Virus record (IMG/VR): IMGVR_UViG_3300041964_000076
Span: 1,498 to 65,497 of that record
Source of the DNA: a virus
Length of the DNA stretch: 64,000 bases
Reading direction: 5' to 3' (one strand)
Shown here: positions 1-64,000 of the stretch, piece after piece
Numbering within the stretch: position 1 is the first letter of the stretch
How the letters are laid out: every line of letters begins with the position of its first letter
Notes under the pieces: generated by a model
Database searches by the model: none
What the model was told of the DNA's origin: nothing
The model's input: the letters and a program-made list of their open reading frames with translations, nothing else
Translations under genes and position numbers: made by a program

Positions 1-103
1 CAGCACTTAGTCAGACGATCGCTGCTTTAAGAGCTTTGATTTTCCCCAACTCACGCCGATCGCCCTTGTTTGGCACTCAAAGCCTCACCCATCGCATCAC
101 CTC

Positions 104-484
104 TTAGTCAAACGAAATTTGAGGGGCTAACGCATCCCAATCAACACGACTGATGGTTTTCAAATCATCAATACTAGTGAAGCGTTGATCGGGTCGGGTA
201 TTCCGTAGCATGACAAGTTGCCTTGCTACCTTTAGCCCAACACCGCTTAAACCATCAGCGATCGCTTCAGCCGTAGCCGTATTGATTGCGATGGCTTGCG
301 GTGGTTCTATTTCTTCCTGAACTTCGATGGATGGTGTTGCCTCCTCAGTTGTAGGGATTTCGACTGGGGCGATCGGTTGTATCGTTAGCCCCAGCGCTTC
401 TGCTAAATCATCAGGAATGTCAGCCTCACCTGCTGGGTAAAACTGACCTTTCCACCCGTAGCTTCTGTCTAAGGTCGTTTTCAC
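104..484 (-). CDS. Helix-hairpin-helix (ComEA-like) DNA-binding protein
   Basis: C-terminal INTATAEAIADGLSGVGLKVARQLV...FTSIDDL matches the HhH_3 pattern. Confidence 0.75.
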   Translation of the reverse strand: MKTTLDRSYGWKGQFYPAGEADIPDDLAEALGLTIQPIAPVEIPTTEEATPSIEVQEEIEPPQAIAINTATAEAIADGLSGVGLKVARQLVMLRNTRPDQRFTSIDDLKTISRVDWDALAPQISFD

Positions 485-492
485 TTAACCTC

Positions 493-1625
493 CTAAGCTG
501 CTACTGGCTTTTGAACGTTAATCACAGCAACGCTTTCCGGTTCCTGAATGACCGGGAAGGCTGTAGCAAAGCCCTGAGCATCTAAGCCCACAGGTTTCAT
601 GTTGCTAGACCGTGCCCGAATCACACGACCGGGGCGATCTTCCCCAACGGCAGTGCCGATCGCGTAGTAGCCTAGTGTGTCTTCGACAATCTCAAACTCA
701 TTACCATCAGTGCCCGTTGCAAACTCTTCGGTTCGTCCCGTGGCAGCACAAAGTACGAGAGAACCACGCGGCTTGAAGAAGTGAGTATTAATTTGATCGC
801 GGTATCGTAGGTCATAAAGCTCCATCGGTGGCAGACCCATGTTGCCAGTCAAGTAAGCGTTGATGGAAGCGGCATCAACCAACCCACGCGAGATGTAAAG
901 GCACCATTGTTGATCGCTAGTGATCCCATTTTCTGCTTTAACAGCAGGGTTTTTTGCCATTGCTGAAAGGATCTGGGTGTCGCCAATCATTCGGTTAACC
1001 TGATAGCCCTTGTCAGATAACAACGCAACCTGGTTGAAAATATCTTCAAACGGATCGTAGGTGCCGTCTGTTTCGTACCAGCCTGCGGGGTTTGCTGTCG
1101 TGCCACCTGGATGGTGATGCGGATGTCCCAGCCGGATTAGAGATAGGAATCTCATACGGCTACTTCATCCAATTGGGAAATCGTGATCGAAGCGTTACAA
1201 ATCCCTTGCCAGCGCTGCGCTTCTGCCTTTTCGATCATTGCCAGGATTGCAAGCGGTATTGATCCAATTGATCAGCGCTCGTTTAGGCTGCTACAGGGTC
1301 GCTAGCAGCAACTCATTTTATATTGTCGAAAATCCTTGCCAGTCAACTGTCTCGCAATGTCAATCTCACCCAGTCTCACTGAGAAGCTACCAAGCAATTC
1401 GCCCTTTTTAGTTGTGGCTCTGAATAGCGGGTGCCGTCATTGGCTACGACACTGAATAAACGATCCGATCTTCGGTAAATTCGTTAGATGGCACTAACCG
1501 TCAGGCAGTAGGGTTGCACCTAAGTAACGCCGTTGCTCCGTACCAAATTGCACCATTGGGTTACGAGCGATCGCCATCGGCTCATCCGATTCGATCAACT
1601 CACGCATCAAGCTCCAAATATCCAT
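493..1625 (-). CDS. Major capsid protein (frameshifted; ORF 493-1155 is the C-terminal part)
   Basis: AGGAGG RBS and ATG at 1625 (MDIWSLMRELIES...); position after decoration and scaffold genes; capsid-like C-terminus FPVIQEPESVAVINV. Confidence 0.7.
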
Positions 1626-1638
1626 TGATCAAGTCCTC

Positions 1639-2313
1639 CTATGCTTGCCCTTTGAGGCAGTTGTAATTTGCTCGAATCCAGGTCTTTTGAGGCGTGGGAA
1701 GACTTGCCCAATTCGGCAGAAAGTTTTCATAGACAACGTTTCCAGCTTTCGCCATGTACATTTCGCACTCTGGATCGTCAAAGGCGTTATGCACGTCGAA
1801 AAAGAGGATGTGGATCTCGTCATCTGGTGTGGTTACATCAGCAGGACCGTAGCCAATACCTGCATCACGCTCGGCATAGGTGCGACCAATTAAAGTGCCC
1901 GCTTCCACATAAAGCGATCGGCTACCTGATGGGTTGTAACTAGCGGTATCAGCAGCGACTAAGGCTTGTGGCAGTGCTTCAACGGCGATCGTGGTTGCGC
2001 CCTTCATCGCGTTGGCAGTCGTCTTGGCATACTTGCCTGCGCCAGTGAAGTCTAGAAGTGTGCCAGCCGGAATCAGAATGGTTGTGTTCGTCGTTTCAGC
2101 ACGGTTATCAGTTAGCGCTGTGACTGTGACGGAGGTTGCGCCCTGTGCAGCATTGGCACCAACGGTAACGACGATCGCATTACTAGACGCAGTAAAAGCA
2201 GCAGCATTCAAGAATGCGCCACCTGGAACAAGAACTTTTGGTTGATGTTGCGGAGTGCCTGACCATGCAGGCGATACCCGATCGAATGACTTGGCTAAAA
2301 CGCGAGGACGCAT
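1639..2313 (-). CDS. Head decoration/capsid accessory protein
   Basis: Ala/Thr-rich, EAGTLIGRT motif, immediately upstream of capsid. Confidence 0.6.
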   Translation of the reverse strand: MRPRVLAKSFDRVSPAWSGTPQHQPKVLVPGGAFLNAAAFTASSNAIVVTVGANAAQGATSVTVTALTDNRAETTNTTILIPAGTLLDFTGAGKYAKTTANAMKGATTIAVEALPQALVAADTASYNPSGSRSLYVEAGTLIGRTYAERDAGIGYGPADVTTPDDEIHILFFDVHNAFDDPECEMYMAKAGNVVYENFLPNWASLPTPQKTWIRANYNCLKGQA

Positions 2314-2320
2314 AAAAGAA

Positions 2321-2366
2321 ACCCTTTGTGTGGGATAGGGGTTGAATCCTTCCCCTCACAAAGGGT
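2321..2366 (-). promoter_or_regulatory. Stem-loop immediately upstream of the decoration gene start
   Basis: ACCCTTTGTG...CACAAAGGGT inverted repeat ending a few nt before the ATG at 2313. Confidence 0.4.
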
Positions 2367-2454
2367 CTGGTGCGCTCACAGAGCAAATACTTTGGCTACA
2401 CAGTAACCGTTAGATTTTTCAATACAGTCTCATCTGAGACTAATGTAACCCAAG

Positions 2455-3169
2455 TTTAGAAAAGCGCAACTATGCCGTCTTCTTTTTGGGAGGACCCGTA
2501 AAAGTGCTAGCCAGAATAGTATTAGCATTAACCTCTTTTTTCAGTTCCGTTGGTGGCGCTGATGGTGTTCGTCGGGGTGCTGGATCGTTGCCAGTCGGTG
2601 CAGCTACTACAGGGAACAAAGCGTTTTCTACCCAACTACCCTAGCCCTTGAGCGTGTTCTCTTAAAGGCTTTTTATTTGTTTTCGCCTCATCAAGAACAA
2701 AAACATCATTGTCTTCAATCAGGAAGCGATCGCTCGGTAGATTGATTAAAGTCGCCAATGCATCTGCATTCGTTCCAACTTTTGAAGCAATACGCTCATA
2801 GGTTAAACCTTTTTCAAGGTTGCCCATCTTCGCCTCAGTTTCAGCCAGCTTTGTTTCTGCGGTGGTGCGTGCTGCCTCTGCCTCAGTAATTTTGTGGTGA
2901 GGTCTTTAATCTTGCTAATTTCTCTTCGACGTCTCACCTTCTGCCACGTGGACACTGTTTCATCCAACAACTTTTGCAACTGCTCAGACTTTTGTTGCAG
3001 CTTCTTTTTCTCGTTTAAGATTTCAGCCTTGGAAGTGATGACGCGATCGCGCTCCTCTTCAAGTCGGCTTTATTTTGCCAATCTCACTACTTACAGCCGC
3101 ATAAATATCGGCACGGTTAGGCAAAGCATCACAGTTTTGAATGGCGGCAAGAGCGGCTTGAAGATCCAT
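2455..3169 (-). CDS. Capsid scaffolding protein (frameshifted, end approximate)
   Basis: ATG 3169 MDLQAALAAIQNC; coiled-coil E/K-rich middle; Pro-rich tail; located between head morphogenesis and decoration genes. Confidence 0.5.
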
Positions 3170-3277
3170 GTGTCGGGTAAGTTGTCAAGAGCTTTATAAA
3201 CATTATGCCCTAAGCGCTATGAGATGGCGATCTTAAGCAGATAGAGTTGATTTGGATCGTTATTGAGCGATCGCTTG

Positions 3278-3628
3278 TTAGACCCAGCGATCGCATAACC
3301 TTTCGCCTTCCAAGTAAAATTCACGTTGACCAGTTCTGACTAAGCTCACTATCAAAGCCGATGAATCTTCATGATCTATGACTTCTAATTCACGGGTCAC
3401 AGAATCAGGAATGCCACCAGGAATACTTTTCCCGTACTCTAAAAGATGGGCTTTGGTTTCAGCGTTTCTTTCGTCTTGCCATGTTTTAATTTTCGCTTTG
3501 GCAGTGTCGCCATCCAAACTGAAGCGATCGGCAACGTGTTGAATGAGCCACGCTCTAGCAGTTTCATTTGTCAAAACTGGTGCACTCTCTGGCTTTGACG
3601 GCATCACAAAACCTTCTTCTTTTAACAC
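3278..3628 (-). CDS. Hypothetical protein
   Basis: ORF in head operon. Confidence 0.35.
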   Translation of the reverse strand: MLKEEGFVMPSKPESAPVLTNETARAWLIQHVADRFSLDGDTAKAKIKTWQDERNAETKAHLLEYGKSIPGGIPDSVTRELEVIDHEDSSALIVSLVRTGQREFYLEGERLCDRWV

Positions 3629-3720
3629 TTCACTAGCTAGGCTTGGCTCAGGATGTCATTCATTGCTAACCTGCTAAAGATTGCTGCTATCAATACTAAG
3701 CGATCACGGTTTGCGCCAGG

Positions 3721-4347
3721 CTATGAAACAACGGCATCGCCCTGAGCAACTGCAATTGGTGCCAGTGGTACAATCTCGGCAGCAGGTACAAACTGACCTT
3801 GTGTGCTGTAGATGGGGCACTCGGGGCAATGTTGAGCCTGTGGATCAAGGCTGCGCTTACCCACGAAGCCATCTCTAATTTTTGTTGTTTTCTCGGCTTG
3901 ATGGAATGATAGCGCGGTCGATCGCCCGTACTGTGATGCTCTCGCAAGTGCCTGCTTCTCAGTAACTTCTCCTCTCGCCAAAGCTTGAGCAAACTGGTCG
4001 ATCGCCTGATACTCTTTTGCTAACCTTGCCCCGACAAAACCATACTGCTGTTGAGTCATCTGGAGCTTGCCACCACTGCCCATAAGGGCTTGACGTAAAT
4101 GACTACTCTTGACGCTAGCTGCCATGCGCTCCTGCCATTCAGAGAGGCTAATTTTTCCCGATGCCATGAGGCGGGTATGCCCTTGCAGTTGGATGGCGGT
4201 ACGTTGCGCTTCTGCGTCTACGACTTGCAGGACGGTAGCGCGATCGACAAACCGTTTGCTCTGAGCATTGCGGAATGCCCTAGAGTCTTGACGTATTCCA
4301 GTGTCGTGCGAGTGCCACCAATGAGTTCCGTGATCATTAAAGTCCAT
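3721..4347 (-). CDS. Head morphogenesis (minor capsid, gpF/gp7-like) protein
   Basis: C-terminal AQHCPECP motif, helical N-terminus, head-operon context. Confidence 0.6.
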   Translation of the reverse strand: MDFNDHGTHWWHSHDTGIRQDSRAFRNAQSKRFVDRATVLQVVDAEAQRTAIQLQGHTRLMASGKISLSEWQERMAASVKSSHLRQALMGSGGKLQMTQQQYGFVGARLAKEYQAIDQFAQALARGEVTEKQALARASQYGRSTALSFHQAEKTTKIRDGFVGKRSLDPQAQHCPECPIYSTQGQFVPAAEIVPLAPIAVAQGDAVVS

Positions 4348-4356
4348 TAAAGTATT

Positions 4357-4793
4357 TCACTTGTAGAGATGATCAACGATTTGCCGCATACAGCTACCAA
4401 CGCAATAAGCTAACAGTTCCTCGTCATTGTCTATTTGTTCGCCAAGCTTGAGGCGATCGATTACTCTCAAATAGCTAGTGGCTAGATGTACTGACTCGTG
4501 GCTGATACACTCAGATCCCAACCTTTCCTTACTGAAAGGACATCGCCAATCTTGGGTGCTTTTACAATTTGCCCATCGTTTGTATAACGTTCGCGCCACA
4601 CGGGGACCGTTAAAGCACCGTAGCCACCATGTTTATCTCTGTCATGCGTTGACACCTTTGCACCAAAAGCCCACATCGCCTCATTGTCAGCAAAGATGTG
4701 CACATTGTAGTAATGCCTCATCGTAAGCTTGAATGGGTTCCACTTGCCTGGGTTGATGCTGAACTTAGCTATGCGATCGCTAATCCTCACCAT
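4357..4793 (-). CDS. Putative zincin-like (HExxH) metallopeptidase, two frames joined
   Basis: ORF 4482-4793 joins 4357-4599, which carries ISHESVHLA and a distal EELLAY. Confidence 0.5.
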
Positions 4794-5289
4794 CGCACTA
4801 GACCTCTTCGATTTTGATTGTCACCAATGAGTTGCGCTGTCATAGCAACAAGTTAAAAGGATATACCGTACGGGCATAGATACACTCTCCATTGAAGTGA
4901 ATGGTTTCTACCTCGTCATCGTCAGGGCAAACCGTAATTGCTTTTGCAAGAGCGATCGAGTGATTGGCAGCTTTATACGGGTTTGACTTCAGCCCGTATT
5001 TGCTTTTAGCAAGATAGCTAGACTTGCCATAGCCTTCAATTACTGAGAAAGTTTTGTTGACCTTGTTTTTGTTTTGGAGGTATTTACTGATTATAGAAAC
5101 CGAACAAAATAGAACCCTAAGCTCGGAAAAAGCTGATGTGATCTTTCTTGTTGTTATTTGAACTACTCCAGGTTTTGCTTCTTCAATGCCCCAAATCTCC
5201 CAGCCTGAAGCTTCCCAAACTTTAAGGTCAGTCTGAGACTCAACAACCCAATACTCATCGCCGTGTATATCTTGCTCATCTTCATGTGG

Positions 5290-5490
5290 CTAACGATTTG
5301 CCGCATCAATGTATTGCGCAATCTCTTTGTCACCTTCAGCGATCGCCCGGTTCACATCGCCTTGAGTCAGGACAACTTCACCGCGATCGTTCGTCGGTTG
5401 CGACTTGACGAGTGAAATAGGTTGACCCACTGGTTTAATTGTTGGTTGTGGTTCGGTTGACATTAGGGATACTCCGGTAGTGGCATCCAC
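5290..5490 (-). CDS. Hypothetical protein
   Basis: Short ORF in head operon. Confidence 0.3.
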   Translation of the reverse strand: MDATTGVSLMSTEPQPTIKPVGQPISLVKSQPTNDRGEVVLTQGDVNRAIAEGDKEIAQYIDAANR

Positions 5491-5972
5491 GCGATCGCGT
5501 CAATCTCCCAGTCGCGATCGTCGGGGGTGAAGCCATTGGGATACTTTGCAAAACCCAGTTCAAAAGTCCCAGAGACGCATTCTACTTTTGCACCATCTCG
5601 ATAAGCAATTAAAACTCTTTGCTGGTTCTCAGGGCTTTGCTCCTCTATGGGTATCCATTTGGCTTTAGTTGTTTCCGACTGCTGTTGTGCATTGTTATCA
5701 GGATTCACAGCAGGTTTGGATTGCGTCTCATTTAACAACCTATGAGCCTCTAGCACACGCGCAAGCCTGTTCAGCATATGCATTGACTTTTCTAAGTTAT
5801 CCCGTTCAGCACCGACAATAGGATAAAGAAGTTCATGATGCTTGATAAGATCAGTTTTCTGTAGCCAATACCAGTCCAGAGCGTTTGAGAAACGTGAAAG
5901 CTCCCTTCGGATCGACAAAGCTTGATCGATCATTGACTCAAGACTGAAGTTAGCTTTCTGCTGCTTTTTCAT
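5463..5972 (-). CDS. Hypothetical protein with C-terminal DUF551-like domain
   Basis: WIPIEEQSP...VLI...AIAWMPLPEYP. Confidence 0.55.
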   Translation of the reverse strand: MKKQQKANFSLESMIDQALSIRRELSRFSNALDWYWLQKTDLIKHHELLYPIVGAERDNLEKSMHMLNRLARVLEAHRLLNETQSKPAVNPDNNAQQQSETTKAKWIPIEEQSPENQQRVLIAYRDGAKVECVSGTFELGFAKYPNGFTPDDRDWEIDAIAWMPLPEYP

Positions 5973-6207
5973 TGTTGTCAGGGTTTTAGTGGTTGATCAG
6001 TCATCGCGTCTAGTTTTTAGAAAGAAGTGGGCAGCTAGTAAATTACAGACGAGCGAGATTAAGCGGTGAGATTCAAAAAGAGGAGCGTTAAAGGCAGAAA
6101 AATTGCCTTGTATAAGAGATTTTTTGGTGCAGTACGGTTCAAGTCGCTCTCGGAAAGCCATCAAGTCTTCTTGAAGCTTCTGACCCATTTGGATTAATTG
6201 TTCTTCA

Positions 6208-7818
6208 TCAGATAGCTGTCTCTGCGGCTCGATCGCCATTAGCATCTCCTGGGTTTAGTGGTCTGTTTGGATCGCTAGGTGTCACGCTTGCTGGAATCAA
6301 GCCAAGCTCTTGCAACGCCAAGATTAATTGCTGATTGTCAATCTGACCTAACGTGGCCAGACTGGTCAGCGTAGTAGCAGCGTTTTCTTCTGATGCCTCA
6401 TCCTTAATAAGTTGCTGCTCCGCATCCGTATCCTCTATGCCTGCTGCTGACATTGCCGTGGAGCGCGATCGTAGTTTAGCCGCATAATCTTCACGGTTCT
6501 CTCTCCTTTCCTCAGGCAATGGGCTAGACGTACTCAGGCGCAACTGTACGGCTACGTCTAAGCCTTCATAGGCTTCTGGGTTATCCACCATCAGCATCAG
6601 GGCAGCGCCGAGAATCCCACCGATCGCGCTTTGCACCGTGTTCCGGTGTTCTTCTAGCGTGGTGTCAAAGTCCTGTCTAGATTGCACTCTGGCAATACCA
6701 CTCATGTTGAGGTCAGTGGCTAACAGATGTCCTTGCCCCATCTGGTGATAGATGATGGAGGTAGCGAGAACGTGCGATCGCTCAAACGTTTCAACGTTCA
6801 CAGGTTCTCGATAATTTACCGAGGGGTTAGAGTAGCCCGTTATATTATCTTCAGCATCAAAGTTCGGTGTGCCCTGGATAAATGCGGTTTGCCCAACTCC
6901 GATCTTAAAGTTGTTATCAGGCACGAAAGTCTTGACACCATTCACTTCATCCCAGTGCCCCGGTGGTTGAGCGCCCAGGATGATTCGCTCTAAGAACCCT
7001 GCCTGTTCCAGATTCCGCATGAGCATCGTGAGGACAAAGTTAGCAGCGCTCTGCGCGTCTCTCGCTGATTGAGTGATCAATGATGGTGCAGACATCTTAT
7101 AGACGGTGTAGCGCCCGCCTAGATTCAAGCGGATCTCTTCATCATCTAGAAGCCTGTTTCTCATTTGAGTCTAGAGTTTGGATGACAGTCTCGCCTGTCA
7201 CCTCGTCAATAATTGAGACTCAATAAAGTCAACGTTGTCTATCTGATAGCGGTAGTAAATTTTCTCTAGAAACTTATCAGCATCATAGATAAGCTCGATC
7301 GCTCCCATATCAGGCGAGTGAATGGCAACACGACGAATCGGATCATCGGCATTCTCAAACCGCTTCGGAGTCCAGATCCTTAAATATGCCTCGCCTGCTA
7401 CTGCTAAATCTTTGACAGCCTTCTTAAAGGGATCGCCCATGTCTGCTTCTTGAGTTTGACTCAAAGACTGAATGCGATCGATCCACCGTCTGTATCAATA
7501 ACTCGGCTTCAGTTGCCGCTGAGTTGGCGCTTCTCCTTCGTGCCTTCTTCCGGTTCAGTCTCCACCCGATCGCCGCTTTCGTCCTTAAAAAACCAGTTAG
7601 GGAAGCGACCAATCAGCGCACGTACATGGCGATCGATGCAGTTGCGGATCAGGTTGTTGGTTTGAGAAACCCGCTCGATCGCCGCATTAAACTCTTCAGC
7701 ATTGGGGTCGTTCTCGTCAACCTTGGGGCCAATCCAATAATCGAACAGATTCAGTCCCTCATAGTAGTCGAGGTTCTCTTGTCTCCAATCCTTCCGCCAA
7801 CTACTTTTTTGCCTTCAT
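6208..7818 (-). CDS. Portal protein (split into several frames)
   Basis: Directly downstream of TerL; fragments LDYYEGLNLF..., NLIRNCIDRH, 7198-7464 and 6208-7164 read as one protein of about 530 aa. Confidence 0.7.
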
Positions 7819-7838
7819 GATGCAATTTTACTCTGGTG

Positions 7839-9155
7839 CTAATAAGTGGCGTAAGAAACAGCGGCGATCGGTCTATGCCGTGCATTTTTCTTGTTTTTGA
7901 TCAGTGGCGATAGAGCGTATCTTCCAGAATCCCAACAGTGGTTAAACTTATCCACGATCGCAGGCAGTATGTCACCAGCGGCATTGGTCTTGTATTTATA
8001 CAGTCTGCATTCTTCAATGGTTTTAGGGCATTGCGGATGCACAATAATCTGATCGAAGTTTCTTAGAAAAGCAATCCCGTCCTCAACCGACCCTTGCCAC
8101 TTTTCAGCCCCAACCAGCTTAGGAATGCCCGTGCGTCTGACAAAGTTAATCGTGTCAGGTCTTGAGCTATCAGCCCTAACTACGTGCTGCTCAATGCCTG
8201 GAAGGTCGCGCATCCAACGATCGGCAATCTTGTCAAGTTCAAGACCGATCGCCCATGATTCGCGCTCAACATAAAGACGGCGATCGTTAATCCATAGCTT
8301 AATTGCTGCTGTTGGATCAGCAGCAAAGCCCCAGTCTCCACCAAAGTACGGCCCATCCCAATCGGGCATCGGCTCAAACTCATCAATCTTCCATTTGCCG
8401 CTGAGTACCTGTAGCTCAGATTTAACGTTATAGCCACCCATCCAAACGTGATGGTAATAATCAGGATCGCGTGCCCGGTCGATCGCCATTTCTTCGAGCG
8501 ACTCTTGTGGCAGCTTCGGATTGTCGCAGTAGTTCACTTCAACAACGATCGCACCCTTTGGTAAGCCTTCATCCCCTCTAAAAAACTGATCAACGGCATC
8601 CGTAGGTTGATCAGGGTTCCAAGTAAACCAAATCTCAGAACCAGGGGCACGAATGGTTGGACGCAGCAGGGAGAGCGATCGACCGCTTAAGTTTTGCGCT
8701 TCTTCTACCCAGGCAATGCCAAAGCCTTCTAATGACTTAATCGAGTCTGCTGTATGGTCTTGCATCCCCTGAAAGATGATGATGCCGTGTCCATCTTTGC
8801 GCCGGATCTCAGTCGTCAAGACTTCAAAAAGATGGGAGACTCCTAACGCTTGAATCTTGTTCTCAATCAGTGCTTTAGCCGAAAACTTCAGCGACTTCTG
8901 GATCTCACGGATGCACACCGATCGCAGGTTACTATCCTCAACCATTCTCTGAACCAAGCGCTCTGCAAAGTGGTGAGACTTGCCGCCTGATCTGCCACCG
9001 TGTGCCCCTTTGTAGCGAGAGGGGGCAAGTAGAGGCGATGCCCATTCAGGCACGTCAATTTCTAGCGTTTTTGAGATGTGGCTAGGTTGCTGTCGTCTGC
9101 GTTTGTCTCGCAGTCCCTTAAGCGTGTTGACTCGACTGATGATCGACAGGCTCAC
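7839..9155 (-). CDS. terL: Terminase large subunit, PBSX family
   Basis: Walker A GGRSGGKS, WVEEAQ Walker B, FTWNP, DWGFAADP and DKFNHCWDSGRYAL nuclease motifs. Confidence 0.95.
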   Translation of the reverse strand: MSLSIISRVNTLKGLRDKRRRQQPSHISKTLEIDVPEWASPLLAPSRYKGAHGGRSGGKSHHFAERLVQRMVEDSNLRSVCIREIQKSLKFSAKALIENKIQALGVSHLFEVLTTEIRRKDGHGIIIFQGMQDHTADSIKSLEGFGIAWVEEAQNLSGRSLSLLRPTIRAPGSEIWFTWNPDQPTDAVDQFFRGDEGLPKGAIVVEVNYCDNPKLPQESLEEMAIDRARDPDYYHHVWMGGYNVKSELQVLSGKWKIDEFEPMPDWDGPYFGGDWGFAADPTAAIKLWINDRRLYVERESWAIGLELDKIADRWMRDLPGIEQHVVRADSSRPDTINFVRRTGIPKLVGAEKWQGSVEDGIAFLRNFDQIIVHPQCPKTIEECRLYKYKTNAAGDILPAIVDKFNHCWDSGRYALSPLIKNKKNARHRPIAAVSYATY

Positions 9156-9501
9156 TTAATGCCTCATACGCTATTTTGAGTTCTCCAACAATCTTGCAAG
9201 CTCCAGCGATCGCATGAATAACTTTCGCATCCTCTTCAGTAGCAGCAAGAGGCATCCGACGATTGAGTTCAGTCAAGCCCACCTTAATTGTCTTGGTAGC
9301 GTCTGATTGCCAGTCAATCATAAGGATGCGCTTTTTAAGGGTGAAAGATTCGGAAAGTTTAGGATCTGAAGCAGATCTTCCCCTGTAATTGTAGATGGTT
9401 CGGCTTGTGATGCCCCAACGTTTAGCAGTAGCATCATCGCCAAACAGTTCTGCCTCTGCCAGTATTGATGATGCCTTCTCGTAAGGGAACTTTTGAGCCA
9501 C
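9118..9501 (-). CDS. terS: Terminase small subunit
   Basis: N-terminal HTH (AKRWGITSRTIYNY), overlaps TerL start. Confidence 0.7.
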   Translation of the reverse strand: MAQKFPYEKASSILAEAELFGDDATAKRWGITSRTIYNYRGRSASDPKLSESFTLKKRILMIDWQSDATKTIKVGLTELNRRMPLAATEEDAKVIHAIAGACKIVGELKIAYEALSEPVDHQSSQHA

Positions 9502-9823
9502 CCAAAAACCTTCTAATTAAATTGGCATTATCCAATCATGCCCTAGATACAAGGCTTTGCGCTAACCATCAGTGCCGCCAAGTTCATTTATCATTAGCCT
9601 TAACCTTTCAAGTTCAGAGCCAACGCTTTCTGAGTCGATAAGTTTTGCGGTTTTAAGATGGCAGCAAGCCTCGCTGATTTCTTTTAGCGCTTGATTAGCT
9701 TTGATAAGGTCGTCTAAACATTGACTGTCGCCAGTCTCTAATCGTCGGGAAAGCGCCTTCTGAGATTCCCAAAGGCAGCTTTGCATGACGTACGCAATCT
9801 GATAACTAAAATTCGTTGGGGAA

Positions 9824-10237
9824 TCACTCATTACTTTGCCCACGCACTGCCAAAGCCTCGTCGATCGCCTTTTTTGCTTGCTCTAACGCTTCCAAAGGGC
9901 TAGCCACAAAGACAATTTCCATTTGAGCGCTGGCAACATCGGCACCAGCAAACCACTTATAGGCTATGCAAACACCATCACGCATTAGCTCAAAAACTTG
10001 TATCGGCTGTCCTTCGTAAGTGGCTACACACGCTAAGTTTTCTTGTACAGGGTCTAACGCAGCTTCTTCCGGTTCTGGTTGGCTGTCAGGCACTATCTTA
10101 GGGCGCTTGAAGACAAAATAATCCGTAGTGACACAAACCAACTCCCATCCCTGTGAACCCTCCTTGTTCAGGCGATCGGCTGGATTAAAGGGAGAAAATA
10201 CATCTGGCAGCGTTTTATATTCCCAGGTGACAGCCAT
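9824..10237 (-). CDS. DUF4177-like domain protein
   Basis: MAVTWEYKTL...LNKEGSQGWELVCV. Confidence 0.5.
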   Translation of the reverse strand: MAVTWEYKTLPDVFSPFNPADRLNKEGSQGWELVCVTTDYFVFKRPKIVPDSQPEPEEAALDPVQENLACVATYEGQPIQVFELMRDGVCIAYKWFAGADVASAQMEIVFVASPLEALEQAKKAIDEALAVRGQSNE

Positions 10238-10521
10238 CAATCCTCCGTTAAATGCCGATCGGTCAATTCTTCGGGTAAGCAGCGCAGCAAACGGGCGATC
10301 GGTGGTAGATGTTCTGCTTTCAGTTGAGTTCTCCCCTGTTCCACTCTGGCGATATATTGCACGTTTACCGCGATGCCATCTGCCAACTCTTGTTGTGTCA
10401 TCTCCCAAAAAGCACGGGTGCGGGCAATGTTCCTACCAATGATATTCGGTTGTTTAATGCCTGTCTTTCGTCGGATAGAATCGGTCACTATCATTTTTCG
10501 ATAGCTAATATCATTTATCAA
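10237..10521 (-). CDS. XRE-family HTH transcriptional regulator
   Basis: IGRNIARTRAFWEMTQQELADGIAVNVQYIARVEQG. Confidence 0.85.
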   Translation of the reverse strand: MINDISYRKMIVTDSIRRKTGIKQPNIIGRNIARTRAFWEMTQQELADGIAVNVQYIARVEQGRTQLKAEHLPPIARLLRCLPEELTDRHLTED

Positions 10522-10582
10522 TAGTAACGCCGAATTTTGAAACCACAGCGGCTAGATTTGAGGCGTAGCGTTCATACCTGCG

Positions 10583-11017
10583 ATGTTCTTACGCGCTGAA
10601 CAAGTCATTAATTCATTGCCAGCACCAACTTACTTGCGTCCTAACTTGACGCTGAGTTTTACCGTTTCTGACGGGGCAAGAACAACTGATAGCGCTGGTA
10701 ATGACATCTCAGGCAGACGCTTTGTGATCATTAAAGCTTCGGTGAAGGAACCCACACGGCAACCCACCGACGAGACAAGCCCTGGTGCTGGTACTGCCAC
10801 GATGCTACTTGAAGGTCGCTTAGTCGATCCAAAGTATTTACCTGAAGGCATAAGTCAAGAGTCGATCGCCCATGCCGAATTGAAAGATGAGACAAGTGGC
10901 GCAACCATTACGGGTGACTTTAGGTTTCTGCCAACCACGCAAAACCGAACGAGCGCCATTACTAAAAAGTTTGGTCAAAGAATAGTTGGAGAATTGTTCT
11001 CAGGGAGTGCATCCTGA
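10583..11017 (+). CDS. Putative head-tail joining/closure protein
   Basis: First gene of tail operon; beta-rich; position only. Confidence 0.45.
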   Translation: MFLRAEQVINSLPAPTYLRPNLTLSFTVSDGARTTDSAGNDISGRRFVIIKASVKEPTRQPTDETSPGAGTATMLLEGRLVDPKYLPEGISQESIAHAELKDETSGATITGDFRFLPTTQNRTSAITKKFGQRIVGELFSGSAS

Positions 11018-11406
11018 TGGAACTCAAATGGAATCCTCCCACAAGCAAAAACATCACAGCCACTTTTGGCTGGGGCAATGAACAGGTGGATTATGCCGTA
11101 GATGTAGCGTTGGGCGTTACCTATCTGGGTGGCAATCGTGGACCCGCTCGTGACTGGACTGAAGTGGCGATCGCTCGGAATAATTTACCCCAGGTCTTTG
11201 CTGCCAATTACAACGGCAATATCAGAGAAGCCTTTTTAGATGTCGTTGATCACATGAAAGGCGATTTTAGCGATGTAATCGATCACTACGACTGGGGTAT
11301 TCCCAGCAATAACACCAAGCAGTATAGAGAAGGCGTGCCCACCTGGAAAACCATTTCGGATTCAGGCGCACTCAGAGACTCCTTGCAAGTCGAGGTAAGC
11401 GAATGA
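11017..11406 (+). CDS. Putative neck/tail completion protein (HK97 gp10-like)
   Basis: C-terminal DSGALRDSLQV motif; position. Confidence 0.5.
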   Translation: MELKWNPPTSKNITATFGWGNEQVDYAVDVALGVTYLGGNRGPARDWTEVAIARNNLPQVFAANYNGNIREAFLDVVDHMKGDFSDVIDHYDWGIPSNNTKQYREGVPTWKTISDSGALRDSLQVEVSE

Positions 11407-11835
11407 ACGCAACACCAAGGCAACCTGCTGTATCAGAACTAGCCAAGACCGTGCGATCGCTCCTCAAGGATCAACTTGGCACCTTTGCCGATGGTGGGAG
11501 TGCAATCTGGGTGGAACCGCCACAAGCCCCGCAATCAGGTAAAGGTGTACACGTCTATATTCAGCGGCATTGTTCGCAACTCACCAGCGCTTTGTACCAG
11601 TGGCGCGTGTCGCTTGTGCTGCGTGGCGGCAAAGGGCAGGACTGATGCTGAACACGCTACCTATGAACAGAATTTACAGAGGTATGACCAGGCGATCGCA
11701 TTGATGCGCCAAAAGTTTCCCAGCTCTCGCGAAATCTCTACACCGTACCGCGAAGATTTACCCCCTCAAACAACCTTTTTGGTGGCTGTTGTGCAGCTAA
11801 TGTCTACCCAAAAAATCATCGTCCAATCCCCTTAA
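11403..11835 (+). CDS. Putative tail terminator (frameshifted)
   Basis: ORF 11403-11645 continues in the 11476-11835 frame; directly before tail tube. Confidence 0.4.
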
Positions 11836-11848
11836 TTGGAGTTCCTAA

Positions 11849-12779
11849 ATGGTTTCCCTCTCAACAGTCAAGCTGAACGGTCCCTCAAACGCACTTGTGA
11901 CCACTAATATCCGGTTACAGATTGCCGAATTGCCGCTCGGTATTCGCGTCCCTCCTGTTTACACAATTACGGTTGCTACACCTGGAACGGCTCAATCCGT
12001 CACGGTGGGTGTCGCGGCACTAATCGGTGCTACAACTCTCACCGTTACTGCCCTCACAGCAGCGCTGCCTGCCTTCTCAATTCTGACACTAGGCGGCTCC
12101 GGTGCGGTCGTCACCTCTGCGGCGGCGGCTAGTGGCGCAACAACCATCACCGTATACCCGATTAACTTTGAAATTGCAGCGGCTACAGTCTTTGCCTACG
12201 ACGCTGGCGCCTTTAACGATCGGCTCAACGATGATCGCGGTGCACAGCCTTGCCAGTCATCGTCGATGTCGGCACTATCCTTACCTTTGGCGCTCAATCT
12301 GTCATCGTGACGGGTCGTAGCCCAGCGGGTGCGGTACAGCTTCGTGTCAGCGCCCTTGGCACAGCATTGGTTGCTGGCGACACAGCGACGACTAAAGGCT
12401 TGTTTACGGTCTATGGTTGTACGTCTTCTCCCGTGCCCAGCCCTGAGCCAAAGGTCGTTGATACCACCAACCTGCTGTCAGGGATTGGGATGGAATCGAA
12501 GATCACGGCGGTCAAACAAACCATGACTGTTAACTTCAACGTGGTTGCTGGCGACTTAGGTGGCGGGCTACTGGTTGACATTCTGCGAAACAAACAGAAA
12601 TACAACCGAGAGTTCTACTTCGAGGTATCGCTCGACTACAACGAATTGCACACCGGAGCGGCGATCGTCACCGCTGGCCCCGAATCTGGTGAAATCAAGA
12701 CTTGAGAAAGATTGCTGCCACCGCTCAGGTGCAAGGCGATTCTTACGAATACACCAAGCCTAACTATGTCTTCTTCTAA
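11849..12779 (+). CDS. Major tail tube protein with Ala/Thr-rich accessory domain (frameshifted)
   Basis: Fragments 11849-12310 and 12250-12705 plus a tail to TAA 12779; VVDTTNLLSGIGMESKITAVKQTMTVNFN pattern. Confidence 0.65.
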
Positions 12780-13032
12780 GGTCGAAGCTTACGACTACTT
12801 AGGGGCTGCTAATGGTGAGATTTTGCTGATTAATTGCGACCTCAAAGACGATCGGGTGCTGTGTGGTTTAGTCTATGCAACACCCGGACTACCCCCAAAG
12901 GTCGTGCTGTGTAATCCCAGTGGCAGGCAGATAGGCTTTATTCGCCATCCCTGACTCGATCAGAACATGGCAACCACAGTGCTACACCAGTCGAAACGAT
13001 GACATTGAGTTTTCATTCACAAGGTACTAATC

Positions 13033-13311
13033 ATGGCTGACAAAGGTAAAGACGTTGAATTGATTGCGGTTACTCCCTGCTTTGACCATCAAGCAAAGGT
13101 GCGACATGAAGTAGGGCATCAATTCACGGTGGACGAACAGCAGGCTAAAGACTTCCTCGAGATGGGTGCAGCGGTCAAGCCTGACGACAAAAAGGCAGAA
13201 GCATTGATCGCCAATGCCCATGCGATCGCTGACAAAAATGCAGGCGCGATCGCTGCCCTCCATGAAATCGACGCAAACAAAACTGTAACCAACCCTGGCA
13301 ATCTGGTCTAA
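13033..13311 (+). CDS. Hypothetical protein
   Basis: ORF in tail operon. Confidence 0.4.
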   Translation: MADKGKDVELIAVTPCFDHQAKVRHEVGHQFTVDEQQAKDFLEMGAAVKPDDKKAEALIANAHAIADKNAGAIAALHEIDANKTVTNPGNLV

Positions 13312-13313
13312 CT

Positions 13314-14579
13314 ATGACTTTTAGCGCTTTCGGTCAACTCCGCTCCATTCCCACGCCCGTGATAACCCTGCCTGATGGGGACACCATTTACTTCATCAGC
13401 ACAGGTGGAGTTGATGGCAATATCTATCCCGTTTCTTTCCAAGAAGAGGAACGGGAAAAGCAGGCACAAGTAACGATGCTGCTGTTCCAATCGTCGCGCA
13501 ATCTGGCAAGCGATCGCGGCATCACGCCTGAGCTTGCCCTCGATCAAATGATGGCGCGAGATGGTGAAACCATCAACCCACTCAGCTATCTCGATGAAGT
13601 AGCAGGTAAAAACTATCTGCGACTGGTTTCCGAGAGCGCCAAGCTGAAGCTAGAAATGGTTGCCAACCTGATCCGGCATCGCGTTGCGTTTCACATCGTT
13701 GTCTCTCAACCCTGCAAAGCCAAGTCGAAGCAGTTGTTTATCAAGTGCCCCTGGTTCCTAGAGAAGCGTGCGATCGAGGTGGGTCAGTGCTTCCAATTCC
13801 CATCCTTCAAAGTACAGATCGTAGAACCGTACGATCCTGAATCTGAGTCGATCGTAGTGACAGCGATCGGCGGAACTCTCGAACCGGGTGCCGTTGGCTT
13901 TTTGCTGAAGGCAGACAACAAGACCTATGCGATGGGCGATCCGAGCTGGTCAGCCGAAGAAACCCAATCGCTGACGCTGGTTAACGCTGACGGGTCAAAA
14001 TCGCAGATTGATCAAATTTACGACTTTTACCTAAGCGAGTCGGGCAAGCTGCCTGAAGCAGAAGCCGAAAGCGGAGGGAAACGAATTAGCCTCGACGAGC
14101 GAGAAGAAAGGCTTCGAGAGTGGCTCCGGTCAAAGCTTATTGACTGGGACGAACTCTACTGGAGAATCCAACTCAGTGGATGTAGAGATCAACGGTTCAG
14201 CGCTGAAAACTTTGGAGACTGCCCTAGCTGGTTAGTGCTTCCAATGTGTTGAGCAAATCAGCAAGCGGGAACGGCAAAACGCGAACGTGATGGCAAAAGT
14301 CACTCGATCGGCTGGAGTGGACTCTTCAATGGTTTTGGTGGCAAGGATAGCCCGAAAACCGAATGGTCTGAACTCTTGCCGTTTCCGATGGATGATGCGC
14401 TGGCGAATGACAAGCTCAGAATCAGCCAAGCAACGGCTGTTATTTTTGTTCGCTTGCACCGCAAAGGCTTGATTCCACCACACGTTACAGGGGCACTCAC
14501 CCCTAATCGACGAAATCGAATCTCTCACTGGCAGCAAACTCTGATCGTAGGTGTGAAGTGGCAGCAGGCGTTTCTCTAG
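13314..14579 (+). CDS. Tail assembly chaperone G/GT-like
   Basis: Between tail tube and tape measure; contains GGGAAAC slippery heptamer. Confidence 0.55.
14076..14082 (+). other. Candidate programmed -1 frameshift site (G GGA AAC)
   Basis: X XXY YYZ heptamer in the chaperone gene; one frame gives an S/T-rich short tail ending at a TAG, the other the DWDELYW T-like frame. Confidence 0.5.
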
Positions 14580-17500
14580 GGTCACTTTATTTAGAGCTTG
14601 GACTCAGCACAGGCGACTACGATCGAGCGCTGTCGGCGGCGAAGTCTGCTGCCATTGGTGTGGGCAGAGATATTGAAAAAAGTCTCAAACTCAAGCCAAC
14701 GGTTGACCACGCTGAACTTAAAAAGCTCAATCAACATCTGGACTTAAAGCAAAAGCACGTTGCCCAGGTTAATAGTTATTTTCGCTCTAACCCGCTTACG
14801 CCCAGAGTAGACACAAGCGAGGTTGACGCAGCCTCATCAAAGCTCAAAGCACTTAAAGCCAACAACGGTGGCACTATTCGCGTTGCTGTCTCTCAAGCCG
14901 TAACAGGTGTAGCAGTGGTTCAAGCAATGGAGTAGAGAGAGCGATCAATGCCTTACCCGATCGCATTGCCAAAGCCATCAAGCCCGGTGCGTTGGGGCAA
15001 GCTGCGGGCAGCATTGGTCGCGCTGTGTCTAGTACGGTTGGTTCGCTTGCAGGTAATGTGCTGTCCATCCCCGCAAATCTGGCAGCAGAAGCCGGAAAGG
15101 GTCTTTTGTATGGCATCACACAGGAAGTCTCTAAAAATCTAGGGGGAGGGCTGTCTACTGCCCTAGAACGTGCAGCATCCACCTCGATCGGCTCGACTCG
15201 ACTGCTAGGCGATAAGCTAGGCGGGCAACTCGGCAGCATGGTCGTTGAGAGCTTTAGCGATCGCCTGAGCTTGCTGACAGAAGTTGCCGAAAAAGCGGTA
15301 GAAGGCATCTCTGATCAGAAGCTAAAGAAAAAACTGCAAGAGACGATCGCTGATGTGAAAGCCGCGCCACAAGCGATCGCTTCGCAAACACAGGCGGCGA
15401 TCGGCAGTGAGGCAATTGTACAAGAGGGATTGTACCAAAGAGGTCAGCAGCGAGAGGCGAACAAATCTAGAACTCCGCTTGTTAGAGAGCAGGCAGTAGA
15501 GGAATGGAGGAGTGCCGTAGTTGTTTCAGACAAACTCGCAGGGGCTAGGACTGAAAGAATCAAAGCGCAAGCCGTTGCTGCAACTCGTCAGGTAGCTAGT
15601 GCTACCAAAGCTCTTAGCAAAATTGATTCTCTGACTCAAGACAAATTTGGTCTTTCTGCATCTGACTTTAACTTAAAAGCTGCACCAATCTTGCAGCAAA
15701 GGAAGCGTAGTCAATTTGATTTAGCGCTAACACAAAATCAAATTGGCACAACACAGGCAAGCCTTCAATCAGACACAGAAGGCTTGCCAAAACTAGAAGC
15801 CTTGCAGAAACGAGCGACTAAAGCTGGCGACACTGGCTTAGCTGATCAATTAGCTAACGAGGTTTCAAACGCAAATTTACGTGTACAAGAAAACACAAAA
15901 AAACTAAAGGCACTTAGCGCCAAGCAAGCAGTTCAAAATGACAAACTTGCAGAATACGACGCTTCAATCAGCGAAACTTTTGGGCAGTCTGCTGAAGAAG
16001 TTATAAGATACAGCGCTTCACTGTCAAAGGCTCAACAAAAAGCGATTGCAGGAAAGCAAAAGCTTGGGGGCGCTAAACAGCAAATGCAAATAGCCAATAT
16101 TGCTGCACAAAAAAAAGCGCAAAAATTCTTACAATTCAAAGCAGTAGCATCGCCTGATCAGCCACAGCAATACGAAGAGATTGCCCGCACGCTTTACGGT
16201 CAAGAGTTTGATACTGAAAAACTACCTCAGATGGTGGTTGCTGATGCCAGCCTCAAGCAATCGGGCGCGGTCAGCCAGTATGACCCGTTGCGAAACGCGA
16301 TCGAGGTCACAACTGAAATGTACGAACAGGTGAAGGCGGGCACGCTCACACCGGAACAAATTACCGTACTCAGTGAAGAATTAGCCCATGCCAGAGATTT
16401 TGATTTTGGTTCCTATCAAGGCATTCAGGCAGCACGACAAAATCGCACGGTGGGAGAAACTACGGCACCCACACCGGAAGAGTTCAGTGAGATAGCGCCA
16501 AATCTGGGTTTATATGGCGAAGATCGACGTGCCCTAGAGTTGAGTGCCAAAACTGAAGCGTTGCGGAATACTCAAGCCTATCTGCAAAGACAAAAGCAAG
16601 GTAAAGGCTTTAGCAATGCTTCAGTTTTTGCTACTGGCAAAGACTTTTTTCAAAATAAAGAACAGAGTTAAACGCTCGGTTGGCTGGCTTTCAGGCGATG
16701 GCGGCGAAGCTGGGCGGGAACGTCGATAAAGTGGTCGAAACTTATAAAGAAGTGTTCGACAAAATTAAAAGTGAATTTAATGAACTTGCTGATCAAGCGG
16801 TCGCTGATGCCGCTACAGGTTCATTAGATGAAGCCAAGCTTGCAGACTACTCGAAGCGTCGGGAAGCCTTAGGCAGTCAACTACAAACGGTTGAGGGCAA
16901 GTTAACAGAACGAATTGCTAATTATAAGGTAGAGCCACCACCCGCACCAGTCGCAACCCCAGAAATGGGTCAACTTTTGCAAATGCCTTTGGCAATGCAG
17001 AGGCAACCTGAAATGGTAGAAGTTGCCACTGCTAAACCTGTAACGCCTGAAATAAAACGTGCGATCGCTCCAGCACCGACACAGGTTAAAACGCCTGCTG
17101 AAAGCGTTAAACAAGCGGCTTCCAGCGCAGGGCAAGTGGCTCGATCGACCATTGAAGCAGCGCAAAAGGCGAGTGCTACTGTTCAGCCAGCGCAAGTTGA
17201 TATTGGCAACGCACTCAACCAGGCAAAAGAGGTTTCGAGTAAGTTTTCTCAAGCCTACACCGCTCTCAAACAAGCGGTTAAAGCGGGCGATTTGACCAAG
17301 GCTGAAGCGTTCCTGGGTGTCATCCAAGCCAACGCAGAACGAGCTAAGGCAGAGGCTAAGACGGCTTACGCAGCGATGAAAGACCAGGGTGCAAGTCCTG
17401 GCGAACTATCGCAAGCTTCAAGTCGTATCGGTCAAATCAGCAAAGCAGAAAAGCTCGCTCAACAGCAAGTCGCTAAACTTCGCAAGCAGCAAGCTAAGGC

Positions 17501-20500
17501 GATCGATGATGCGTCAGGTGCAGGGCTTAAGGCAGCGTCACTGGCACCCATGAAAGGTACAGCAGCAGTCGCAGCAGTGCCCCAATTAGCCAAGTTAAAA
17601 GAGCGCATTCAGACGCGTGTTGCCGTTAGCAACGATGCCAAAGCTTCAGGCGATGACTTAAAGCTCAAGCGCTGAATGTGGCTGGCATCTCTCGCAGCCT
17701 GAACAGCAAGCGGCAACAGATGCTAGAGCAGGTTGAGCAGCAAATCGGTAACGCGATCGATGCGCTCACGCTCACTCTGCAAAATCAGCCCGACCTGATT
17801 GACAATGCCAAAGTGAACCGCACGTTACAGCGGCTCAATGATATGACCGAACGCTTACTCGATGAGCGGACTGAAATCATTGATGATGTTTTTGAAACTG
17901 AGATGCGGCGGGCAAATGATGAGTTGCTAGCGATTGGAGCAAAGGCGCAGCAGAAAGTAGATAAAGCTCCCTGACGTTGGCTTGTTGGCAGACAGAGCGA
18001 TCGACAACCAAACGCAAGACCAGTCTCAAAAAGTCATCCGCGAGAATGAACCTGAGATCAGACAAAATCGCCGCAAAGCCTATCAGATGGAGCGCGAAGG
18101 TGGGGCAGTCGTTCAAGAACGGTTAAAAGTTCTCCCACCGTCAGAAGTGCAAGGCTTTGGTAGTGGGCTACTGAAGCAGGCAAAAAGCACTGTTAGCTGG
18201 CATCAATCAAGACATGAATACCGCTGTCCAAAAGCGGGTTGCTGTCTTGCTCACTGATGCTAAATCGCTATCCAATGACATTGAAACATCGCGCATTGTT
18301 GCCAAGGGGGAAGGCGACAAACAGCAAGCGAAAGCGTTAGGCAAGGTGGGCGGGCAAGCATCTAGCGCGATCGCGAAAGGCGATGCGATTCTGGCTAAAC
18401 CTCAAGCAAAGTTACGGGCAAGGATCTGGCTGAACTTAAAGCGGTTGAGCAAGCGCTCAAGAAAGTATACGCACAGGTCGATCGACCCTTGCCACCTGAC
18501 GCTGGTGGGTTTCGGCGGATTGGCTGCCAATGCGGGCGGTTTGCTCAATACGTTAAAGGGTCTGGGGCTTGGCTTTGCTGCTTTCCAGGGCTTGCAAGCG
18601 GCTGGGACTTTTCTCAAAGACTTCACCATGCGGTCTTTGGAAGCCGCTATGACGGTCGATCGGCTCAGAGTCGCTATGGATTACGCAGCAGGGGGAGCGG
18701 CTAAAGGTGGTGACGATTGGAAGTATGTGCAAAAAACGGTAGAAGACCTGAACACGCCTTTAGCGCAGTCACGCGAAGGTTTCAAACAACTAAGCGCTGC
18801 CACCAAGGGCACAAATGTGGACGGGGAAACAACCAGAAAGCTTAACACTGGTATTTCGCAAGCCTCTGTCGCTCTAGGAATGTCACCAGAACAGCAAGAA
18901 CGTGCTAACACCGCTATATCACAAATTGCGCAAAAAGGAAAGGCCCAAGCGGAGGAGTTAAGGGGTCAACTTTCAGAAACTGGCATTTCTTTCCAGTTGG
19001 TTGCCGACTCGATGGGCTTGACGACTTCCGAATTAAACAAGCAGTTGGAAACAGGCAGCGTACTTGCTGAAGATCTGCTACCTAAGCTTGCTGACAAACT
19101 ACAGCAAGAGTTTGGAGCGTCAGCGGTCAATGCCGCAGGCAACGCTCAGGGCGCACTCAACAAATTTAATAACTCTGTACTGACCACGCAAGAATCATTC
19201 GGCAAAATGATTCAGCCTGCACAGGTAGCGATTCTTAACACCTTGTCAGCCGTTCTTAAACCTTTGGGTGAAAACATTCAGTTAGTAGCGCTGATTGTCG
19301 GCGCTTTAACGGCTAGTTTCGCTGTTTTTGGCGTAGGGGCACTTGGTTCTATTGGTGTAGTGTCTACAGCGTGGAAAACAGCAACACTGGCAGCAGCAGC
19401 GGGCGGGAAGATGCTGCTAGCCTCAATGGGACCCATCGCTGCCGCCTTTGTGGCGCTTTACGCCACAATCGAAGTCGGGAAAAATGTCTTGACTCGCTTC
19501 ACCCCCTCTGACTTTGGCAAAGGTGTGATTGAGTCCTCTAACAAGATCGAAGAGAGTCTCACCAGAATTGCCAATAAAGCCGCGATCGCTCGTGGAGAGA
19601 TCAGTCAGATTACACCACCTAAGCGCCAATCGTCTGGCTGGATTGATGATCTTCAGGTGAAGTCAGATGAGTTTTTCAGTGGTGCAGCTAGCAAGGTTGG
19701 TATTAAGTGGCAGAACACCAACACAGCCGCAGAGGATCAAACCAAAAAAGATATAGAAGCGACTCAGAAGGCGGGCGAAACCGCTAAAAAGTTAGCCACG
19801 CAATTTGACAAAGAGTCCCTAGTCAACTCCCTGAATCAAACCAAGCAACGCGATGAAGACTTGAAGCGCTTAGGCTACAAAAAACAGGCATTGCAGGGTG
19901 CATTGACTCCAGACAAGCAGGCGATCGAGAAAGTTGATGTTGAAATTGCTGCGAAAACAGGCGATCGCAAAAAGGCGGCTGAAACTTTCAGCGATCGCTA
20001 TGGCGCTGTTTCTAGCGCCCTGAAAAATTACCAGGAGCAACTAGCGAAAGTTGACACTCTTGAAGTAGATGACAGCGTCAAAGAACAACTCAAAAAGCCT
20101 TTGCAAGAGTCGGTCACAGCGCTGAAAACTGCCAAAGAGGAGATGGATGGACTGCAAAAGTCGGTCGGCACAGTAGTCGATCCAACACAAAAACTGCTGT
20201 CAGCGTTTGAAGGAATTAACACAGCCCTAGAAGAAACAAGGCGTAAAGCCGATGCTGCTTTTGCTCAACGCACCTTAAAAATTAATACGGATCAACTGAC
20301 TGGGTTTAACAATGATATTGATGCTGGCGGCAAAGCAAATGTAGCTAAAGCGGAAGCAGAACGCGATCGACTCTCAGCCCAAGTTTCCGGCTCTCAAACT
20401 GCTATTAGCAAAACAAAAGAGCAGTTAAGTGATCCGATGGTGCAAGATATGCTGAAGTCGGTTACAACCACTTCAGGCGCAAGCATTACACCCGATTCAT

Positions 20501-23317
20501 CGATCGCCCAAATTGAAGACGCAAAAAAACGTCTTAGCGACAAAGACTCTGGTAAGAAAGACGTATTAGACCAACTCAAAGCGTACCGCGAACAGCGTGA
20601 TAAGTTGCCGGAACTGCAAGGGCAATTAGCAGGTTCTAAACTTCAGGTGAAGGAGGCAGGGCAGCAGCTAGTACTGACGCAGTTAGGACGGCAAACCGCT
20701 GATGATGAGAGCAAGGTCAAACGGACGGAAACCGATCGCAATGCCAAACTCAGGAGTCAACAGTCAGCGGTCAATGTCAAGCGATCGAAGAACCTTTTCT
20801 ACTCTGATGCTGATGCGGGTATTGCTGAAGCCGACCTGGGTATCAGACAGGCGGAATCACAGCGCACGTCTGCAACTACCAGAGAAGGCAATGTAGGGGC
20901 TAGCCTGAGGCGGATCAAGGAGTCATTTGATGCAGGCAAAATTAGCAAGGAGGAGTACGTTCGCCAAGAGCGCGAGCTGGGCGATCAGTTGGTGGAAGCG
21001 CGATCGAAATCGGCAGAGGCAGAAGCGCAAATTGAAGAGGCAAGAGCCAAGAAGTTTGAAGCCGTCAACCGTCGGCGTATCGAGAAGGTGCAAGAGTTAA
21101 ACGCTGATGAGGAATCCATACTCAAACGGCGCGAGACTTTAGCCAATGCCGGATTTAGTGCCAAGCAAGCCAGTCTGAGCATGGCAAAAGCAAGAACACG
21201 TTTTACAGTGAGGCTGATGCAGGAGTCGCTGAAGCTGGGCTGGGCGTTCAACGTGCTGCCAGCCAACAGCAGTTTGCAGGCGATCGCGCTGACTTGGTAG
21301 ACAAGCAGCTACAACGAGTACGGCAACTTTATAAGCAAGGTGCCATGTCTGCGTCAGAGTTCCACAAACAGGAACGCGACTTGATTGATCAGGCGACGGA
21401 CGCGAGAGCCAAAGGGACTGAAGCTGCTGCTGCCTAGAGGAGGCTTACGCCCGTAGAATTGAAGCCGTCAATCGTCAGCGGATTGAAAAAATCCAAGAGA
21501 TGAATGCTGATGAGGAGTCGATCCTCAAACGGCGCGAAAGCGTGGCGAATGCCAAATTCGTGGCACAGCAAGCGGGTCTGAGCATGGCAAAAGCCGAAGA
21601 ACTCTTTCTTTAGCGAAACCGAAGCCGGGGTTGCTGATGCTGATATTGGGCGTTCAGCGTGCTGTGAGTCAGCAACACAGTTGCAGCGATCGCACTGGAC
21701 TCCTTGAGAAGCAACTGCAACGAGAGCAGCAACTCTACAAACAAGGGGCAATGAGTGCGTCAGAGTTCCGCAAAAAAGAGCGCGATTTAGTAGACCAAAT
21801 TACAGAGGCACGCACTAAAGGGACGGAAGCGGCGGCGGCTCTAGAGGAGGCCGTATGCTCGTAAGGTTGAAGCGGCTAACCGTCAGAAGCTTGATCAGAT
21901 TGAACTGCTAAAGAAGAAGGCAGAAGCGGGCATTCAGCTTAAGTCCACTGACCAACAAACAGCGCTACAAACCAGCTTGCTGAGTAGCCCTGCGGCGGGC
22001 GAGCAAGAGCAGTCACAGGTAGCCCGATCGATCATCTTGATTGAGCAATCAGCTTCTACGGCTCGGATGGCGTTGAAGCAAAACGAGCTAGCACAGACGA
22101 AGCAACTGACAGCAGAGGGCGTGATCAGCGCCAAAGATGCGATCGAGAAAGAAATGCAACTCACTCAAGAACTGAGTGATATGAGACTGCAAGCGGCTCA
22201 ACGTGAAGTGCAGATGGCGCAAATGGTCAAGGACAGTCGCGCTAAATTGTTGACCGAATTGGCACGACTAGAGAATGAGCAGATCGATCGCTCCAAACAA
22301 CTACTTGATTCTCAGGCATCGCTTGCCAAGGCACAATCTGACCTGTCGATCGCCCGTAGTTCAACCCAACTGAATACCACCGATCGCGCCTTTGGGTTGA
22401 GAGAACGGCTTGAAACGGATAAAAATCTAAACCCTGAAGTGCGGGCAACGATCGAACGGCAGTTAGGGCAGTCGGGCTTTGGCGGGATGGATTCTACAGG
22501 CATCCTCAAACAAAGAGCGGCAATCGAGAATGATATTGCTGCCAAACAGGTAGCAGCACGTGAGACAGAGTTTGACTTTGCCCGCAAATCACTAGAAATT
22601 GATTTACGGAAACAGGAGATTGCCAACAAAACGCTGGCGATCGAGGCTCAGAAATACAAGCTAGACAGCGATCGCGCCAAGCTCCAAGCGATCAAGGATT
22701 ACAGCACGGCTCAGGCATCCGGCGACGAGTCAGGGATGCGGATGGCGGGCATGAGCCTTGATACTGCTGCCAATATGAGTAAGCTGGCTGACGCTCAACT
22801 GGCAGCCGCTCAAGAGAATATGGGCGTACAGAAACAAATTGCCGAAAACTCGCGCATTCAGCTTACTTTGAGCCAAGAAAAGATTCGCGAAGAGTTTGCA
22901 GGGCAAGACAGTATCAGGCGGCAAAACAATGAACTGAGCATCATTGAGCAAGCGGTAAAAGCCAAAACCCCTGCGAGAGCTTTGGGTGGACCCGTTAACG
23001 CTAGTCAGCCCTATCTCGTCGGCGAACGTGGACCCGAATTGTTCGTGCCTAAAGCAGGTGGGCAAATTTACAATGCCGATGATACTGCTAAAGTTTTCAG
23101 CGCCTCTGCTGCCACACCAACGATCGGGGGTAGCAGTAGTGGCTTCAGTGGGATGAATGGCAGTAGCGTCGATGCCAAGCTCGACAAGCTCATTAACGTA
23201 ATTGGAGCGGCTTTGGGTCGCCCACACCTCACAGTCAGCAGTCCTCAACCTGTCAACGATGCCGCTCGTATCTACTCAGAAATTAGTGCTCAACAAGTCT
23301 CTAACGCGAATATATAG
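14558..23317 (+). CDS. Tail tape measure protein, about 2900 aa when frames are joined
   Basis: Tape-measure domain (ISQIAQKGKAQAEELRGQLSE) at about 18650-19200; Ala/Gln-rich coiled coils; C-terminal GGPV...YLVGERGPELFVP; several frameshifts. Confidence 0.9.
20660..21900 (+). repeat. About 400-bp degenerate tandem coding repeat in the tape measure gene (about 3 copies)
   Basis: GCCGTCAA-starting units at 21061 and 21464, related unit at 21872; shared GCTGATGAGGA...CTCAAACGGCGCGA...CTGAGCATGGCAAAAGC. Confidence 0.8.
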
Positions 23318-23324
23318 GAGAAAA

Positions 23325-23543
23325 ATGCAAGACTTTTCAATTGCAATTACTTTCAAAAATCCAAGCAAACAACCCATTACTCATGCTGATATTGATAGCT
23401 ACGTAAAACTTGCCGTACAAGTGGTGGGAGAATCGCGCCAAATCAAGCAAAAGTTAATTGTTAGCAGTCCACACCCAATAAACGACGCGGCTAGGATTTA
23501 CTCAGAAATCATTGCTCAACAAGTGCCCAACGCAAATATCTGA
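23325..23543 (+). CDS. 72-aa protein whose C-terminus duplicates the tape measure C-terminus
   Basis: VSSPHPINDAARIYSEIIAQQVPNANI versus TMP VSSPQPVNDAARIYSEISAQQVSNANI; GGAG RBS. Confidence 0.7.
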   Translation: MQDFSIAITFKNPSKQPITHADIDSYVKLAVQVVGESRQIKQKLIVSSPHPINDAARIYSEIIAQQVPNANI

Positions 23544-24049
23544 TGGCAATCAATTACCTTAGCTTTTCCATAGCAGGCATTACCATTCCCATCTATGCGG
23601 CGACGGGTGAGATTGTCTTTCACAAACAAGATAATTTCCCACGGCTGCGAGCGGATGCACCAGGCGTTGAGCGCAGTGCTTACAATACACCCATCAAATA
23701 TGGTGGCTTTCTGCCAGAACCGCACATCTGGACGGTGAAAGTTTTAGCACCGATCGCGCTTCAGCCCGTTGTGCAAGCCATGTATGACATCCATAACGAC
23801 CTGTTCACAAAGCGGCAACCAGCGGAAATTCGGCTGATTGATGCTTACCAGATGTTTAATGAACTAGGCGATCGCACTCGCGCTGTAGCACCTGCACCGT
23901 TTGATGCTGTGACCACCAATGCCTATGGACTGACTGAGTATTTTGCTCAGTTTGATGTGTGGTTCTCAAAGCGTCCCGAATTTACCCTCGAAGGGGGCAG
24001 CGTGATTATTGACTTAGCCTTTGAAGAGTATAAGGTCGTGCCTGCCTGA
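23543..24049 (+). CDS. Putative distal tail (Dit-like) protein
   Basis: Position right after the tape measure; TGATG coupling. Confidence 0.5.
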   Translation: MAINYLSFSIAGITIPIYAATGEIVFHKQDNFPRLRADAPGVERSAYNTPIKYGGFLPEPHIWTVKVLAPIALQPVVQAMYDIHNDLFTKRQPAEIRLIDAYQMFNELGDRTRAVAPAPFDAVTTNAYGLTEYFAQFDVWFSKRPEFTLEGGSVIIDLAFEEYKVVPA

Positions 24050-25836
24050 TGGGAATTAACGCCACTGCCAGCAAGATCAGAATTTTAGTCGGTCCCGACG
24101 CGATCGACTTTAGCGAAGCGATCGTTAGTTTTGTGGCGGGTTTTGATAAGCGCGATCGTTCTGGGCAGTGCAAAGTCAGCGGGACACTGGTGCTGACAGC
24201 GCTGGATAACAACCTGGCTTTACTCAACCCTAGATTGAATTACGACATTGGCGGGGGCATTAACCCGCGGGCGCTGTGGAGTCGTGGTCAATTCATTCGC
24301 ATTCAGTCTACTGATGCGAGTGGCACCTTAATCGATCATCGGTTTAGTAAGCTTTATATCCTCAAAGAACCACTACCACCAAAATCACCCCAACCTCAAG
24401 ACGCGCGGATCACGTTAGAACTTGGCTGCGAGTTAAAGCTACGCGATTTTGCAGCACCGAATCCTAATCCCGTACTGGCGTGCGACCCTGAAGATCCAAC
24501 ACTTTCTCATGTGGGTATTGAGCAAAGCCCTAGCGAAGTGATCCGTAAATTACTGGTAAAAGCAGGGGTGACGGGCACCTGGGAAGGCGTGATTGAAAAC
24601 TATCCATTCTCCTACCCTGTTTCTAACGACAGTGGCAGCTATTTAGCTGTGGCAGGGGAAGTCGCGTTTGCACGGTTCTACTCATTGGTGCAAAAGCGAT
24701 CGACGGCAGGCAATATCACCGCTGTAGACTATCGCGCTACTGCCGATGCCACACCACTGCTGACAGTGACGATCGGGGAAGACGAGGCTGAATATGAACC
24801 CGTCTCAGGGCAAGAAACACCGTGCGAAGCGTTGCACTGTGAAGGCTCTACTTATGATGTGACAGATACATGGCAGGATGTGACGTTCTGCAAGGTTTTC
24901 TACGCCCCTGGCTCTAACTTGGTCACACGGTTAACGTGTACGAGAGACGCACAGAGCGCTACTGAGATCTTGCATGAGGTGACAGAGTTAGAACCACGCG
25001 GACTGTTAGCGCCAGACGATTTCCCTGGCAGTGATTCGCTCATCTTCAGTCGTCGCACAACGAATATCAAAACCTACGAGGCTAATGTTTGCGGCAACGG
25101 CAAGCTGCTGCAAGAAGAGACGATCATCGTCCGTCCGTTTCGTGTCGCCGTCAGCGAGTTCTGGAGTGGGCTGAGTACGGCTCAGAAAGCCAATTATGCT
25201 GCTTTTAGTCCGTCAATCGACACTCGCACGATCGTTTATTACAGCTACACCGAAAAAGAAGTAATCAAAGAGATTGAAAGCCGTACTAGCCGGATGCTGG
25301 CAAGTGTACTACCCAGTGTCGATCCAACGACCGCAGGCGTAATTTTTCAAGTGCCTGCTGCTAGCGAAATTCAGACCTACCGTGAAATCTGCCCAGGACA
25401 ATGGGAGTACACGCAAGCATCAGCTTCACCACTGGTTGATGTTTACCCTGATGCGGTGCCTGATAGCGCGTCAGTCAGCGAGAAAATTAGGTTAGCAACA
25501 ACTGACCCAATCTCAACTGTTTCCGCTAGTGGGCAGAACAATCCGCCTGCTACCGAGAGAAGACCACAGCGCTATGCCCGTAACGAACGGCAGTTAGAGG
25601 GTGTGGCACTCTTTGGTAGCTTTGCAGGCGCGAATCAACAAGATCGTAAGCGCTTCGTTTCAATCCCCTGGATGGTCAGCAATGAGCAGGCAAGCGCGAT
25701 CGCTCAACACTTAGGCGCTGAACTAATTGGACGCAGACAAGGGGCACAAATCCTTTTAGCCTTAACTGATGTTTGGCTGACCAATGAGAACCCTTATCCA
25801 GTCATTCACGTCAGAGAAGCCGCGTCTGGTGTTTGA
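24049..25836 (+). CDS. Baseplate hub/tail tip protein (probably continues by frameshift into the LamG region)
   Basis: Large ORF after Dit; the frame can be extended through 25860-26280. Confidence 0.55.
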   Translation: MGINATASKIRILVGPDAIDFSEAIVSFVAGFDKRDRSGQCKVSGTLVLTALDNNLALLNPRLNYDIGGGINPRALWSRGQFIRIQSTDASGTLIDHRFSKLYILKEPLPPKSPQPQDARITLELGCELKLRDFAAPNPNPVLACDPEDPTLSHVGIEQSPSEVIRKLLVKAGVTGTWEGVIENYPFSYPVSNDSGSYLAVAGEVAFARFYSLVQKRSTAGNITAVDYRATADATPLLTVTIGEDEAEYEPVSGQETPCEALHCEGSTYDVTDTWQDVTFCKVFYAPGSNLVTRLTCTRDAQSATEILHEVTELEPRGLLAPDDFPGSDSLIFSRRTTNIKTYEANVCGNGKLLQEETIIVRPFRVAVSEFWSGLSTAQKANYAAFSPSIDTRTIVYYSYTEKEVIKEIESRTSRMLASVLPSVDPTTAGVIFQVPAASEIQTYREICPGQWEYTQASASPLVDVYPDAVPDSASVSEKIRLATTDPISTVSASGQNNPPATERRPQRYARNERQLEGVALFGSFAGANQQDRKRFVSIPWMVSNEQASAIAQHLGAELIGRRQGAQILLALTDVWLTNENPYPVIHVREAASGV

Positions 25837-26005
25837 GGGTGGGGAAATGACGGTGGTGCATGACACGATCGTTTATCAGGTTGATGCACTCAGTTTTGAG
25901 CACGATCGCACTCGCGCTACGGTCGGGTTGTGAGTTGATCTGGCTGGCAACCATTCCCGCAGGGCGCAACAGTGCCAGTGCTGCCTTATGTGCCGACCGT
26001 CATGC

Positions 26006-26300
26006 GATCGGGTGTGGCACCTGTACTCAGTCTGAGCGGTGTTGCAGGTGAGTTTGGATCACTCGATCACGCGATCGGGTGTGGCACCATTAATCAAACT
26101 GTTTGCTCGAGCGGAACAGGGGCAACAACGATCATCCGCTCGGGCGTAGCACCTGTACTCAATCTCTCTGCTTTGAGTGGTGACTATACCTTGCCTGTCA
26201 TTCCGCTCGGTGTAGCACCTGTACTCAGATTGAGTGCTTTAGGTGGTAGTCGAATGCTTCAGTCGAGCGATCGGGTGTAGCACCAGTGATGAATTTGAGC
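26006..26300 (+). repeat. Five about 66-bp spaced coding repeats (RSGVAPV-like)
   Basis: CGATCGGGTGT(G/A)GCACC variants at about 26006, 26072, 26136, 26204, 26269. Confidence 0.75.
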
Positions 26301-27017
26301 ACTTTGACGGCGCAGATTGGTGCGCTGCCTTCCGGTGCTCAACCTTCCGCCTACTGGAACCTAATCGCAAACGGTAACACTGCTGTGGGTACACCCAACC
26401 TCACGGCTGGGTCAGGGGTATCCTTCGCCAGTGGCACCCATGCAGCGCTTAATGGAAGCACTAGCGCCACGCTTGCAGGGGCAGATACGGCAGACATTAG
26501 CGTGGGTAACGAAGCCTTCACGATCGGCGCTTGGGTTTATCTCAATAGCACAGCCTCTCTTCTTGCCTTCATGCAAAAAGGCTTGGGCGGGTCGGGCAGC
26601 AATTATACGGGTGCTGTGTTTGAGTATCTTGTTTACTACGATCAGAGCGCCTTACGCTTTAGGGGTGCCTTGTATGACACGACTTCGCTTAATAGCTCCG
26701 GAGTTGCGATTGTTACGGCTTCAACCTTTGGCGCTCCAGCGATCAACACTTGGTATTACCTTGTGTTCTACTACAAGCCTGGATCGCCCAATACGATTGG
26801 GCTGAGCGTGAACAATGGTGCGTTTAATACGCTCACGACCACAATCAATCATGTTGACACGGCTACCAACATGACGCTTGGTTATCGTTCTAGTGATAAC
26901 TTCAATCTCAATGGCAGGATGAGGTATGCAGGATTCTGGAAAGATCTACCAGCCGATGCTGGAGGAAGTATCGATCTTGCCTATTACTACAACGGGGGAG
27001 CTGGTCGTCCCTTGTAG
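26286..27017 (+). CDS. LamG/concanavalin A-like domain tail protein (candidate receptor-binding)
   Basis: AFTIGAWVY...INTWYYLVF...GLSVNNG...LNGRMRYAGFW LamG-like pattern. Confidence 0.8.
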   Translation: MMNLSTLTAQIGALPSGAQPSAYWNLIANGNTAVGTPNLTAGSGVSFASGTHAALNGSTSATLAGADTADISVGNEAFTIGAWVYLNSTASLLAFMQKGLGGSGSNYTGAVFEYLVYYDQSALRFRGALYDTTSLNSSGVAIVTASTFGAPAINTWYYLVFYYKPGSPNTIGLSVNNGAFNTLTTTINHVDTATNMTLGYRSSDNFNLNGRMRYAGFWKDLPADAGGSIDLAYYYNGGAGRPL

Positions 27018-28093
27018 CGGACAAAATGACGCTCTACTGTCCAGTAGAACAACCAGCCAACAACAACGGCAAAAACCATCGCAAGAGCAAAAAGCATAAG
27101 GGGGTTGCGGTAGCCGATCGTCATGGCAATCGCTTTCCAGCAAGCGAAAACAGGATAATGCACCAAGTAAAGCGAGTAGCTAAACGACCCTAGCCAAATG
27201 AGCCAACGTGAACCAAAAAAGCCTTCTAGCCAAGTTGGTTGCGTTCTGTCGACGCTCAGTTGAAAAAGGCAGGCTAACAACAATCCCGTCACCAGATCAA
27301 ATTCCCAATATCGATTAAGGTGATCTCCAAAGAACAGCAAGCCGCTCAACTCGTTGCGATCGCCCATGATGGGAAAAGCCCAGAACAGGCACAGCAAAAG
27401 GGTAGCAGCAAACCAAGCAAAAGCTTTTGGCTCTGGCAATGCTTTTTGTGACGCGAGAAAGCTAAGTGCAAAGATGCAAAAAAACCAAAGCCCTAAAAGC
27501 CATCCGTTAAAGTACCAATTCAGCCAGCAAGCCAAACCGCTGACAGCAATGGCGAACAAAAGTACAGCTTGAGATCCGAAGCGGCGGTGCAACCATACCA
27601 GCACAGGGAAGAGCAGATAAATTCTAAGTTCTAGTGCCACTGTCCAAAGTGGACCTGTCTCCAGGGTTTCATCAACAAAGACATCATTAAGTAACAGTAA
27701 GTTGAATAGCATTTGTCTCTGGTCTGGTAGCCAGTCGATACCCAAAACCTGAAACCGCAAGGCGGCAAGCGCGATCGCCAATAGCGTCAGCGCATAAACA
27801 GGGGGCACAATGCGCCAGAAGCGTCGTTTGAGGAACGGTAGCACCAGGAATGGTCGATCGGGTTTGACTTGTAAACCAAGCGTGAAGCCACTGATAGCGA
27901 TAAAAATAGTGACAGCCAAATGCCCGTAACCCAGTACGTGAATGAGTGGGTAAACAAAGCCAGTCGGGTTGCGTTGTAAGAATGAAGCGCTGGCATGGCA
28001 AGCGGCAACATAGAGAGCGCAAAAGCCGCGTATTCCGTCAAGATAAGGTAGTCTCACAAAAGAAGTCAGAAAGACACCCTCATCATGCCCCAT
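26987..28093 (-). CDS. Acyltransferase family 3 (OafA-like) O-acyltransferase
   Basis: LDGIRGFCALYVAACH, FIAISGF, FLKRRFWRIVP, LWTVALELRIY, LGSFSYSLYLVH; many TM helices. Confidence 0.92.
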   Translation of the reverse strand: MGHDEGVFLTSFVRLPYLDGIRGFCALYVAACHASASFLQRNPTGFVYPLIHVLGYGHLAVTIFIAISGFTLGLQVKPDRPFLVLPFLKRRFWRIVPPVYALTLLAIALAALRFQVLGIDWLPDQRQMLFNLLLLNDVFVDETLETGPLWTVALELRIYLLFPVLVWLHRRFGSQAVLLFAIAVSGLACWLNWYFNGWLLGLWFFCIFALSFLASQKALPEPKAFAWFAATLLLCLFWAFPIMGDRNELSGLLFFGDHLNRYWEFDLVTGLLLACLFQLSVDRTQPTWLEGFFGSRWLIWLGSFSYSLYLVHYPVFACWKAIAMTIGYRNPLMLFALAMVFAVVVGWLFYWTVERHFVRYKGRPAPPL

Positions 28094-28152
28094 TGCTTTC
28101 GCAAGATAGCCATTGAAGCAATCGTTCCTTTCCTACGCCGTACAGCCAAAAC

Positions 28153-28740
28153 CTAGCGACAAAGCCGTATCTTTGTAGCAGTAGCGCTTTCCGATCGCGC
28201 CAACTCATCCTTAAACTTTTGCTGCTTCTGCTCATCCAATAAACCGGATGCTGCATCTTTCGCCGCCTGCACACTTCTCTTATTCGACTGATCGACTTCT
28301 GCCGTTGCCTGTCCACAAGTCCAGGGGTAGCCTTTCAGGTAAACCATAGCGGCGATCGCGGCTATAGCAGGGCAAGGGCGATCGAGCCACCGATAACGAG
28401 TGAGTTTTGTTTTGCGACATTTTTGGTTTAGCCTAGCAGTCGCAAGGGCGATCGGCAAGAATCAAGAGTTAAGAGCAGTTTTAACTTCCTGTAAGACCTC
28501 AAAATAATCTGGAGAACTTAAGGCTTCCGGTTTGGCTGCCAATCCGCTAACGAAACGATCCAACGCTTTTACTTCTGCACTATCCAGCGTCACGCTCTCT
28601 AAAAAGTTCTGTTTGGCGACGGAGGCTAATTCGTCAATGCCGACTTCTTGACTTATCGCCAAAGCAGAATTAAGAACGATCGCGCTACCAGTTCTAAGTT
28701 TGACAGTTTTCGCTGAACTAGACATTTTAACCACGCTCAT
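28153..28740 (-). CDS. Two small hypothetical proteins upstream of the acyltransferase (one membrane-anchored)
   Basis: ORFs 28462-28740 and 28153-28458, co-oriented with the acyltransferase. Confidence 0.4.
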
Positions 28741-28765
28741 AAAAAATCAACCATAACATAGACCT

Positions 28766-28909
28766 ATGAGTACAGATGTCACAGCACTTTTAGAAGCGAG
28801 ATCGCAGGCACGGTCAGAGCGCAACTGGGCAGAAGCCGATCGCTTGCGTAAACTGATTGAGGATCAGGGCTATCAAGTCGTCGATCGCAAGACGGCACCA
28901 GCGAACTGA
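28766..28909 (+). CDS. Stand-alone CysRS C-terminal (anticodon-binding)-like domain
   Basis: MSTDVTALLEARSQARSERNWAEADRLRKLIEDQGYQVVDRK, and DGTSELK after a 1-nt shift; below the ORF-track size cutoff. Confidence 0.65.
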   Translation: MSTDVTALLEARSQARSERNWAEADRLRKLIEDQGYQVVDRKTAPAN

Positions 28910-29219
28910 AGGGAGGGCAAACACCGTCAGTCGTGAGCGATCGACCGCATCAAGACTCAAACCACAGTCAGGGTGTTGACGCCGATGGTAGTCTTTGGGG
29001 CTATGCTCTCAGCACATGGATAGTGCCAAAAAGCGATCGGTGAGAGCTTGCCGGATCAATGATGTCAGAAGCCAATCAATAGACACTATCAGAGCGATCG
29101 CACAACATCGCGCCAACTGTCGGGCTATGTGCCTTCTTTGCGGGACGCAGCCACCGATACAGTATTGATTCAATACACTTGACAGGTGGCACAATATAGG
29201 CATTGTCACTACTCTTCCC

Positions 29220-29870
29220 ATGCCTCCAGTTATTCCCAATCGCCTCTCATTGGATTTTCTCACAGCTTACCTGCCTAATGCCACGACGATCGACGCTCAC
29301 CTGTTGACTGCTGCCCCGGCTGAAACAGCAAGCACAGGAGCCGATTTAAGCATTGTCTCTGGCGGTAACTACACTTCTAAAAACTTTACCCTCACTGCAC
29401 CGTCTGCGGATGGCTCAGGGGCAAAGACAGTGCCCAGCGTTACCTCACTGAACTGGACAGGGCTATTCGCTGGCGCGGCAACTGCGATCACTCACATCGG
29501 CTTTACCAAACGTGCAGGGGGTAGTTATGCCTCTTCTGATCCTTTTGTTGATGCGATCGAACTAACGGCGGACACAACGATCGCGTCAGTCACAACCGCA
29601 ACCGGGTCGCCCATATCAGCACGACAAACAGCTTTGCAGCGCTGACTGCTGGCAAACCATCACGGGCACTGGTATCCCCTCAGAAACAACGATTCTGGCA
29701 ATTCCAACCAGTACAACGATCGTCCTATCCAAACGTGCAACGGCATCGGGCACCGTCACGGTTACGATTAAAACCCCGTCATCCTACACGCCACCAACGT
29801 CTTCTAATGGTGCGTCTGACTTCGCTTTTACGTTTCCTGCTTACCTACTCAAACTTGATGATTACCTGTA
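29220..29870 (+). CDS. Putative tail structural protein (frameshifted)
   Basis: Thr/Ala/Ser-rich, LLTAAP...GGNY motif typical of phage tail proteins. Confidence 0.5.
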
Positions 29871-29871
29871 G

Positions 29872-30786
29872 ATGGCTGACGATGTAACGGCAGAACTGCG
29901 AAGCCGTCTTGACGCAGCAAGAGGTGACTATAACAAGAGAGTTTTAGCGGCTCATAATGACCCGACTCAGGCTCAATCGTTTGCTGTGGGCTGGACAGGC
30001 GATCGCCTCTTGGTGCGTGGCAATGATGGCACCCTGACAGCAAAACAGGTGATCACAAATGGGGCGATCGGGCTTGGCGATCCGGTCACTGTGAGCGGGG
30101 ATACTGCCAACGAAATGCCACGGGTGAAGCGGCAACCAAAGATCAGCGAGAGTCGCCCTGAGATTGATCTAGAAATCACGTTTGAGAGTATCGGCATCAA
30201 CAGTCAGCCGTTCATGTTTAGCGTTAATGGCAGGACGCGCGAAATCGCTTATGATCTTGCTCAACGGTTTGACGTTTTTGGGCGCGGCTTGATGACGTTG
30301 CCTATGCGGACACGCGATCGCAAGCTGAAAATGACGCTACACGCTGAAAATACTGGCAGCAATCTCGACACATCTGTAAATGCCTTTTTCTATCCTGCCA
30401 GAGTGCGAAATCTGGATGTGACCATTACCTGTGAGACTCAGGTTAAGAATTGGTACAGCAACAACCCACAGCCTGATTCACGTTTTGTCAACTGGCTGAT
30501 TTTGGATGACTTTAAACTACCGACTCAAGACTTTTTTAGCTTTCTGGACACAGCAACGCTAGCCTATCCACCGTATCCCGTTAGCGCCAGTGGGTTTGTC
30601 AACGATGGCATTTTTGGCACGATCGACGCTGAGAAGATTGTTGGTAAACTGAACGGCACAATTAGCCAGGGTGGACAAAATAGCGGTGCTAGCATTTTTA
30701 TCTTCGCTCCCTTCACCGCTATTTCAACCCTTAGCGATGTTGACGCTTTCACTTACACGACCACTTACACTTTTACCTTCAAGTAA
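29872..30786 (+). CDS. Putative tail tip/fibre protein
   Basis: Beta-rich; N-terminus paralogous to the next ORF. Confidence 0.45.
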   Translation: MADDVTAELRSRLDAARGDYNKRVLAAHNDPTQAQSFAVGWTGDRLLVRGNDGTLTAKQVITNGAIGLGDPVTVSGDTANEMPRVKRQPKISESRPEIDLEITFESIGINSQPFMFSVNGRTREIAYDLAQRFDVFGRGLMTLPMRTRDRKLKMTLHAENTGSNLDTSVNAFFYPARVRNLDVTITCETQVKNWYSNNPQPDSRFVNWLILDDFKLPTQDFFSFLDTATLAYPPYPVSASGFVNDGIFGTIDAEKIVGKLNGTISQGGQNSGASIFIFAPFTAISTLSDVDAFTYTTTYTFTFK

Positions 30787-31061
30787 TGTCTGACGTTACC
30801 GCTAATCTGCGAAGCCAGCTAGACCGCTCTCGCAGTCGCTACAACGATCGCGCCAATGCTGTAAAGCCAACACCCGGTACAGGTGTTGTGGTTGGCATGA
30901 GTGGCGGGCTGTATCAAGTACGGGCGATCGATGGCAACTTGTATACGTGTCGCAGTATTTCGACTGGCAGCATCGAAATCGACCCCAATGGACAGGGGAA
31001 ACCTGTGGCGCTCCATATCACCAATCAGGGCATACCAACGATTAGCGTGATGCCTGTTTAA
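30786..31061 (+). CDS. Small putative tail protein
   Basis: MSDVTANLRSQLD resembles the N-terminus of 29872-30786. Confidence 0.45.
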   Translation: MSDVTANLRSQLDRSRSRYNDRANAVKPTPGTGVVVGMSGGLYQVRAIDGNLYTCRSISTGSIEIDPNGQGKPVALHITNQGIPTISVMPV

Positions 31062-31387
31062 GGTGTGCTTGCTTCTATAAGTGCCGCCGCCGCTTTCACT
31101 GCTTCAGCGATCGTTCTACCAAAACCGACAGGCTCAACATTGCCGTCTAATTTGAGGTACTTTTCCCACGCTGAAAAATAGGCGTAACTGAATACGCCCG
31201 CATACCAAAGCCCCTCATCTTCATCAGGAATTACAGTCAGACGATGCTTGGCAATTAAAGCAACGATCGCGTCACCATCGCTGCCATCTGTATTAACCAT
31301 TGTTCACCTTTGCTGCGATTGTGGTGGGAGAAGATGCGATCGCCCCTCAATCATATGCCAGAAACCACGCAAGCCAAGCGCTGGTAC

Positions 31388-31696
31388 TTAGGACTTAAGG
31401 TATCGAAAGTAAACTGCCAACGCTTCCTCTATCACCTGGATCTGTGTAGTCTCTTGACTGAGTGATCGCGCCACCACTTGATCCCACAGATCACGATTGA
31501 CCCTGAGCTTGACAGGAATCTTGGGGCGATCGCCTGCCTGCCTGTTGCTGGCTTTCTTGCCAGAGATTGTCCCTAGACAACGCTGACAGGTCACTTTTTC
31601 AATGTCAGAGGTGACGCGATCGGGTTCAGGCGTTCCCATGCCGCAAGCGTGGAAGCGATCGCTGAATTTTGGGTGCCGATAGTGGATGGCTTTCAT
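31388..31696 (-). CDS. Small protein with CxxC and ribbon-helix-helix-like C-terminus
   Basis: VTCQRC; VKLRVNRDLWDQV...QVIEEALAVY. Confidence 0.45.
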   Translation of the reverse strand: MKAIHYRHPKFSDRFHACGMGTPEPDRVTSDIEKVTCQRCLGTISGKKASNRQAGDRPKIPVKLRVNRDLWDQVVARSLSQETTQIQVIEEALAVYFRYLKS

Positions 31697-32064
31697 GCTA
31701 GTGAGGCAAGCTTGGTTGTGATTTGGTCAAAGCCTTCAGGTTTAAGGTGAGGCATCAAACTGTATACGGTTAAAGCCTTTTCATGCCGAGTAGCAATGTC
31801 GCTTACTACGTTGCTTAATGGGTTTCTGTTTAGCTTGGCTAGCGTTCTTTCTACATCTAGCTTGAACTCAGTAACGCGAGGCAAGTAGATTTTGTCGCCT
31901 GTCAATTCTGGATTGCCATGCCAACTTGTTCCTGTTAGTTCAACTGGCTTACCAATACTGCTGTCTGCAACAATTCCAGCATTCACCCCTGACATTATTT
32001 GCGCTGTCTTGAGATCAATCGTGCCTTCGTTCTGACTGTACAAACTTAAAATCGCTGCGTTCAT
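31693..32064 (-). CDS. Hypothetical protein
   Basis: ORF overlapping the next gene by ATGA. Confidence 0.4.
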   Translation of the reverse strand: MNAAILSLYSQNEGTIDLKTAQIMSGVNAGIVADSSIGKPVELTGTSWHGNPELTGDKIYLPRVTEFKLDVERTLAKLNRNPLSNVVSDIATRHEKALTVYSLMPHLKPEGFDQITTKLASLA

Positions 32065-32545
32065 CTCGGTGCCTCGTTTCTCTCTACCCTTCTAATGTAC
32101 ACCCATTAGAGTGGATTGGCAAGAGGGTGAGCGAAAAAAGTTGGAGTAGTGCGATCGCCCCAGCACAAAACGGCACGAGCGATCGTAAATCTTTCGCGCA
32201 ATCCCTAGCGTACAGGTCAAAATGGTAGTGTCGATCGCGGTTGACATATGCCAGGACTACCAGACACGACAGACGATCGCCTTAACCATCTGGGCAAACT
32301 GATGCACGAACAGGATGACGAGCAGATGGCACGCATCCAACGACTTGAGGAGCGTCAAGGCTTCCTTCTGAGCGCTGTGGCTCAATTGCAGAGGTATCTG
32401 CCTAAAGACATCATGCCAGTGCCAATATGTGACGTGGGAGAAGGGATAAGCGATGCACAAGCGATCGCGGCTCTACTGAACGCTGCTGACGTTGCAGGGC
32501 AGATTGAGCAAGGGAAAGGAACGGGCACTTATACAGGTGATCTCA

Positions 32546-32971
32546 ATGATTGAAGTTGAGCAAGCGCAAGTGGTAGTAGTGCGATCGCTGTTGGATCTGA
32601 ACCTGTTCGTTGCAGACTATGTGATGGGCTGGGACGATCGGTATTTTTTTGAGGAAAGACCAGGTATTCCGCATTACTGGGACCCTGACACGAAAACTTG
32701 CTACACATATAATCAATGGTCTCCGTCAGAAAGCATTGAAGACGCTTGGCAGGTTGTTGAAAAGTTAGAACACCTTACACCCGTTATTGAGGCGTTAACT
32801 CAGACAGAGCAACAATCAGCTAAATGGCGTTGTCTGTTTGCAAATATAAGCGAACTTGGACTGAACCACGGGTGGCATCTATCTGACAGTTCTACCGCAC
32901 CGATCGCCATCTGCCTCGCTGCCCTCAAAACCGTAGGCATAGAAGTGCAACTGGAGCTAAATGATGCCTGA
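32546..32971 (+). CDS. Phage ABA sandwich domain-like protein
   Basis: LNLFVADYVMGW...WSPSESIEDAWQVVEKL...APIAICLAALK. Confidence 0.7.
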   Translation: MIEVEQAQVVVVRSLLDLNLFVADYVMGWDDRYFFEERPGIPHYWDPDTKTCYTYNQWSPSESIEDAWQVVEKLEHLTPVIEALTQTEQQSAKWRCLFANISELGLNHGWHLSDSSTAPIAICLAALKTVGIEVQLELNDA

Positions 32972-33605
32972 ACCACGATTCCCACTGCCATACGAGCAAA
33001 TCAATAAACTTTCGTTTATTGTGAAGCAGCATCGGCAAAAGGCTGTTGAGGAGCTGGGTCAAACGAATTTCAGACTGGAACAATTACGTGGCGATATAAA
33101 TGCGATCGCCCAAAAAACCCGCGATAGGGTGGGTAGTCTGAAAGCGGTGGCAATCATAGCGATCGCTCTGTCCATCATCAATCTCGGTCTAATCATCTTC
33201 TGGAAGCGTTAAATGTCCAACATCACCCCAGAACACAGCCATAACGCTCGACCACTTGATGAGCAAATGGCAGCGCTGACCGATCGCGTGGATGGCGATA
33301 TGGCAGCAGTCTTTGAGCAGTTGGACGAACAGAGCAAAATGATTGTGGCACTCAAGGCTAAGATTCAAAACCTGGACGATCGCCGGGGCTGGGTGGATGA
33401 GATTGCCCTAATTCTCAACTGGGCAGAACGCAACCATAGATGGGTGTGGGGAGTTGTAGCGGCGGGGGCAGTAACAACGCTCTTGCTCAACATCTCGCAG
33501 GATGGCAAAGAAAAGCTAGTGGAACGATTGACCACAGTAGAAGCGATTACAGCACTGGCGATCGTTGCAACGGCTGGCGCAAAAACGGCATTAGATAAGA
33601 AATAG
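32961..33605 (+). CDS. Two coiled-coil, C-terminally membrane-anchored proteins (holin-like lysis candidates)
   Basis: ORFs 32961-33212 and 33213-33605 with TM segments upstream of the endolysin. Confidence 0.45.
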
Positions 33606-33680
33606 TGGTGAAAAATGGATAAGTTACTAGACGTTGTTTATTTCCAGTTAATCCGACCCGTCAAGATGGGCACATACCAA

Positions 33681-33905
33681 CTACTTCAAACCAAGATCAA
33701 AAATAGCTTTTGCTATTTCTCTAATTCTTCGCAGGCTAGCAGATTGATACCTTGTTGATTCATACCGCTGAATTTGTTGTTCTTTCATGCCCAGCTTTTC
33801 AGCGACATCTCTTTGCGTCAGTCCTAAGCGTTGCCTTTCCTCTATAAGCATTTCAGGTAGTTTATCAATCAAGTGATCAATAAATTGGGGGATCTGGTTT
33901 GGCAT
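33681..33905 (-). CDS. XRE HTH protein (HigA-like C-terminal domain)
   Basis: ERQRLGLTQRDVAEKLGMKEQQIQRYE. Confidence 0.8.
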   Translation of the reverse strand: MPNQIPQFIDHLIDKLPEMLIEERQRLGLTQRDVAEKLGMKEQQIQRYESTRYQSASLRRIREIAKAIFDLGLK

Positions 33906-33958
33906 AAAAACACAACAAAATAGTTGTATAATAGTATCATAGTTTTTGCAAACAGAGC

Positions 33959-34435
33959 ATGATACCTAAATTTAGTACGGCAGGCTGTATATACTCAAAA
34001 CACTGCCTTTCCAAGACTGGATACCCTGTTAAGACCTTTCAGCGTAAAGTTCAAAAAATTAGTCGTCTTGTTTTAGCAGAAAAACTCGGTAGACCGATAA
34101 AAGACGGAATGGTTGCTTGTCATACTTGTGATAACAGGGCTTGTGTGAATGCAGAGCATTTGTACGAAGGCACTCGAAAACAAAATATACATGATGCTAT
34201 GGAACGAGCAGGAATGCAGCAAGGCTCTAAAAACCATCAAGCAAAACTCAATGAAACGCTAGCCGTATTTGCGGCACACAGACTGCGAGAAGGAAAATCC
34301 GTTTTTGAAGTTGCGGATATGCTTAATGTTGCGCCTTCTACTATAAGTTCCATAAAATCTGGTCGAACATGGGCTAAACACACAGGTTTAAAAGAAGGGG
34401 ATTTGCCTGATAGACGACGTTTGCGCAGTCGTTAA
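33959..34435 (+). CDS. HNH homing endonuclease with C-terminal HTH
   Basis: ACHTCDNRACVNAEHLYEGTRKQNIHD. Confidence 0.88.
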   Translation: MIPKFSTAGCIYSKHCLSKTGYPVKTFQRKVQKISRLVLAEKLGRPIKDGMVACHTCDNRACVNAEHLYEGTRKQNIHDAMERAGMQQGSKNHQAKLNETLAVFAAHRLREGKSVFEVADMLNVAPSTISSIKSGRTWAKHTGLKEGDLPDRRRLRSR

Positions 34436-34515
34436 TTCAAAAGGTTGTACGGCGAATGATTTGATGATTAAGCTGGACATTAGTAAAACAAGTGCTTACA
34501 AGAAAATGAAAAAAT

Positions 34516-35136
34516 ATGTCTGACAAAATTCTCTCTGTCCCTTTCATGGTTCAAAACGATAACGATCTTTGGAGTGGTGTTCACGGCAGCGTTCAATGCT
34601 GCCCTACTGCTAACGCCATGCTAGCGGCGACCCTGGACAAGGATATGATACCGTTAGCGAAGAAGAACGGCTTTAGAGAGCCTGAGAGTTACTACAAGAG
34701 TAAGTTTCAACCATTGGGCTATAGTGCCGCAGACAGAGGCAACCACGACGCTCACACCAGAGTTTTAGAGTCAGCCTTCGGCATCAAATCACAATGGCGT
34801 ACTGACATCACTAGTAAAGACATCGTGCGATCGCTTGATGCTGACATCCCTATAGTGGTCGGCTTTGAGTATAAATATTCTGGGCATATATGCATTATTA
34901 CTGGCTACTACAGCAGCGAGGGTGGTGGTTTGTATGTCCATGACCCTTATGGACTCAGGGCAGGGTCGGACAACTATTACCACTACATCAACCCTGGTTA
35001 CGGTGATCAATCAGGCAAGCACGATCGCTACAGTTGGGGCTTGCTGAATCACGTTCTGTTTGAGCGTGGCACACCCAATAGAGGCGGCTGGGGTCGATGG
35101 GTTACGAGCGTAGCAGGGAAGCCCACAGGCTTGTAG
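34516..35136 (+). CDS. C39-like peptidase, probable endolysin
   Basis: QCCPTANAML (Cys), GHICIITGY (His), VHDPYG (Asp) papain-like triad. Confidence 0.78.
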   Translation: MSDKILSVPFMVQNDNDLWSGVHGSVQCCPTANAMLAATLDKDMIPLAKKNGFREPESYYKSKFQPLGYSAADRGNHDAHTRVLESAFGIKSQWRTDITSKDIVRSLDADIPIVVGFEYKYSGHICIITGYYSSEGGGLYVHDPYGLRAGSDNYYHYINPGYGDQSGKHDRYSWGLLNHVLFERGTPNRGGWGRWVTSVAGKPTGL

Positions 35137-35420
35137 AAATGGATCGCAACCCACTACCATCGCCCAAAGAAATCGCACTGAATGAAGTGGCAGGGTTGCC
35201 ACCTGAGTTGCAGGCGCACAGAGAAGCGATCGCCGCGATCGTTGAGAAGGTTGTACGCACAAGAGACTGGCAGACTAACGACATCCTTCAGCAGCATTTA
35301 GGTAATGTCAATTTTGCTGCCATTCAGTTGCGCGAGACGATTGAGAAGATGCTGCGATCGTAGGGGTTCAACCCGCCAGCGAAACCCGATCGCGCCCATC
35401 TTTTTGGTAAAATGGAATAT

Positions 35421-35448
35421 GCCCCCGCGTGCTGGAAACACCGAGGGC
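35421..35448 (+). promoter_or_regulatory. Leader hairpin upstream of the second HNH gene
   Basis: GCCC-CCG-CGTG/CAC-CG-A-GGGC stem just downstream of a TAAAAT -10-like box. Confidence 0.4.
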
Positions 35449-35481
35449 GTGGTCAACCTAACGGATTAAGAGAAGGTCAAC

Positions 35482-36190
35482 ATGACTAGGATATACAGAA
35501 AACCGACTGAATCGATCGGTGAAGTTTTTGGCAGCTAACAGTTTTAGGCATCGCAGGCAGAGATCACGCAGGGTTTGCGATCGCGGCTTGCCTTTGTGAA
35601 TGCGGTAAGAGGCACCAGACAAGGCTTAACAGCTTGAGAACGAATAAAGCTTTATCTTGCGGGTGTCTAGCAAGACGAAATCCATCTGCTAGTGACAAGA
35701 TTGTGACTCCGAATCATGGTTTTTCAGTAAAAGATCATTCGAGTCTGGAATATTTGACTTACATAAGCTGGAAAGCGCTTAGGCACAGATGTCAAAGATA
35801 GGCATTCAAATACAGAAGCATTATGGCTCTAGAGGCATTGAAGTCTGATTCCAGAGTGGAATAGCTTTCCTCATTTTTAGCTGACATGGGATTGCGCCCC
35901 AAGCAAAGCGCATCTGGAATCGATCGTGCTGATGTGAACGGAAATTACGAGCCTAGCAACTGCGACTGGGGCTACAGCGAAAGAGCAGGCGCCAGAACAA
36001 GCGGAACACGCGATGGCTCACCCTTTCAGGCAGAACGCGTTTGTCCTTAGCGCCGTGGGCTGAAGAATAGGTTTTCCAAGAGAAGTTCTTAAAGATAGGC
36101 TGGGTCGATTGGGCTGGAGTGTTGAAAGAGCTTTGACAGAGCCAGTCATGAAACAAAACAGGAAACGCATAACGCCCCCTAGTTTTACTC
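35482..36190 (+). CDS. HNH homing endonuclease (frameshifted, end approximate)
   Basis: CLCECGK...LSCGCL; SFLADMGLRP...IDRADVNGNYEPSNC; GWSVERALTEP. Confidence 0.75.
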
Positions 36191-37985
36191 TGTTGGGGAA
36201 CTACCACTTGGTTCTTGCCCTGCCTTTTTGCCTGCTCATAGCCGCATCAGCAGGCAGCCATCAGTTTCAGCTAGTGTCCTGCCACTCGTTGGATACATTG
36301 CAACCCCGATCGATGCGTCACCTGCCTAAGCATGGAGCCTCCGTAAGCCAGGTTGATTGCTGAGATTGCCTGTCGCAGTGCCTCAGCTTTGGCGATCGCG
36401 CTTGCCTCTGTGCAATCAACCAAAAGCACCACAATTTCATCGCCCCCTTTGCGTACTGGAACGTCCCCGTTACGGCAGTTATCTAGAAGAACACGCCCGA
36501 TATTCTGAAGCACAAAATCGCCAGCGGCATCGGATACTTCCTTGTTATACTGCCCGAAGCCGTCAGCATCAACGAATAAAAGCGCTAGCTGATAGCTATT
36601 GCGATCAGCTTTAGCGACTTCACGCGGGAACGTTTCGGCTAGATAAATATTGTTGAAAAGTCCAGTCAGATGATCACGAACTAGCATTTCCTGAGCTGCT
36701 TTGCGATCGCTCAGTGCGCTCAACGCCTGCCCTAACTGTTGCCCCACAATCTCAGCAATCTCGATTTCGACATTGGTCAAGGGACGATCGCGCCTCAAGT
36801 GCAACACGCCTAGAGTCTGTGTCTCGCGTCCGTAGAGAACAGAGGCACGCATAGATGGGAACCGCTCACAGGTTTGTGTAGATGTTCGCAGACCATTTCA
36901 GTTTCTTGATCCTCGCAGTAATGCACTTTCGCTTCTTTGAGCGATCGGCATTCATTCGGCATGAATCCCGCTTTGCTGCCTGCATCACTGCCCCAACTAA
37001 AGCGCCGCTCTGCGTACGATCGTGAGTTATCAATCAGAAAAGTTCGCCTGCCAGATAGGGGAAGAGTTTGCGACCCGCAACCCGCACAACATCGCCTGCC
37101 TCTTGGTAGGAGTCGCAAAGGTTGAGGCGTACTGATAACTCTGAGATCAAGTTGAGGTTCAAAACCATCAACGAGAGTCGGGTTTCTTTCTCGCGTAACT
37201 TTTCGTTGGCAGCAATCAATTTGCCTTGGGCGATTTGTTGATCGGTCACATCCAGACTAAAACCGCCGATGCATAACTCGTTGGTGTGTGGATCTGTAAA
37301 CCGAAACTTGCGGGTGTAATATTCTCGCGGCTGCCCTGTGGCATCTGGCACTACCTCAATAAATTCTGCCTCGCCGTTTTCCGCCACTAGGCGATCGTTC
37401 TGCAAGATTCTCGCTGCCTGTTCCTCATCTTTGAGAAAGTTGGTGTCATTCAGCCCAATCACTGACGATGCGGGTCGTGCGATCGCACGTTCACACGCCG
37501 GTTGAGCCAGATCATGGTCGAGTCACTAGCCCGCTTGCAGTAGATGGGGTAGGGCGATGAATCAATGAATAGATCACGAATGAGCTGATGCTGCTCAAGC
37601 CCTGCCTGATTCGCCTGAGATGATTGAACGAGCGCGATCGCCTGTGCTGCGAAGGGGGCAACCAGAGTGCTGCTACTAGAGAGACGATCGCGGTTACTGC
37701 CTTAGCTCGCTACAGACAGGCTGTACAGGGGCAAGAAGACGGTAATGACCTCGGCAATGTGCGAGATGCCACAGCAGACGATAAAGGCGCAAAACAGCCC
37801 AATGATTTGATAGAAGCGAAGGGGAACGCCTGCGAGTGAAACAGTTGCCGTGAGTAGTACAGGAGTGAGAGCGGGATAGCGAAGTAGGCGATCGCAATCA
37901 GCACGTCACTGCCGACTAACGACCAAAGTAGATAGGGATTCCAGTTGAAGCAATAACCGTGAGGCACCCAGGAGAAATGATCCAT
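36180..37985 (-). CDS. Diguanylate cyclase-like sensor: ethylene-binding TM domain, PAS, GAF, GGDEF (frames joined)
   Basis: PHGYCFNW...SDVLIAIAYFAIP; FIVCCGISH (37759-37776); KAVTAIVS; PAS/PAC LDVTDQQ; GAF; DHLTGLFN, RNGD I-site, GGDEI. Confidence 0.85.
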
Positions 37986-38723
37986 TAGCAACCAGCCGTG
38001 GCAGCACCGTACAAATGCCCTTGCACTAACAGTTGTAAGTTTGGAAAATGCCTTGCCAGAGCGATCGCCCTCGCTTCAATTGCTCCCGATTCCAGATGCT
38101 CTAGCACAATCGGTATGTCACGCCGATGAGCGATCGCCATTGCCCCAAACACAACGCATTCGCGCCAATGGTCGCGGCCATCAGTCGCACGATCGAGCCG
38201 TCAACTTCAAGAAATCAGGCTCGATCGCCAAGATCGCTGGAATGTTGGCATAACCTACGCCAAAGTCGTCAATGCCGATTGGTAAGCGTAGCTCACGCAG
38301 GGCACTCAAAACCTGCGTCGAAGGTAACATTAGTGCCTCTGTTTCGGTCACTTCACAGTATAAAAGCCGTGGATTGATGCCGCTCTTGTTGAGTTGCTCC
38401 GTCATGAAAGACGGAAACTGCAAGTCATTCAAACTTTGCCCACTCAGGTTGATTGCGTGCGGTATAGACGAGTGCTGCAAACGCTCCAGAGTGCCAACTA
38501 CAGCAGCGCGATCGATCGCCTTTAGCTGCTCAGGAGTTACGTCATTGATGAATCTTGCCGCCGGGATTATCTCGCCAGACGGCTCCCTCAGTCTGACTAA
38601 AACCTCAAACACGTAAGGGATTTCAACCCCAATTTTGAAAATGGGCTGACAGTGAAAGATCAGACTACCAGAGTCGATCGCCTGATCAATGCGCGATCGC
38701 CATTGCATGGATGTGTTCGGCAC
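37985..38723 (-). CDS. Stand-alone EAL c-di-GMP phosphodiesterase (C-terminus across frameshifts)
   Basis: QPI, EVLVR, INLS, EVTE, IDDFGVGY, K-DG, VLEHLE, VQGHLY; its TAA overlaps the DGC ATG. Confidence 0.9.
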
Positions 38724-38829
38724 AGTGACTAGCGTTCAGGATAAGTCCATCTTAGTCCCTGTGATGGAAGGGGCTGATGTTATGGGGCGATCGACTTCCT
38801 TTCTGTCTCACTTTATTTCTGCTGAAACC

Positions 38830-38859
38830 TTGACAAGGTTATAATCCTTTAGCTATAGT
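38830..38859 (+). promoter_or_regulatory. Sigma70-type promoter
   Basis: TTGACA-18 nt-TATAGT. Confidence 0.6.
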
Positions 38860-38886
38860 GGGTTCAACCACCTAGAGGGCAGACAA

Positions 38887-39183
38887 ATGGATTTAGCTAA
38901 ATTTTGCACAGAAGAAAACAAAAGTTTGACCAAGCGTGAAACTGTTTGGCGTGTCCCTTCAGAATACAGCACTGAAATTGAAGCGTACGCACTGTCTCTT
39001 GGAGTTCGCAGATCGGTATCTGGAGAGTTGTTTGTAGCTTCCAGTAAAACAAATCAAAATTTGGGAATTAAAAGCCACGGACGCAACAACGATAAGTATT
39101 TTGTTTTTGCTCCTTACACAAAATCTCAATCAAGTCAGGTGTTACATGCACTTGCTCAAGCTGCAATTGAAGCTAGCAACTAA
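38887..39183 (+). CDS. Hypothetical protein
   Basis: ORF with GAGG RBS after the promoter. Confidence 0.5.
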   Translation: MDLAKFCTEENKSLTKRETVWRVPSEYSTEIEAYALSLGVRRSVSGELFVASSKTNQNLGIKSHGRNNDKYFVFAPYTKSQSSQVLHALAQAAIEASN

Positions 39184-39190
39184 ATAAACA

Positions 39191-39241
39191 AAACCCGCGA
39201 TCGCATTCTCAAGAACCACCTAGAGTCGCGATCGCGGGTTT
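39191..39241 (+). terminator. HIP1-containing hairpin, terminator-like
   Basis: AAACCCGCGATCGC...GCGATCGCGGGTTT. Confidence 0.5.
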
Positions 39242-39245
39242 CTTT

Positions 39246-39455
39246 ATGGAGCATAACACGATGCCTAACACCAGAAAAACCGATCGCGACGAAGTGAAGC
39301 GTAACGCAGGCTTAAGCCTTACTGGGAAGCGAATTGACCAATTAGACAGTGATGCTAAGAAATACGGCTACAAATCGCGTGCGGCATTGCTAGAAGCATT
39401 CTTTGAGCAGCAGTACCCCGCATTCCTCTATCAGTTGATGCTCAACAAGGATTGA
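39246..39455 (+). CDS. Ribbon-helix-helix (CopG-like) regulator
   Basis: LSLT...IDQLDSDAKKYGYKSRAALLE. Confidence 0.6.
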   Translation: MEHNTMPNTRKTDRDEVKRNAGLSLTGKRIDQLDSDAKKYGYKSRAALLEAFFEQQYPAFLYQLMLNKD

Positions 39456-40121
39456 AAGATTGAAGGGGCGATCGCCCTTCTCACAAATCAAACTGTCCAA
39501 ACGTTGCACACTGCCTAGAATAGAAGCAGTGGGGTGTAGCCATTGGCACAATTGTTTGGTGATAACGTCCAAAATGGAAACTCCTAAACCCGAAAAGAAA
39601 GAGCAGTGCTTAGAGGACTCCTTGGCAGACGAAAAGCAGAAAGAGTTGCTTCTGCGTTCGGGACAGTTTTTATTAGTCACTGGAGCGCCGAATATCGCGG
39701 CGAGATCCCTGCCACGCCTGGAGTCGTGCATAACTTATTTGCATGTCCAATCAAACCAGCAGCAGCCAAAATCCTGTTGGCAGAAGGATTTAAGCCTATT
39801 GGAGGCGCATTACCAACCCACACGATTAAGTGCAATACGGCGCTTCTTCGTGACTCGTACAATCCTCGTGGTCTCTTCGATCTCTTTTTTGATCTCTCGG
39901 ACTTTCCGCCGAATGATGGACTTTGGATCACGATCGAAACGTGCAAAAGATTGAAAAGCGACTGTTTACCTGCACTGAAAAAGCGTTGCTGATTCGGTGC
40001 AGATCTGAAAACGAGTTCCGTGGTGCTGTGATAACGAGACGATCGACATTGCTTGGCTGGATGATGGCAGCCGTTGCTTGGCACTGACGATCGCAGAGTA
40101 TCGCAAAAAGGTCGGCATCCA

Positions 40122-40577
40122 ATGAAGCAAACCGCAGGCTTCACCTTGATAGAGCAGTTGTCTGTGATCCTCATCATCACAATTTTGGCAGCGATCGCTC
40201 TACCTGCATTGTTCAATCAAGTCCGTAAAGCGCAGTCAAAACAGGCGGATGCCGACATTTCAGCAATGAAGACAGAAATCATTGAATGGTATCAGAAGAA
40301 CGATCGCTTCCCACATGATGTGCAACCCAATGTCGCTCCAGAAAACAACAGCGTACCCAGTTTTAAGGTGCAACCAGATACGCCTAACGATAGCCCCTAT
40401 GACTACGATCACCACTGCTTGCAAAAGCCAGAGGATGATTTTAAGACACGGTTTGTACGGGTCGTGTGGTTTGGCTGGGACAAGAAGCGGCAACACAACC
40501 ACGAGAACACGACAATTAAAGATGTTGGGGATGATGTTGTGATTACTGTGTCGGAATCTGAACAGTGCCCTCCGTGA
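40122..40577 (+). CDS. Type IV pilin/pseudopilin (class III signal peptide)
   Basis: MKQTAG|FTLIEQLSVILIITILAAIALP: PilD cleavage site, E5, hydrophobic helix; two C-terminal Cys. Confidence 0.9.
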   Translation: MKQTAGFTLIEQLSVILIITILAAIALPALFNQVRKAQSKQADADISAMKTEIIEWYQKNDRFPHDVQPNVAPENNSVPSFKVQPDTPNDSPYDYDHHCLQKPEDDFKTRFVRVVWFGWDKKRQHNHENTTIKDVGDDVVITVSESEQCPP

Positions 40578-41073
40578 TTGAAGGCTAGAATTGAGGAAGT
40601 ACAAGCATTCCATCACAGGGTTCTAGCGTTTACAGCTTAGAAATTGGAGCGACAACCGCCCGAAGACGATGGCATCAAAATTCATTCCAGGGATGCCAGT
40701 GCGTCCTTTGAATCCTTTCAAGATTCCGCCTTGGTTCGGTTGGTATAACGATCAGTGGTGTTTTTACATCTCTACTGAAGCGCAAGCGCCTGACAGAATT
40801 GCTATACGCCCAAGCATCTTTTTCAAAGATCAGATAGTTATTCACTTGCAAGTCTGCCGCTACGCCCAAGGAGTCTTCCAAAACTTCTTTGCTTGTTGGC
40901 AGTGGGAAGAAGACTTTGAACTGGATAACGATTTGGAAGACAATCAGCAAGCCCTCAGTACTAGCAAGTCCTCAGTATCCGCATTTCTACCACCCTCAAA
41001 ACTCAGGTAATCTCTGCCTGTGTACTCTCTACCTCTAAAGACATAGTAGAGGCATCAGCTTGAGGGGCATGGT

Positions 41074-41199
41074 ATGAAAGGATTTTTGAGTCTGGTGTTG
41101 GTCGGAGCGATGATGCTGCAAGCCCGTGCAGGTGCCCCAGGTCGTCGTATTGGGGGTGGCACCAGGATGCAGGAGGTTAGTCATGTTGACCAGTATTGA
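41074..41199 (+). CDS. 41-aa putative secreted peptide
   Basis: MKGFLSLVLVGAMMLQARA signal-like segment followed by GAPGRRIGGGTR; below the ORF-track cutoff. Confidence 0.5.
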   Translation: MKGFLSLVLVGAMMLQARAGAPGRRIGGGTRMQEVSHVDQY

Positions 41200-41361
41200 T
41201 TATGTAGCACTCGACCCAGCATTGAGTCCGATCAGCATCTATTAGTTAGGCATCAACGGGGTAGTAGCAAAGGCGATCGACGATGCAACGCCATACCCGA
41301 CCGCAGTGGAAGTGCGAACCGTGTTAGAGAATGTTTGAGGGGCATGGATTGTGGTTGGAGC

Positions 41362-41934
41362 TTAACGGCGCTTTGGTGGCTTGAAGAAGTCTTTCTTTTT
41401 AATCTTCACCATGCGCCCGTCTGGATGGTGCCACACGATGCCTTCAATCTCTCGATCGTTCAAGTATTCTTTAAGCCCTTCAAAATCTGTAGGTACAGCT
41501 TCTTTGATGATCACGCCGTCATGTGGCACTAGCACATGGCTAACAAACTTTTCAGGGTTGCCTTGCACCTTGGGTCCGCACAGTTCATAAGTACCGTTCT
41601 TGAGCGGTTGACTGAAAGCATCAACACCGCGATCGTATGCCTCTCTAAACCATTGATCCTCTTTTCCATCGCCAACGGGTAGCCATCCTGGATGATGCCC
41701 TGTCACTGGATCAGGTTCTTGAGCAGGTTCAAAACCTTCAGGTGGTGTCTTACCTGCTTTTGCGTCGTACCGCTTATACAGTTTACCGTCTCGCATCATG
41801 CAACAAGTGCCATCAAACTTGCGAGTAGCAACGCCTTCGCCTGCCTGTACCCATTCACTGCCTTCTACGACTTCGTTGCAAACTAGGCGATCGCCGTCAT
41901 AGTTACGCTGAAACAAAGAAATGATTTTTTTCAT
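41362..41934 (-). CDS. RNA ligase, DUF5565/RLIG1-like nucleotidyltransferase
   Basis: ATRKFDGT (motif I KxDG), TYELCGP, IEGIVW, MVKIKKKDF; own RBS AGGAG before ATG 41934. Confidence 0.75.
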   Translation of the reverse strand: MKKIISLFQRNYDGDRLVCNEVVEGSEWVQAGEGVATRKFDGTCCMMRDGKLYKRYDAKAGKTPPEGFEPAQEPDPVTGHHPGWLPVGDGKEDQWFREAYDRGVDAFSQPLKNGTYELCGPKVQGNPEKFVSHVLVPHDGVIIKEAVPTDFEGLKEYLNDREIEGIVWHHPDGRMVKIKKKDFFKPPKRR

Positions 41935-41944
41935 AATTCTCCTA

Positions 41945-42363
41945 CCTTTTAGAAACACGTTTGACCGTCCTGGCTTTGCGTTTGCGTGCCGGACGCTTAG
42001 AGACTTTTTTGCGGGTATCAACGCCGATCGCAGCCTCTTCACAAACCCTGCCTGATTCCGATTTCCTAACTCTGGGTTCTTAGCATTCCATACCCAATTT
42101 TGTGGGGCGTGCGCCTCTTTGTGATGCTTGAGGCAGAGGGGGAAGCAGTCGATTAAGGGGCGTTCACTACCTGCAATGCTTACCCACTTCCCACCGTCCC
42201 AGACACCGTATCTCACATGATGCACTTGTCTAGCCTTGCATCGGCACAACGTACACTTGCCACCCGTCGCCTGAAATGTGGCAGTGCGTATTGAGTGCCA
42301 ATTAGGGGCGTAACGATGGGGGAAGGCTTGTTTGTGCAAGGCGGTGCGATCGCTGCAACTCAT
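41945..42363 (-). CDS. HNH endonuclease (CxxC...HH...CxxxH)
   Basis: KCTLC...QVHHVRY...PLCLKHHKEAH. Confidence 0.75.
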
Positions 42364-42389
42364 TCAACGTTAACGCAAGCCAACTTGGC

Positions 42390-42782
42390 TTATTCATCTT
42401 CCGTTTTGTCTGCTGCCCCAAAAAAGACATAATCGATCGCCTGTTTAATTAAGCGATCGCCCCTCCTTCTTTCTTCCTGAAGCAAATAGTTAAGGTCGCC
42501 ATCTTCGTCAAACGTGGCTGCTAAAATACCAGCTTTTGCTAGCGCAACCTTTAAACCGTAATCCCATCCAGAATTGCCAAAAGGTCGTTTGCCGCTAAAG
42601 CCCTCTCCTTCAGCCCATAACGTAGTCAGCAAGTCGTGCAAGTAGGATCGCACAGTGCCACTGCCATGCTCGTATTCAAGTGGCGCTGCTAACACCGCTT
42701 CAACCTCAGTCATTGATTCTGCTGATACAACAGGTGGGGCTTTGATGTAACGATCGCCATTGATAATAACTTCGAGTGCCAT
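42390..42782 (-). CDS. Phage hypothetical protein
   Basis: FSGKRPFGNSGW motif; RBS present. Confidence 0.5.
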   Translation of the reverse strand: MALEVIINGDRYIKAPPVVSAESMTEVEAVLAAPLEYEHGSGTVRSYLHDLLTTLWAEGEGFSGKRPFGNSGWDYGLKVALAKAGILAATFDEDGDLNYLLQEERRRGDRLIKQAIDYVFFGAADKTEDE

Positions 42783-42966
42783 GATTTTTACCTTGTAGTG
42801 GTTAACCGCGTTTCTTGATGTATTTGTCGATCGCCTCCATCAATACATCCTTTTCACTTTTGGGCTTTGGCTTGGGCTTATCCAGTAGCAGGCAGAGGGC
42901 GATAGTAACAGCGACGATGCTGACTGTAATGGTTCCTGCTGGCACTAGAAAGCAAGTCCACTGGAG

Positions 42967-43380
42967 TTACACAAACAGTAAGCGAAAAGCCATGTTAACC
43001 ACGTTTACCCAGCTTGGTTCTGTGTTTGCGGGTAGCACGCTTGCGGGCTTTCTTACGGGTGCTAGCGAGGCTTGCAACCGCTCCACAAAGGCGGGTTGAT
43101 TGTGATTACCTAACGCTGGATTCTGCTTGTCCCAAACCCAATTCTGTGGTGCATGGGCGAGAGTGTGGCAAGAGTTGCAGAGCGGAAAGACATCAACTAA
43201 GGGGTGCTCCTTGCCAGCAATCGACTGATAGCGCTTACCGTCCCAAAGCCCATAGCGAGCGTGATGTACTTCTTTAGCTCTACCCGCACAAAGGCAGCAG
43301 CAACCGCCCGTTAATTGCAGTGTCTGCTGTCTGATGCTGCGCCAGTTGGCAGCGTAACGGTGGGGGAAAGATTGACTCAT
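42967..43380 (-). CDS. HNH endonuclease, paralogue of 41945-42363
   Basis: CCLC...EVHHARY...PLCNSCHTLAH. Confidence 0.78.
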   Translation of the reverse strand: MSQSFPHRYAANWRSIRQQTLQLTGGCCCLCAGRAKEVHHARYGLWDGKRYQSIAGKEHPLVDVFPLCNSCHTLAHAPQNWVWDKQNPALGNHNQPAFVERLQASLAPVRKPASVLPANTEPSWVNVVNMAFRLLFV

Positions 43381-44788
43381 TTCGCCCTCGTCCAGACGGT
43401 CAGACCTTTGCTGTTGTAGACCGCGATCGCTCGTTCTCTGGCACGCTGAAAGAGGCGACTGGTTGAACCGCGTGGGTAACTCCAGAAAGCCTCCACAAAT
43501 GCGGTGGGTGACTTGATGCCGTGGTCTAAGGCAAGGTCTACGATCGCGTGCGCTAGTGCCTCCTCTGATACCCCGTCAATTTGCTCAAATTCGGAGTCCT
43601 CCAAATTGTCAGCACTAGCACTGTAATCTTCAAAGTCCTCGTCCCAAGGGTCTTCTGGGTCGTGCTGAGTCGAATCGGTCAAAGCGTCCGTGCTGCCATC
43701 GTGCTGCGTTGGTGCTAGTCCCAGCCCGGTTCCCAGCGATCGGCTGAACAAATAGAAGCCCATCGGGGCAAGCGTCGTCAGGATCAGGGTTTCATTGAAC
43801 TCTTGCCCACGCAAGCCGTCAAGCTGCTCCTGATAGTCCTTTGCCTTTTTGCCTTTAATCTGGTACTGAATGAGATCCTCGATCGAGTCGTAGGCACCTT
43901 TACGCCCCAACGCCAGGAAGGAGACGCTATCTAGCACGCCCGTATTCCAGCCCCAGTCCTCTACGCGAGAAGTGTGGGAGCTGGCACGGAGGTAGATCTT
44001 CTCAGCCGCCCCTTGCAGCAGAATCCGCTTCGTCTCCCGGCTGAATTGAACGGCTTTCTCTCTGCCCTTTGTCTCCCCTGAGTCATCGTCAGAACAGGTA
44101 TCACGGACGAGGTTGAACTCGTCAATGAAGAGGCTGATGGTTTCGCCCTTGCCGCCATCTTGCCGTCGCCTGAGTTCTGCCAGCAGACGATCGAGCAACC
44201 CAAAAAGATCAGCCACTTTCTCAGGGCTGTTGCAATGGGTATAGGGCACGTTTGCCGCTTGGCAGAAAGCCCGCAAATCTTTGTCGCCCTTGCCGTCGAT
44301 CGCATAGACCGTATGCCCTGCCTGGAGCGCGTAAGCGATGGTTTCGATGAAGAGGGTTGTCTTCCCTGATCTCGTCTTTGATACCAGTGCTATTTGCCCG
44401 TCGAGCGCTGCGATTTCTGCCGCTAGATTCCGATGTGGGGGCAGCGCTGCCACTAGAGCAGGAGCATCTTGCGGCTCAATGTTGTACTGGATCTCTTTGG
44501 CTGTCAGCCGATCGTATAAAACCTTTTGCATTGCCGAGAGGTAGACCGAATCAATATCGTTTTTCAGTCTGCGAGTAGCTTTCAACGTGCGAACAGCAGG
44601 GGCAGAGACAAACTGTACTGCCCACCAGCCCGCGCCAAACAGCGCTGTACGTGATGGGTCGGCGCTGCCCAGAAAGAGTGAGGCGGTGAGCGTTGCCCAA
44701 CCCAAAAAGCCAGCTTGCCAGATGACCTTCTGGGAGTGGTCGATCGTGGCTTGCTGGCTTTGATGGGTGACAGGATGAAGTCTTGCAC
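43377..44788 (-). CDS. Membrane-anchored FtsK/HerA/TraD-superfamily P-loop ATPase
   Basis: SKTRSGKTT Walker A, AIDGKG, LFIDEFN Walker B; N-terminal TM segments; start frameshifted from GTG 44788. Confidence 0.75.
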
Positions 44789-44792
44789 AGGT

Positions 44793-45409
44793 TAGCCCTT
44801 GAGCAGTTGGATAAGTTCTTGGTGGTAGGCAAGGCAGACCCCGATCGCAAGCCAGAACAGCCGATAGCCCACAAAGAAGCGGCTTTCAGGGAATCTTCTG
44901 CGCGGCATAGGCACTGCACAGAAAGCCTGCGATCAGCATGAGGGCGATCGGGATGGCTAGCTGTGGGACTACAGGCACTAGCAGCCGTAGGACGCTAATC
45001 AGGGTGGCAGAGCCGAGGATGTAGGACAGCACTTGTAGATTCAATTCGGCTAGCGTGGCAGGGAGTGCTAGGTCTTGCAGCCACTCCCATTTTGTCTCGG
45101 TCGCCTGGTTAATCCGGTTGGTGTCAAGCTTGATGGCTTCAGGCTTTAGCCCTGTATTGACGACGATATTAGGGCTCGCCTGGGGCTTGCGTCTGCACTT
45201 GCTGCTTGCTCACTCATCATTGCCCTCCTCGGTGGGTTCTAAACTTGCCCACCAATGGCAACCACCAAACATAACGAGCGTGAAGACGGTCGGGACAAAT
45301 GCGCCTGTAGCGATGCTGACACCACAGAAGATTAAGTTGATCCAGCCAAGCCCTTGGAGGGTAGGGCTGTCAATTCTGATGTATAGGGTACGTCGGAGGC
45401 ATGGTTGTT
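44793..45409 (-). CDS. Two small membrane proteins (missed or split in the ORF track)
   Basis: Translated segments LQVLSYILGSATLISVLRLLVPVVPQLAIPIALMLIAGF and LGWINLIFCGVSIATGAFVPTVFTLVMF. Confidence 0.45.
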
Positions 45410-46132
45410 ACGGGGGCTAGAAATGGCTGAATTGATGTAAAGGCTAAGGAAGAAGACAGGGACGGCAATACAAGTGAAGAGCAAGCCAATGCTGACGCGC
45501 TCCCAGGTCTGGCGCGAGATAGTGGGTAAGCTCCGCCCCTCGCTCGTTTGCACGGTGTAGTTAATCGTGCCTTGGTTGATAATCACGGAGCCACCTACAC
45601 GCTTCGGCATACCTACCCGCAGTCCTTGAAAGCCCAGCAAATTAGGGTTAAACGGCTGATCTACCCGCGCCAACTCGCCGCCGCTGTTATCGTCAACGTG
45701 CCAGTCAGAAGCCTGGAGTGGGGAGGCTTTCGGCTCCAATCGTTGCAACTCACCACCATCATCGACTCGCGCCATCCGGTAGGTAGTGTCAACGGGGGTA
45801 ACTGCTTGAGGTTGAGCAATGACGATCGCGCCAGCGTCAGCATTGTCAGCGCGGTGAGAGCTGACCAAACGGGCAAACTCCAAGGCTTTCGGGGTGTTGA
45901 GCTTTTGAGCGATCGCCTGAATGCCTGACTGGGTGTAGCAAATGCGCTTTGAGTTGTTCTGGGCTGGGTCGCGATACTCTAGCCAATCTTGCCCCTGCTG
46001 GAGATTGGAGCGAAAGCCCTTCATTTTGTCGCCAGAGGTGCCTAAGCCAAGAGCGGCATAGGTTTGAGCGAGAAGCCAGGGGTATCCTTTAGCGGTGAAA
46101 GCTTGCTTGAGGGGGTGTTGCGTTGCGTTCAT
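45332..46132 (-). CDS. ORF6N/Bro-like N-terminal DNA-binding domain plus C-terminal TM helix
   Basis: LQQGQDW...ICYTQSGIQAIAQKLNTPKA; VSIGLLFTCIAVPVFFLSL. Confidence 0.45.
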   Translation of the reverse strand: MNATQHPLKQAFTAKGYPWLLAQTYAALGLGTSGDKMKGFRSNLQQGQDWLEYRDPAQNNSKRICYTQSGIQAIAQKLNTPKALEFARLVSSHRADNADAGAIVIAQPQAVTPVDTTYRMARVDDGGELQRLEPKASPLQASDWHVDDNSGGELARVDQPFNPNLLGFQGLRVGMPKRVGGSVIINQGTINYTVQTSEGRSLPTISRQTWERVSIGLLFTCIAVPVFFLSLYINSAISSPRNNHASDVPYTSELTALPSKGLAGST

Positions 46133-46195
46133 GGTGACAGCGGGGGTAGAGGGTGGAAAGGAGGAGTGCGATCGCCCCTCCAACAACGAGGAGGA

Positions 46196-46728
46196 TTAGG
46201 ACTTTCCCAGGTCTTGCAATGCCGCTAAGGACTGCTGCAAGGCATCGGTTTCGCTGGTCTGAGCAGTGTCAATCATGTGAGTCTGCTGCTGATAGAGCCG
46301 CTTTTCGAGATGCAATTCGGCTGCTTTACGGGCGATCTTCTCCTTCGCCTGTCGCGTCTGATTAAGCTTGGCTTCGCGCCGCTGGATGTCTTGCTGCATG
46401 GCGCTTGTGACCATATCTGCCGCTTCAAAAATTGATTAGCAAGCGTCAGTGGATCTTCAAGCTGGATTGACTCATCCGATCGCAAGCTGTCGAGCGAAAA
46501 GGTTTGCGGCAGTTGGGGGTTGCCCATCACGATCTGATGGTTGCCTACTTCCACCGTGATTTCAGGGGTTTCGACGGTTGGCTCCAGGTCAAACTCATGC
46601 AGCAAAGTATTGAGATCGACGGGCGTGAGTCCGTCTGTCGTCTCAAGATTTAGTTCCTGGCAGCGGCGATAGACGGTGGACTTAGGAAGATTGTGGTCTT
46701 TGCAAAACTTGGTGAGGGATGTCTTCAT
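46196..46728 (-). CDS. HTH plus coiled-coil protein (frameshifted)
   Basis: SLTKFCKDHNLPKSTVYRRCQEL HTH; Q/K/E-rich coiled-coil C-terminus. Confidence 0.55.
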
Positions 46729-46750
46729 GATGGTTTTGGTGAAAGGCTTG

Positions 46751-46848
46751 CTGGAACTGGGTTGGAACGAACTGGAACGGGTTGGAACACGATTCTCTCG
46801 TTCCACGTTGAGGGAAGTCAGTTCCCATCGCGTTCCAAGGGTGTTCCA
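46751..46848. repeat. Helically phased inverted array of GGAAC/GTTCC motifs
   Basis: GGAAC at 46753, 46764, 46774, 46784; GTTCC at 46800, 46821, 46832, 46843. Confidence 0.8.
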
Positions 46849-46960
46849 CGCATGAGATCAAGCTAGCACATATAACCCCATATATCACCCCCTATCTACA
46901 CTTAATTTGCTTGATTGTGCTTAAGATGGCAGTGACGAGCCGGATAATATAGGGGGATAT

Positions 46961-47214
46961 ATGGCAGGAGAATCCAACGTGGTAGCTAAACCCGTAAAGA
47001 AGTTGATTGAAACCAGGGTCGGGACTGCTGATGATGACGCAGCTCGTAAACTGGCAGAAAGAAAGGGATTGCGATCGCTGATGTTTACAGCCAAGCAATC
47101 GAACGTGGTTTGCCAATCCTGATCGAAGAAGACAACAAGCTGAATTGGTGGCACGCATCATCAGCCAAGGCTGAGATCAGGAACTTGCTAGACTCCTTGC
47201 CCGAAGAAAGCTAG
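46961..47214 (+). CDS. Ribbon-helix-helix-like regulator (frameshifted)
   Basis: IETRVGTADDDAARKLAERKG, then ADVYSQAIERGL; imperfect inverted repeat 46878-46895/46949-46964 overlaps its start. Confidence 0.45.
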
Positions 47215-47271
47215 CGGCGGCGATCGCACAGCTTGAAGCCCTTAAAACCTCTTAACGGGTTCACATAGCAA

Positions 47272-47305
47272 AACCCCGGCGATCGCGCCATAAATTGCCG
47301 GGGTT
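47272..47305. terminator. Hairpin between convergent genes
   Basis: AACCCCGGC...GCCGGGGTT. Confidence 0.5.
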
Positions 47306-47776
47306 CCCTTATTCATTTTTCTCCGCACTGATTAGAATGGCAAAAAACGTGGAGGCTTGACCGATGCAGCAAATGTACTGGAAAAGACAGTCCGATAACT
47401 CACTCATCCTCTACGCCCAGACAGATCGCGGCTGGCAACCGTGCCCACAGCAAGGACGATCGCGCTCTCATACTGCCGTTGACCACATAGCCCACGCGAT
47501 CGCCCTTGCTGATGCCGATCGCTTCAGCGGGTAGCGCTTTAAGGGTTGTCATGTCTTGCCTTCTTTCTACTTTTATCAGCCTCAAGTCTTGCCTCAAACT
47601 CAGCGTAATCAGATCGTGCCAGCGTTTTGAGCGCTACCAACCCATCGATCGCGGCTTGCAGGGCTATTGCCACATCTTTCACTTCATGCGGGGAGTAGCG
47701 CCAGGTGCGAGATCGAGTTGAGATTGCAAGCGATCGACTAACTTTTCTTGGCTTTTAATTTTGTCTTCTATCGTGA

Positions 47777-48367
47777 TCATGGCTTCACCAACACAGCGCG
47801 AGTGTAATCAGTCTCACAAAGTTTCATGCCAGCATTGGCAGCGTAAAAAGCATCAATTGCCTGCTGCAACGCTTCAACACCTTTCATCTCAGAACAATTC
47901 TCTTCCCCTACTTGCTCATACCAGTGCTCTGTAAAAGCATCAGTAGTCAGCTTTTCAGGCTCAACCAGATTCACGCACCAAAGATAAAGGGATGGTTCAA
48001 CCTCGTTGTCTTCGCACTCTTCTAAATAGTCTTCGATTTCGTGGTAAATCTTCTCGCCATCAGACTCGATCACCGCTTCGCAGTCTTTTGGATCAACGAT
48101 CGCTGCCTTTTCAAACCTTTCTCGCTCGTATTTAGCCCAAGCTTCTTCGTCTCTCTCCCACGTCTTGCTTTCAAGCTCCGATAACAAGACTTGAAACTTG
48201 ACCACAGAAGAAGCAGCCGTAACATCGCTGGCGACAGCGATCGTCGCCATCTCACCATCAAGACTAAGCACTTTGGCATCCAATCCCGCCTTGTACGGCA
48301 ACTCAGGGCGGACTTTTACCCACCACGTCACCCATTCATCAGTTTTGATTTCTGCGCGTTTTCTCAT
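47777..48367 (-). CDS. Acidic hypothetical protein
   Basis: In-frame ATG 48367, E/D-rich. Confidence 0.45.
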   Translation of the reverse strand: MRKRAEIKTDEWVTWWVKVRPELPYKAGLDAKVLSLDGEMATIAVASDVTAASSVVKFQVLLSELESKTWERDEEAWAKYERERFEKAAIVDPKDCEAVIESDGEKIYHEIEDYLEECEDNEVEPSLYLWCVNLVEPEKLTTDAFTEHWYEQVGEENCSEMKGVEALQQAIDAFYAANAGMKLCETDYTRAVLVKP

Positions 48368-48902
48368 GACCTCGAATCCTCCATCGCTTTTTGTCGTGCT
48401 GCCAATGCGTCTAGCTCGATAGTTAGCCGTGAGAGCGTAGACTGCCAGCGATCGTCCTTCATCAACCCATCTAACAGCCCTGCCTTGACAGGCCAGGGTA
48501 AATCGCCAGAGAGCAACCGCAGACATTCGAGAGCGTGATGGGTGCCGATCGCTTCGGCTGTGGATAGTTGAAGGTTAATCATAGGTTGCTCCTGCTAGTA
48601 TTTGCCCAATATCGTCCAAAGCGTCGTCACTTAGTTTCTCCCACTTCACGGTTTTGAGTTGTGCCAGCAATTGTTGTCGATTCAATGCCGCTTCTAACTC
48701 TGGAGTAGGTTTAAGCATTTGACGATGAGGGGCATAACTTTCTGCGCCTATTTCTCGCCCGTTCGCCTTAAACCGATGCTGACTCTTCAGCGTGATTTGA
48801 CCTGTGGGGCTAACGCTTTTAACAGACGTAGCAATTAACGTTGTTGTACCGTACTGCTGGCAACGCAAAATGACGCGATCGCCTTTGCTCCATGTGGTTG
48901 TT

Positions 48903-49148
48903 TCATTCATCACTAGCATCCTCACTTTTTCCCAACTCTCGCTGCAACTGAGTATCAAAATGCTCATCGATCCAGCGAATAGATCTTTCAATAAACTCGG
49001 AACGTGTAACCCCACATTTAACCGCTAAAGCGTCTAGCCGTTCTGACGCAGTATCAGTAAGCAAAAACTGCTTAGGCTTTTTAGTTTCTCCATAGGAGCC
49101 AGCTTTGGCGCGGTTGTCTTTAGGCATATCAATTAAATCCATAGCCAA
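48903..49148 (-). CDS. Ribbon-helix-helix (CopG-like) regulator
   Basis: QFLLTDTASERLDALAVKCGVTRSEFIER. Confidence 0.75.
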   Translation of the reverse strand: MAMDLIDMPKDNRAKAGSYGETKKPKQFLLTDTASERLDALAVKCGVTRSEFIERSIRWIDEHFDTQLQRELGKSEDASDE

Positions 49149-49201
49149 CCTTTTTAAACTACCCCTTTATCGTACTCCTTCAATATACTGAGGTCAACAT
49201 A

Positions 49202-49230
49202 TTGACGTATGGATATGGGGATGACATACT
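49202..49230 (+). promoter_or_regulatory. Sigma70-type promoter, divergent from the CopG-like gene
   Basis: TTGACG-17 nt-CATACT. Confidence 0.5.
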
Positions 49231-49548
49231 AAAGGTATGACAACACACCTCACGGAGGAGCGCTCAAATGCATGAACTTTGGACAACTCACAACTGGCAG
49301 AACGCTACTGAGGAGCAGATTATTGCTGCTCTTTTCAACGCTCCCCCTTTTATTTGTCCTGAAGATATGGGTGCAATCAAGCGGTTCAATCCGCAAGCGA
49401 TTCGCAAATATCAAGTGCTGTTTTACCAGGTGAAATTCCGAGTTACGCAAGCAACCCGCTCAAGCGTCGATAAACAGAAAGCGCTGCCCCTCCCGCGAAG
49501 AAAAAGCAGCGCCCTCTAACAAAGTCCCATTACTGGAACCTCACAATC

Positions 49549-49733
49549 ATGTCATTATTCCTCAAGTCACAGCGACCTTTTTAATCAGCGCCAGCATCAC
49601 TACAATCGCCCTGCCTGTTCAAGCGGCAAGCTGCGACGCAAACCATCGAGGTACTGGACGGCTTTGCTATCAGCCACCAGCAGACATTAACGGACCGAAA
49701 ACGACTGGCGGTACTGGTACACGTAACCACTAA
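49549..49733 (+). CDS. PatX-like secreted RG(S/T)GR peptide (needs a 1-nt indel near the start)
   Basis: Signal-like VTATFLISASITTIALPVQA then ASCDANHRGTGRLC; HRGTGR at 49644-49661. Confidence 0.65.
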
Positions 49734-50820
49734 CAATTAACTATCAGGTGTGTTCCCTATGATCACTCAATCCCTAGACCAGATTACGGCTGAAGTTGAA
49801 AGGCTCGAACAGCAGCGCGATCGCCTCATCCGTGAACTTAGCGGTGTCCCCACTGGCACAACCGAGGCTAACGCCGATGATATTGAAGCAGCAACTCGGT
49901 CTATCCGCAAAGAGCTAATGCAGGTTTGTGCCCGTGTCGCTAAGTTGGGCGATAGCTGCCTAACGCTGCAAAAGCTCATCGCTTATCGGCAAGCAGCGAT
50001 CGCGCAAGCCAAAGAGATTTGAAGAGCAAGGCGATCGCCCCTTCTCGCTGAAGCAAGGGGCACTGTAAACCTTTTTTGAGGATGACAATGCACTTAGTAA
50101 AGTCAAACAACAACAACGAGTTAATTCAACCGCCACTTAAGTTTGATGGCGAAGGCTTTGGTGATACTGGCGTTTTTATTGATGGTTCGCTCAGGCATCA
50201 AGTAAAAGCAATGATTCAAGACAAAGGCGTGATTGTCTTTGACTTTCTGGATTATCCAGGAACCCAGACAGTGCTACTAAGTCGGGATAACGCGATCGCT
50301 TTGGCTCAAGAAATACTTAAAACCTATGCGGAGTAAGCCCATGACGATCGCAGAACTAGCCAACAGCTTAAACGATGCCCAGTTGGAAGCGTTGTATAAC
50401 GCCTTAAGAACAAGGCAGTCGGCATCAGAGCTTCTGGAGTGCATTGCCCATCTGATCGACCAAAGAGGCGAGTGATGTACTGTGCTCACATCTATCTCAA
50501 AGATTCGCACCGCTGGACTTATCCAACGATCGCGGCTGCTAACTGGAGTGAAACTCTGAACATTGCAGAGGCGATCGCCCTTTGTCATGGGGCAAACGTC
50601 GATCGACCAGGCACCGCTGTCTTCTGTTTAGCGGAAATTACTTAGGTTTCAAGCGTACTGCTACAAACTTTAAAGACATTGCCCATTCGCTTAAAGTTTT
50701 CAGCAAAATAGCTGAAAAAAGAACTAAATCGCTTTTCTGTGCTTAGAAAGAGATATGTTTCTTTTTTTTCGCGTTGGCATAATGGAAACAGTTTGACTGC
50801 CCCCTTCACAATCTGAAACC

Positions 50821-51510
50821 GTGGACTCAACCGCTCTCGCCAAAGCCAGTGCCAAGCTCACACGACTCAGACAGCTTTTTGCCTTACCTTCAGACTGTCA
50901 AATCGCTCAAGACCGCATCGGGAAACCTGTCACAATTATCTGTGAGTCCCGTTCAGCTTTTCAAACATTGGGCGATCGACTTGTAGCGCTGGCAGCCGCC
51001 GCCGCCTGCGTTGATGCGCCAGTATTATCAATTATTGATCCGGATCGTCGTGCCCCCCTGACACTGAAACCAAAGCAAATTTTGCATTATTGGGGTGCTG
51101 TTATGCCAGGGCTAATTTTGCCACGTGGAGCCGATGGGTTGTTGGTGATTACCAGCAAGATCGAACTACAGCGCTTAGTGTTGCTAAGTCCGAACACGAA
51201 CGTGATTGAGATGGCAACGGACACAGGACTAGCAGCAGGCGCAAACTGCCACAAAACGAGCGGACTAACGCCAGAAGAATGGATTGGTCGCAAGATGTCA
51301 GAGGACACGCCAAAAGGTGTTCCCACATGGATACCGTCTGAAAAAGTCAAATTTATCGACGCTCTGACACAGCATCCAGATGGGGTAACAGGGTATGAAT
51401 ACCCTGCTTACAACTATCACGGTGATCCAATCCATCAATGTGTACGCGCTCAGCTTTGTCGACTCTGGGACGGTCGGATTGTGCGAATTGTCGAATCGCT
51501 CAATACCTAG
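50821..51510 (+). CDS. Protein with C-terminal PAS-like domain
   Basis: SGLTPEEWIGRKM...GYEYPAY...G...RAQLCRLWDG..VRIVE PAS/PAC-like pattern. Confidence 0.5.
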   Translation: MDSTALAKASAKLTRLRQLFALPSDCQIAQDRIGKPVTIICESRSAFQTLGDRLVALAAAAACVDAPVLSIIDPDRRAPLTLKPKQILHYWGAVMPGLILPRGADGLLVITSKIELQRLVLLSPNTNVIEMATDTGLAAGANCHKTSGLTPEEWIGRKMSEDTPKGVPTWIPSEKVKFIDALTQHPDGVTGYEYPAYNYHGDPIHQCVRAQLCRLWDGRIVRIVESLNT

Positions 51511-52187
51511 TCTTCTTCTTTCTTGCCAGAACCATTGCGTGTTTGTTCTGGCTGTGTTTCAATATTCGGATCGAAACCAAACAGCCGTTGCCACTCGTCA
51601 TAGTTAGTGCTGGAGACGCGAGAAGCGATCGCGGTAATAGTCAGCAAATCTGGGTCAATCGGCTGACCGAGCAGCAAAGACGCTAGCTTTTCGGAAGGAA
51701 TACCGATCGTGTGAGCAAAATTATAGACATCGCCTTCTAGATTGAGGCGTTGCATTTCAAGAATAAGTAGACGCGCAATTTCTTTCCAATTCGCTTCAGC
51801 CATCTTTAGCACCGATAGGGGTTGATCCACTAAGACGACCTCAGGCGAACAGTCAATTTCTATATTTTGCAGCAAAACGATCGCGCTTTTAAGTTTCGCC
51901 GCGATCGACTTTGGGGGCAGTTCTGCTACCCCCTTAATCTGTTGGCGCAATTCTTCGACAGAACAACCTTCTAGTTCTGCTAGCTTTTCCCACGATGAGA
52001 CAGCAATCTCATCAGGATCAACCGCTTTGGGGTTGCCAGGGTCAGCACAATGCTCCCATTTGTGGATTGTGCTGTTTGTCTTTCCAAACAGTAGAGCAAA
52101 CCCATGCTGGCTCAACTGCCTTTGAGTACGGAGTTTGAGCACCAATGCCGCAAACCTTTCTTGCTCTTCTTGCTTAGACATTGGCAA
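51507..52187 (-). CDS. CI-like XRE repressor
   Basis: LRTQRQLSQHGFALLFGKTNSTIHKWE; divergent from the early operon; second HTH-like C-terminal region. Confidence 0.75.
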   Translation of the reverse strand: MPMSKQEEQERFAALVLKLRTQRQLSQHGFALLFGKTNSTIHKWEHCADPGNPKAVDPDEIAVSSWEKLAELEGCSVEELRQQIKGVAELPPKSIAAKLKSAIVLLQNIEIDCSPEVVLVDQPLSVLKMAEANWKEIARLLILEMQRLNLEGDVYNFAHTIGIPSEKLASLLLGQPIDPDLLTITAIASRVSSTNYDEWQRLFGFDPNIETQPEQTRNGSGKKEED

Positions 52188-52199
52188 CCTGAATCAACG

Positions 52200-52330
52200 A
52201 CTTGAGTAAGCGCTTTAATCATAGCCGATTGTAAAGCTTGTGACTATACGGTTGATTTTCTACTCAAGTTGAGAGATTGTAGATCCAAGTAGTTAATCTA
52301 AGTAATTAACTTGATTACTTGAGTAGTTAG
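52200..52330. promoter_or_regulatory. Immunity region with repeated operator-like sites
   Basis: ACTTGAGTA at 52200 and about 52317, reverse complement TACTCAAGT at 52261, degenerate AAGTA(G/A)TT copies between. Confidence 0.55.
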
Positions 52331-52354
52331 ATCCACAAAAACATTCCTCATGTT

Positions 52355-52380
52355 GCCCCTGACTTCTACCAGGGGCTTTT
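52355..52380 (+). terminator. Intrinsic terminator (tR1-like position)
   Basis: GCCCCTG...CAGGGGC followed by TTTT. Confidence 0.6.
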
Positions 52381-52413
52381 CACAAGTCAACTTGTACCCA
52401 CTCGTACAAAGCA

Positions 52414-52632
52414 ATGCAGAACAAACCAAACGCTACTGGCTGGATTACGACTGTTGCTGTTTATAGCGGCGATCGCGCTTACAGCTACCCCGTCTATCGC
52501 TATCGGATGAACGGCAAACTGCGATCGGTTTCTTTGAAGGGTGAAGGTCAGATCGAGCGAGTGACCAAAGCCATTTACCAACGCGAAACGATTTCTAGCA
52601 TTCTCGCCATGCTCGGTCGCGCAGCAGCCTAA
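52414..52632 (+). CDS. Small basic hypothetical protein
   Basis: First ORF of the early operon. Confidence 0.45.
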   Translation: MQNKPNATGWITTVAVYSGDRAYSYPVYRYRMNGKLRSVSLKGEGQIERVTKAIYQRETISSILAMLGRAAA

Positions 52633-52679
52633 ATATTTGCGCCAGGAATCACCCTGGCTAGAAGCCTATACGCCCCGTC

Positions 52680-53486
52680 GTGAGCGGGACTCGACTAATG
52701 ACAACTGTAACAACAAGAGACCGTGTTAGTGAAGCAGCTTTGAGCGTATTGAAAGCTGCAACGTGCAACGAAACTCAGATCAAACTGAATAGCCCAAAGC
52801 TCGATCGCGGGTTGTACCTCGAAGTAAACGAAGTGCTAGAGCGATTGGGTGGCAAATGGAAAGGTGGCAGAGTGGCAGCGCATATCTTTCTCTTTGACCC
52901 ATCACCACTCTTTCAAGCGGTGCTAGACACAGGTTTACTGCCAGCTAAGAACCCGCTAGCCTTCTTTCCCACGCCTGAGCCAATCGTCAAAGAAATGATT
53001 GCTCTTGCTGGTGATTTGGACAATATGCAAGTGCTAGAGCCATCAGCCGGATTAGGGGCGATCGCTGACACGGTGAAAGCTATGTACCCAGCAGCACGAA
53101 TTGATTGCGTTGAAATTGACGATTTTAGAGCCTCAATCTTGAGAGCAAAAGGCTACACAACGGCTTGTGATGACTTCTTGCAGTATCCACTGCCTGAACA
53201 TTACGAAGTGATCCTGATGAATCCACCGTTCAGCGTGGATGGCGACAAAGCAGCAGACATCACCCACATTGAACACGCTTACAAATTGCTTGCCCCTGGT
53301 GGTCGTTTAGTAGCGATCGCATCACCTGGCTTTACGTTCCGCACTCAGAAAAAATACACCGCTTTTCGTGAGTTTGTTGAGCAAAACGGTGGCTGGAACG
53401 AAGTTGGTGAAGGTGCATTCAAGGCAAGCGGTACAGGTATCAAAACCGTCATGCTGTGGCTGGATAAGCCAGAGGTGGCAGCATGA
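52680..53486 (+). CDS. SAM-dependent amino-methyltransferase (NPPF type)
   Basis: FFPTP, VLEPSAGLG motif I, ILMNPPF motif IV. Confidence 0.85.
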   Translation: MSGTRLMTTVTTRDRVSEAALSVLKAATCNETQIKLNSPKLDRGLYLEVNEVLERLGGKWKGGRVAAHIFLFDPSPLFQAVLDTGLLPAKNPLAFFPTPEPIVKEMIALAGDLDNMQVLEPSAGLGAIADTVKAMYPAARIDCVEIDDFRASILRAKGYTTACDDFLQYPLPEHYEVILMNPPFSVDGDKAADITHIEHAYKLLAPGGRLVAIASPGFTFRTQKKYTAFREFVEQNGGWNEVGEGAFKASGTGIKTVMLWLDKPEVAA

Positions 53487-53887
53487 GCAACACAACCACA
53501 ACCGAACTGCTGCCACTGTTTCAAGAGTGGGCAGAGATGGAGAGCGATCGCTGCATTGTTAAACGCTACGGCGATCCAGAAGCTAACTGTTTAAACATTG
53601 AAGTGAAGTTTGTCTGTTGGGTGAGGGTAGTTACTTGCACAAGGGGCGATTTGTCTTTCAGCAAAACAGATCAGGCGATCGTGCAGGCAGTGGTGCAAGA
53701 AGCGATTAGCGATCATGGTTGGTTCGGATCTTCAAATACAGGCAAAGGATCTACTGTAGAAAATCCAACAGCTTTTGTGTCTAGAGGAGTTGGAATCTCT
53801 AGCGACTACTCGGAAGGATTAACCCCAGCGATCGCCCTTCTCGCCGCATACGTGCAAGCCATTCGAGCAGCGAGGGCAGCATCATGA
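53483..53887 (+). CDS. Hypothetical protein (ABA-sandwich-like C-terminus)
   Basis: TPAIALLAAYVQAI. Confidence 0.4.
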   Translation: MSNTTTTELLPLFQEWAEMESDRCIVKRYGDPEANCLNIEVKFVCWVRVVTCTRGDLSFSKTDQAIVQAVVQEAISDHGWFGSSNTGKGSTVENPTAFVSRGVGISSDYSEGLTPAIALLAAYVQAIRAARAAS

Positions 53888-54684
53888 GCGCCCAATATTT
53901 TGGCAGCAAAGCTTCCCTCGCCAAATGGATCTGCAACAACCTGCCAACACATACAACCTACATCGAACCATTCGCAGGTAGCGGGGCAGTCCTACTGCAA
54001 AAGCAACGCTGTCAGTCTGAGCAATTAAACGACCTGAACCAATCAGCCATCAACTATCTGTACTGGCTGCAAAGCGATGTCGCTGGCTTAGTGGATAACA
54101 TTCACCACTTGCAACCAGACTACACGATCGCCCTGCCCACAGAAGACCAGACGATCGCCTCTGCTGCATTCTTCTACCTCTACTCACAGCTCTCGTTTAT
54201 GGGCGGTGGGACTCGTTGGAGTACAGGCGCAAGTACGAACGGCTACCGAATCAACACCGGGCACCTCTGGCAGGACTCGCAGCGCTTGCAAGGCATAAAA
54301 CTGACCAGGCACGATGCCTTTGAGGTGATTGAGCAGGTGAGCGACACAGATACCTTACTTTATGTCGATCCACCCTATCTCGGCTCTGTACGCAAGTCGA
54401 AAGACAACCGTACAGCGAATCCCATTGAGTCGATGCCACGCCGCCAGTACGCCTATGAGTTGCTGAGTGAGGACGAACATAGAAGGTTAGGCGAGGTGCT
54501 ACACCGATCGCCTGCAATGGTCGTCTTAAGCGGTTTCCCATCGAGCTTATACGAGTCGCTGTTTGAAGTGCAGGGGTGGGCAGCAGCAAGCAAACGGGTG
54601 AACGGTGGGGTAGAAAGACTCTGGCTTAATCCTGCTGTACAGAAGCGGCTGCCGCAGTTGAGTTTGTTGGAGGTCGCAGCGTGA
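53884..54684 (+). CDS. Dam-family DNA adenine methyltransferase
   Basis: YFGSK, YIEPFAGSGAV, LNDLN, LYVDPPY. Confidence 0.92.
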   Translation: MSAQYFGSKASLAKWICNNLPTHTTYIEPFAGSGAVLLQKQRCQSEQLNDLNQSAINYLYWLQSDVAGLVDNIHHLQPDYTIALPTEDQTIASAAFFYLYSQLSFMGGGTRWSTGASTNGYRINTGHLWQDSQRLQGIKLTRHDAFEVIEQVSDTDTLLYVDPPYLGSVRKSKDNRTANPIESMPRRQYAYELLSEDEHRRLGEVLHRSPAMVVLSGFPSSLYESLFEVQGWAAASKRVNGGVERLWLNPAVQKRLPQLSLLEVAA

Positions 54685-55043
54685 ACCACTCACCATCGAG
54701 CCTCATCCACTACCTCATCCGCGCCGTGAGGCAGAGCCAAAGCCTCATCGCCACTGAACGCGCGATCGGCTCTCACCTCAAAAAGTCCCTCTGCACTCAA
54801 GCGATGATCCGTCTGGAATGCCTGTATCCCTACACCGTCATTTGGGATCTACAGGTGGTAGATGATGCCCTGTCGCTACTGCTACGCCTTGACTGCCCTT
54901 TTCCTGAAGCTTTCGACCTCTACACGGTAAGAGCGATCGCACTGGTCTTGCAGCAGGAACTAGGCGTAGAGAATTGGGCAATTTTGGGGAGTGACGATCG
55001 CGGCTACCGTGTCCACGGCTCGACTTTGGAGGTAGCAGCGTAA
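54681..55043 (+). CDS. Hypothetical protein
   Basis: Translationally coupled ORF. Confidence 0.4.
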   Translation: MNHSPSSLIHYLIRAVRQSQSLIATERAIGSHLKKSLCTQAMIRLECLYPYTVIWDLQVVDDALSLLLRLDCPFPEAFDLYTVRAIALVLQQELGVENWAILGSDDRGYRVHGSTLEVAA

Positions 55044-56119
55044 TGGCCATCCTTAGAACTTTAGATTTATTTTCAGGCATTGGTGGCTTCTCTCTGGCCG
55101 CTCGCATGGTGGGCGGTATTGAGACACAGCAATTTGTTGAAATCAATCCGTACTGCCAAAAAGTATTAGCAAAGAATTTTCCAGGTATTCCATGCCATGA
55201 CGACATCCGAACCTACACAGCTAAACCTGGAGCTTTTGATCTCATCACCGGAGGCTTCCCATGCCAAGACATTTCAGCCGCAGGTAAGCAGGCAGGCATC
55301 AAAGAAGGCACGCGATCGGGCTTGTTCTTTGAACTCATGCGAATCATTCGCCTGGTTCGACCCCGATACGTTGCTTTGGAAAACGTCTCAGCGTTGCTTG
55401 CTAATGGGATGGACATCGTACTCAGGGAGCTTTCCCAAAGCGGGTACGATGCAGAATGGTCAGTTGTTTCATGCGCCGATGTGGGCGGTGTCCACCTTCG
55501 AGAAAGGGTCTGGATTGTTGCCGACTCCAACGGCATCGGATACGCTCAACCGCAGACCTGGCAACCCTCACACGACGAAGAACGGCACGATTCGCCATGT
55601 GAACGCAGAAGGACATCAGAGCTTTATGCGACTGTCACAGGTTGTACAGTTGCTACCAACACCGCGCCGTACAGATTTCAAGGGAGCTGTCACAGCAAAA
55701 ACTGCTCAAGGATGCCTAGAAAGGGGCTACAGTCCCAACCTGCCAGAGTATTTGCAGTTGAGAAAAGCAGGATTACTGCCAACGCCCACAACACGAGACT
55801 GGAAGCACGGCAGCGCTGCTCAGGTAGACAAGCCACGATCGGAGCAATTGAACGATCGCTGTGCAGCGGCAACGGGCAAGACAAGGCTCAACCCTGTGTT
55901 TGTCGAAATGATGATGGGCTATCCGCAAGGATGGACAGACCTTACCTGATGACCCTGGAAGACTTGCCGCAGTTGTTGCCTTACGCAACCGATAGCGAAC
56001 AAGTAGCCAATCGCAAAGAGCGGTTAGAAGCCTTAGGCAATGCGGTTGTACCCCATGTCGCAGCGATCGCACTCCAACGAATCTTGGCCCTGGAACTTTT
56101 GCGGGAGGTGGCAGCGTAA
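55043..56119 (+). CDS. DNA cytosine-5 methyltransferase (large subunit)
   Basis: LDLFSGIGGF (I), GGFPCQDIS (IV), ENV (VI), RERVW (VIII), ALGNAV (X). Confidence 0.93.
   Translation: MAILRTLDLFSGIGGFSLAARMVGGIETQQFVEINPYCQKVLAKNFPGIPCHDDIRTYTAKPGAFDLITGGFPCQDISAAGKQAGIKEGTRSGLFFELMRIIRLVRPRYVALENVSALLANGMDIVLRELSQSGYDAEWSVVSCADVGGVHLRERVWIVADSNGIGYAQPQTWQPSHDEERHDSPCERRRTSELYATVTGCTVATNTAPYRFQGSCHSKNCSRMPRKGLQSQPARVFAVEKSRITANAHNTRLEARQRCSGRQATIGAIERSLCSGNGQDKAQPCVCRNDDGLSARMDRPYLMTLEDLPQLLPYATDSEQVANRKERLEALGNAVVPHVAAIALQRILALELLREVAA
55197..55949 (+). CDS. Nested alternative-frame ORF, candidate MTase small (beta) subunit
   Basis: 250-codon ORF wholly inside the C5-MTase; LLPTP repeats; RLNPVFVEMMMGYPQGWTD motif IX-like end. 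Confidence 0.7.
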   Translation: MTTSEPTQLNLELLISSPEASHAKTFQPQVSRQASKKARDRACSLNSCESFAWFDPDTLLWKTSQRCLLMGWTSYSGSFPKAGTMQNGQLFHAPMWAVSTFEKGSGLLPTPTASDTLNRRPGNPHTTKNGTIRHVNAEGHQSFMRLSQVVQLLPTPRRTDFKGAVTAKTAQGCLERGYSPNLPEYLQLRKAGLLPTPTTRDWKHGSAAQVDKPRSEQLNDRCAAATGKTRLNPVFVEMMMGYPQGWTDLT

Positions 56120-57665
56120 TGGGTGAAGCCAAACGCCGGAAGCAAAGAACTCCCAACTACGGACAGCCACAGTGCTACGTGCTGAACCTGTACGACGATC
56201 GCCACCAACCGATCGTCTCCATCCCCATGCCCGTCAAGAATCGCGCCAAAGCCTTGATGACAGACTTAAACGCCATCGGCATGGCAGGCTCGATCGTCTG
56301 GTACTTGGTCAATCCCACCGACTACTACTGGAGCAAGGTGCAAGGGGCGATCGCTCAATACTGTCAATCACTTGAGGCCATACCCGACTTCGCCACACTC
56401 CAAGAATGGGCGGCAGTCTTGCCTGAACGTTTCTGGGCGAATGTGGCAAGACCGGATGGGGCGATCGTCCAGTCCAGGGATAACGATCTCGGTCCCACTG
56501 GCGATGTAGTGATGGAGTCTCGCGAGAATGTAGCACCGAAGCAGGAAGGGACGAAGTGCGATCGGCTGACGGATAGAAACTTTATGCAGATGTTGAGGGC
56601 AAGTTGATGAGACTTAAACGCACGACTGAACTAACCGAAGGAATGCGAATCTGTCACCACAAAATGCAGGTTGGTCATCCGGCGTACTGGGAAGGGGCGA
56701 TCGCCCTTGACTCAACGCCGCAGAAGCATTACGTGAGCAATGTGGCGTACCAGAAAGAGCGCGACAGGAGCAAGGGCGTACACGCAACTTGGTATATCGA
56801 CGTGAAGTTTGCCAATGGGCGGATTGAGGATAAGGCGATTTCAGTAACGCGATTTATGGAAACACAACAGGAGGCAGCAGCATGACAAGCGCAACACTCA
56901 AACTGATTGATACCGAGTCCTACGAAACGGTTAAGACTGGCACTCTCAGCAAGGCAAACCTGATTGAGCTATGGGACTTGGGGCTAATCAACGCCACTGG
57001 CTATATTGCCGCTGCTCTCATGCTGGAAGGGGATGAAAAACCGCTAGACATCGAAGGCTTCTGCTTACGCTGGCGAGGTATTCCAGACCCTCAAACAAGC
57101 AAGGTAAAAGCGATTAAACCCAAGCAAGTCAAGTTAGCGCTGATCGTGATGGAAGAGAAAGGCGCGATCGAAGTGCCAGACACGCCGATTCAACTCCGGC
57201 TCAACTTTGGAGGGTAACCGCATGAACAAACCCCAAAGACCACCCGCGATCGACAAGCTTCGATCGGTGACTCACTTCAACACAGTGCTTGGAGCGCTCA
57301 TGCGACAGGGTTACGAAGAAAGCCGATCGCGCCTTGAGTATGAAGAGAATCGCACCCATCTACTCAACCTCTACCGACAGCACCAGCGCAAAGACAAAGT
57401 ACGGCTCTACCCGTTGCCGCCTGACTAGGTTTGTCGCGATCTCAATTTGAAACTTAGGAGCATTTTTATGGACTTAGCACAGCACAACGTACCGATGACG
57501 ATCGCGCAGATGGAAGGGCTAAAAAATCTGCTCACCCATTACTACAAAGACCTAGCAGGCAACCCCGTTTTAGATGCTGAGGCTTACATCAAAGTGTTAG
57601 ACGAAGCGATCGCCAAAGCAGAAGCTACAGAACGCGCGGTGGCAGAAGCAATCGACCTGTCTTAG
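56119..57665 (+). CDS. Five small coupled hypothetical ORFs
   Basis: 56119-56607, 56604-56885, 56882-57217, 57207-57428, 57447-57665. Confidence 0.45.
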
Positions 57666-57706
57666 GTTTGCCGCGATCGTCGGGGCAAAGAGGCGATCGC
57701 TTTTTC

Positions 57707-57934
57707 TCATTCATTAACTTTCAAGTGCGTGTCGTATCCTGCCGCCTTTGCAATTTCAGGCTTTTGCTGTAAAAACTCCATCCAGCGATCGCGAAATTCT
57801 AAACGATCTAAACCTAGCAACTCAGCCGCAAAACCTTCTGTAAGCTGCCCATGAGTGTAAGTAAACAAAATGCAATGGTGCAAACCGTTTAGCCTTACAG
57901 CCTCTTTCTGTTCATCACTTAATCGAACTGCCAT
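57707..57934 (-). CDS. UPF0175-like small HTH protein
   Basis: GQLTEGFAAELLGLDRLEF. Confidence 0.45.
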   Translation of the reverse strand: MAVRLSDEQKEAVRLNGLHHCILFTYTHGQLTEGFAAELLGLDRLEFRDRWMEFLQQKPEIAKAAGYDTHLKVNE

Positions 57935-58010
57935 GACTTCTCCTATAGCAAACAAATATCTAAGGGGCGATCGCGCTGCTGAAACGATGGGCGATCTCAC
58001 TTCTAAGCCG

Positions 58011-58664
58011 CTAAGCAGCCACAGAATCGCTTTCACCTTTCAGCTTTTTTCTGCTGACAAGCTCTTCAGGATGACAGCCAACAACGCTAACTATTGCGTC
58101 AACGATCGTCATGTCAATATCGCTGGGGATGCTGTCAGCGTTGCACCATTGCCGCAATTTGGCAGAACTGACTTTTATAGAAAAGCGATCGCGCAGTTCT
58201 GCCTGAAGTTTTATGCGAGTAACTCTTTGACTTGCCAACACAACTCTCAAAGACCAATCGCGCCCGTACCGATGCTTGCTCCAATCGTAAGGCTTTGGCA
58301 AAACATAGCGATACATCCTTGGAGGCTCTTTGCAAACGGAATACCGATATTTAGATCGGCGCTTGGTCGATGGGTCGTAGTTAAAAAACGGTTTCAGTCT
58401 GCTTATAAAGTAGTTTTCGTATTCATCCAGGAACTCACTCTTTGCAGGAAGCCACGCAATAACAGGAGTAACGTACGGCAAAGCAAGGTCATAAATACTG
58501 TGGGAGAGCCACCTAATAAGAATATTTTTGCTCTGCCCCACATAAAGAATTTCTCTGCGACTGATCACAAAGTAAATGCCAGATACAGCAGGCAAGTTCT
58601 TGCGATCGCGCAGTGGTACAAACGGCAAATCAAACGGATTAACAGAGTCAAGATTCATCGTCAA
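58011..58664 (-). CDS. GIY-YIG nuclease domain plus C-terminal Cro-like HTH
   Basis: SGIYFV...LYVGQSKNILIRWLSH...E...I. Confidence 0.8.
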   Translation of the reverse strand: MTMNLDSVNPFDLPFVPLRDRKNLPAVSGIYFVISRREILYVGQSKNILIRWLSHSIYDLALPYVTPVIAWLPAKSEFLDEYENYFISRLKPFFNYDPSTKRRSKYRYSVCKEPPRMYRYVLPKPYDWSKHRYGRDWSLRVVLASQRVTRIKLQAELRDRFSIKVSSAKLRQWCNADSIPSDIDMTIVDAIVSVVGCHPEELVSRKKLKGESDSVAA

Positions 58665-58912
58665 ATCTTCACTCCAAAGTCAGTGCCTAACACCTCTTCG
58701 ATTTTGCGAAGCGTCTCGACAGGTAGAGCAGACGGTTTGCCCGACTCAATTTTGTACCAGTTAGATGTGGTCATCCCGGCAGCAGCAGCCAACTCTGTGA
58801 TCGACCTGGAATCTGCCTCCCTTGCGGCTTTAATAAGCACTTCTAAGCCAGGTACATCTATAACCCTGCTAACCCTCATCACAGCTTGCACCATTAGATT
58901 TTCACCTTCCAC
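58661..58912 (-). CDS. XRE-family HTH regulator
   Basis: SITELAAAAGMTTSNWYKIESG. Confidence 0.85.
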   Translation of the reverse strand: MEGENLMVQAVMRVSRVIDVPGLEVLIKAAREADSRSITELAAAAGMTTSNWYKIESGKPSALPVETLRKIEEVLGTDFGVKI

Positions 58913-58986
58913 TATATGTTGTCATCCATCACTATACTACTTTCCACTATTAGTTGACAAGCATAAGTTGACATCTTATAGTGGAA
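58907..58986 (+). promoter_or_regulatory. Consensus promoter for the replication operon with operator-like sites
   Basis: TTGACA(58954)-17-TATAGT; TTCCACTAT at 58907 and 58942, inverted ATAGTGGAA at 58978. Confidence 0.7.
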
Positions 58987-59469
58987 TAGACAGACAAAAC
59001 GAATCGCCGCTGCCCAGCCCCGACCAAGAAGCAAGCAACGGCGATCGCTAAACCCTCACAAAGGATTCAGAACAATGGTATCAGCAACCCAAGCCCAAGC
59101 AGCATTAGCAGCTTACGCAGCAGGCGACATTGCCCAGATTCAAGCGCTCACAGCAGACCGATCGAAGATCGTCATGCATAAAGATTCCAGACAGCTTGGT
59201 TACGTCTCTGCCTGGTTCAACGTGATGGCAAGCAACAACGCCACAGGCAAGAGCGAACAGATTGACGTTTATATGCCGCTACTAGGGATTGACGCGGTAG
59301 CGATGGCGCAACGGACGATTAACGCTGCTTACAAAGGCTGCTACGTGGTAGTGAGCGCTCAACTGCAAGAGAACACACCGTTTTAATTTCTTCTCTACTC
59401 TTTCAGGTTGAAGCGGCTGAAACCTGAAAACTGCCGTACAACGTAAACCGCTAATTCAGGCAAAAACAA

Positions 59470-60474
59470 ATGAGTACTATTACTTTCAGCAACGAAGATT
59501 TTCCATCCTTGGCAGACAACGAGTATCTGAGTGAATGGAACCAGATTGGTTTTAGTGATTTGCGTGAAGGCGAACAAGCCTTGCTGCAACAGTTTCTAGC
59601 TTATACAGATATCGCTGAGATTGACTTTGAGAACCTGTTGCTAGTCAAAGCAGCGGATGGCGGTTTCTTCAAGAACGTTTACGGTCCGTCTGTGTTTCAG
59701 CGCGAGGGTGGCTTAATCGTCAAGGTTGGCGGCAACGAGCTGCCAATGGCTGAAGAGAAAGATGCAAAGGGTGCAATCAACCTGTTTCGGATTGGAACCC
59801 TGACCGGGACAATTGCGTTTGCTGATGAGCCGATTGAGATTGACCTGGATGTAGTTGACCCAATAACTAACAAGAAAACAGGTGAAAAAGCCAAAATTAA
59901 TTACTTTCCGGCTCGGATCGATTTCATGCCAGAAGACGGTACTGAGATTGAATACCGCATTCGAGTCAGCTTTCAGATAACAACCGAGCCGAGTCCAAGC
60001 AAAGTCAGGGCAGCGATGAAACGAGGTGATTCGATCGCTAAGTTTCTGCGCGAACCGGGTCAAGGCGGTGGCGGTGGTGACGCTGGCAAGATGCAAGAAC
60101 TAGGGAATGGTGAGTTTCCAGTTGAAAGCTACCGCGCGGTCGAAACCAACCAGTATGGCACTCGTTACATCATCAAGTTAGTCGATGGGCGAGAAGTCTG
60201 GAGTCGGGGTAATTGCGATATGCAGCTTAAGGATGAGCTGTCTCGTAGTTCAGTCGATCGCGCTTTAGCCGAAGGCAAGCCAGTCACGCTGACAACTGCC
60301 AACATCAAAATTGGCTCTGATGGCAAATGTCGCATGGATTGCGCTTTACGTTTACGTGCTCCGCGTTCTGCCGATGACTCACTTGGAGAAGCAAAAAAGC
60401 CTAACGTTACTCCTGTTAGAGAGTTGGCAGCAGCAGGCAGTGGCAAAGCCAGCAAAGACAATATCCCGTTCTAA
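59470..60474 (+). CDS. Replication/recombination protein, possibly SSB-like
   Basis: C-terminal DNIPF tip; upstream of the helicase. Confidence 0.4.
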   Translation: MSTITFSNEDFPSLADNEYLSEWNQIGFSDLREGEQALLQQFLAYTDIAEIDFENLLLVKAADGGFFKNVYGPSVFQREGGLIVKVGGNELPMAEEKDAKGAINLFRIGTLTGTIAFADEPIEIDLDVVDPITNKKTGEKAKINYFPARIDFMPEDGTEIEYRIRVSFQITTEPSPSKVRAAMKRGDSIAKFLREPGQGGGGGDAGKMQELGNGEFPVESYRAVETNQYGTRYIIKLVDGREVWSRGNCDMQLKDELSRSSVDRALAEGKPVTLTTANIKIGSDGKCRMDCALRLRAPRSADDSLGEAKKPNVTPVRELAAAGSGKASKDNIPF

Positions 60475-60569
60475 CCTGATTGCTTGAGTCAAAGAAAACC
60501 CCCTGCGTCAACAGGGGGTGTCCACTACACCGCTTTGCTTTTACACAACTAACGGGTTAGCTAAAAATT

Positions 60570-62229
60570 ATGGTACAGGTTTACAGACCACAAGCTAGGC
60601 ATCAAGATCCGATTGCAGCAGCGCTGCTCTGTTTAGCGACTGCCTGCGACGGAGCCAACCAGCGAGACAGCATTGGTTTTAATGCGACCGATACAAACTT
60701 TGGGCACTCACTAGCACAACAGGTACGTGATGACCGTGAACTGACAACCAATCAACGCCAGGCAGCGTTAGCCATGCTGAAGAAGTATCGACGGCAATTA
60801 GAAGCCGCAGATATTTTCTTGCCGACCATACCTGAACTGTTGGGATTGGTTGAGTCAGAAACGGAATCAGATGATGAAGACTATGAAGATTCAGAAGACT
60901 CTGAATTAGACGCAGTAACAAGACCATCTGAGTTTCGACTGAACCAACAGCAGCAAGCAGCGATCGCGCTAATGCGAGAGTTTTTAGGCTCAGACTCTAC
61001 CTGGTTTGTACTTAAGGGCTATGCCGGGACTGGGAAGACAACGACGATTCAGACCCTAGTCAAAGAATTTCAGACGCAGCGTAAGGGCTACATCTGCATG
61101 GCAGCACCGACCAATAAAGCGGTCAAAGTGCTGAAGCGGATGGCAGCGAAAGAAGGACTGCACAACATTGACTTTGCAACGGTCTATCAACTGCTGGGTA
61201 TGAAGCTAGAAGTGGATGACGATGGCAAAGAAAAGCCTGTCAGCGACCCCAACGGCAACAGTAGTTTTGATCAATATGACCTGATCATCTGCGATGAAGC
61301 CAGCATGATCAACAGCGAGATTTTGACCTGCATTCAAGGTGAGACACGCAAAGGTTTCCCCAAAGTCATCTTCATGGGTGATCCGGCTCAGTTGCCGCCT
61401 GTCGGTGAAAAGGAAAGCGCTGTCTTTGTGATTGAGCCACAAACTGAACTAACAGAAGTTATGCGCTACGGTTCAGTGATTGGCAATTTAGTCACCAAAA
61501 TCCGCACTGACTTAGAAGCAAAGACACCGCCATTCATGCGATCGGCTTGCTCAGACGAAGGTGAAATCAAGGTTTCTGATAAGTTTGATTGGTTGGATGA
61601 CCTGATTGCTGCTTACAAGTCAGAGGCGTATCAGCTTAACCCAGACCACTGCAAAGCGCTGGCATGGACGAATAAAACCGTTGATTGGCTGAATCGCTAT
61701 ATCAGAGACAACCTTTACGGTCTAGACGCAGAACAATTCATGCGTGATGAGCGCCTGATTGCTGTCAAGCCACTCGTACAAGAGCGCGAAGTAGTCATGC
61801 AGACTTCATCAGAATGCACAGTGCTGGGTGCAGACCGCGATCAGTATGTAACAGGTAAAGAAGTATGGCAATGCATCCGACTGCGCTTGCTGACTGAAGA
61901 CGATCGACGGATACGACGATCGCGCTTGCTGCATCTGAACAAGAACGATTGTCGATCGTTTTGCAGTCTTACGCGAAGCCGCCTTTAAGTTAGAGCGTGG
62001 CAGTGCTGAGTGCAAAGCAAAATGGCGCGAGTATTACAACCTGAGAAATGCCTTTGCACCGCTTAACTACGCTTACGCCTTAACGGTCCATAAAAGCCAG
62101 GGTAGTACGTTCAACGAAGTCTACGTAGCACTCAGCGACATCATGCGGTGCAAAGACATCAAGCAACGCAATCAATTGCTGTATGTGGCAATGAGTCGCG
62201 CCAGCCAAAAGCTTTTCATCTCAAAGTAA
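60570..62229 (+). CDS. Dda/RecD-like SF1B helicase (frameshifted C-terminus)
   Basis: GYAGTGKTT, APTNKA, ICDEASM, GDPAQLPPV, YALTVHKSQGSTF. Confidence 0.9.
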
Positions 62230-62241
62230 TGAGCTCCTGTT

Positions 62242-62265
62242 TTACTCCCTCAATTGAGGGAGTAA
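62242..62265. other. Perfect 24-bp palindrome between helicase and primase
   Basis: TTACTCCCTCAATTGAGGGAGTAA. Confidence 0.7.
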
Positions 62266-62295
62266 CCCGCTTCGCTGCACTCTGCGGTAATCGTC

Positions 62296-64000
62296 ATGCA
62301 TTGGATTGATTCAAGTGAAACTAAACCCTGCCCTGTTTGCGGTCGCACTCACGACGCTGATTGCCAGATAGCGGCTGATGGTTGACCGTACTCTGTCACA
62401 CACGCACTCATCCTGGTTCTAAGGTATCCCAGCCAGCCGATGAAACAAATGGTTTTAAGTTTACAGGCAAGATTGAAACAAATGGTGTGCGCGATCGCGC
62501 GGTCTATACTTTCGCGGTTGATCCTTTCCAAAAGCCAGTACAACCCAAGTCTGAAACGTTTTATTACTACCCCACACTGTCAGGCGAGGATCTGATCCGT
62601 GTAAAGCGGGTTGACTTTGGCAATGGTCAAAAGACCTTTAGCCAGCATTGGTGGAATGGTGAGCAGTGGATCATCCCTAGCAAAAAGCAACCTGATAGTG
62701 CCATTCCAGAAACGATCAAAGCACAAATTCATCTCTATAAAATTACTGAATCGCTCAACCAAAAAGCGATTCAGCAGGGTACTAAATTACTACTGGTTGA
62801 AGGTGAAGCCTTAGTAGACCGATTGCTAGCTTTGGGGATACCTGCTACGAGCGCGATCGGTGGGGGCAAGTCTGGGCAGCTTATGGCGGCAAACATGGCA
62901 ATTATCAAGCCGACTTGAAAAATGCCATTCAGGAAAGCTTAGTGATTTGCCCTGACCGCGATAAAGATGGCATCGCTAGAGGTTTGCAGGTTGCCAGTTT
63001 CTTCCCTCACGCTCAATGGTTGTACGCCAATCCTGACCATTACGCTTGGTCAAACCCTGAATTGGGCAGTGGTTACGACCTGGGTAACTGGCTCGATGAG
63101 TTGACAGCGCAAGGGAAGGATGAGGATGAACTGTTTAACACGGTGATGGGTGCTGTAGAAAAAACAGCCCGAACTTTTAAGCCACTGCCAGAGGTTGAAA
63201 GCAGACCGAAAGCAGTTGAAACACAGCAGCAGCTAAAGCCGAATTTTGAAAGTAAGCCAGATAGCGACTACCCTCACTTCACCGACCTAGAGCCATTAGA
63301 TGAAGTCAAGAACACAACTATTGATGACCATGTGTTCAAACGGATTTTTGAGGCTGGTAAAGGCGATTACAAAGTCATTAACAGCGCTTTTTATAAGTAC
63401 ACAGGTGCAGGCTACTGGGCGCACATTGACGACGAGGTAGTAGAGCAAACGATCGCTAAATACACGCGCAACGCCTACAAAGCTAAACGAAACGAACGGG
63501 GTGAAGTTGTCGCCATTAACTTTCCTTACGCCAAAACAGGTAATGTCAGCAGTGCGTTTAGTTTTTCACGCACGCTGCTTTCTTCCACCCAAAATACTCC
63601 TTATAACAGGCATTTACTCTGCTTCAAAAATTGCACGGTAGATCTTAGAACAGGCGACATTTTGGAGCATAACCAGGATGACATTCTGACCAGCACGATC
63701 GCGGCTGATTACGAACCGGGCTTACCCTGCCCTGATGCTTTTGGTGAGTTTGTTTACGGTGCGTTTGGCGAAGACATTTTTGAGGTCATTCAAGCAGTCA
63801 CCAGTATGCTGCTTGACCCGACTGCACCCTACGGTCAATTCCGCATTTGATTGGTCCGTCTGGTAGCGGCAAAGGCACGTTAATGAGTGTCTGGGAAGAA
63901 ATGTATAGCCAAGACAATGTGCGATCGGCGGCATCACTAAGCGAACTATCGACACCAGAAGGACGCTATCAGAATTTGATGGGCACCAGCCTATTTAAGT
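62296..64000 (+). CDS. Primase-helicase (Zn finger, TOPRIM, D5/P4-alpha-type), frameshifted and truncated by the window end
   Basis: CPVCG...C; VEGE...ICPDRDKDG; FKNCTVDLRTG D5_N; GPSGSGKGT. Confidence 0.85.

What the first reader, a model, noticed from the sequence alone, without database searches (positions are those of the whole stretch)
28766..28909. Stand-alone CysRS C-terminal-like mini-protein
Seen: LLEARSQARSERNWAEADRLRKLIEDQGYQVVDRK(DGT) closely follows the C-terminal helical anticodon-binding region of cysteinyl-tRNA synthetase (R..AR..K....AD.IRD.L...G..L.D...GT), with no catalytic domain. Inference: a tRNA-binding shield or decoy against tRNA-targeting defences, or a CysRS modulator. 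This fits with the RNA ligase. The true C-terminus is uncertain because of an indel.
Basis: partly seen in the sequence, partly recalled or inferred. Interest (0 to 1): 0.65.

Follow-up and report, generated by a model that had tools for sequence, protein, structure and literature searches.

The report
Phage protein with tRNA-Cys reader domain
A virus of cyanobacteria carries a small accessory gene that joins the anticodon-reading piece of cysteinyl-tRNA synthetase to an unknown domain; the 47-residue 'mini-protein' seen here is only its front third, cut off by single-base errors in this record, and tRNA binding is likely but untested.

Summary
The CysRS likeness is real: 28766-28909 passes the Pfam CysS_C cut-off (32.6 vs 23 bits). 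'Stand-alone mini-protein' is wrong. The record lacks one base at about 28889 and one at about 29018. Related contigs from four samples have both bases and encode an intact 108-aa ortholog; three more distant relatives are 111, 127 and 140 aa. Read through, the gene runs 28766-29168 (134 aa): CysS_C, a linker, then an unknown domain. The record has 26 one-base indels in 12.7 kb, including in tail genes. The family is accessory cargo in the tail module of temperate cyanobacterial phages, one of them a Stenomitos prophage. It is under purifying selection (dN/dS about 0.2-0.4) and keeps all E. coli anticodon-contact residues (R423, R427, W432, D436, R439). Unrelated phages carry the domain in four other non-synthetase layouts, including a true 62-aa stand-alone. 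In one, the genome's only confident tRNA is tRNA-Cys, 0.8 kb away. Best reading (0.5): a non-catalytic cap on the tRNA-Cys anticodon; shield versus sequestration is unresolved. I found no link to the RNA ligase. The scan noted related cases on other DNA (CysS_C-GT2 fusion, another phage CysRS fragment), not this family.

The parts
28766..29168 (+). Full gene read through two one-base deletions: about 134 aa, CysS_C + linker + unknown C-terminal domain
   Evidence: DNA alignment with L001-L005; read-through with N at the breaks; tail matches P0014
28766..28909 (+). The 47-aa ORF of the finding: truncated product of this record; residues 43-47 are out-of-frame
28769..28908 (+). CysRS anticodon-binding domain (PF23493). 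R12, R16, W21, D25, R28, G35, D40, G44 = E. coli R423, R427, W432, D436, R439, G446, D451, G455
   Evidence: contact residues from PMC12684709 and PMC13449415
28888..28891 (+). Break 1: AA where relatives have AAA
29017..29020 (+). Break 2: GG where the close relatives L001-L004 have GGG
28960..29063 (+). Conserved core of the unknown C-terminal domain: DxDGxLW[GS]Y ... CR[IV]ND, invariant in 5 members
   Evidence: no significant Pfam, PHROG, PDB or Atlas match
29106..29141 (+). Optional His/Cys tail, H-x3-C-x3-C(-x2-C), possible metal site; present in the window, P0014 and P0153, absent in P0002 and P0003
29180..29208 (.). Conserved TGAC-N21-GTCA inverted repeat; belongs to the downstream structural gene, not to this gene
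   Evidence: kept in provirus L168, which lacks the CysS_C gene
26987..28093 (-). Neighbouring family-3 acyltransferase moron (context, not shown to be a partner)
29220..29871 (+). Downstream 217-aa structural gene, broken by deletions at 29614 and 29653 in this record

Best explanation
An accessory gene of temperate cyanobacterial phages encodes a 108-140 aa protein whose N-terminal domain was captured from the 3' end of a bacterial cysS gene. SHOWN: the gene structure, domain identity, fold of the N-domain, conserved anticodon contacts, purifying selection and accessory position in the tail module. INFERRED: the N-domain binds the G34-C35-A36 anticodon loop of host tRNA-Cys, with R16/D25/W21 reading G34 as R427/D436/W432 do in E. 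coli. The small C-terminal domain adds affinity, dimerisation or a partner contact, and no aminoacylation occurs. The result is a non-catalytic cap that competes with CysRS and the ribosome for tRNA-Cys. It either throttles Cys-tRNA supply (slightly more likely, since the anticodon is the main identity element) or, if binding is transient, shields the loop from anticodon nucleases.
For: Pfam above cut-off in all members. Eight CysRS-equivalent positions are invariant in all four intact members, and seven in the window's 47-aa ORF, which breaks before the G455 equivalent. N-domain pLDDT about 90 and best structural matches are CysRS, including the tRNA complex 1u0b. dN/dS is 0.18-0.35 in the N-half and 0.26-0.40 in the C-half where not saturated. 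Other phages hold the domain without a catalytic core in four further layouts with the same contacts intact. In phage G007 (98% complete) the only tRNA over the Rfam cut-off is tRNA-Cys(GCA), 0.8 kb downstream of such a gene. A relative of that gene, L222, sits directly upstream of a phage class I synthetase that I read as LeuRS from its motifs. The GCA anticodon is a major CysRS identity element (PMC9976931). A tRNA-Cys(GCA)-targeting toxin exists (VapC4, cited in PMC13273310).
Against: The same residues are conserved in GT2 fusions and in tandem-repeat proteins, so conservation does not prove tRNA-Cys is the ligand. This phage has no tRNA gene. The tRNA-Cys neighbour is one post-hoc case in a different family, and its relative G002 has no tRNA. 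Phage proteins show no clear Cys depletion: 0.84-1.23% against 1.26% in host flank genes, small samples. The C-domain fold is unresolved (pLDDT about 45).
Confidence: 0.5

Rival explanations
1. Address-plus-effector: CysS_C targets tRNA-Cys and the C-terminal domain cuts or modifies it, as a prophage toxin or an anti-superinfection effector.
For: Invariant polar and Cys residues (DxDG, W, Y, CRxND) in the C-domain. It lies in a variable cargo slot.
Against: The core is only about 35-45 aa, with no match to any nuclease or transferase family or fold. It has no invariant His. No antitoxin-like partner is shared across loci.
Confidence: 0.15
2. The domain has become a general guanine or GC-binding module serving glycan-modifying enzymes, here the neighbouring family-3 acyltransferase.
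For: An acyltransferase-3 gene lies 0-3 genes upstream in the window/L001, L005 and L006, as three alleles only 28-39% identical. CysS_C is fused to GT2 in Chloroflexota and Actinomycetota. The stand-alone L207 gene follows a methyltransferase in a tail module.
Against: L167 has no acyltransferase nearby. Orientation and spacing vary. O-acyltransferase morons are common beside tail genes (own knowledge). The L202, L221, L222 and L227 contexts have no glycan genes.
Confidence: 0.15
3. Translational regulator that binds a GCA-containing hairpin just upstream of the next structural gene (anticodon mimicry).
For: A conserved inverted repeat with GCA in the loop follows the stop codon in 4 of 5 lineages, with one A-T/G-C swap; hairpin z -2.5 and -3.8 in two of them.
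Against: Provirus L168/G001 keeps the element but has no CysS_C gene. L167 has the gene but no element. The loop is not a 7-nt anticodon loop, and L168 has an A-C mismatch in the stem.
Confidence: 0.07
4. The 47-aa stand-alone product is real in this phage (natural truncation or a decaying prophage).
For: No reads could be examined. True stand-alone CysS_C proteins exist in other phages (L207; Atlas clusters).
Against: Two one-base losses in homopolymer runs, among 26 one-base indels in 12.7 kb that also break tape-measure and tail genes. The downstream part still encodes the conserved domain under purifying selection. All relatives are intact.
Confidence: 0.07

Closest known systems
C-terminal anticodon-binding domain of bacterial cysteinyl-tRNA synthetase (Pfam PF23493; E. 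coli CysRS residues 403-461, PDB 1U0B/1LI5; also 3SP1, 3TQO, 6UJD)
   Same: Sequence above the Pfam cut-off, same two-helix plus beta-hairpin fold, and R423/R427/W432/D436/R439/D451 equivalents all kept.
   Different: No Rossmann catalytic domain, HIGH/KMSKS motifs or DALR domain. The domain is N-terminal, followed by an unrelated domain, and is phage-borne.
CysS_C-GT2 glycosyltransferase fusions of Chloroflexota and Actinomycetota (e.g. P0130; Atlas clusters)
   Same: N-terminal CysS_C outside a synthetase, with the contact residues kept.
   Different: The partner domain there is a GT-A glycosyltransferase; here it is a 60-90 aa unknown region.
Other uncharacterised phage CysS_C proteins: stand-alone L207 (62 aa) and three mostly viral Atlas clusters of 65-75 aa; L222/L227/L228 (N-terminal CysS_C; UniProt A0A6J5SUU1 may be of this type); L202/L218/L221, L223/L224 and phrog_36975 (C-terminal CysS_C)
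   Same: Phage-encoded, non-catalytic, anticodon contacts kept.
   Different: Different partner regions and genomic contexts. They fall in separate groups in a low-resolution tree, which suggests but does not prove separate captures.
Phage counter-measures to tRNA-targeting defence (nuclease-resistant phage tRNAs, PMC10264068; T4 Rnl1/Pnk repair, own knowledge)
   Same: Same possible purpose if the protein shields tRNA.
   Different: Those replace or repair tRNA. A protein cap built from a synthetase domain was not found in my literature searches.

Membership tests
Cysteinyl-tRNA synthetase | Class I catalytic domain with HIGH/KMSKS and DALR helical domain | tested here: not met
   All members are 108-140 aa; Pfam finds only CysS_C above cut-off
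CysS_C domain (PF23493) | Score above the Pfam gathering cut-off of 23 bits | tested here: met
   32.6 (window), 31.6, 29.2, 27.5, 40.0 bits
CysS_C domain (PF23493) | Anticodon-contact residues R423, R427, W432, D436, R439 | tested here: met
   Aligned to 1LI5; invariant in all 5 members; roles from PMC12684709 and PMC13449415
CysS_C domain (PF23493) | Fold: two helices plus beta-hairpin as in 1U0B | tested here: met
   pLDDT about 90 for residues 1-45; top hits 3sp1 and 1u0b (Foldseek probability 0.9, E not significant; rmsd 1.9 A over 46) and VIA Z 6.8
CysS_C domain (PF23493) | Specific binding of the tRNA-Cys anticodon | not testable with these tools
   Needs a binding assay; no protein-RNA folding is offered
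Stand-alone phage CysS_C mini-proteins (L207 type) | Whole protein is the 50-75 aa domain alone | tested here: not met
   Intact orthologs have a 60-90 aa conserved extension; the short form is a frameshift
CysS_C-GT2 fusion | GT2 domain after CysS_C | tested here: not met
   No GT2 hit, and the proteins are too short
L222/L227/L228 phage family (N-terminal CysS_C) | Homologous C-terminal region | tested here: inconclusive
   HHalign of C-parts: probability 15%, E 0.0018, on an NHS..DG..WG stretch that L227 and L228 lack; separate group in the tree
tRNA-repair module with RLIG1 ligase | Genetic linkage of the gene with the ligase | tested here: inconclusive
   12 kb apart on opposite strands; no RLIG1 match in fetched homolog loci, which are partial

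The most novel reading that the evidence does not exclude
Unrelated phages have repeatedly captured the CysRS anticodon reader and use it as a free-standing cap on tRNA-Cys, a new class of phage translation-control or anti-defence protein. This cyanophage family is one of at least five layouts.
Probability: 0.35. Interest if true: 0.75.

Novelty: new variant of a known kind. Interest (0 to 1): 0.5.

Why it matters
Known phage answers to tRNA-targeting defence are to bring spare tRNAs or to repair cut ones. A protein that grips one tRNA's anticodon with a stolen synthetase domain would be a third route, or a codon-specific brake on host translation. It would also explain why tRNA-Cys readers recur in phages. 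The test is cheap: a 108-127 aa protein, a known structure for the interface, defined point mutants and a cultured lysogen (Phormidium sp. FACHB-592). The case also warns that 'mini-proteins' in this record can be indel artefacts.

Tried and rejected
1) Stand-alone 47-aa protein: rejected. 2) Programmed frameshifting: it would need two shifts, the first site is not a slippery heptamer, and the close relatives simply have the bases. 3) Anticodon-mimic hairpin downstream: looked promising, then failed its control, because L168 keeps it without the gene. 4) Link to the RLIG1 ligase: no evidence. 5) Identity of the C-terminal domain: no significant match in Pfam, PHROGs, PDB sequences, ESM Atlas, Foldseek PDB/BFVD or VIA-align; both AlphaFold models have pLDDT about 45 there (alignments of 3-4 sequences), so the absence means nothing about its fold. 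6) Donor of the domain: unresolved; a 48-column tree with unsettled bootstrap groups the family with two CysRS fragments of unknown origin, and few cyanobacterial CysRS were available. 7) Pattern scans for more members in viral, metagenome and genome contigs returned only CysRS C-termini and GT2 fusions. Searches across cyanobacterial genomes were not possible for a virus record. 9) No tRNA or Rfam RNA near the gene; relaxed ARAGORN calls on the genome are noise. 10) Cys depletion of phage proteins: not clear. 11) Paper searches found no description of this domain in phages; the library lacks most subscription papers. 12) No complex prediction was run, as no protein-protein claim is made.

Full report
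Observation. The ORF 28766-28909 (+) is present and encodes 47 aa. It matches Pfam CysS_C (PF23493) at 32.6 bits against a cut-off of 23, and the C-termini of solved CysRS. The next frame continues with DGTSELKG straight after the point where the CysRS likeness ends.

The short ORF is an artefact. No other protein of 25-83 aa came up, but longer ones did: P0002 (108 aa, 91% identical), P0003 (111 aa), P0014 (140 aa) and P0153 (127 aa). P0002 is on five contigs from ENA, Logan and JGI assemblies, in the same gene order as the window. Aligning the DNA shows the window lacks one A at about 28889 and one G at about 29018, both in three-base runs. Against L001 the window has 26 one-base indels in 12.7 kb. 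The tape measure gene, 2816 aa in L001, is in at least seven pieces, and the 988-aa tail gene is in three. Read through with N at the breaks, the gene ends at 29168 and gives 134 aa whose tail aligns with P0014. The window is nearly 100% identical to L001 up to about 28890 and 82-95% after it. This is either a crossover at the domain boundary or uneven polishing of a long-read consensus.

Setting. The record is a 107,563-base virus contig with 139 copies of the cyanobacterial HIP1 octamer. P0153 lies at the end of the structural module of a prophage in Phormidium sp. FACHB-592 (Stenomitos), whose capsid genes match other families. In all five lineages the gene lies one to four genes downstream of a related tail gene (LamG-type by Pfam in three, by visible sequence likeness in L005 and L167). 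A family-3 acyltransferase is nearby in the window/L001, L005 and L006; its alleles are only 28-39% identical. Provirus G001 has both flanking structural genes (80-85% identical) but fills the slot with a pilin and other cargo, and has no CysS_C gene. The gene is therefore accessory.

Anatomy. Residues 2-48 form the CysRS anticodon-binding domain. Alignment to E. coli CysRS maps R12, R16, W21, D25, R28 and D40 to R423, R427, W432, D436, R439 and D451. G34 of tRNA-Cys contacts R427, D436, W432 and, through water, R423 (PMC12684709). Positions 427/432/436/439 were the ones mutated to change anticodon specificity (PMC13449415). All are invariant in the family. Models give pLDDT about 90 here, and the best structural matches are CysRS. 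After a variable linker comes a conserved core, DxDGxLW[GS]Y ... CR[IV]ND, and in three of five members a His/Cys tail. This part matches nothing significant and is not modelled with confidence. Both halves are under purifying selection, so the whole protein is functional.

The domain is mobile. Searches with it return CysRS C-termini, GT2 fusions and proteins with 2-8 tandem copies, in which the same residues are kept. Pattern scans of IMG/VR found four more phage layouts without a catalytic core: a true 62-aa stand-alone (L207), N-terminal CysS_C (L222, L227; L228 from the phage collection), and two kinds with C-terminal CysS_C (L202/L218/L221; L223/L224). The ESM Atlas lists three mostly viral clusters of 65-75 aa with this domain (scores 0.82-0.85, leads only). 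A 48-column tree keeps these groups apart, but is weakly resolved. In phage G007 the only tRNA above the Rfam cut-off is tRNA-Cys(GCA), 0.8 kb downstream of its CysS_C gene. L222's gene precedes a phage class I synthetase, by motifs a LeuRS. These are single, post-hoc cases, and G002 has no tRNA.

Mechanism. The most likely activity (0.5) is non-catalytic binding of the tRNA-Cys anticodon loop. Because that anticodon is a main identity element for CysRS (PMC9976931), tight binding would slow charging and decoding, and loose binding could shield the loop. A toxin that targets tRNA-Cys(GCA) is known (VapC4, PMC13273310), but I have no evidence of one in this host. Rivals are a tRNA-Cys-directed effector (0.15), a helper of glycan-modifying enzymes (0.15), an mRNA-hairpin regulator (0.07) and a real truncation (0.07). 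The hairpin idea arose from a conserved TGAC-N21-GTCA repeat right after the stop and lost support when L168 proved to keep it without the gene. The RLIG1-type ligase is real but 12 kb away, and nothing ties it to this gene.

Verdict. Known domain, new architecture, uncharacterised. The headline claim (stand-alone) fails at this locus. What remains is a real, selected phage protein family and a recurring capture of the tRNA-Cys reader by phages, which my paper searches did not find described. Interest 0.5.

Noticed in passing
window 14558-23317, 24049-27017, 29220-29871, 36271-37991: Tape measure, tail, 217-aa structural and GGDEF-sensor genes are broken by one-base indels relative to L001; the indels cluster where the record diverges from L001.
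   Followed up: yes
G000:C1 2002-15544 vs 83620-107563: The contig holds large direct and inverted repeats at 75-93% identity, with terminase and portal-region genes up to three times: probably a chimera of related phages.
   Followed up: partly
window 29180-29208; L001 8339, L006 6421, L168 4960: TGAC-N21-GTCA repeat with TTGAC(A/G) and an inner TG-n-CAnnAT, conserved 12-14 nt upstream of the 217-aa gene: candidate operator or promoter of that gene.
   Followed up: partly
L227 5202-5274 (G007:C1:58470-58541): Phage tRNA-Cys(GCA) with G instead of the usual U at position 33, 0.8 kb from a CysS_C gene; the only confident tRNA of a 98% complete 67-kb phage.
   Followed up: partly
L222 1147-2775: Compact 542-aa LeuRS-like class I synthetase in a 185-kb phage record, directly downstream of a CysS_C protein.
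   Followed up: no
L207 616-804 (-): True stand-alone 62-aa CysS_C protein after a methyltransferase at the end of a tail module.
   Followed up: partly
L202 1433-1930, L221 2404-2928, L218 419-829: Phage family with an unknown Trp-rich N-domain (WGxRRV[ST]S motif) and C-terminal CysS_C.
   Followed up: partly
P0004-P0013 and about 60 more hits: Proteins of 120-900 aa made of 2-8 tandem CysS_C domains with the anticodon contacts intact; origin not determined, possibly a multi-repeat RNA-binding family.
   Followed up: no
window 41362-42363 (-): RLIG1-type RNA ligase (last 190 aa) in one frame with an upstream HNH-like part that resembles the ORF at 42967-43380; the fusion may be another indel artefact.
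   Followed up: partly
L235 933-1553 (-): Type IV pilin-like moron occupies the slot after the tail gene in provirus G001.
   Followed up: no
L006 4053-5660 (-): IS605 TnpB and a GIY-YIG gene lie between the acyltransferase and the CysS_C gene.
   Followed up: no

Follow-up and report, generated by a model that had tools for sequence, protein, structure and literature searches.

The window, a stretch of 64,000 nucleotides within a 107,563-base IMG/VR record (IMGVR_UViG_3300041964_000076, 91% complete according to CheckV), carries on its minus strand a module of two genes, namely a multidomain sensor that starts with a domain of the ethylene-receptor type (ETR1_N) and ends in a GGDEF domain, and just upstream of it a stand-alone EAL gene whose stop codon shares one base with the sensor ATG (TAATG). 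The features of the module are collected in Table 1. A consensus scan for promoter-like sites on the minus strand found none.

Table 1. Features of the c-di-GMP module, in window coordinates.
Feature	Position	Strand	Basis
Sensor gene, ETR1_N-PAS-GAF-GGDEF	36190..37985 (ATG at 37985; 3' end approximate, near 36190-36200)	-	~600 codons, split by at least 10 one-base indels
Ethylene-binding domain (EBD), residues 1-135, three predicted transmembrane helices	37582..37985	-	Pfam, conservation, AF2 model, Foldseek
PAS domain, residues ~142-250, then a long helical linker	37238..37563	-	PAS_4 matches
GAF domain, residues ~300-424	36718..37090	-	GAF/GAF_2 in P0006; weak tail match in window
GGDEF domain, window type	36200..36684	-	Pfam, 84.7 bits; alignment to solved cyclases
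Terminator-like hairpin and T-run, just 3' of the sensor gene	36159..36181	-	consensus scan only
Stand-alone EAL gene, 241 codons	37985..38708	-	EAL (PF00563), 94.5 bits; indels 38177, 38208
One-base indel sites	36234, 36254, 36267, 36316, 36836, 37041, 37500, 37654, 37708, 37825, 38177, 38208	.	alignment to sister contig L002; Logan short-read contigs

Translated with table 11, the window copy of the sensor gene is spread across all three frames. At its N-terminus, MDHFSWVPHGYCFNW...SDVLIAIAYFAIP and KAVTAIVS share a frame, whereas FIVCCGISH, which comes between them, is read in another; these are the strings from which a sequence-only reading of the window had recognized the protein, and all of them were located on the minus strand, over two frames. 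Pfam searches with the separate pieces recovered ETR1_N (PF25487, curated cut-off 27 bits) twice, at 31.4 and 32.5 bits, together with PAS_4 (29.6 bits), the tail of a GAF domain (weakly) and GGDEF, and a read-through made from the same genome matched ETR1_N at 40.6 bits. The intact protein encoded on a sister contig (P0006, 606 aa) scored 78.1 bits for ETR1_N, over profile positions 2–96 of 97, 42.6 for PAS_4, 25.5 for GAF (24.9 for GAF_2) and 138.5 for GGDEF, so that the order first proposed, an EBD followed by PAS, GAF and GGDEF, was recovered from the window pieces and from the intact protein alike. The GAF domain, inspected by eye, does not have the canonical bilin-binding Cys-His motif, and we therefore make no claim of a cyanobacteriochrome. 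A single-sequence AF2 model of the whole sensor protein (pLDDT 37) was not usable.

Altogether the window copy of the module contains at least 12 one-base indels within 2.5 kb. The six between 36836 and 37825 were located by DNA alignment to a sister contig, and four further ones in the 3' part of the GGDEF region (36234 to 36316) by short-read contigs from Logan; correcting the ten sites in the sensor gene, with X standing in wherever a base had been inserted, yields an open frame of some 600 codons. Such a concentration of indels within a short piece of an IMG/VR record, where the genes for the tape measure (1028 codons) and the terminase stay open, is what would be expected if the frameshifts were real and the window copy were the decaying relic of a host gene that no longer functions. 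However, both genes are intact on sister contigs (606 aa for the sensor, 241 aa for the EAL protein), and the window copy differs from them by 62 synonymous and 2 non-synonymous codons in the sensor (430 codons compared) and by 46 synonymous and 5 non-synonymous ones in the EAL gene, which makes 108 against 7 when both genes are pooled. The Logan contigs (four runs from two biocrust studies), which represent close relatives differing by 2–10% and cannot be shown to be the same strain, carry the corrected letter at every break site. A second assembly of near-identical sequence has a set of indels different from that of the window, and the same kind of indel is also found in other genes of the window, including the essential tail-fibre gene. 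On the strength of the synonymous excess, the intact sisters, the short-read correction and the differing indel sets we rejected the pseudogene reading, which appears very improbable. The suspicion voiced from the letters alone, that the frameshifts are artefacts, was borne out by the short-read contigs, the intact sisters and the codon differences. Judged from these comparisons, the indels of the window are assembly noise, and the sensor gene is no pseudogene but a gene that exists intact in the population and is subject to strong purifying selection. Gene calls broken by clustered one-base indels in this IMG/VR record should accordingly not be taken as pseudogenes.

The N-terminal domain begins with the motif PHGxC..W and keeps D27, Y34, I37, P38, I69, C72, H76 and K95, all on invariant or near-invariant columns of the family. 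Comparison across 150 relatives showed that every family-invariant position is retained, and the key residues of the window copy are the same as those of its intact sister. An AF2 model of the EBD built with 150 sequences (pLDDT 91) places helices at residues 17–51, 56–84 and 88–134. When this model was compared with Swiss-Prot by Foldseek, every one of the top 26 matches was a plant ethylene receptor, and beyond these the E-value jumped to 0.85; residues 13–132 of ETR1 were superimposed on residues 15–133 of the EBD (TM-score 0.72, 30% identity), in a register that sets D27, Y34, I37, P38, I69, C72 and H76 on D25, Y32, I35, P36, I62, C65 and H69. Equivalents are thus present for the four ETR1 residues (D25, Y32, C65 and H69) that the sequence-only reading had singled out, namely D27, Y34, C72 and H76. 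In 2006 Wang and co-workers reportedly placed Y32, I35, P36 and I62 among the residues with which ETR1 binds ethylene. [quoted passage not shown] Taken together, the Pfam score, the conserved critical residues and the model sustain the original assignment as an ETR1-type EBD: as far as sequence and predicted structure can tell, the domain truly belongs to the Cu(I)-dependent EBD family of ETR1, SynEtr1 and AzoEtr1. In the PDB there is no EBD structure, and the sole matches were chance matches to a GPCR.

Membership of the family does not by itself settle what the domain does here, and we considered that the three helices might sense something other than ethylene (copper or redox state, or another small ligand) or serve just as a membrane anchor and dimerizer. 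The phage EBD diverges from the rest of its family: in an exhaustive search of representatives no other cluster exceeded 51% identity to it, its ETR1_N score is 78 bits against 133–150 bits for chromosomal copies of cyanobacteria, and it has a 5-residue insertion in a loop and the changes W84F, T105A and P114A. The sensor operon adjoins lysis genes, and in the Maribacter phage Colly_1 an ETR1_N protein (gp63), in which Ser replaces the helix-1 Pro, is encoded directly upstream of an amidase/endolysin, which may hint at a different role in phages. Yet all seven ethylene-binding residues and the equivalent of Lys91 are conserved, only 2 of 430 codons differ non-synonymously, the fusion of the domain to PAS, GAF and GGDEF is just the one that cellular sensors have, and the operon is convergent with the lysis genes and lies outside their operon. 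We regard a role unrelated to ethylene as distinctly unlikely.

At the other end of the protein the situation is less canonical. The GGDEF domain of the window type reads DADGFGQYNK, RNGD (I-site) and GGDEI, while that of the sister contigs has a complete DIDHFKRIND...GD, RGED (I-site) and HGDEL, so that neither conforms to the active-site signature GG(D/E)EF. Both types align to PleD, WspR, DosC and other solved cyclases, and this alignment shows the Mg-binding Asp/Glu to be kept; in the window type the Lys of DxFK and the Asp after the Asn are replaced, whereas the Asn and Asp that bind guanine are retained. Both types have the allosteric I-site, an RxxD located five residues ahead of the signature. 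GGDEI, with the same accompanying motifs, was confirmed in an independent short-read variant, and between variants of the window type 6 of 15 differences are non-synonymous. The two GGDEF types are about 40% identical, have no homology at the DNA level and have been swapped behind a near-identical sensor, with a recombination breakpoint near 36683 between the window and the sister contigs. Because the signature is non-canonical in both variants, the domain may not make c-di-GMP. The designation diguanylate cyclase given to the protein at first sight is consequently uncertain: fold and profile agree with it, but the catalytic signature does not (GGDEI without the DxFK Lys here, HGDEL in the sisters).

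Just upstream, the EAL gene encodes a predicted c-di-GMP phosphodiesterase without a sensor domain, in which the catalytic motifs are kept: EVL..R, NLS, EVTE, DDFG and KVD align to those of PA0861, and EHLE and QG were read from the sequence. Its intact homologue matches the Pfam profile at 114.9 bits. A complex prediction of the EAL protein with the GGDEF domain scored 0.02, which gives no verdict and speaks neither for nor against binding. The combination of a probably translationally coupled EAL gene that retains its catalytic residues with the substitutions in GGDEI and HGDEL, an RxxD site common to both outputs, their exchange behind an almost identical sensor and the proportion of non-synonymous changes (6/15) would fit a catalytically dead GGDEF domain that acts, through RxxD, as a ligand-gated c-di-GMP-binding regulator, either controlling the EAL enzyme or serving as a sink, in which case the module would mainly lower the c-di-GMP level of the host. 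Against this, the Mg-binding and guanine-binding residues are retained, and cyclases with the variant signatures AGDEF and SGDEF are active. We consider a dead GGDEF domain rather unlikely. In any case the natural exchange of two GGDEF outputs behind one sensor amounts to a ready-made signal-output experiment.

The module is surrounded by phage genes on both flanks (terminase, tape measure, lysis genes and Dda helicase), and the window also holds acyltransferase, methyltransferase, Phage_ABA_S, HNH and C39-like peptidase genes. The tail/lysis block lies to one side of it and the replication block to the other, and its two genes run against their neighbours. A JGI contig and an ENA contig, independent of each other, carry the same operon in the same phage synteny, and this synteny recurs in at least three independent assemblies; the sister contigs keep the module but have the other type of GGDEF domain, and the lysis cassette next to it differs. 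From this context, with phage genes on either side, the opposite strand and the variability among relatives, we classify the two genes as phage cargo (a moron or auxiliary gene set). Neither a tyrosine integrase nor a tRNA was found in the phage sequence.

HIP1 octamers number 93 in the 64 kb, evenly spread, where about one would be expected (~95-fold), an enrichment that points to a cyanobacterial host; the probable carrier is a tailed phage of HIP1-rich (desert) biocrust cyanobacteria. A HIP1 density resembling that of a host and a sensor architecture typical of cyanobacterial chromosomes might also be explained by a piece of host chromosome mis-joined into a viral contig. But HIP1 is equally dense along the entire phage, the phage genes on both sides and the synteny repeated in independent assemblies do not agree with a mis-join, and none of 401 sampled cyanobacterial genomes had similar DNA, the shared sequence being confined to short motifs in a pilin N-terminus and in EBD helix 2. 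We rejected host contamination on these grounds and give it next to no credence; the placement in a phage rather than in a host chromosome, as originally assumed, stands.

Among bacteria this domain architecture is nothing unusual, and a cyanobacterial chromosome has it too. A 648-aa ORF of Chroococcopsis gigantea SAG 12.99 (L018:6001-7944) has the same domain order and the same EBD residues as the phage sensor, and so has a Hydrocarboniphaga protein annotated as 'sensor domain-containing diguanylate cyclase' (WP_299692133.1, ETR1_N-PAS-GAF-GGDEF). Such cellular sensors are about 32% identical to the phage protein overall and at most 51% in the EBD, and their ETR1_N scores are 115–150 bits against 78 for the phage copy, which differs from them further in being paired with a stand-alone EAL protein, in its non-canonical GGDEF motif and in residing in a phage genome. 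Among the nearest EBD clusters, 21 of 149 carry a GGDEF output. An exhaustive search of representatives was required: when proteins were searched by word index, the PAS piece and the EBD returned only the protein's own cluster and one 42%-identical kinase, and a scan of genome contigs gave only distant homologues (35% identity at most).

Arabidopsis ETR1 (P49333) shares with the phage EBD the fold and register, and its D25, Y32, I35, P36, I62, C65, H69 and K91 all have equivalents there (PMC10266040); however, it has a Cys4/Cys6 disulphide pair in place of the bacterial-type PHGxC..W N-terminus, lacks the 5-residue insertion found in the phage between helices 1 and 2, and carries different output domains. 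SynEtr1 (Slr1212/UirS of Synechocystis PCC 6803) and AzoEtr1 (Azospirillum brasilense) possess a Cu-dependent three-helix EBD with seven binding residues, as does by sequence the phage protein. They are chromosomal and have outputs of the histidine-kinase type, whereas the phage protein has a GGDEF domain and a partner EAL, and its ethylene binding is predicted. In the hosts of SynEtr1 and AzoEtr1, ethylene alters cell-surface properties, phototaxis and biofilm formation (PMC6682694, PMC11819568).

Putting these lines together, we estimate at about two in three the probability that the locus is a functional two-gene c-di-GMP module, with an EBD sensor and a coupled EAL enzyme, which a tailed phage of biocrust cyanobacteria has as cargo, and not a pseudogene. 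What the sensor binds, that its non-canonical GGDEF domain is catalytically competent and how the physiology of the host responds are what we infer from this arrangement. The sensor, translated in coupling with the EAL gene, would insert as a dimer in the membrane of the infected or lysogenized cell, where ethylene or a similar small unsaturated ligand would bind a Cu(I) ion held by C72 and H76 together with D27. The signal would then pass through PAS, the coiled-coil and GAF to the GGDEF domain, whose output, jointly with the EAL enzyme, would reset the c-di-GMP level of the host and in this way could alter pilus-based motility, the production of sheath or exopolysaccharide, and aggregation.

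Ethylene arises from the action of sunlight on organic matter, from plants and from microbes. A bolder proposal, which we put forward tentatively and hold to be possible rather than probable, is that in this lineage of biocrust phages a functioning ethylene receptor detects a gas of the surroundings, and that the phage converts the reading into changes of c-di-GMP that steer motility, sheath production or pilus display of the host to its own benefit. The very strong purifying selection on the phage-borne copy indicates that the signal counts when cells of soil crusts are infected or lysogenized. If the proposal is true, no receptor of a gaseous signal in prokaryotes would have been known before this one to be encoded by a virus. 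Bacterial ethylene receptors have been shown to work just recently (SynEtr1, AzoEtr1), and the two-gene pair offers a compact and testable system for what an EBD senses.

Interference of phages with host c-di-GMP has been documented, for instance by peptides that bind the cyclase YfiN (PMC8085984). One motif scan detected eight GGDEF-domain genes on other IMG/VR viral contigs, but in none of the other phage and plasmid c-di-GMP cargo that we found is there a sensor of the EBD kind or an EAL gene coupled to it. Searches of viral contigs yielded no locus related to the PAS piece and, with P0006 as query, only unrelated GGDEF domains. What is new here is the carrier, an EBD-c-di-GMP sensor of known cellular architecture on a phage. 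The sequence-only reading had known of no described phage example; the literature searched indeed describes no ETR1-type EBD in a phage, but the domain is present, above the Pfam cut-off (59.9 and 49.5 bits), in the Maribacter phages Colly_1 (gp63, QQO97348.1) and Molly_1-5 and in IMGVR_UViG_3300025916_000243. These proteins are short, have no recognized output domain and in no case a c-di-GMP output. Should the phage module indeed act as an ethylene receptor, they would together show that ethylene-receptor domains are a recurrent tool of phages. In the Maribacter phages, which are in culture, the ETR1_N proteins have gone unannotated and are open to bench study now.

The parent IMG/VR record comprises 107,563 bases (91% complete by CheckV), of which the window represents bases 1498-65497. 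Its minus strand holds two genes between 36190 and 38708, both broken across all three frames. A Pfam scan of each stop-to-stop piece alone gave, for the downstream gene, the ethylene-binding domain (EBD; ETR1_N, PF25487) on two neighbouring pieces (31.4 and 32.5 bits, cut-off 27 bits), then PAS_4 (29.6 bits), a weakly matching GAF tail and GGDEF (84.7 bits), and for the upstream gene EAL (94.5 bits). The domain order of the sequence-only reading is thus recovered; its peptide strings were found in the window at correct coordinates, the gene lying on the minus strand. The EAL protein consists of its domain alone, with the catalytic motifs EVL..R, N, EVTE, DDFG, K.D, EHLE and QG retained. From these and the following comparisons, the downstream gene is a selectively maintained phage member of the EBD sensor family, whose output is a GGDEF domain and whose partner is the EAL protein; its ligand, the enzymatic competence of its GGDEF domain and its effect on the host are what we infer.

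Positions of the features discussed (window coordinates unless a contig is named)
Feature	Position	Strand	Remarks
Large terminase	7839-9155		left of operon
Tape measure	18214-21300		left of operon
Family-3 O-acyltransferase	26987-28093	minus	PHROG, 112 bits
Lysis region	33959-35136; L002:12056-13634
Sensor gene	~36190-37985	minus	ATG at 37985
GGDEF types	36200-36684; L002:11307-11821
EAL gene	37985-38708	minus
N_methyl prepilin-type pilin-like gene	40122-40577; L002:8135-8563	plus	~1.4 kb from EAL gene
RLIG1-like RNA ligase	41362-42363	minus	Pfam, 45 bits
Sister locus L002	JGI sample 3300018906, contig Ga0193609_1000063		36 kb; encodes P0006
Sister locus L003	ENA sample ERZ27286105, contig k141_13729		44 kb; encodes P0006
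Maribacter phage Colly_1 gp63 (QQO97348.1)	L014:2890-3759 = MT732450.1 36821-37690		289 aa, 'hypothetical protein'; ETR1_N 59.9 bits
Stand-alone ETR1_N	L098:1-585, IMGVR_UViG_3300025916_000243		~190 aa; 49.5 bits; 24-kb viral contig, SU10-type portal

An intact 606-residue homologue of the sensor, P0006, was reached as a cluster member through a word-index protein search. It is encoded on two independent sister-phage contigs (L002 and L003), where the EAL-sensor pair lies in phage synteny matching the window and an intact EAL gene of 241 residues overlaps the downstream P0006 gene by one base. Over 36683-38778 the window and L002 are 93.6% identical in DNA, and the only indels are eight of one base each. 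Against the intact sister, codon changes were overwhelmingly synonymous in the sensor (62 synonymous, 2 non-synonymous in 430 codons) and in the EAL gene (46 and 5 in 239). Had decay brought in at least eight indels, non-synonymous changes would number in the tens; the few seen point to purifying selection essentially to the present. Logan short-read contigs from four biocrust metagenome runs (two studies), which are close relatives (2-10% different) and not demonstrably the same strain, carry the 'corrected' letter at 8/8 indel sites and reveal four further indels in the 3' part of the window GGDEF (36234, 36254, 36267 and 36316). A second JGI assembly (21,455 bases, encoding the sensor protein P0002) is 100% identical to the window in the PAS region, open across the window breaks at 37825, 37708 and 37500, and has a break of its own near 37126 that is absent from the window. 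Given the intact sisters, the codon ratios, the Logan letters and the differing indel set of the second assembly, the window indels are best read as assembly noise, as their joining in the earlier reading had presupposed. That the sensor and EAL frameshifts are genuine is very improbable; we retain a doubt of about 5% because the short-read contigs come from relatives that may differ in strain.

In agreement with this reading, one-base indels of the same kind affect the window tail-fibre gene (25829-26255) and three small genes (28402-29653), all of them unbroken in L002/L003. Against the L002/L003 genes (a tail fibre of 988 aa and genes of 88, 108 and 217 aa), such indels lie at 25829-26255, 28362-29018, 29614-29653 and 39958-40018. 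Correcting ten sensor sites, with an X per inserted base, opens a frame of ~600 codons. The noise is not spread evenly but comes in clusters, as the open frame of the 1028-codon tape-measure gene shows, and apparent pseudogenes in this IMG/VR record are therefore not trustworthy.

The EBD of P0006 matched nearly the full ETR1_N profile (78.1 bits). An exhaustive phmmer search with residues 1-135 among 1.84 billion representatives returned 6,903 related clusters, the nearest only 51% identical, so that the family is very large and the phage EBD a divergent yet clear member of it. When aligned with 150 relatives, it matched all invariant or near-invariant columns (P8, H9, G10, C12, W15, D27, Y34, I37, P38, F65, F68, I69, C72, G73, H76, Y88, K95, T98, A99 and S102), departing from the family at W84F, T105A, P114A and a five-residue insertion in the helix 1-2 loop. 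The AF2 model built on the relatives' alignment has three long helices (pLDDT 91), and its first 26 matches among Swiss-Prot models are all plant ethylene receptors, after which the E-value jumps to 0.85. Residues 15-133 align with 13-132 of Arabidopsis ETR1 (30% identity), in a register that places D27, Y34, I37 and P38 on ETR1 D25, Y32, I35 and P36, I69, C72 and H76 on I62, C65 and H69, and additionally K95 on K91. Ethylene binding needs seven residues; Cu(I) is held by C65 and H69, K91 forms a bridge to D25, and D25, a position where about 94% of the family has Asp and 4% has Asn, tunes affinity (PMC10266040, PMC11819568, PMC6682694). Our D25-equivalent column (141 Asp and 8 Asn of 152) agrees with these proportions, and the window copy has identical critical residues. 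Because profile, conserved columns, modelled fold and ETR1 register agree, the N-terminus can be assigned, at the level of sequence and predicted structure, to the ETR1-type EBDs, as originally proposed.

The GGDEF domain of the earlier reading is borne out, but the diguanylate cyclase activity in its title is putative. Two GGDEF types occur, both aligning well with solved cyclases and neither with the canonical signature: the window type has RNGD-VPVRK-GGDEI and DADGFGQYNK, lacking the Lys of DxFK, and the sister type RGED-VVARL-HGDEL together with DIDHFKRIND in full. In each type the RxxD I-site is retained, as are the guanine-binding Asn and Asp. The window-type motifs are not errors, as an independent short-read variant has identical ones. 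The two types are ~40% identical, without DNA similarity, whereas the preceding 435 residues (EBD-PAS-GAF) are 99.5% identical between window and sister, so the output was swapped through recombination where GAF meets GGDEF, near 36683. In the 21,455-base assembly an N-terminus of the window type is joined to the GGDEF of the other type. On our reading the EAL protein would be a constitutive phosphodiesterase, co-produced with a ligand-gated GGDEF protein that would either make c-di-GMP, perhaps weakly, or bind it and modulate its EAL partner. A phage with a functioning gas receptor would, if true, surprise specialists, a prospect tempered by the degenerate cyclase motif and by an architecture common in cells.

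The sensor/EAL region is phage DNA, and its flanks are phage rather than host chromosome. To the left lie the terminase and tape measure, tail proteins, the O-acyltransferase, a Phage_ABA_S protein, an HNH endonuclease and a C39-like peptidase; to the right, the RNA-ligase-like gene, a DNA methyltransferase and a Dda-like helicase. No integrase was found when searched for. Both the RNA ligase and the O-acyltransferase are cargo, encoded on the other strand from the structural genes. The lysis region by the operon varies among relatives, with the HNH endonuclease and C39-like peptidase in the window and a GH19 glycosidase and DUF5662 in L002 and L003. Enrichment in the HIP1 octamer is a hallmark of many cyanobacteria, and the phage genome has this host signature: GCGATCGC occurs in 93 evenly spread copies in the 64 kb, ~1 being expected by chance (~95-fold). 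All DNA holding the region came from biocrust metagenomes. The 401 sampled cyanobacterial genomes had nothing beyond short motifs in common with it; the N-terminal helix of the pilin-like gene is the sole part of the region to match many cyanobacterial genomes at the DNA level.

The ETR1_N-PAS-GAF-GGDEF architecture is not new; the phage carrier is the unusual part. Outputs among the 149 nearest EBD clusters include kinases (72), GGDEF (21) and EAL (9). The cyanobacterium Chroococcopsis gigantea has the same domain order at 32% identity, and a Hydrocarboniphaga protein already carries the annotation of a sensor diguanylate cyclase. The nearest EBD relative, P0158 (ENA contigs L095-L097; 51% identical, ETR1_N-PAS-GGDEF, 455 aa), has as neighbours an element with an integrase and genes for sulphur carriers (Rhodanese, TusA, DsrE), and lies at the margin of an element integrated into a cellular genome. 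The statement that no phage example had been described holds for the literature, where our search found no paper on an ethylene-binding domain in a phage, but not for sequences: ETR1_N is present, unannotated, in cultured Maribacter phages (Colly_1 gp63 and its Molly_1-5 homologues, at 59.9 bits). In these flavobacterial phages the gene lies directly upstream of an N-acetylmuramoyl-L-alanine amidase, and gp63 differs in having Ser in place of the helix-1 Pro and 160 C-terminal residues without a family match. A motif scan of IMG/VR yielded one more copy, standing alone near a portal gene.

Follow-up and report, generated by a model that had tools for sequence, protein, structure and literature searches.

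The window, a stretch of 64,000 nucleotides from the IMG/VR virus record IMGVR_UViG_3300041964_000076, carries on its minus strand a gene for a stand-alone EAL protein followed by a gene for a sensor protein with ETR1_N, PAS, GAF and GGDEF domains (Table 1). That the pair is carried by a phage, as claimed earlier, is borne out by the large terminase, tape measure protein, Dda-like helicase and RNA ligase encoded in the window and by the CheckV completeness of the virus record (91%). The carrier is a cyanobacterial phage of desert soil crusts. The pair is flanked on one side by an intact Peptidase_C39_2-like gene and on the other by an intact pilin-like gene. The Peptidase_C39_2-like family adjoins EAL also in L004, L007 and L008, and the same weak pilin-like family lies syntenically beside EAL in the related phages L004 and L005; the single difference in length between the pilin-like gene and that of L004 is an in-frame 3-nt indel. 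Elsewhere the record has an ORF-poor stretch of about 8 kb, within which 3.2 kb contain 2% G and long poly-C runs; a Pfam search of the ORF fragments of the ORF-poor stretch (genome 96.8-99.9 kb) gave no match.

Table 1. Features of the EAL/sensor-GGDEF locus and its neighbours, in positions of the window
Feature	Position	Strand	Basis or remark
Peptidase_C39_2-like gene, intact, possible lysis function	34516..35136	+	Pfam 1.7e-11; flanks the cassette on the side away from the pilin-like gene
HNH-like (homing-endonuclease-type) gene, convergent	35634..36170	+	tblastn with P0015, 32% identity
Terminator-like hairpin, then T run	36159..36181	-	Consensus scan; just 3' of the expected sensor-GGDEF stop
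GGDEF domain, approximate	36200-36680	-	Fragment Pfam and domain list of the intact homologue
GAF domain, approximate	36710-37130	-	Fragment Pfam and domain list of the intact homologue
PAS domain, approximate	37280-37615	-	Fragment Pfam and domain list of the intact homologue
ETR1_N domain, approximate	37640-37985	-	Fragment Pfam and domain list of the intact homologue
ETR1_N-PAS-GAF-GGDEF gene	37985 down to ~36200	-	599 codons in intact P0014; 11 frame segments here
Sensor-GGDEF one-base deletions	37818, 37656, 37499, 37040, 36834, 36316, 36235	-	Alignment to L004
Sensor-GGDEF one-base insertions	37705, 36267, 36254	-	Alignment to L004
TAATG, EAL stop TAA overlapping sensor-GGDEF ATG	37983..37987	-	CATTA on the + strand
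Stand-alone EAL gene	37985..38723 (start 38708/38723)	-	241 codons in intact relatives
Two EAL one-base deletions, 30 nt apart	after 38206, after 38177	-	DNA alignment to L003
Pilin-like gene, intact, G/FTLIE N-terminus	40122..40577	+	Pfam N_methyl, weak, 5.7e-4

The stop/start overlap had been pointed out in the earlier note and is confirmed by the sequence. It is conserved, as an identical TAATG in L003, as ATGA in L089 and as a 13-nt overlap in L006. Such overlaps are a common feature of operons and statistically not special; the overlap makes the pair a candidate for translational coupling. The position of the hairpin downstream of the sensor-GGDEF gene is by itself suggestive of a possible terminator; the number of terminator-like sites in the region does not exceed chance in the consensus scan.

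Pfam recognized EAL in ORF 38181-38723 (7.5e-27, 94.6 bits, gathering cut-off 31.3), limited to profile positions 3-176 of 236, ETR1_N in ORF 37710-37985 (32 bits, cut-off 27; the domain is listed for the intact homologue too), PAS_4 in ORF 37034-37462 and GGDEF in ORF 36271-36852 (6.4e-24, 85 bits, cut-off 23.8). The six-frame GGDEF match has two stops inside. The catalytic motifs of EAL, previously described as all retained, are indeed all present, but only after the frame is changed by hand: EVL, N, EVTE, DDFG and K lie in the frame of ORF 38181-38723, E and QG in the frame of ORF 37985-38152. The frame-corrected reading and the intact P0001 (95% amino-acid identity) contain the E of EVL with R, N, the E of EVTE, DD, the K of KVD, E and Q. 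These catalytic and metal-binding residues were aligned to solved EAL domains, to which the phage protein is at most ~30% identical, and are conserved across the phage family. The EAL of the intact relatives is a predicted c-di-GMP phosphodiesterase.

The frame-corrected ETR1_N domain of the sensor contains CGISH, the Cys-x3-His pair of the helix 2 copper ligands, and is assigned to the ETR1 type as a putative ethylene-binding domain. Its GGDEF domain had been called non-canonical with a preserved RxxD I-site, and the motifs RNGD, GGDEI and DADGFGQYNK agree with that description. Residue roles in GGDEF domains, including that of K332 as the transition-state Lys, are taken from the literature (PMC12943098). 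The equivalents of PleD D327, N335, D344 and E370 (metal/guanine) and of K442 and R446 (phosphate) are conserved relative to solved GGDEF domains and relatives. P0014 possesses the equivalents of D327, N335, D344, R366, E370/E371, K442 and R446, and its RxxD feedback site is intact. The GG(D/E)EF signature reads GGDEI in the window and in P0014 and HGEEL in the nearest cousin, P0017. The equivalent of K332 in the DxDxFK motif is Gly in the window, P0014 and P0017 (DADGFGQYNK, DVDDFGAFNK), and that of D336 is Lys in P0014 and P0017. Because the K332 equivalent is missing and the signature is GGDEI, or HGEEL in the cousin, cyclase activity is doubtful.

As recorded, both genes lack a continuous reading frame. 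Compared with intact homologues of 92-95% DNA identity, the EAL gene has two one-base deletions and the sensor-GGDEF gene seven one-base deletions and three one-base insertions. Since these 12 indels, which the earlier note evidently passed over, break both genes, neither protein can be encoded by the recorded sequence, and the working EAL/GGDEF pair envisaged earlier does not hold for the record as it stands. The EAL deletions shift the frame by -1 and then by -1 again; metagenome contigs have the extra base at 38205 and at 38176. The stop codon arising from the frameshift lies at 38181-38183. ORF 38181-38723 comprises 175 native N-terminal residues and a 7-residue out-of-frame tail (7 codons past FLK), ORF 37985-38152 the C-terminal 55 residues in a different frame, and the 10-residue stretch between them is in the third frame, so that tblastn returns pieces in three frames. 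As recorded, the EAL ORF is devoid of the last third of the barrel and of the conserved E and QG. The sensor-GGDEF gene, with 91.7% DNA identity to L004:7758-9557 in a pairwise alignment, switches frame ten times, its tblastn pieces lie in alternating frames, and the ATG-initiated ORF has 91 codons, of which 54 encode native residues. The HNH-like gene is fragmented as well, with three frames and in-frame stops in a three-frame translation and two frames with stops inside by tblastn. The damaged block of ~2.5 kb thus crosses gene and strand boundaries. Programmed frameshifting was rejected, as the 12 shifts occur in both directions and share no slippery contexts, and an alternative genetic code was rejected, as the breaks are frame changes and not stop codons.

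EAL and sensor-GGDEF together form a conserved accessory cassette of phages, of the moron type and situated between core modules. Pairs with overlapping stop and start codons recur in divergent phage and prophage contigs of Leptolyngbya-like cyanobacteria. The EAL of L003 is intact; a syntenic phage contig, L004/L005, encodes EAL, an HNH-like protein and a sensor-GGDEF protein of 599 aa; in L089 the C-terminus of EAL overlaps a 613-aa ETR1_N-GAF-GGDEF gene; and in L006, a prophage-like region of Stenomitos, EAL overlaps a PAS-GGDEF gene. Cassette genes lie in phage-like contexts in L006, L007 and L090. It is proposed that the carriers of the intact cassette are siphovirus-like phages whose hosts are Leptolyngbya-type cyanobacteria of soil crusts. 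DNA searches of the region in plasmid and phage collections gave no match, and scans of viral contigs with window fragments and P0014 revealed distant EALs only and no close relatives. Scans of genome and metagenome contigs with P0014 yielded only generic GGDEF matches (30-43%) and no cellular donor; in a large protein search, the closest full-length cellular relative of P0014 was 29% identical.

At every one of the 12 indel sites, Logan contigs from biocrust metagenomes of two studies show the intact state. A single contig with at least 98% identity spans one of the sites (X1, 36284-36393, one mismatch), and it carries the intact base there. Once corrected for frame, the sensor-GGDEF gene has a dN/dS of 0.044 (dS 0.38) and the EAL gene one of 0.030 (dS 0.49), and stop codons are absent. 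Had the genes decayed neutrally for long enough to gather at least 12 indels, numerous nonsynonymous and nonsense substitutions would be expected alongside them. In alignments of the flanking genes to L004, every indel is compensated, in frame or intergenic, and the long ORFs in the rest of the window are unbroken. The spread of the damage over gene and strand boundaries and the odd ORF-poor stretch of the record point the same way. From these observations we infer that the indels are private to the record and most likely consensus errors, to which we assign a probability of roughly 0.55. On this reading the block lies in a region of strain heterogeneity where the consensus or the assembly went wrong, and we propose that the cassette is intact in nature under strong purifying selection. 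No clear long-read signature is apparent, because no more than 6 of the 12 indels fall in homopolymer runs of at least two bases. If the record is a short-read assembly, one-base errors would not normally cluster in this way, which counts against an origin by error. The identical strain occurs in no indexed public run (best word share 0.26-0.34). Word shares were similar for the structural-gene region (0.34 and 0.32) and the cassette (0.26 and 0.25), and therefore the source strain is absent from the indexed runs. The public run search also found no RNA run.

It is less likely that the indels are real and that EAL, sensor-GGDEF and HNH-like genes were freshly inactivated in a decaying block that has lost selection. 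Loss of accessory genes is common, and only dispensable genes of this kind are damaged here, with the structural and replication genes intact. The module is also evolutionarily fluid: EAL occurs without sensor-GGDEF in L007, L008 and L090, and L004 is arranged differently. Moreover, public protein sets list the fragment as a gene product of 169 aa (P0016), which indicates that the sequence of the record is what was deposited. Against inactivation, every indel is exactly one base, nonsense substitutions are absent and dN/dS is as low as 0.03-0.04. Substitutions normally far outnumber indels, so that dozens of nonsynonymous changes would be expected beside at least 12 indels. None of the indels is found in any independent contig, and X1, 99% identical, is intact at its site. 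Both genes are untranslatable as deposited; cloning and annotation should start from the intact relatives of the P0001 and P0014 types.

In the intact cassette, the stand-alone EAL phosphodiesterase would lower host c-di-GMP, and its partner would be made in fixed proportion to it through the overlapping stop and start codons. The partner might synthesize c-di-GMP under sensor control or be a subunit that regulates or that binds c-di-GMP or GTP. The latter role is at least as likely as the former because of the Gly and Lys at the K332 and D336 positions, the GGDEI and HGEEL signatures and the retained RxxD. The degenerate partner offered as one option in the earlier note appears to gain weight for the intact relatives, since the K332 equivalent is lost and the nearest cousin has HGEEL. 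What the cassette would probably act on is the host's type IV pilus motility or its aggregation, as judged solely from the syntenic pilin-like gene and from general knowledge of c-di-GMP in cyanobacteria.

It is possible, at somewhat less than even odds, that the intact partner is a genuine signal-activated diguanylate cyclase, which would create a rheostat between a constitutive phosphodiesterase and an ethylene-, PAS- or GAF-gated cyclase. The PleD-equivalent residues listed above for P0014 and its intact RxxD argue for such an enzyme, and the change of F to I in GGDEF is conservative. The substitutions at K332 and D336 in P0014 and P0017 argue against it, and HGEEL in P0017 implies that the subfamily as a whole has not retained cyclase chemistry. 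More speculative still, and rather improbable, is a split co-translated module of biocrust cyanophages in which the ethylene-receptor-type sensor with its altered GGDEF controls or buffers EAL in trans and tunes host type IV pilus motility or aggregation on a gas or redox cue during infection; the predicted complex of EAL with the GGDEF domain scored 0.01, which speaks neither for nor against binding. The literal proposal of a working coupled switch in the window, resetting biofilm or motility of the host in the lysogenic state, can be dismissed: domains, motifs and overlap are present and the pair is conserved in relatives, but the ORFs end after 175 and 54 native residues, the GGDEF lacks the K332 equivalent, and nothing here supports a role in lysogeny, as the record yielded no tyrosine integrase and, outside the window, no more than a partial match to a resolvase. 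That proposal is refuted by the sequence as recorded, and it merges with the preferred reading, an intact natural cassette, if the indels are errors.

The phage EAL resembles stand-alone phosphodiesterases such as E. coli PdeH (YhjH), which likewise consist of a single EAL domain of ~240 residues without a sensor domain and share the ExLxR, N, ExxE, DD, KxD, E and QG positions. Unlike PdeH, it is phage-borne, lies beside lysis genes and a pilin-like gene and is broken in this record. The sensor shares the N-terminal three-helix ETR1_N with Cys-x3-His with SynEtr1 and AzoEtr1, the ethylene-receptor-type sensors of cyanobacteria and other bacteria, which have been linked to surface and biofilm behaviour (PMC6682694, PMC11819568). 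Their output is a histidine kinase, whereas that of the phage-carried protein is GGDEF. The combination of a non-canonical GGDEF with an active-looking EAL is reminiscent of Caulobacter CC_3396/PdeA, in which, according to a summary in PMC12943098, nucleotide binding by GGDEF can control the EAL domain. In the phage, unlike CC_3396, the domains are separate polypeptides, EAL is encoded first, and the two are joined only by the overlapping stop and start codons. To our knowledge, records of c-di-GMP enzymes in phages have until now consisted mostly of annotations by homology. Diguanylate cyclases are cargo on SXT/R391 ICEs. A mucR-like diguanylate cyclase and a yhjH-like phosphodiesterase are encoded by viruses in sargassum viromes (PMC11295528). 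Like the cassette, these are c-di-GMP turnover genes carried by mobile elements and viruses, but they are single genes annotated by homology, whereas here a putatively coupled pair of phosphodiesterase and sensor-GGDEF recurs in a phage lineage. Conserved in phages of soil-crust cyanobacteria and linked by overlapping stop and start codons, the phosphodiesterase and its ethylene-receptor-type sensor partner would offer a concrete, testable example of how a virus rewires a second-messenger pathway of its host.

The stop/start overlap on which the earlier note built a translationally coupled EAL and GGDEF switch is borne out by the sequence: at 37983-37987 the plus strand has CATTA and hence the minus strand TAATG, in which TAA is the stop of the last EAL fragment and ATG the start of the ETR1_N fragment. 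The observation as a whole was confirmed only in part, as neither the EAL gene nor the sensor-GGDEF gene has a continuous open reading frame in the window. Six-frame translation and Pfam searches revealed four domain-bearing fragments (table). The EAL ORF ends at 38181, seven codons past FLK of the KxD motif; ten further EAL-domain residues sit in a second frame and the final 55, including the conserved E and QG, in a third (ORF 37985-38152). The sensor-GGDEF gene contains 10 frame changes, such that the ORF from its ATG comprises only 91 codons. Family searches of the record in six frames agreed: the EAL match ended at position 176 of the 236-position profile, and two stops interrupted the match to GGDEF.

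Features of the cassette and its surroundings in the window and in related loci
Feature	Position	Strand	Evidence
EAL domain (ORF)	38181-38723	minus	Pfam, 7.5e-27
ETR1_N, ethylene-receptor-type membrane domain	37710-37985	minus	Pfam
PAS_4	37034-37462	minus	Pfam
GGDEF	36271-36852	minus	Pfam, 6.4e-24
Deletions in sensor-GGDEF gene	37818, 37656, 37499, 37040, 36834, 36316, 36235	minus	Alignment to L004 gene
Insertions in sensor-GGDEF gene	37705, 36267, 36254	minus	Alignment to L004 gene
Convergent HNH-like gene	35634-36170	plus	
Pilin-like gene, N-terminal methylation motif	40122-40577	plus	
Counterpart of pilin-like gene	L004:5016-5474		
333-aa ORF, HNH-endonuclease-like N-terminus, C-terminal RNA-ligase domain	41362-42363	minus	RLIG1/PHROG, 3.8e-79
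EAL adjoining lysis-type genes (C39_2/C70-like peptidase or GH19), no GGDEF partner	L007:9478-10723, L008:1963-3208, L090:48-1939		

With the 180-aa EAL fragment as query, a large protein collection yielded an intact EAL protein of 241 aa (P0001), 95% identical to the fragment and encoded on L003, a contig of 1.1 kb from a biocrust metagenome. Aligned with L003 at the DNA level, the EAL gene of the window is short of one base after 38206 and of another after 38177. The 24.8-kb contig L004, of which L005 is a second copy, encodes a more distantly related EAL (P0004). Relative to the 599-codon sensor-GGDEF gene of L004 (product P0014, with the domain order ETR1_N-PAS-GAF-GGDEF), the window displays 91.7% DNA identity and exactly 10 one-base indels; all 12 indels of the two genes are exactly one base long.

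After projection of the window sequence onto the intact frames, dN/dS was 0.044 for the sensor-GGDEF gene (dS 0.38; 22 nonsynonymous vs 124 synonymous differences) and 0.030 for the EAL gene (dS 0.49), and stop codons were absent from both projected genes. Neutral drift long enough for 12 indels should have left many nonsynonymous and nonsense substitutions, which are not seen. Logan contigs from four biocrust metagenome runs of two studies show, by a letter put in or left out relative to the window, the intact state at 12 of 12 sites. Contigs at least 98% identical to the window fall between the indel sites, save one (36284-36393, one mismatch) that bridges a site and carries the intact base there. 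It was concluded that the indels are private to the record. Most likely, with a probability of about 0.55, they are consensus errors at places where several strains differ; the Logan contigs are strongly fragmented over the damaged region. Genuine, very recent inactivation is considered less likely. The identical strain was absent from the indexed runs (word shares 0.26-0.34).

The convergent HNH-like gene is also broken, being split over three frames with stops, so that the damaged block (~35.7-38.2 kb) disregards gene and strand boundaries. Long ORFs in the rest of the window are unbroken, and in the flanks (32964-33604, 35139-35305, 39445-42383) indels relative to L004 are compensated, in-frame or intergenic only. 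Elsewhere in the genome (100021-103220, L095:6022-9221), outside the window, the plus strand has a 3.2-kb stretch of ~2% G and 42% C with long runs of C, within an ORF-poor region of ~8 kb (genome ~95-103 kb). This stretch, whether an artefact of the sequence or a non-coding region with a very unusual strand asymmetry, lowers trust in the record.

In related loci the cassette is found in several arrangements. On L003 the intact EAL gene is followed by the identical TAATG and the beginning of the sensor gene. L004 is syntenic with the window, with pilin-like, EAL, sensor-GGDEF, C39_2 peptidase and acyltransferase genes in the same relative order; in L004 and L005 a gene for an intact 215-aa homologue of the HNH-like protein (P0015) lies between the EAL and sensor-GGDEF genes, and this homing-endonuclease-type gene seems able to move about inside the cassette. 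On L089 an EAL C-terminus (ending QGW..Y) overlaps through ATGA with a 613-aa ETR1_N-GAF-GGDEF protein, 47% identical to the GGDEF fragment of the window, and on L006, a Stenomitos contig region resembling a prophage, the EAL overlaps by 13 nt with a PAS-GGDEF protein of different N-terminus. L007, L008 and L090 represent Mu-like or other phage settings in cyanobacterial prophage-like contigs. As the EAL occurs there alone and elsewhere paired, it is the commoner phage accessory gene, joined by the sensor-GGDEF partner in a subset. Searches with the sensor protein gave no close relative of cellular origin. Toward its 5' end (38413-38781) the EAL gene shares only 76% DNA identity with L004, against 92% for the sensor-GGDEF gene (36203-37966); the 180-aa EAL fragment is 58% identical at the protein level, yet its first 25 residues are identical. 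This mosaic points to recombination inside the cassette. The pilin-like gene is a conserved neighbor of the EAL, present also in L005, a hint that the block as a whole may have a function related to pili.

Phosphodiesterase activity of the EAL proteins is likely because the family retains ExLxR, N, ExTE, DD, KxDGS, LEHxES and QG(W/H). The intact GGDEF domain retains the equivalents of PleD D327, N335, D344, R366, E370/371, K442 and R446 and an I-site RxxD (RNGD). Non-canonical are Gly at K332, described as the transition-state stabilizer (PMC12943098), Gly at F330, Lys at D336 and Ile in place of the last Phe of the GGDEF motif. Cyclase activity across the subfamily is doubtful, since K332G and D336K are common to P0014 and its cousin P0017, whose signature reads HGEEL. 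Comparison with the degenerate GGDEF of CC_3396 makes a role in regulation or nucleotide binding no less likely than a genuine rheostat that makes and breaks c-di-GMP. The interpretation as a c-di-GMP switch carried by a phage is supported in part for the phage lineage and not for the window sequence as recorded.

The IMG/VR virus record is 107.5 kb long and classed linear, with a CheckV completeness of 91%; genes in the window include those for a large terminase, a tape measure protein, a Dda-like helicase, an HNH-RNA ligase fusion, an O-acetyltransferase and a C39-like peptidase. Across the whole record there are 139 copies of the cyanobacterial HIP1 octamer GCGATCGC vs 1.5 expected, and the named sources of related EALs are Leptolyngbya and Stenomitos assemblies. 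In the whole record, tRNA genes and a tyrosine integrase were not found, and a resolvase domain gave only a partial match outside the window (genome 74287-74580), so that the record lends no support to the proposed action of the pair during lysogeny.

Virus-borne c-di-GMP genes are known as annotations, among them a mucR-like diguanylate cyclase and a yhjH-like phosphodiesterase in sargassum viromes (PMC11295528) and a probable DgcQ in phage G (PMC12484599), whereas here an overlapping pair recurs in a phage lineage. Sensors of the ethylene-receptor type have been characterized in Synechocystis and Azospirillum (PMC6682694, PMC11819568). What is new is that, in a phage lineage, an EAL standing alone is repeatedly paired, with overlap, with an ethylene-receptor-type sensor of GGDEF output.

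Follow-up and report, generated by a model that had tools for sequence, protein, structure and literature searches.

The window, as we call the whole 64,000-nucleotide stretch analysed here (positions 1,498 to 65,497 of IMG/VR record IMGVR_UViG_3300041964_000076), belongs to a phage, as an earlier reading made from the sequence alone (the sequence-only reading) had proposed, the record encoding a large terminase and a tape-measure protein. That reading had further spoken of a lysogen, which we narrow to a probably temperate phage because serine-recombinase domains are present; its group is able to integrate, as its four closest provirus-type relatives indicate. No DNA relatives at close range were found outside biocrust metagenomes, and, judged from protein relatives, the probable host is a filamentous cyanobacterium. 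The contig is composite, with genome positions 1161-15544 recurring at 83620-99593 (77-91% identity) and an end that is an inverted copy; neither self-similarity nor a junction anomaly was seen at 35-50 kb. The region studied, 36180-49733, holds the following features:

36180-37985, minus strand: diguanylate cyclase gene of ETR1_N-PAS-GAF-GGDEF type, assigned from its domains and its collinearity with the homologue P0022
37985-38723, minus strand: EAL phosphodiesterase gene (Pfam EAL, E=7.5e-27), cut off at 38181 in the record
38887-39455, plus strand: 98-aa ORF and 69-aa RHH-like ORF, variable, absent or replaced in related variants
39460-40100, no strand assigned: stretch without a clean ORF, kept in relatives (contigs up to 100% identical)
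40122-40577, plus strand: intact gene for a prepilin-type (type IV pilin/pseudopilin-like) protein of 151 aa (TIGR02532, PHROG 3433)
40669-41010, plus strand: 113-aa protein, function unassigned, with homologues in contigs L094 (51%) and L083 (39%)
41074-41199, plus strand: 41-aa ORF with an ATG start and a signal-like N-terminus, then GAPGRRIGGGTR; conserved elsewhere
41362-42363, minus strand: fusion of an HNH-like zinc finger with an RLIG1-type RNA ligase (phrog_14301, E=4e-79; RLIG1)
42390-43380, minus strand: 130-aa phage protein (phrog_15618) and 137-aa HNH protein, from a PHROG match
43377-44788, minus strand: membrane-anchored P-loop ATPase of FtsK/HerA/coupling-protein-like fold, from Walker A/B motifs and a fold match
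44798-47291, minus strand: upstream genes of the ATPase operon, namely homologues of the 138-aa, 60-aa, 251-aa and 181-aa genes of L083 and one more, by synteny with L083
47777-49148, minus strand: start of the leftward operon, with genes for an 81-aa RHH-like, a 146-aa (phrog_9662) and a 249-aa protein, from ORFs and a PHROG match
49549-49733, plus strand: small ORF in which a hydrophobic segment precedes ..CDANHRGTGRLC.. and YQPPADINGPKTTGGTGTR, in this order, the motif being in the frame of 49554-49733

The cyclase carries at its N-terminus ETR1_N, an ethylene-binding-type domain of three transmembrane helices (PF25487; 40.6 bits on the window DNA, cut-off 27), also matches PAS_4 and GGDEF (E=6e-24), and is collinear with residues 10-611 of P0022, a 613-aa ETR1_N-PAS-GAF-GGDEF protein. 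Its GGDEF signature reads GGDEI, and the domain has an RxxD I-site. When the gene is read through its frame breaks, the seven ETR1 positions for ligand binding are all conserved, at what we take to be the residue numbers of these positions in AtETR1. A seven-residue criterion for ethylene binding has been described for AtETR1 (PMC6682694, PMC11819568). The EAL and cyclase genes share TAATG at 37983-37987, the stop of the former overlapping the start of the latter, and in the contig of P0022, a distant homologue, the EAL C-terminus overlaps the cyclase start by 4 nt and a weak gp25-like baseplate gene follows the pair. By homology (ETR1_N, PAS and GGDEF in one, EAL in the other), both the ethylene-type sensor cyclase and the EAL phosphodiesterase named by the sequence-only reading are there, yet as written in the record the former is frame-broken and the latter stops early.

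Among known proteins, SynEtr1 (Slr1212) of Synechocystis and AzoEtr1 of Azospirillum, which affect motility and biofilm, share the N-terminal three-helix ETR1_N domain with the phage cyclase, and AzoEtr1 also resembles it in having PAS after ETR1_N. Both are histidine kinases, whereas the phage-carried protein has a GGDEF output and a coupled EAL gene, its ligand binding being a prediction. Uncharacterised chromosomal proteins of cyanobacteria (~590 aa) have the same domain order and length, but they are ~30% identical to the phage cyclase, have no EAL gene upstream and carry in helix 1 a His where the phage protein has Asp; their genes, found in 6 of the 301 cyanobacterial genomes sampled, stand beside neighbours that, judged by eye from their N-termini, are presumably Psb28-like and MoaB-like. 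Mobile elements that supply their own c-di-GMP enzyme, and could thereby reset host biofilm and motility, include the SXT/R391 ICEs, which carry the diguanylate cyclases DgcK and DgcL. Another diguanylate cyclase lies on a genomic island of Vibrio alginolyticus (PMC10672970). Unlike in these cases, the carrier here is a cyanobacterial tailed phage, the sensor is of ethylene-receptor type and the EAL gene is translationally coupled.

As recorded, the cyclase gene is not open, lying in at least seven frame pieces with in-frame stops near its C-terminus, and the EAL ORF ends after 180 aa (profile positions 3-176 of 236). Biocrust relatives have 1-base indels exactly at break sites (37820, 37708, 37651, 37497, 37036, 38205 and 38176). 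The first five bring five cyclase pieces into one frame of 422 aa, +C at 36315 in a related contig recovers more of the C-terminus, and +T at both 38205 and 38176 extends the EAL protein to ~250 aa, reaching the cyclase start; these indels justify reading through the 1-base shifts. Elsewhere, a contig at least 98% alike has +A at 46426, which restores a 181-aa gene, and in two zero-mismatch contigs (47006-47250 and 49377-49542) an inserted A, at 47057, 47206 and 49427, is the sole kind of difference from the window. Substitutions listed between the window and related contigs are synonymous in 32 of 34 cases, one of the two exceptions turning a TAG of the window into TGG in the relative, and at the codon level the cyclase/EAL segment is under purifying selection. 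The relatives' indels, the synonymous substitutions, the differences limited to single bases and the repeat-bearing, chimeric nature of the record together argue that the breaks most likely arose in assembly or sequencing, a view we hold with good confidence, and the broken genes are probably intact and functional in the natural population.

The contrary view, that the cyclase, EAL, ATPase-operon, portal-position and integrase genes are truly frameshifted in a defective or cryptic prophage that is losing its cargo, its c-di-GMP genes dead, strikes us as unlikely. The many pieces and stops of the cyclase would fit it, as would the integrating habit of the phage group, the location of most breaks in accessory DNA while long structural ORFs stay open (the tape-measure ORF runs to 1028 aa) and the window's state at 37820, which some contigs (X3, part of X1) may share; but neutral decay with at least ten indels should bring many replacements instead of the synonymous pattern seen, the zero-mismatch contigs differ by indels alone, and the contig shows assembly-type anomalies. 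In keeping with record error, a serine recombinase and the gene in portal position beside the terminase are also frame-split. Per unit length, breaks are far commoner at 36-50 kb than among the structural genes, an observation that speaks against record error and that uniform sequencing error does not explain. The variant contigs of 90-95% identity are each below 1 kb.

Between the c-di-GMP pair and the pilin gene, a promoter-like site at 38830-38859(+) scores best, matching 11 of 12 positions, and runs X2 and X4 contain joints across the variable ORFs (38778->39483, 38781->39459 and 38878/38889->39186). The stretch at 39460-40100 gave no single ORF, even with variant indels, and no Rfam match.

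The pilin, which had been called correctly, scores 19 bits against TIGR02532 (cut-off 16.3), matches PHROG 3433 'pilin' and combines a G|FTLIE signal with a C-terminal domain that is conserved and rich in Cys and His. With the phage pilin morons of PHROG 3433 and the GspG/PilA-type prepilins it shares a G|FxxxE signal and a hydrophobic helix; it departs from them in its globular domain (DYDHHC...RQHNHEN...CPP), which makes up a separate family present in phage-like contigs and one Phormidium genome. Homologues of 63-81% identity occur in the phage-like contigs L094 and L096, and no pilus machinery was found among the scanned ORFs of the window. The 113-aa gene stands directly upstream of a small GGGTR peptide ORF in all three contigs that have both.

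That peptide, one of two small secreted peptides suspected earlier, is a real ATG-started ORF, with homologues in L094, L096 and L083; the same design is found in four IMG/VR contigs, giving seven other phage-like contigs altogether. In five cyanobacterial genomes, DUF928 proteins have an N-terminal signal peptide and, after it, PPxRGxPGRRxGGGTR. The 41-aa peptide is a copy of the N-terminal motif RGxPGRRxGGGTR of these host proteins: the leader of cyanobacterial DUF928 (PF06051), a signal peptide and then (PP)xRGxPGRRxGGGTR, recurs near-exactly in it and in its phage homologues. Unlike DUF928 proteins, the phage ORFs end a few residues past the motif and lack the DUF928 domain.

On the opposite strand, the 137-aa HNH protein and the N-terminal part of the ligase gene are paralogues. 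The ATPase has Walker A and B motifs, N-terminal hydrophobic segments and a RecA/FtsK-like fold (model core pLDDT >90), which matches the coupling protein TcpA, RecA, and FtsK, HerA and DUF87 clusters; its match to SXT_TraD is partial (E=6e-8) and far below cut-off, and its homologue P0003 weakly matches FtsK_SpoIIIE. It thus resembles FtsK/SpoIIIE and coupling proteins (TcpA of pCW3, TraD) in its hydrophobic N-terminus, Walker motifs and RecA-like core, with TcpA as the best PDB superposition, but unlike for these, no family model reaches its cut-off and relaxase and mating-pore genes are absent. Motifs and fold therefore uphold the proposed FtsK/Tra-like membrane module in part, in a gene that lacks a family model at cut-off and is broken in the record by one base after codon 4 (homologues have 470 aa). 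The fold does not reveal what the ATPase moves. Two further operon genes are frameshifted, with switches near 44870-44899 and 46425-46432; the counterpart of the 251-aa L083 protein has 284 aa here and a C-terminal transmembrane segment. In L083 the operon lies just upstream of packaging genes. Divergent promoter-like sites occur at 49169-49197(-) and 49202-49230(+).

The second suspected peptide contains HRGTGR, which is exactly the active PatX hexapeptide (PMC12756182). It shares with PatX of Nostoc PCC 7120 the small size of the ORF, a hydrophobic stretch resembling a signal and an identical hexapeptide; unlike PatX, it has no in-frame start, HRGTGR lies 7 residues past the presumed signal cleavage with 23 residues after it, and its tail fits the DUF928 leader pattern. 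Its frame contains no ATG, GTG or TTG in the record, the ATG at 49549 being one base out. Five codons of this frame differ in the loose end of a relative at 49608, and since three of the changes are synonymous (one a switch of Ser codon family) and two conservative, the frame is coding. A search for homologues found none, the atlas giving weak leads only, and the six-frame genome has two RG[ST]GR occurrences against ~0.4 expected by our own estimate. On these sequence features the likeness to PatX is doubtful.

Most of the genes listed by the sequence-only reading are thus present, yet as separate, independently shuffled cassettes and not as one control island. The ATPase block occurs without cyclase, EAL and pilin in L083, L103 and a plasmid-like Pantanalinema contig, the pilin in two ~100-kb phage-like contigs that have neither GGDEF nor EAL closer than 10 kb to it, and GGDEF, EAL and ATPase in none of the five closest terminase relatives. 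Co-occurrence in related phage contigs consequently fails for the island as a whole, and a coherent lysogen programme is not supported; the same reading's remark that the genes are not one operon and may be independent morons is the better account.

A coordinated programme in which ethylene/c-di-GMP sensor, pilin, PatX mimic and DNA translocase together control how a multicellular host moves, forms biofilm, differentiates and spreads seems improbable. Its components do all fit into 13.5 kb of a phage that is probably temperate, a related biocrust variant keeps cyclase, EAL, 39.5-40.1 kb, a variant pilin and the 113-aa gene together, and the hexapeptide is exact; but the cassettes are apart in L083, L103, L094, L096 and L084, the abundant variant of run X2 has no match of at least 90% identity on 42.5-47.2 kb (the ATPase block), the genes occupy both strands and different operons, the HRGTGR ORF lacks both an in-frame start and a homologue in a genome where RG[ST]GR is already found twice, and the ATPase fold is silent on cargo. 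Least credible of all is a misjoin of host chromosomal cyclase-EAL DNA into the phage contig, since, composite contig ends, the ~7x greater depth of the X2 variant of 36.2-40.2 kb over same-strain phage pieces and the chromosomal genes in 6 of 301 genomes notwithstanding, that deep variant spans the C-terminal part of the pilin, the 113-aa gene, the ligase start, 47.27-47.6 kb and 49.6-50 kb and so looks like a related phage, the chromosomal homologues are distant and without EAL partner, the only closer homologue, P0022, has both that partner and a gp25-like neighbour, and 35-50 kb shows no junction anomaly.

On balance we favour the explanation that a probably temperate, siphovirus-like cyanophage has at 36180-49733 its mosaic accessory/early region, built of at least four independently moving cassettes, with breaks that are most likely record errors. 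One would be the leftward operon ending in the membrane-anchored FtsK/coupling-protein-like ATPase and an HNH gene, for which we would guess a role in phage or plasmid DNA handling; the cell-to-cell transfer that the sequence-only reading had in mind would be pure conjecture for the ATPase. Another would be the HNH-RNA ligase gene. A third would comprise the pilin-like gene, the 113-aa gene and the small, putatively exported peptide, which may be a decoy or competitor aimed at the factor that recognises RGxPGRRxGGGTR, and of which the ORF with HRGTGR could be a divergent relative. The fourth would be a two-gene c-di-GMP operon, in which a stand-alone EAL protein is translationally coupled to a membrane sensor cyclase (copper/ethylene-type ETR1_N, PAS, GAF, GGDEF). 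Sensing of a small hydrophobic ligand within the membrane would shift the balance of c-di-GMP synthesis and hydrolysis. Whether in lysogens or in the course of infection, the resulting reset of host c-di-GMP may alter matrix production and the motility that depends on pili.

The IMG/VR record is a single virus sequence of 107,563 bases (the window being its bases 1498-65497), classed by IMG/VR as linear and given a CheckV completeness of 91%. It is the sequence of a tailed phage, carrying genes for a large terminase (7839-9155, minus strand), a tape-measure protein (18214-21300, plus strand) and a Dda-type helicase (60570-61988, plus strand). The phage is probably temperate, as a large serine recombinase is represented by its Resolvase and Recombinase domains (genome 73782-74580, minus strand, in two overlapping frames of the recombinase locus at genome 73158-74628, minus strand), though no tyrosine integrase was found in the record; the frame overlap at this locus is likely another 1-base error. 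Neither the 36-50 kb region nor the structural region had a near match among GenBank phages, and all the runs holding some near-identical DNA were biocrust metagenomes, from two studies. The protein relatives suggest filamentous cyanobacteria as the host group, with the ATPase sharing 47% identity with a protein of Pantanalinema rosaneae and the pilin 54% with one of Phormidium.

Self-comparison of the record revealed that genome positions 1161-15544 (window 1-14047) recur as a direct repeat at 83620-99593, with 77-91% identity, and that the last 3.6 kb are an inverted copy of 91813-95384, at 94% (92-94% over the whole inverted end copy, genome 103261-107563); the 36180-49733 region was single-copy. 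We read the contig as making ~1.3 turns round a unit of ~83 kb, with switches from one related strain to another and a foldback at its end, and the true genome unit is probably this ~83 kb and not 107 kb. An assembly composite of such strains is the probable source of the repeat structure, a tandem of prophages the less likely one. A 533-aa gene beside the terminase (6223-7814, minus strand) is split near 7491-7542 and open in the second copy; PHROGs and Pfam gave it no family name, and it is called portal here from its position only. ORFs of at least 75 aa cover only 77% of the genome, and since the record is chimeric and indel-rich, its gene calls understate its content. Within the structural region we also observed an internal tandem duplication (~74%) at 21056-21886 (genome 22553-23383), spanning the 3' end of the tape-measure gene and the DNA downstream, and an O-acetyltransferase/O-antigen acetylase-like gene, likely a surface-modifying moron, lying antisense inside the tail region (26987-28093, minus strand).

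Four accessory ORFs recur in what follows:
36271-36852, minus strand: GGDEF ORF (PF00990, E=6e-24; 85 bits against a cut-off of 23.8)
38181-38723, minus strand: EAL ORF (PF00563, E=7.5e-27; 94.6 bits against a cut-off of 31.3)
40122-40577, plus strand: pilin ORF, with MKQTAG|FTLIE and a hydrophobic helix
49554-49733, plus strand: HRGTGR ORF, with a hydrophobic segment and the motif

As it stands in the record, the EAL ORF is in frame only for profile positions 3-176 of 236, and its Lys, Glu and QG motifs are present only after two +T changes borrowed from relatives. Downstream of it, in other frames, lie a PAS fragment and the GGDEF ORF, whose signature reads GGDEI (F to I). An RxxD site (RNGD) precedes this signature by five residues, and the cyclase retains the Asp, Asn and Asp of the DxD...N...GD region, which bind metal and guanine. 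The cyclase is not a single open reading frame in the record, being broken into at least seven frame pieces with stops. A whole-library search yielded one closer full-length relative, P0022, a 613-aa ETR1_N-PAS-GAF-GGDEF protein encoded on contig L093, with 47% identity over its GGDEF part. It aligned to window 37970 -> 36199 through a succession of five frame pieces, and two in-frame stops lay close to the end. Searches of GTDB genomes, IMG/VR and JGI metagenome contigs gave the GGDEF fragment no close relative, with identity reaching 31-33% at best.

The sensor domain of this cyclase was detected on the window DNA itself, where ETR1_N (PF25487) scored 40.6 bits against a cut-off of 27 at 37653-37931 (minus strand), with one stop inside, compared to 57 bits for P0022. 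We take the seven residues that AtETR1 needs for ethylene binding to be an Asp, a Tyr and an Ile-Pro in helix 1 and an Ile and a Cys-x3-His in helix 2. When the gene was read across its 1-base frame shifts, as related contigs justify, helix 1 became SDVLIAIAYFAIP and helix 2 FIVCCGISH, with 7/7 of the positions reported as required for ethylene binding retained; in the record, the two helices sit in separate frames. P0022 and the chromosomal cyanobacterial homologues differ from the phage read-through in having His in place of its Asp. The seven required residues of AtETR1 are the published criterion for ethylene binding (PMC6682694, PMC11819568).

The stop of EAL and the start of the cyclase overlap as TAATG. 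A comparable overlap is found in L093, a 2.7-kb contig in which an EAL C-terminus overlaps the start of the P0022 cyclase by 4 nt (L093:3-2598), so that the coupled pair is conserved in a second, distant and probably viral lineage; a weak gp25-like baseplate gene follows the cyclase there, and the pair may be phage cargo in that lineage as well. Chromosomal ETR1_N-PAS-GAF-GGDEF genes of ~590 aa, detected in 6 of the 301 cyanobacterial genomes sampled, differ from the phage gene, sharing only ~30% identity with it and having no EAL neighbour.

Contigs from four biocrust runs were then compared with window 36000-50000. Variants 90-95% alike carried single-base indels at 38205, 38176, 37820, 37708, 37651, 37497, 37036 and 36254, coinciding with the sites of frame change. 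With these indels applied, the N-terminal pieces of the cyclase became a single 422-aa frame and EAL was extended to ~250 aa, up to the start of the cyclase; an extra +C at 36315 brought back the VTASIGVAMYP motif of the cyclase. Of the substitutions listed in 36272-37612, 29/34 fell in third codon positions and 32/34 were synonymous, one of the two non-synonymous changes being a TAG in the window that reads TGG in the relative. This pattern indicates that the cyclase gene is under strong purifying selection in both lineages, and such selection maintains the cyclase with its coupled EAL in the natural populations of biocrusts.

Similar base losses were seen outside the pair. Zero-mismatch contigs (of the class with at least 98% identity) differed from the window solely by extra A residues at 47057, 47206 and 49427, and another contig of this class had an added A at 46426, inside an A5 run, which repairs a homologue of a 181-aa gene of the related contig L083. 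In total, the window was short of a base at 13/18 indel sites. The indel pattern and the composite contig together make it quite probable that the frame breaks are errors of the record rather than decay. The long structural ORFs are intact, and so such errors would not be uniform, and some contigs may share the state of the window at 37820. Neutral decay of the frame-broken genes is the poorer explanation, as at least ten indels with nearly no replacement changes are not the pattern expected of it.

The pilin ORF carries the prepilin cleavage/methylation motif G|FxxxE together with a hydrophobic helix. It scored 19 bits against TIGR02532 (cut-off 16.3) and fell just below the cut-off of Pfam N_methyl (20 vs 21.2), and its N-terminus matched GspG models, PilA models and PHROG 'pilin'. 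A structure model placed a helix at 9-60 and had three strands, but its mean pLDDT of 50 was too low for it to be of use. The globular part defines a separate family, in which the DY..C and GDD.V...C residues are invariant and whose members (63-81% identity) are encoded on two phage-like ~100-kb contigs, L094 and L096, on short metagenome contigs and in one Phormidium genome. L096, 111 kb long, is binned in a 6.9-Mb genome holding several ETR1_N and DUF928 genes, and its pilin gene is flanked by two cell-wall hydrolase genes; the closest IMG/VR terminase relative has two pilin-like genes. A Peptidase_C39_2/endolysin-like gene of the window (34516-35136, plus strand) is 68% identical to a gene on L094.

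Downstream of the pilin come a 113-aa gene and then a 41-aa ORF. A two-gene unit, in which a ~100-aa protein lies directly 5' of a GGGTR leader-mimic peptide, was found at 40669-41199, at L094:10831-11350 and at L083:12171-12703; it adjoins the pilin in the first two of these and ATPase-HNH genes in L083. The 41-aa ORF consists of a hydrophobic leader followed by GAPGRRIGGGTR, a design shared by L094, L096 and L083, and a back-translated pattern located it in four IMG/VR contigs too; four further pattern matches, on contigs of 67-69% G+C, were discarded as chance, and in the remaining two the in-frame motif was not found. A signal-like segment with RGxPGRRxGGGTR is thus held by the 41-aa ORF and seven other phage-like contigs. 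A resemblance to DUF928 (PF06051) was borne out by the N-termini of DUF928 proteins from five cyanobacterial genomes, in which a signal peptide is followed by, for example, FQPPQRGLPGRREGGGTR. Since the host proteins begin with the same signal peptide and motif, the phage peptides are leader-only copies of the host DUF928 motif.

The HRGTGR ORF had been proposed, in a reading of the sequence only, to encode a PatX-like peptide. Its hexapeptide is exactly the active one of PatX (PF28278), though the layout of the ORF differs from that of Nostoc PatX (PMC12756182). It has no in-frame ATG, GTG or TTG, and the ATG at 49549 misses the frame by one base; given the tendency of the record to lose bases, a missing base is plausible. 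A comparison by hand showed that 5/10 codons just upstream of 49608 differ in a relative's contig, and as three of these changes are synonymous (including an AGC -> TCT serine switch) and two conservative, the frame is coding. No homologue sharing three words was found, Pfam and NCBIfam had no match for either small peptide, and the protein atlas returned nothing usable, its score of 0.77 for the HRGTGR ORF against the PatX cluster being under the level that counts. Two occurrences of RG[ST]GR were counted over the six frames of the genome compared to ~0.4 expected by our own estimate, which we counted against the PatX reading. In 201 cyanobacterial genomes the back-translated HRGTGR pattern matched about as frequently as a control, and none of 30 loci retrieved from its matches held a recognisable PatX. 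The tail of the ORF, YQPPADINGPKTTGGTGTR, fits the DUF928 leader pattern, only loosely (YQPP...GP...GGTGTR). The motif and the hydrophobic segment of the proposed peptide are present, but with no in-frame start, no homologues and a DUF928-like tail, a true PatX mimic seems unlikely.

The 442-aa ATPase ORF is a frame-broken copy of a 470-aa protein; its homologues start MQDFHPVTHQ, and the window is one base short after codon 4. It has two hydrophobic N-terminal segments and invariant SGKT and DE, and its RecA-like core was modelled with confidence, a predicted combination of Walker A/B motifs, RecA-like core and membrane anchor that is shared with the FtsK/SpoIIIE, HerA and coupling protein ATPases. 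Among its top PDB matches the best superposition was with the FtsK-like coupling protein TcpA (TM 0.34/0.42, rmsd 5), and its AlphaFold cluster matches were named FtsK (FtsK-domain), HerA and DUF87. Pfam gave no match and no family profile reached its cut-off, with a homologue of the ATPase, P0003, scoring 17.7 against FtsK_SpoIIIE (cut-off 24) and the ATPase itself 31.5 against SXT_TraD (cut-off 366). The FtsK/Tra-like membrane module suggested earlier thus holds for motifs, core and anchor, but not at the level of a family profile. PADLOC gave the ATPase only a weak mad8 match, and no known defence system fits it.

The stretch at 42970-47290 is syntenic with L083, where it lies a short way upstream of the genes for terminase and portal, and the ATPase and HNH genes also occur in an IMG/VR contig, L103. 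A 46-47% identical ATPase homologue belongs to an operon on a plasmid-like Pantanalinema contig with ParA and DUF3854 genes. An HNH-like zinc-finger domain was observed twice in the window, alone (42967-43380, minus strand) and fused to an RLIG1-type RNA ligase (41362-42363, minus strand).

The sequence-only reading had joined these genes, over 36180-49733, into one candidate island controlling host behaviour. In L083 and L103 the ATPase block and peptide are present, and cyclase, EAL and pilin are absent from the DNA examined; L094 and L096 have the pilin and peptide, with no GGDEF, EAL or ATPase within 10 kb, and the ETR1_N genes of the L096 genome are only on other contigs. The five closest terminase relatives are without GGDEF, EAL and ATPase. 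A more abundant variant in one biocrust run, X2, shares 36.2-41.0, 42.07-42.5, 47.27-47.6 and 49.6-50 kb and not the ATPase block, and other biocrust variants are without 38.8-39.46 kb. Because its components are found apart in all these relatives, the accessory stretch is best read as a mosaic of cassettes. The observation behind the proposed island is thereby partly confirmed, its integrated interpretation is not supported by co-occurrence, and the caveat attached to it, that the genes may be separate elements rather than one unit, fits the mosaic.

Contig joints mark 38778-39483 and 42288-42807 as presence/absence or replacement polymorphisms among biocrust variants, and some biocrust contigs omit or replace the small ORFs at 38887-39455 and a 130-aa gene at 42390-42782. 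The stretch 39460-40100 is matched by related contigs at up to 100% identity and has high depth in X2; it contained no clean ORF on either strand, even with variant indels applied, and no Rfam match. No Rfam family was detected in the window or, specifically, in 38.7-41.4 kb, and promoter-like and terminator-like sites were no commoner than in shuffles.

It is conceivable, though we consider it improbable, that this biocrust cyanophage family carries a toolkit for the social behaviour of filamentous hosts, comprising the sensor cyclase and phosphodiesterase together with leader-mimic mini-peptides. In its first part, a copper/ethylene-type membrane sensor would drive c-di-GMP synthesis, paired with a phosphodiesterase of its own; in its second, exported mini-peptides would imitate the host DUF928 leader motif, one of them also bearing the HetR-inhibiting hexapeptide HRGTGR. 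The phage would then sense a gaseous or hydrophobic cue and also emit mimic signals. Mobile elements bringing their own c-di-GMP enzymes are already known; in the literature we found no report of a phage that carries a sensor cyclase of the ethylene-receptor type together with a coupled EAL gene.

To summarize, the most interesting parts of this phage appear to be the selected, phage-borne operon of EAL and ethylene-receptor-type cyclase, and the DUF928-leader-mimic peptides. Were the cyclase active, phage control over the motility and matrix of hosts in soil crusts would be tied to a volatile or membrane cue, and the largely untested bacterial ethylene-binding domains would gain a compact, testable output. 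The DUF928-leader-mimic peptides, for which at least eight phage-like contigs are known here, point to a recognition step in the host, as yet uncharacterised, that phages copy.

Follow-up and report, generated by a model that had tools for sequence, protein, structure and literature searches.

A phage-borne type IV pilin lineage in cyanophages, often encoded near c-di-GMP genes

Cyanobacterial type IV pili serve in motility, phototaxis, aggregation and natural competence, and they are under c-di-GMP control. Phage proteins that act on type IV pili include the non-pilin inhibitors Tip and Aqs1. To these can be added PlzR, reported as a phage accessory inhibitor of host type IV pili that causes superinfection exclusion (PMC11461919). 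All three are cytoplasmic and bind PilB or PilZ, whereas the phage protein described here is itself a pilin, and control of the pili by its phage would, unlike theirs, run through c-di-GMP enzymes.

Pilins encoded by phages have been described before in other bacteria. The best functional analogue of the present one is P-FimU, the FimU-like minor pilins encoded by prophages (F10-like phages) of P. aeruginosa, which are reported to be incorporated into the pili of P. aeruginosa, with tip-binding phages blocked as a result (Sztanko et al., Cell Rep 2026, PMC12952977). Both cases involve a single pilin gene, a temperate phage without pilus machinery of its own and a high diversity between phages. 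P-FimU, however, belongs to the core minor pilins of the FimU/GspH type and is located at the pilus tip, while ours is small and major-pilin/GspG-like, comes from phages of another host phylum, represents a deep phage lineage in its own right and shows a linkage to c-di-GMP genes that the available part of the P-FimU description does not mention (PMC12952977). The same source also describes P-PilA of Xylella fastidiosa prophages and the PilA-like proteins of virulent phages, which are major-pilin-like and singly encoded and for which either incorporation or a block of assembly has been proposed (PMC12952977). At about 50% identity to host PilA (PMC12952977), Xylella P-PilA is a recent host copy. 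In contrast, the globular domain of the present pilin has no counterpart among the pilins of a Stenomitos MAG that represents a likely host (see below), and the cellular relatives closest to it fall into a clade of their own. Within cyanobacteria, the 'auxiliary pilin' families, such as Synechocystis PilA4, are small, major-pilin-like, encoded outside the minor-pilin operons and probably dispensable for assembly (Schuergers et al., PLoS Genet 2026, PMC13759059); our protein resembles them by description only.

The window, i.e., the whole stretch of DNA that was analysed, comprises 64,000 nt (G000:C1:1498-65497) of an IMG/VR virus record of 107,563 bp (~108 kb), 91% complete according to CheckV. 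The record, which is a phage of soil-crust filamentous cyanobacteria, carries a terminase large subunit, a tape measure protein, a Dda-like helicase and a serine recombinase domain. The features of the pilin region, in window positions, are the following.

36271..37985, minus strand: GGDEF gene, in fragments here, whose sensor part is of the ETR1_N type (PF00990, E 6.4e-24 on 36271-36852)
37985..38723, minus strand: gene with an EAL domain of the c-di-GMP phosphodiesterase type, split here (PF00563, E 7.5e-27 on 38181-38723; C-terminal piece at 37985-38152)
39606..40125, plus strand: upstream gene, broken by two single-base deletions (intact 174-aa homologue at L005:5509-6033)
40122..40577, plus strand: gene of the prepilin P0001, 151 aa and a TGA stop (ORF and translation, TIGR02532, PF07963, AF2)
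40122..40139, plus strand: leader MKQTAG, with a predicted prepilin-peptidase site after Gly(-1) (direct reading; G[FY][ST]L.E in homologues)
40140..40292, plus strand: mature N-terminal helix with Phe1, Glu5, a hydrophobic alpha1N containing Pro22, and an amphipathic alpha1C (AF2 helix 9-60)
40293..40574, plus strand: globular domain, residues 58-151 (alignments A1, A3 and A4)
40416-40418 and 40566-40568, plus strand: codons of Cys99 and Cys149 (alignments)
40669..41010, plus strand: downstream ORF, 113 aa, no signal peptide, conserved (no Pfam or PHROG match)

A first-pass annotation, made from the sequence, had proposed a phage-encoded pilin with a class III signal and a short globular domain with two Cys, and had seen no other pilus genes in the window. 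Its descriptive part holds throughout. The hallmark genes and the IMG/VR origin agree with a phage-encoded protein, and the signal consists of a basic leader of six residues ending in Gly(-1), followed by Phe+1, Glu+5 (MKQTAG|FTLIE) and a hydrophobic helix. The small beta-sheet domain contains Cys99 and Cys149, both invariant in 11 close homologues. As to the pilus genes, the statement can be extended to the full record, since a six-frame search of all 107,563 bp found no second prepilin motif, Peptidase_A24 (PilD) was not found in it, and no pilus or secretion ATPase was present, the sole T2SSE-type match being a 12-bit P-loop match within the helicase.

The start codon at 40122 agrees with the N-termini of the homologues. 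TIGR02532 (GFxxxE prepilin domain) matches P0001 with 19.0 bits (cut-off 16.3), and PF07963 with 20.0 bits in hmmscan, slightly below its cut-off of 21.2, and with 22.7 bits, above it, in the six-frame genome search; PHROG 3433 ('pilin') matches the N-terminus (E 3.9e-6). Among 45 relatives, the C-terminal Cys is present in 43 and exactly two Cys in 36, the partner lying at position 99 or about 110, and we regard Cys99-Cys149 as a putative C-terminal disulfide of the D-region type. None of the 45 members has a Pfam family assigned to the globular domain, which shows the motifs YP.D, DYD, G..(K/N)R and GDD. Full-length homologues (E 1e-80 to 1e-26) are all intact, an independent metagenome contig spanning 40278-41002 differs by substitutions only with zero indels, and pN/pS lies at 0.17-0.37, synonymous sites being saturated, so that the ORF is not a product of chance. 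The low pN/pS, the intact homologues and the conserved Cys pair indicate a functional gene under purifying selection. No sigma-70-like promoter was detected near the pilin and terminator-like sites were at chance level, criteria that are not informative for a cyanophage.

By predicted fold and signal, P0001 is a small type IV pilin of the major-pilin/GspG-like kind. The AF2 model, which is of high confidence (pLDDT 94.8), has a long N-terminal helix of 52 residues (9-60) and an antiparallel beta-sheet with strands at 93-101, 108-116 and 139-148. In a PDB-wide structural search the top 20 matches were nearly all pilins or pseudopilins, with Z values of 4.8-6.8 that are moderate and usual for this fold. 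The best solved structures were C. difficile PilA1 (Z 6.8), EpsG (Z 6.7, rmsd 2.6 over 87 residues) and XcpV/W (Z 6.4), with PulG also among the top matches, while FimU (4ipu, Z 3.6) ranked under the major-pilin matches (6.8). Swiss-Prot structural matches were major T4a pilins, GspG and the non-core minor pilin PilE. Foldseek against the PDB gave no match at E <= 0.001, although its top rows were pilins, and a search of BFVD viral structures gave no convincing viral match.

The phylogeny of the family separates 10 rows with a phage or MGE context from 18 with a chromosome context on a single branch (support 91/87). Context requires one change in 100% of the bootstrap trees, and none of 500 label shuffles was as low. 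P0001 falls within the 27-row side of the tree that holds all 10 phage/MGE-context rows, and carries the motifs YP.D, DYD/E, G.N..R and GDD together with the C-terminal Cys. Taken as sequence evidence, this indicates an old, deep and dedicated phage-borne lineage. The cleavage motif (Gly-1, Phe+1, Glu+5) is retained across the family at identities of 25-30%. Of 401 cyanobacterial species genomes, 16 have chromosomal relatives, which are single orphan genes amid housekeeping genes; the orphan prepilins of Cyanobacterium aponinum and Halothece sp. PCC 7418, which are of this chromosomal kind, are true homologues in the globular domain (E 1e-16 to 1e-27), but the phage genes stand on the opposite side of the tree.

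Searches for further carriers gave few results. Neither tblastn with the pilin nor megablast with positions 30000-50000 had a match among GenBank phages (50,697 records). In IMG/VR, scans with P0043, P0046 and P0044 had no matches and a scan with alignment A1 found only L005; a metagenome-contig scan with the same alignment had none. The genome-contig scan found only one contig, of 111 kb, in the Stenomitos MAG. Portal and tail-fibre matches mark it as belonging to a phage; its pilin is 66% identical to P0001 and is the only gene in common, for which reason we rejected the contig as a relative of the present phage. A related provirus pilin is present in Phormidium sp. FACHB-592 and Stenomitos frigidus AS-A4. 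The pilin evidently moves between unrelated phages, as far as gene content can tell.

Its gene contexts vary among phages, as is expected of a moron. In the window, the TGA of the upstream gene (40123-40125) overlaps the pilin ATG as ATGA, which implies translational coupling of the two genes. The two deletions belong to this record, as four other assemblies (4/4) have one base more at each of two points, after 39957 and 40017. The upstream gene has no Pfam or PHROG match, and its homologues precede the pilin in L061, L062 and L015. A non-coding RNA at 39460-40110 was considered and rejected, the multi-frame conservation being that of a protein gene broken by the two record indels; Rfam had no match to the upstream region, neither at its gathering thresholds nor with E up to 1. 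We also dropped a single conserved partner upstream of the pilin in L017, L020, L021 and L022, where the translation ends are mutually dissimilar by eye.

The pilin is far more divergent than its flanks. The downstream ORF is 96% identical in L062 and 42-50% in L002, L005 and L061, yet the pilin of L062 is merely 46% identical. Contigs from four biocrust runs of two studies follow the window sequence through the upstream gene, switch at 40130 to a different prepilin N-terminus (SDKGFSLIEL) and return to it at 40658 or 40972. Co-occurring strains differ in a pilin allele that is only ~46-50% identical, with far better conserved flanks, a pattern that fits an arms-race locus, e.g., for superinfection exclusion. 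Against the reading favoured below, pN in most pairs of the close clade is 0.24-0.39 in the N-terminal 35 residues vs 0.08-0.29 in the globular domain. The faster N-terminus is the opposite of what classical major pilins show, and the globular domain may have a fixed partner rather than form a variable surface.

Genes of c-di-GMP turnover are frequent neighbours of the pilin. Within 8 kb of it, EAL, ETR1_N-GGDEF or HD-type genes were found in six of the 10 phage/MGE contexts, across deep branches of what is a small and non-random sample, and in the other four (L002, L004, L017 and L021) there was none. In the window both EAL and GGDEF genes are close to the pilin, the former being the sole EAL locus of the 107.6 kb record, with homologues that adjoin the pilin in L005 (1.4 kb upstream), L019 and L020, where the two genes abut. 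L015 has a GGDEF gene. L022 combines ETR1_N-GGDEF, an HD_5 protein and the pilin, and L019 has an operon of EAL, ETR1_N-GGDEF and pilin with overlapping stops and starts, in which ETR1_N-GGDEF directly precedes the pilin; the phage origin of L019 and L022 is indicated by weak PHROG matches only. The ETR1_N label comes from Pfam matches on L019 and L022 and applies to the window gene by homology to L019, collinear tblastn pieces matching its 620-aa ETR1_N+GGDEF protein. Both G000 and G002 have one c-di-GMP locus each in about 108 kb, in both cases beside the pilin. This recurrent linkage supports a pilus- or motility-directed role, and with such frequent neighbours the pilin is probably a tool for rewiring host pili. 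In Synechocystis, minor-pilin operons are reported to be inversely regulated by c-di-GMP (10.1101/2020.12.15.422378).

Our favoured reading, held with modest confidence, is that a major-like ('auxiliary') pilin of phage lineage is built into host type IV pili and works within a pilus-directed accessory module. As the phage lacks pilus machinery of its own, every step after synthesis depends on the host. The Stenomitos MAG, a likely host genome that bins the phage contig with the 66% identical pilin, encodes a Peptidase_A24 and six other prepilins. The prepilin would insert into the cytoplasmic membrane, host PilD would cleave it after Gly6 and methylate Phe1, and the host pilus machine would draw it into filaments via its PilA-like alpha1N. 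The phage-specified globular domain, stapled by the C-terminal disulfide, would then be displayed on or in the pilus, while the companion EAL, ETR1_N-sensor GGDEF and HD-type enzymes would reset the second messenger that governs cyanobacterial pilus output. Most likely, the altered pilus surface of the lysogen or infected cell would bind differently and exclude pilus-dependent competitors, and/or motility, aggregation and DNA uptake of the host would change.

The functional claims in the first-pass annotation are partly supported. Processing by host PilD agrees with the intact signal, the phage without peptidase and a likely host with Peptidase_A24. That the pilin alters or blocks pili, giving exclusion or motility control, likewise fits the c-di-GMP linkage and the pilin divergence; processing, incorporation, exclusion and motility effects are our inferences. 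In the comparison with host PilA1 and minor pilins that it had suggested, the alpha1N of P0001 resembles the host PilA-type N-terminus (AIALP..LNQ, with Pro22 kept) and not the minor-pilin cluster. The gene as a whole is no recent copy of PilA1 or of a minor pilin and belongs to the deep phage-borne lineage.

The signal and fold evidence would be identical for a dominant-negative 'poison' pilin, processed by PilD and then jamming or capping assembly or titrating PilD or the platform, with loss of pili and hence of receptor, motility and competence. This possibility was raised for truncated phage PilA proteins in the P-FimU paper (PMC12952977), and it would suit both the replacement of Gly14 of alpha1N by Thr in P0001 and P0003 and a globular domain better conserved than alpha1N; the partner EAL could also cut piliation further. 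We nevertheless think it unlikely, as a mere blocker would not need a full globular domain with a putative disulfide kept over deep divergence, the chromosomal sisters are normal single-copy host genes, and the swapping of divergent alleles among strains is more in keeping with a displayed surface than with an internal plug.

Still less probable, and in our opinion quite unlikely, is a pseudopilus subunit that would form a short piston with the host pilus machine and export phage or host proteins or polysaccharide, in the manner of type II secretion or of the hormogonium polysaccharide system. The N-terminal half does score best against GspG (TIGR01710, E 1e-11), with a similar helix motif in alpha1C (...DI..MK..I..Y..N.R(F/Y)P) and a matching overall fold, EpsG, PulG and XcpV/W are among the top structural matches, and HpsB gives a weak match (E 0.016). 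However, the TIGR01710 match reaches 45.1 bits against a cut-off of 88.85 and is limited to residues 6-69, so that the C-terminal domain is missed by the GspG model; PF08334 (GspG) gives 13.9 bits vs 21 and TIGR01708 (GspH) 21.1 bits vs 80, and the 107.6 kb record has no Gsp partner genes or any further secretion component. The name 'type II secretion system protein' that relatives carry in their sources is an automatic annotation. It could also be imagined that the pilin-type signal is a mere anchor for a periplasmic lysis or virion protein with no connection to pili, given that in L004 an M15_3 gene overlaps the pilin gene and a GH19+M23 gene follows it, that an M15 peptidase is near the pilin in L020 and that in L017 the pilin is directly upstream of GpJ-like tail genes. 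This we consider very unlikely indeed: the conservation of Gly-1, Phe+1 and Glu+5 at 25-30% identity points to PilD processing and Glu5-dependent assembly, the neighbours in the window, L005, L015, L061 and L062 are neither lysis nor structural genes, and the contexts differ from phage to phage in a moron-like manner.

Coming back to a pilin incorporated into host pili, a more far-reaching version, which we put forward as tentative and rather doubtful, is that pilin, EAL and ETR1_N-GGDEF make up one phage-carried signal-to-pilus circuit that builds a phage-specified pilus. If this were true, an ethylene-receptor-type domain would sense an external cue, host c-di-GMP would be reset and the phage would supply the filament subunit, and the phage would steer to its own advantage how soil-crust filaments move, aggregate or take up DNA, which exceeds receptor masking.

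What appears to be new, judging from the sequences compared, is a phage-borne pilin lineage in cyanophages, shared by unrelated phages, with allele swapping and a linkage to c-di-GMP genes. It would extend the replacement of a host pilus component by phages from Pseudomonas to another phylum and another class of pilin, and the swapping of alleles in biocrusts would offer a natural system for phage competition at a pilus locus. The presence of a pilin together with c-di-GMP enzymes in a phage lineage would show that cyanophages manipulate the surface behaviour of their hosts, beyond their metabolism.

The pilin of this cyanophage of filamentous soil-crust hosts and the features of the phage genome discussed here are as follows:

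40122–40577, + strand: prepilin ORF of 151 codons (open frame and translation)
39606–40125, + strand: upstream gene, broken by two single-base deletions (contig comparison)
40669–41010, + strand: downstream ORF of 113 aa (identity 96% to L062, 42–50% to L002, L005 and L061, all loci with pilin relatives)
38181–38723, − strand: EAL gene (PF00563, E 7.5e-27)
36271–36852, − strand: GGDEF gene (PF00990, E 6.4e-24)
41362–42363 and 42967–43380, − strand: HNH endonuclease genes
7839–9155: terminase large subunit
18214–21300: tape measure
G000:C1:73782–74177, − strand: serine-recombinase domain (PF07508, 32 bits), in the whole virus record (G000) outside the window

The N-terminus of the pilin (P0001) reads MKQTAG/FTLIEQ, a basic six-residue leader ending in Gly, with Phe at +1, Glu at +5 and then a hydrophobic stretch. 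The GFxxxE prepilin domain TIGR02532 (NCBIfam) scored 19.0 bits (cut-off 16.3), and PF07963 (Pfam) 20.0 bits in hmmscan, slightly below its cut-off of 21.2, and 22.7 bits, above it, in a six-frame search of G000. Cys99 and Cys149 are invariant among the 11 closest homologues, whose N-termini also place the start at ATG 40122 and not at TTG 40074. Sequence, TIGR02532 and this alignment thus confirm the class III signal and the two cysteines that the first-pass annotation had recognized here. Its remark that the window holds no other pilus genes is also correct and extends to the whole phage record (107,563 bp, IMG/VR virus, CheckV completeness 91%), where the six-frame search found one prepilin motif, Peptidase_A24 is absent, and the sole match for a T2SSE-type ATPase was a 12-bit P-loop match within the Dda-like helicase of the phage. 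The window covers positions 1498–65497 of this record. The serine-recombinase domain, found in G000 with no tyrosine integrase, and the listing of the related record G002 as a "provirus" suggest a temperate lifestyle.

An AlphaFold model from the 11 close homologues alone was unusable (pLDDT 49.9). An exhaustive profile search returned 189 proteins at E < 1e-10, some 35 of them full-length relatives of ~150 aa, and with a wider alignment of 45 sequences P0001 was modelled at pLDDT 94.8 and pTM 0.83, with a helix at 9–60 and strands at 93–101, 108–116 and 139–148. Type IV pilins and pseudopilins fill nearly all of the top 20 matches among PDB representatives, the best being C. difficile PilA1 (Z 6.8), V. 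cholerae EpsG (Z 6.7, rmsd 2.6 across 87 residues) and XcpV/W (Z 6.4), with PulG, T. thermophilus PilA4 and PilE also ranking high; matches among AlphaFold-DB clusters and Swiss-Prot were prepilins, GspG, major T4a pilins and the non-core minor pilin PilE. Z scores of 5–7 are moderate, yet the match list is homogeneous, and on this basis P0001, as modelled, is a small major-pilin/GspG-like pilin. The structural matches speak against a core minor pilin of the FimU/GspH, PilV, PilW or PilX type. GspG and GspH profiles cover only the N-terminal third to half of the protein, far under their cut-offs. The C-terminal Cys is kept in 43 of the 45 wider-family sequences and its partner lies on neighbouring strands, at position 99 (12 sequences) or ~110 (28 sequences), a pattern that fits a predicted disulfide between the C-terminus and the sheet. 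Eight separate stretches of a 2,027-aa protein, P0186, match positions 89–142 of the pilin profile, in its C-terminal part, and the beta-sheet part of the domain may occur there as a tandem repeat.

The metagenome-assembled genome (MAG) of a presumed Stenomitos host encodes Peptidase_A24 plus six other prepilins, which align with the phage pilin over residues 2–64 only. Its PilA-type proteins resemble the N-terminal helix of P0001 (…GILxAIALPxxLNQ…, Pro22 kept), unlike its three clustered minor pilins. As a single query the globular domain gave no match in 300 further cyanobacterial species genomes, and a profile of this domain matched 16 of 401 (one copy in 15, two in one); the named source organisms are Cyanobacterium aponinum and Halothece sp. 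PCC 7418. These chromosomal relatives are orphan genes at varied loci, with methyltransferase, deacetylase, polyprenyl synthetase, TRAP transporter, PBP and ABC transporter genes among their neighbours and no pilus operon or phage genes beside them at the loci examined. A maximum-likelihood tree of 62 sequences (10 in phage or mobile-element contexts, 18 chromosomal, 34 of unknown context) has one branch separating the first two groups, with support 91/87. A single change of context suffices in 100% of bootstrap trees and 0 of 500 label shuffles scored as low, in an unrooted tree where three "phage" labels are presumptive and near copies inflate the shuffle test. Even so, the phage gene was not copied recently from host PilA1 or from a minor pilin; it belongs to a deep lineage, carried largely by phages, whose sister group is an orphan pilin found sporadically on chromosomes.

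Close full-length homologues of P0001 are few, with identities of 46–81%, and more distant members (25–40%; L017, L019, L020, L021 and L022) are also found in phage or mobile-element contexts:

P0003: 97.6 kb contig; C39 peptidase gene and downstream ORF common with the window phage
P0004: 111.5 kb contig, binned in the Stenomitos MAG
P0005: Phormidium sp. FACHB-592 and Stenomitos frigidus AS-A4
P0002, P0009 and P0010: short contigs with homologues of the pilin-neighbouring genes of the window phage
L017: 83 kb contig with RNR, dUTPase, ThyX and tail genes
L020: contig with Gp80 and M15 peptidase; EAL gene directly after the pilin
L021: replication-module contig with KilA-N, SSB and methylase
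L019: contig of weakly indicated phage nature; operon at 5264–8480 of EAL (297 aa), ETR1_N+GGDEF (620 aa) and pilin genes, with overlapping stops and starts
L022: contig of weakly indicated phage nature; ETR1_N+GGDEF gene, HD_5/HD protein and pilin, all inside 3.7 kb
L005: EAL gene 1.2–1.9 kb upstream of the pilin, same strand; adjoining HNH endonuclease gene at ~7000–7990
L015: GGDEF gene near the pilin, at the contig end
L062: adjoining HNH endonuclease gene at 877–1764

Portal and tail-fibre matches identify the 111.5 kb contig as phage DNA, and the pilin (66% identical) is the only gene it has in common with the window phage. IMG/VR provirus UViG_2910170622 (L005) carries a pilin identical to P0005 and has ~15 accessory or replication genes in common with the window phage and no structural genes. 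From this gene sharing we infer that the pilin passes among phages that infect related hosts but are otherwise unrelated. On a Stenomitos MAG contig other than that of the pilin (G001:C287:534–1691) lies a terminase 48% identical to the window phage TerL, so two or more distinct phage-like elements were apparently binned with this host. An IS605 OrfB/TnpB-type gene (OrfB_IS605 and Cas12f1-like TNB domain) lies in the provirus just upstream of the conserved block (L005:4140–5351), and the class II ribonucleotide reductase gene of the distant contig L017 (457–4251) has a weak intein-splicing match.

Among five pilin nucleotide sequences pS is 0.64–0.82 (saturated) and pN 0.12–0.30, which indicates strong purifying selection; in most pairs pN is higher in the first 35 codons (0.24–0.39) than in the globular part (0.08–0.29), which is unusual for pilins. 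Contigs from four biocrust DNA runs (two studies) were compared over 39400–41100. One independent contig spans 40278–41002 with substitutions only and zero indels. The four other assemblies each carry one more base after 39957 and one more after 40017, so the two frameshifts of the upstream gene are errors or lesions of the G000 record; an intact 174-aa homologue is found at L005:5509–6033, and the gene has no Pfam or PHROG match. Read through, it ends in …GIQ-TGA at 40123–40125, its stop overlapping the pilin ATG (ATGA), which implies putative translational coupling. In all four runs, contigs matching this gene diverge at 40130, nine bases inside the pilin, from there encode the N-terminus SDKGFSLIEL of the P0008-type allele (~48% identical to the window pilin), and rejoin the window sequence at 40658 or 40972. 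In L062 the downstream ORF is 96% identical as protein, with 82% nucleotide identity from 40658 onward, and the pilin merely 46%. The pilin therefore behaves as an exchanged cassette that is far more divergent than its flanks. Upstream gene, pilin and downstream ORF (no known family, no signal peptide) form a three-gene block in at least four contexts. One HNH homing endonuclease of the window is fused to an RLIG1-like RNA ligase, and enzymes of this type may drive the local swapping.

The EAL and GGDEF genes of the window lie 1.4–3.9 kb upstream of the pilin on the opposite strand. All three genes of the L019 operon are homologous to these and the pilin, and the operon seems to represent the scattered trio of the window in intact, collinear form; a giant ORF of >2,751 aa adjoins it. 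Genes for c-di-GMP enzymes accompany the pilin in 6 of 10 phage or mobile-element contexts, occurring in both deep branches on the tree's phage side, and none was found around it in L002, L004, L017 and L021. G000 and provirus G002 have one such locus each in ~108 kb, adjoining the pilin in both, and the Stenomitos phage contig has none. At chromosomal loci a GGDEF gene lies 3–5 kb away in 2 of 16, an ordinary finding in cyanobacteria rich in GGDEF genes. In Synechocystis the ethylene receptor SynEtr1 has effects on phototaxis and on the cell surface (PMC6682694 and PMC6508509), and competence and motility pili are primed by two distinct minor-pilin sets (PMC13759059); against this background the linkage points at the pilus system as the probable target.

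On balance we lean towards a prepilin that would be cut by host PilD, enter host type IV filaments through its PilA-like alpha1N as a major-like (auxiliary) subunit, and form with the c-di-GMP enzymes a pilus-directed accessory module. The first-pass annotation had likewise proposed PilD processing and altered or blocked pili, a reading that is partly supported; the sequence has the features this needs and the context favours it, as a prediction. That the pilin acts as a dominant negative abolishing piliation is unlikely, and that this GspG-like protein serves a secretion pseudopilus is quite unlikely. Peptidoglycan-hydrolase or tail genes adjoin the pilin in L004, L020 and L017, as a lysis or virion role would have it, a role we hold to be very improbable. 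A non-functional passenger is ruled out by purifying selection and deep conservation.

Phage-encoded pilins are already known as a kind. A PHROG family named "pilin" exists; of the phage pilins in PMC12952977, P-FimU has experimental tests behind it, and those of Xylella prophages (P-PilA) and virulent phages (PilA-like genes) are predictions. The cyanophage-borne lineage had no match in 50,697 GenBank phage records, and among the papers found on cyanophages with pilin or c-di-GMP no title or abstract describes such a lineage or linkage. New are this deep lineage, the exchange of its pilin among phages that are not related, the replacement of alleles as cassettes in natural populations, and the recurrent coupling with EAL, ETR1_N-GGDEF and HD genes, operon form included. 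Allele swapping and spread among phages fit inter-phage competition for a pilus receptor, as demonstrated for the P. aeruginosa prophage FimU (PMC12952977), and the linkage to c-di-GMP genes agrees with control over motility, aggregation or competence; both may hold.
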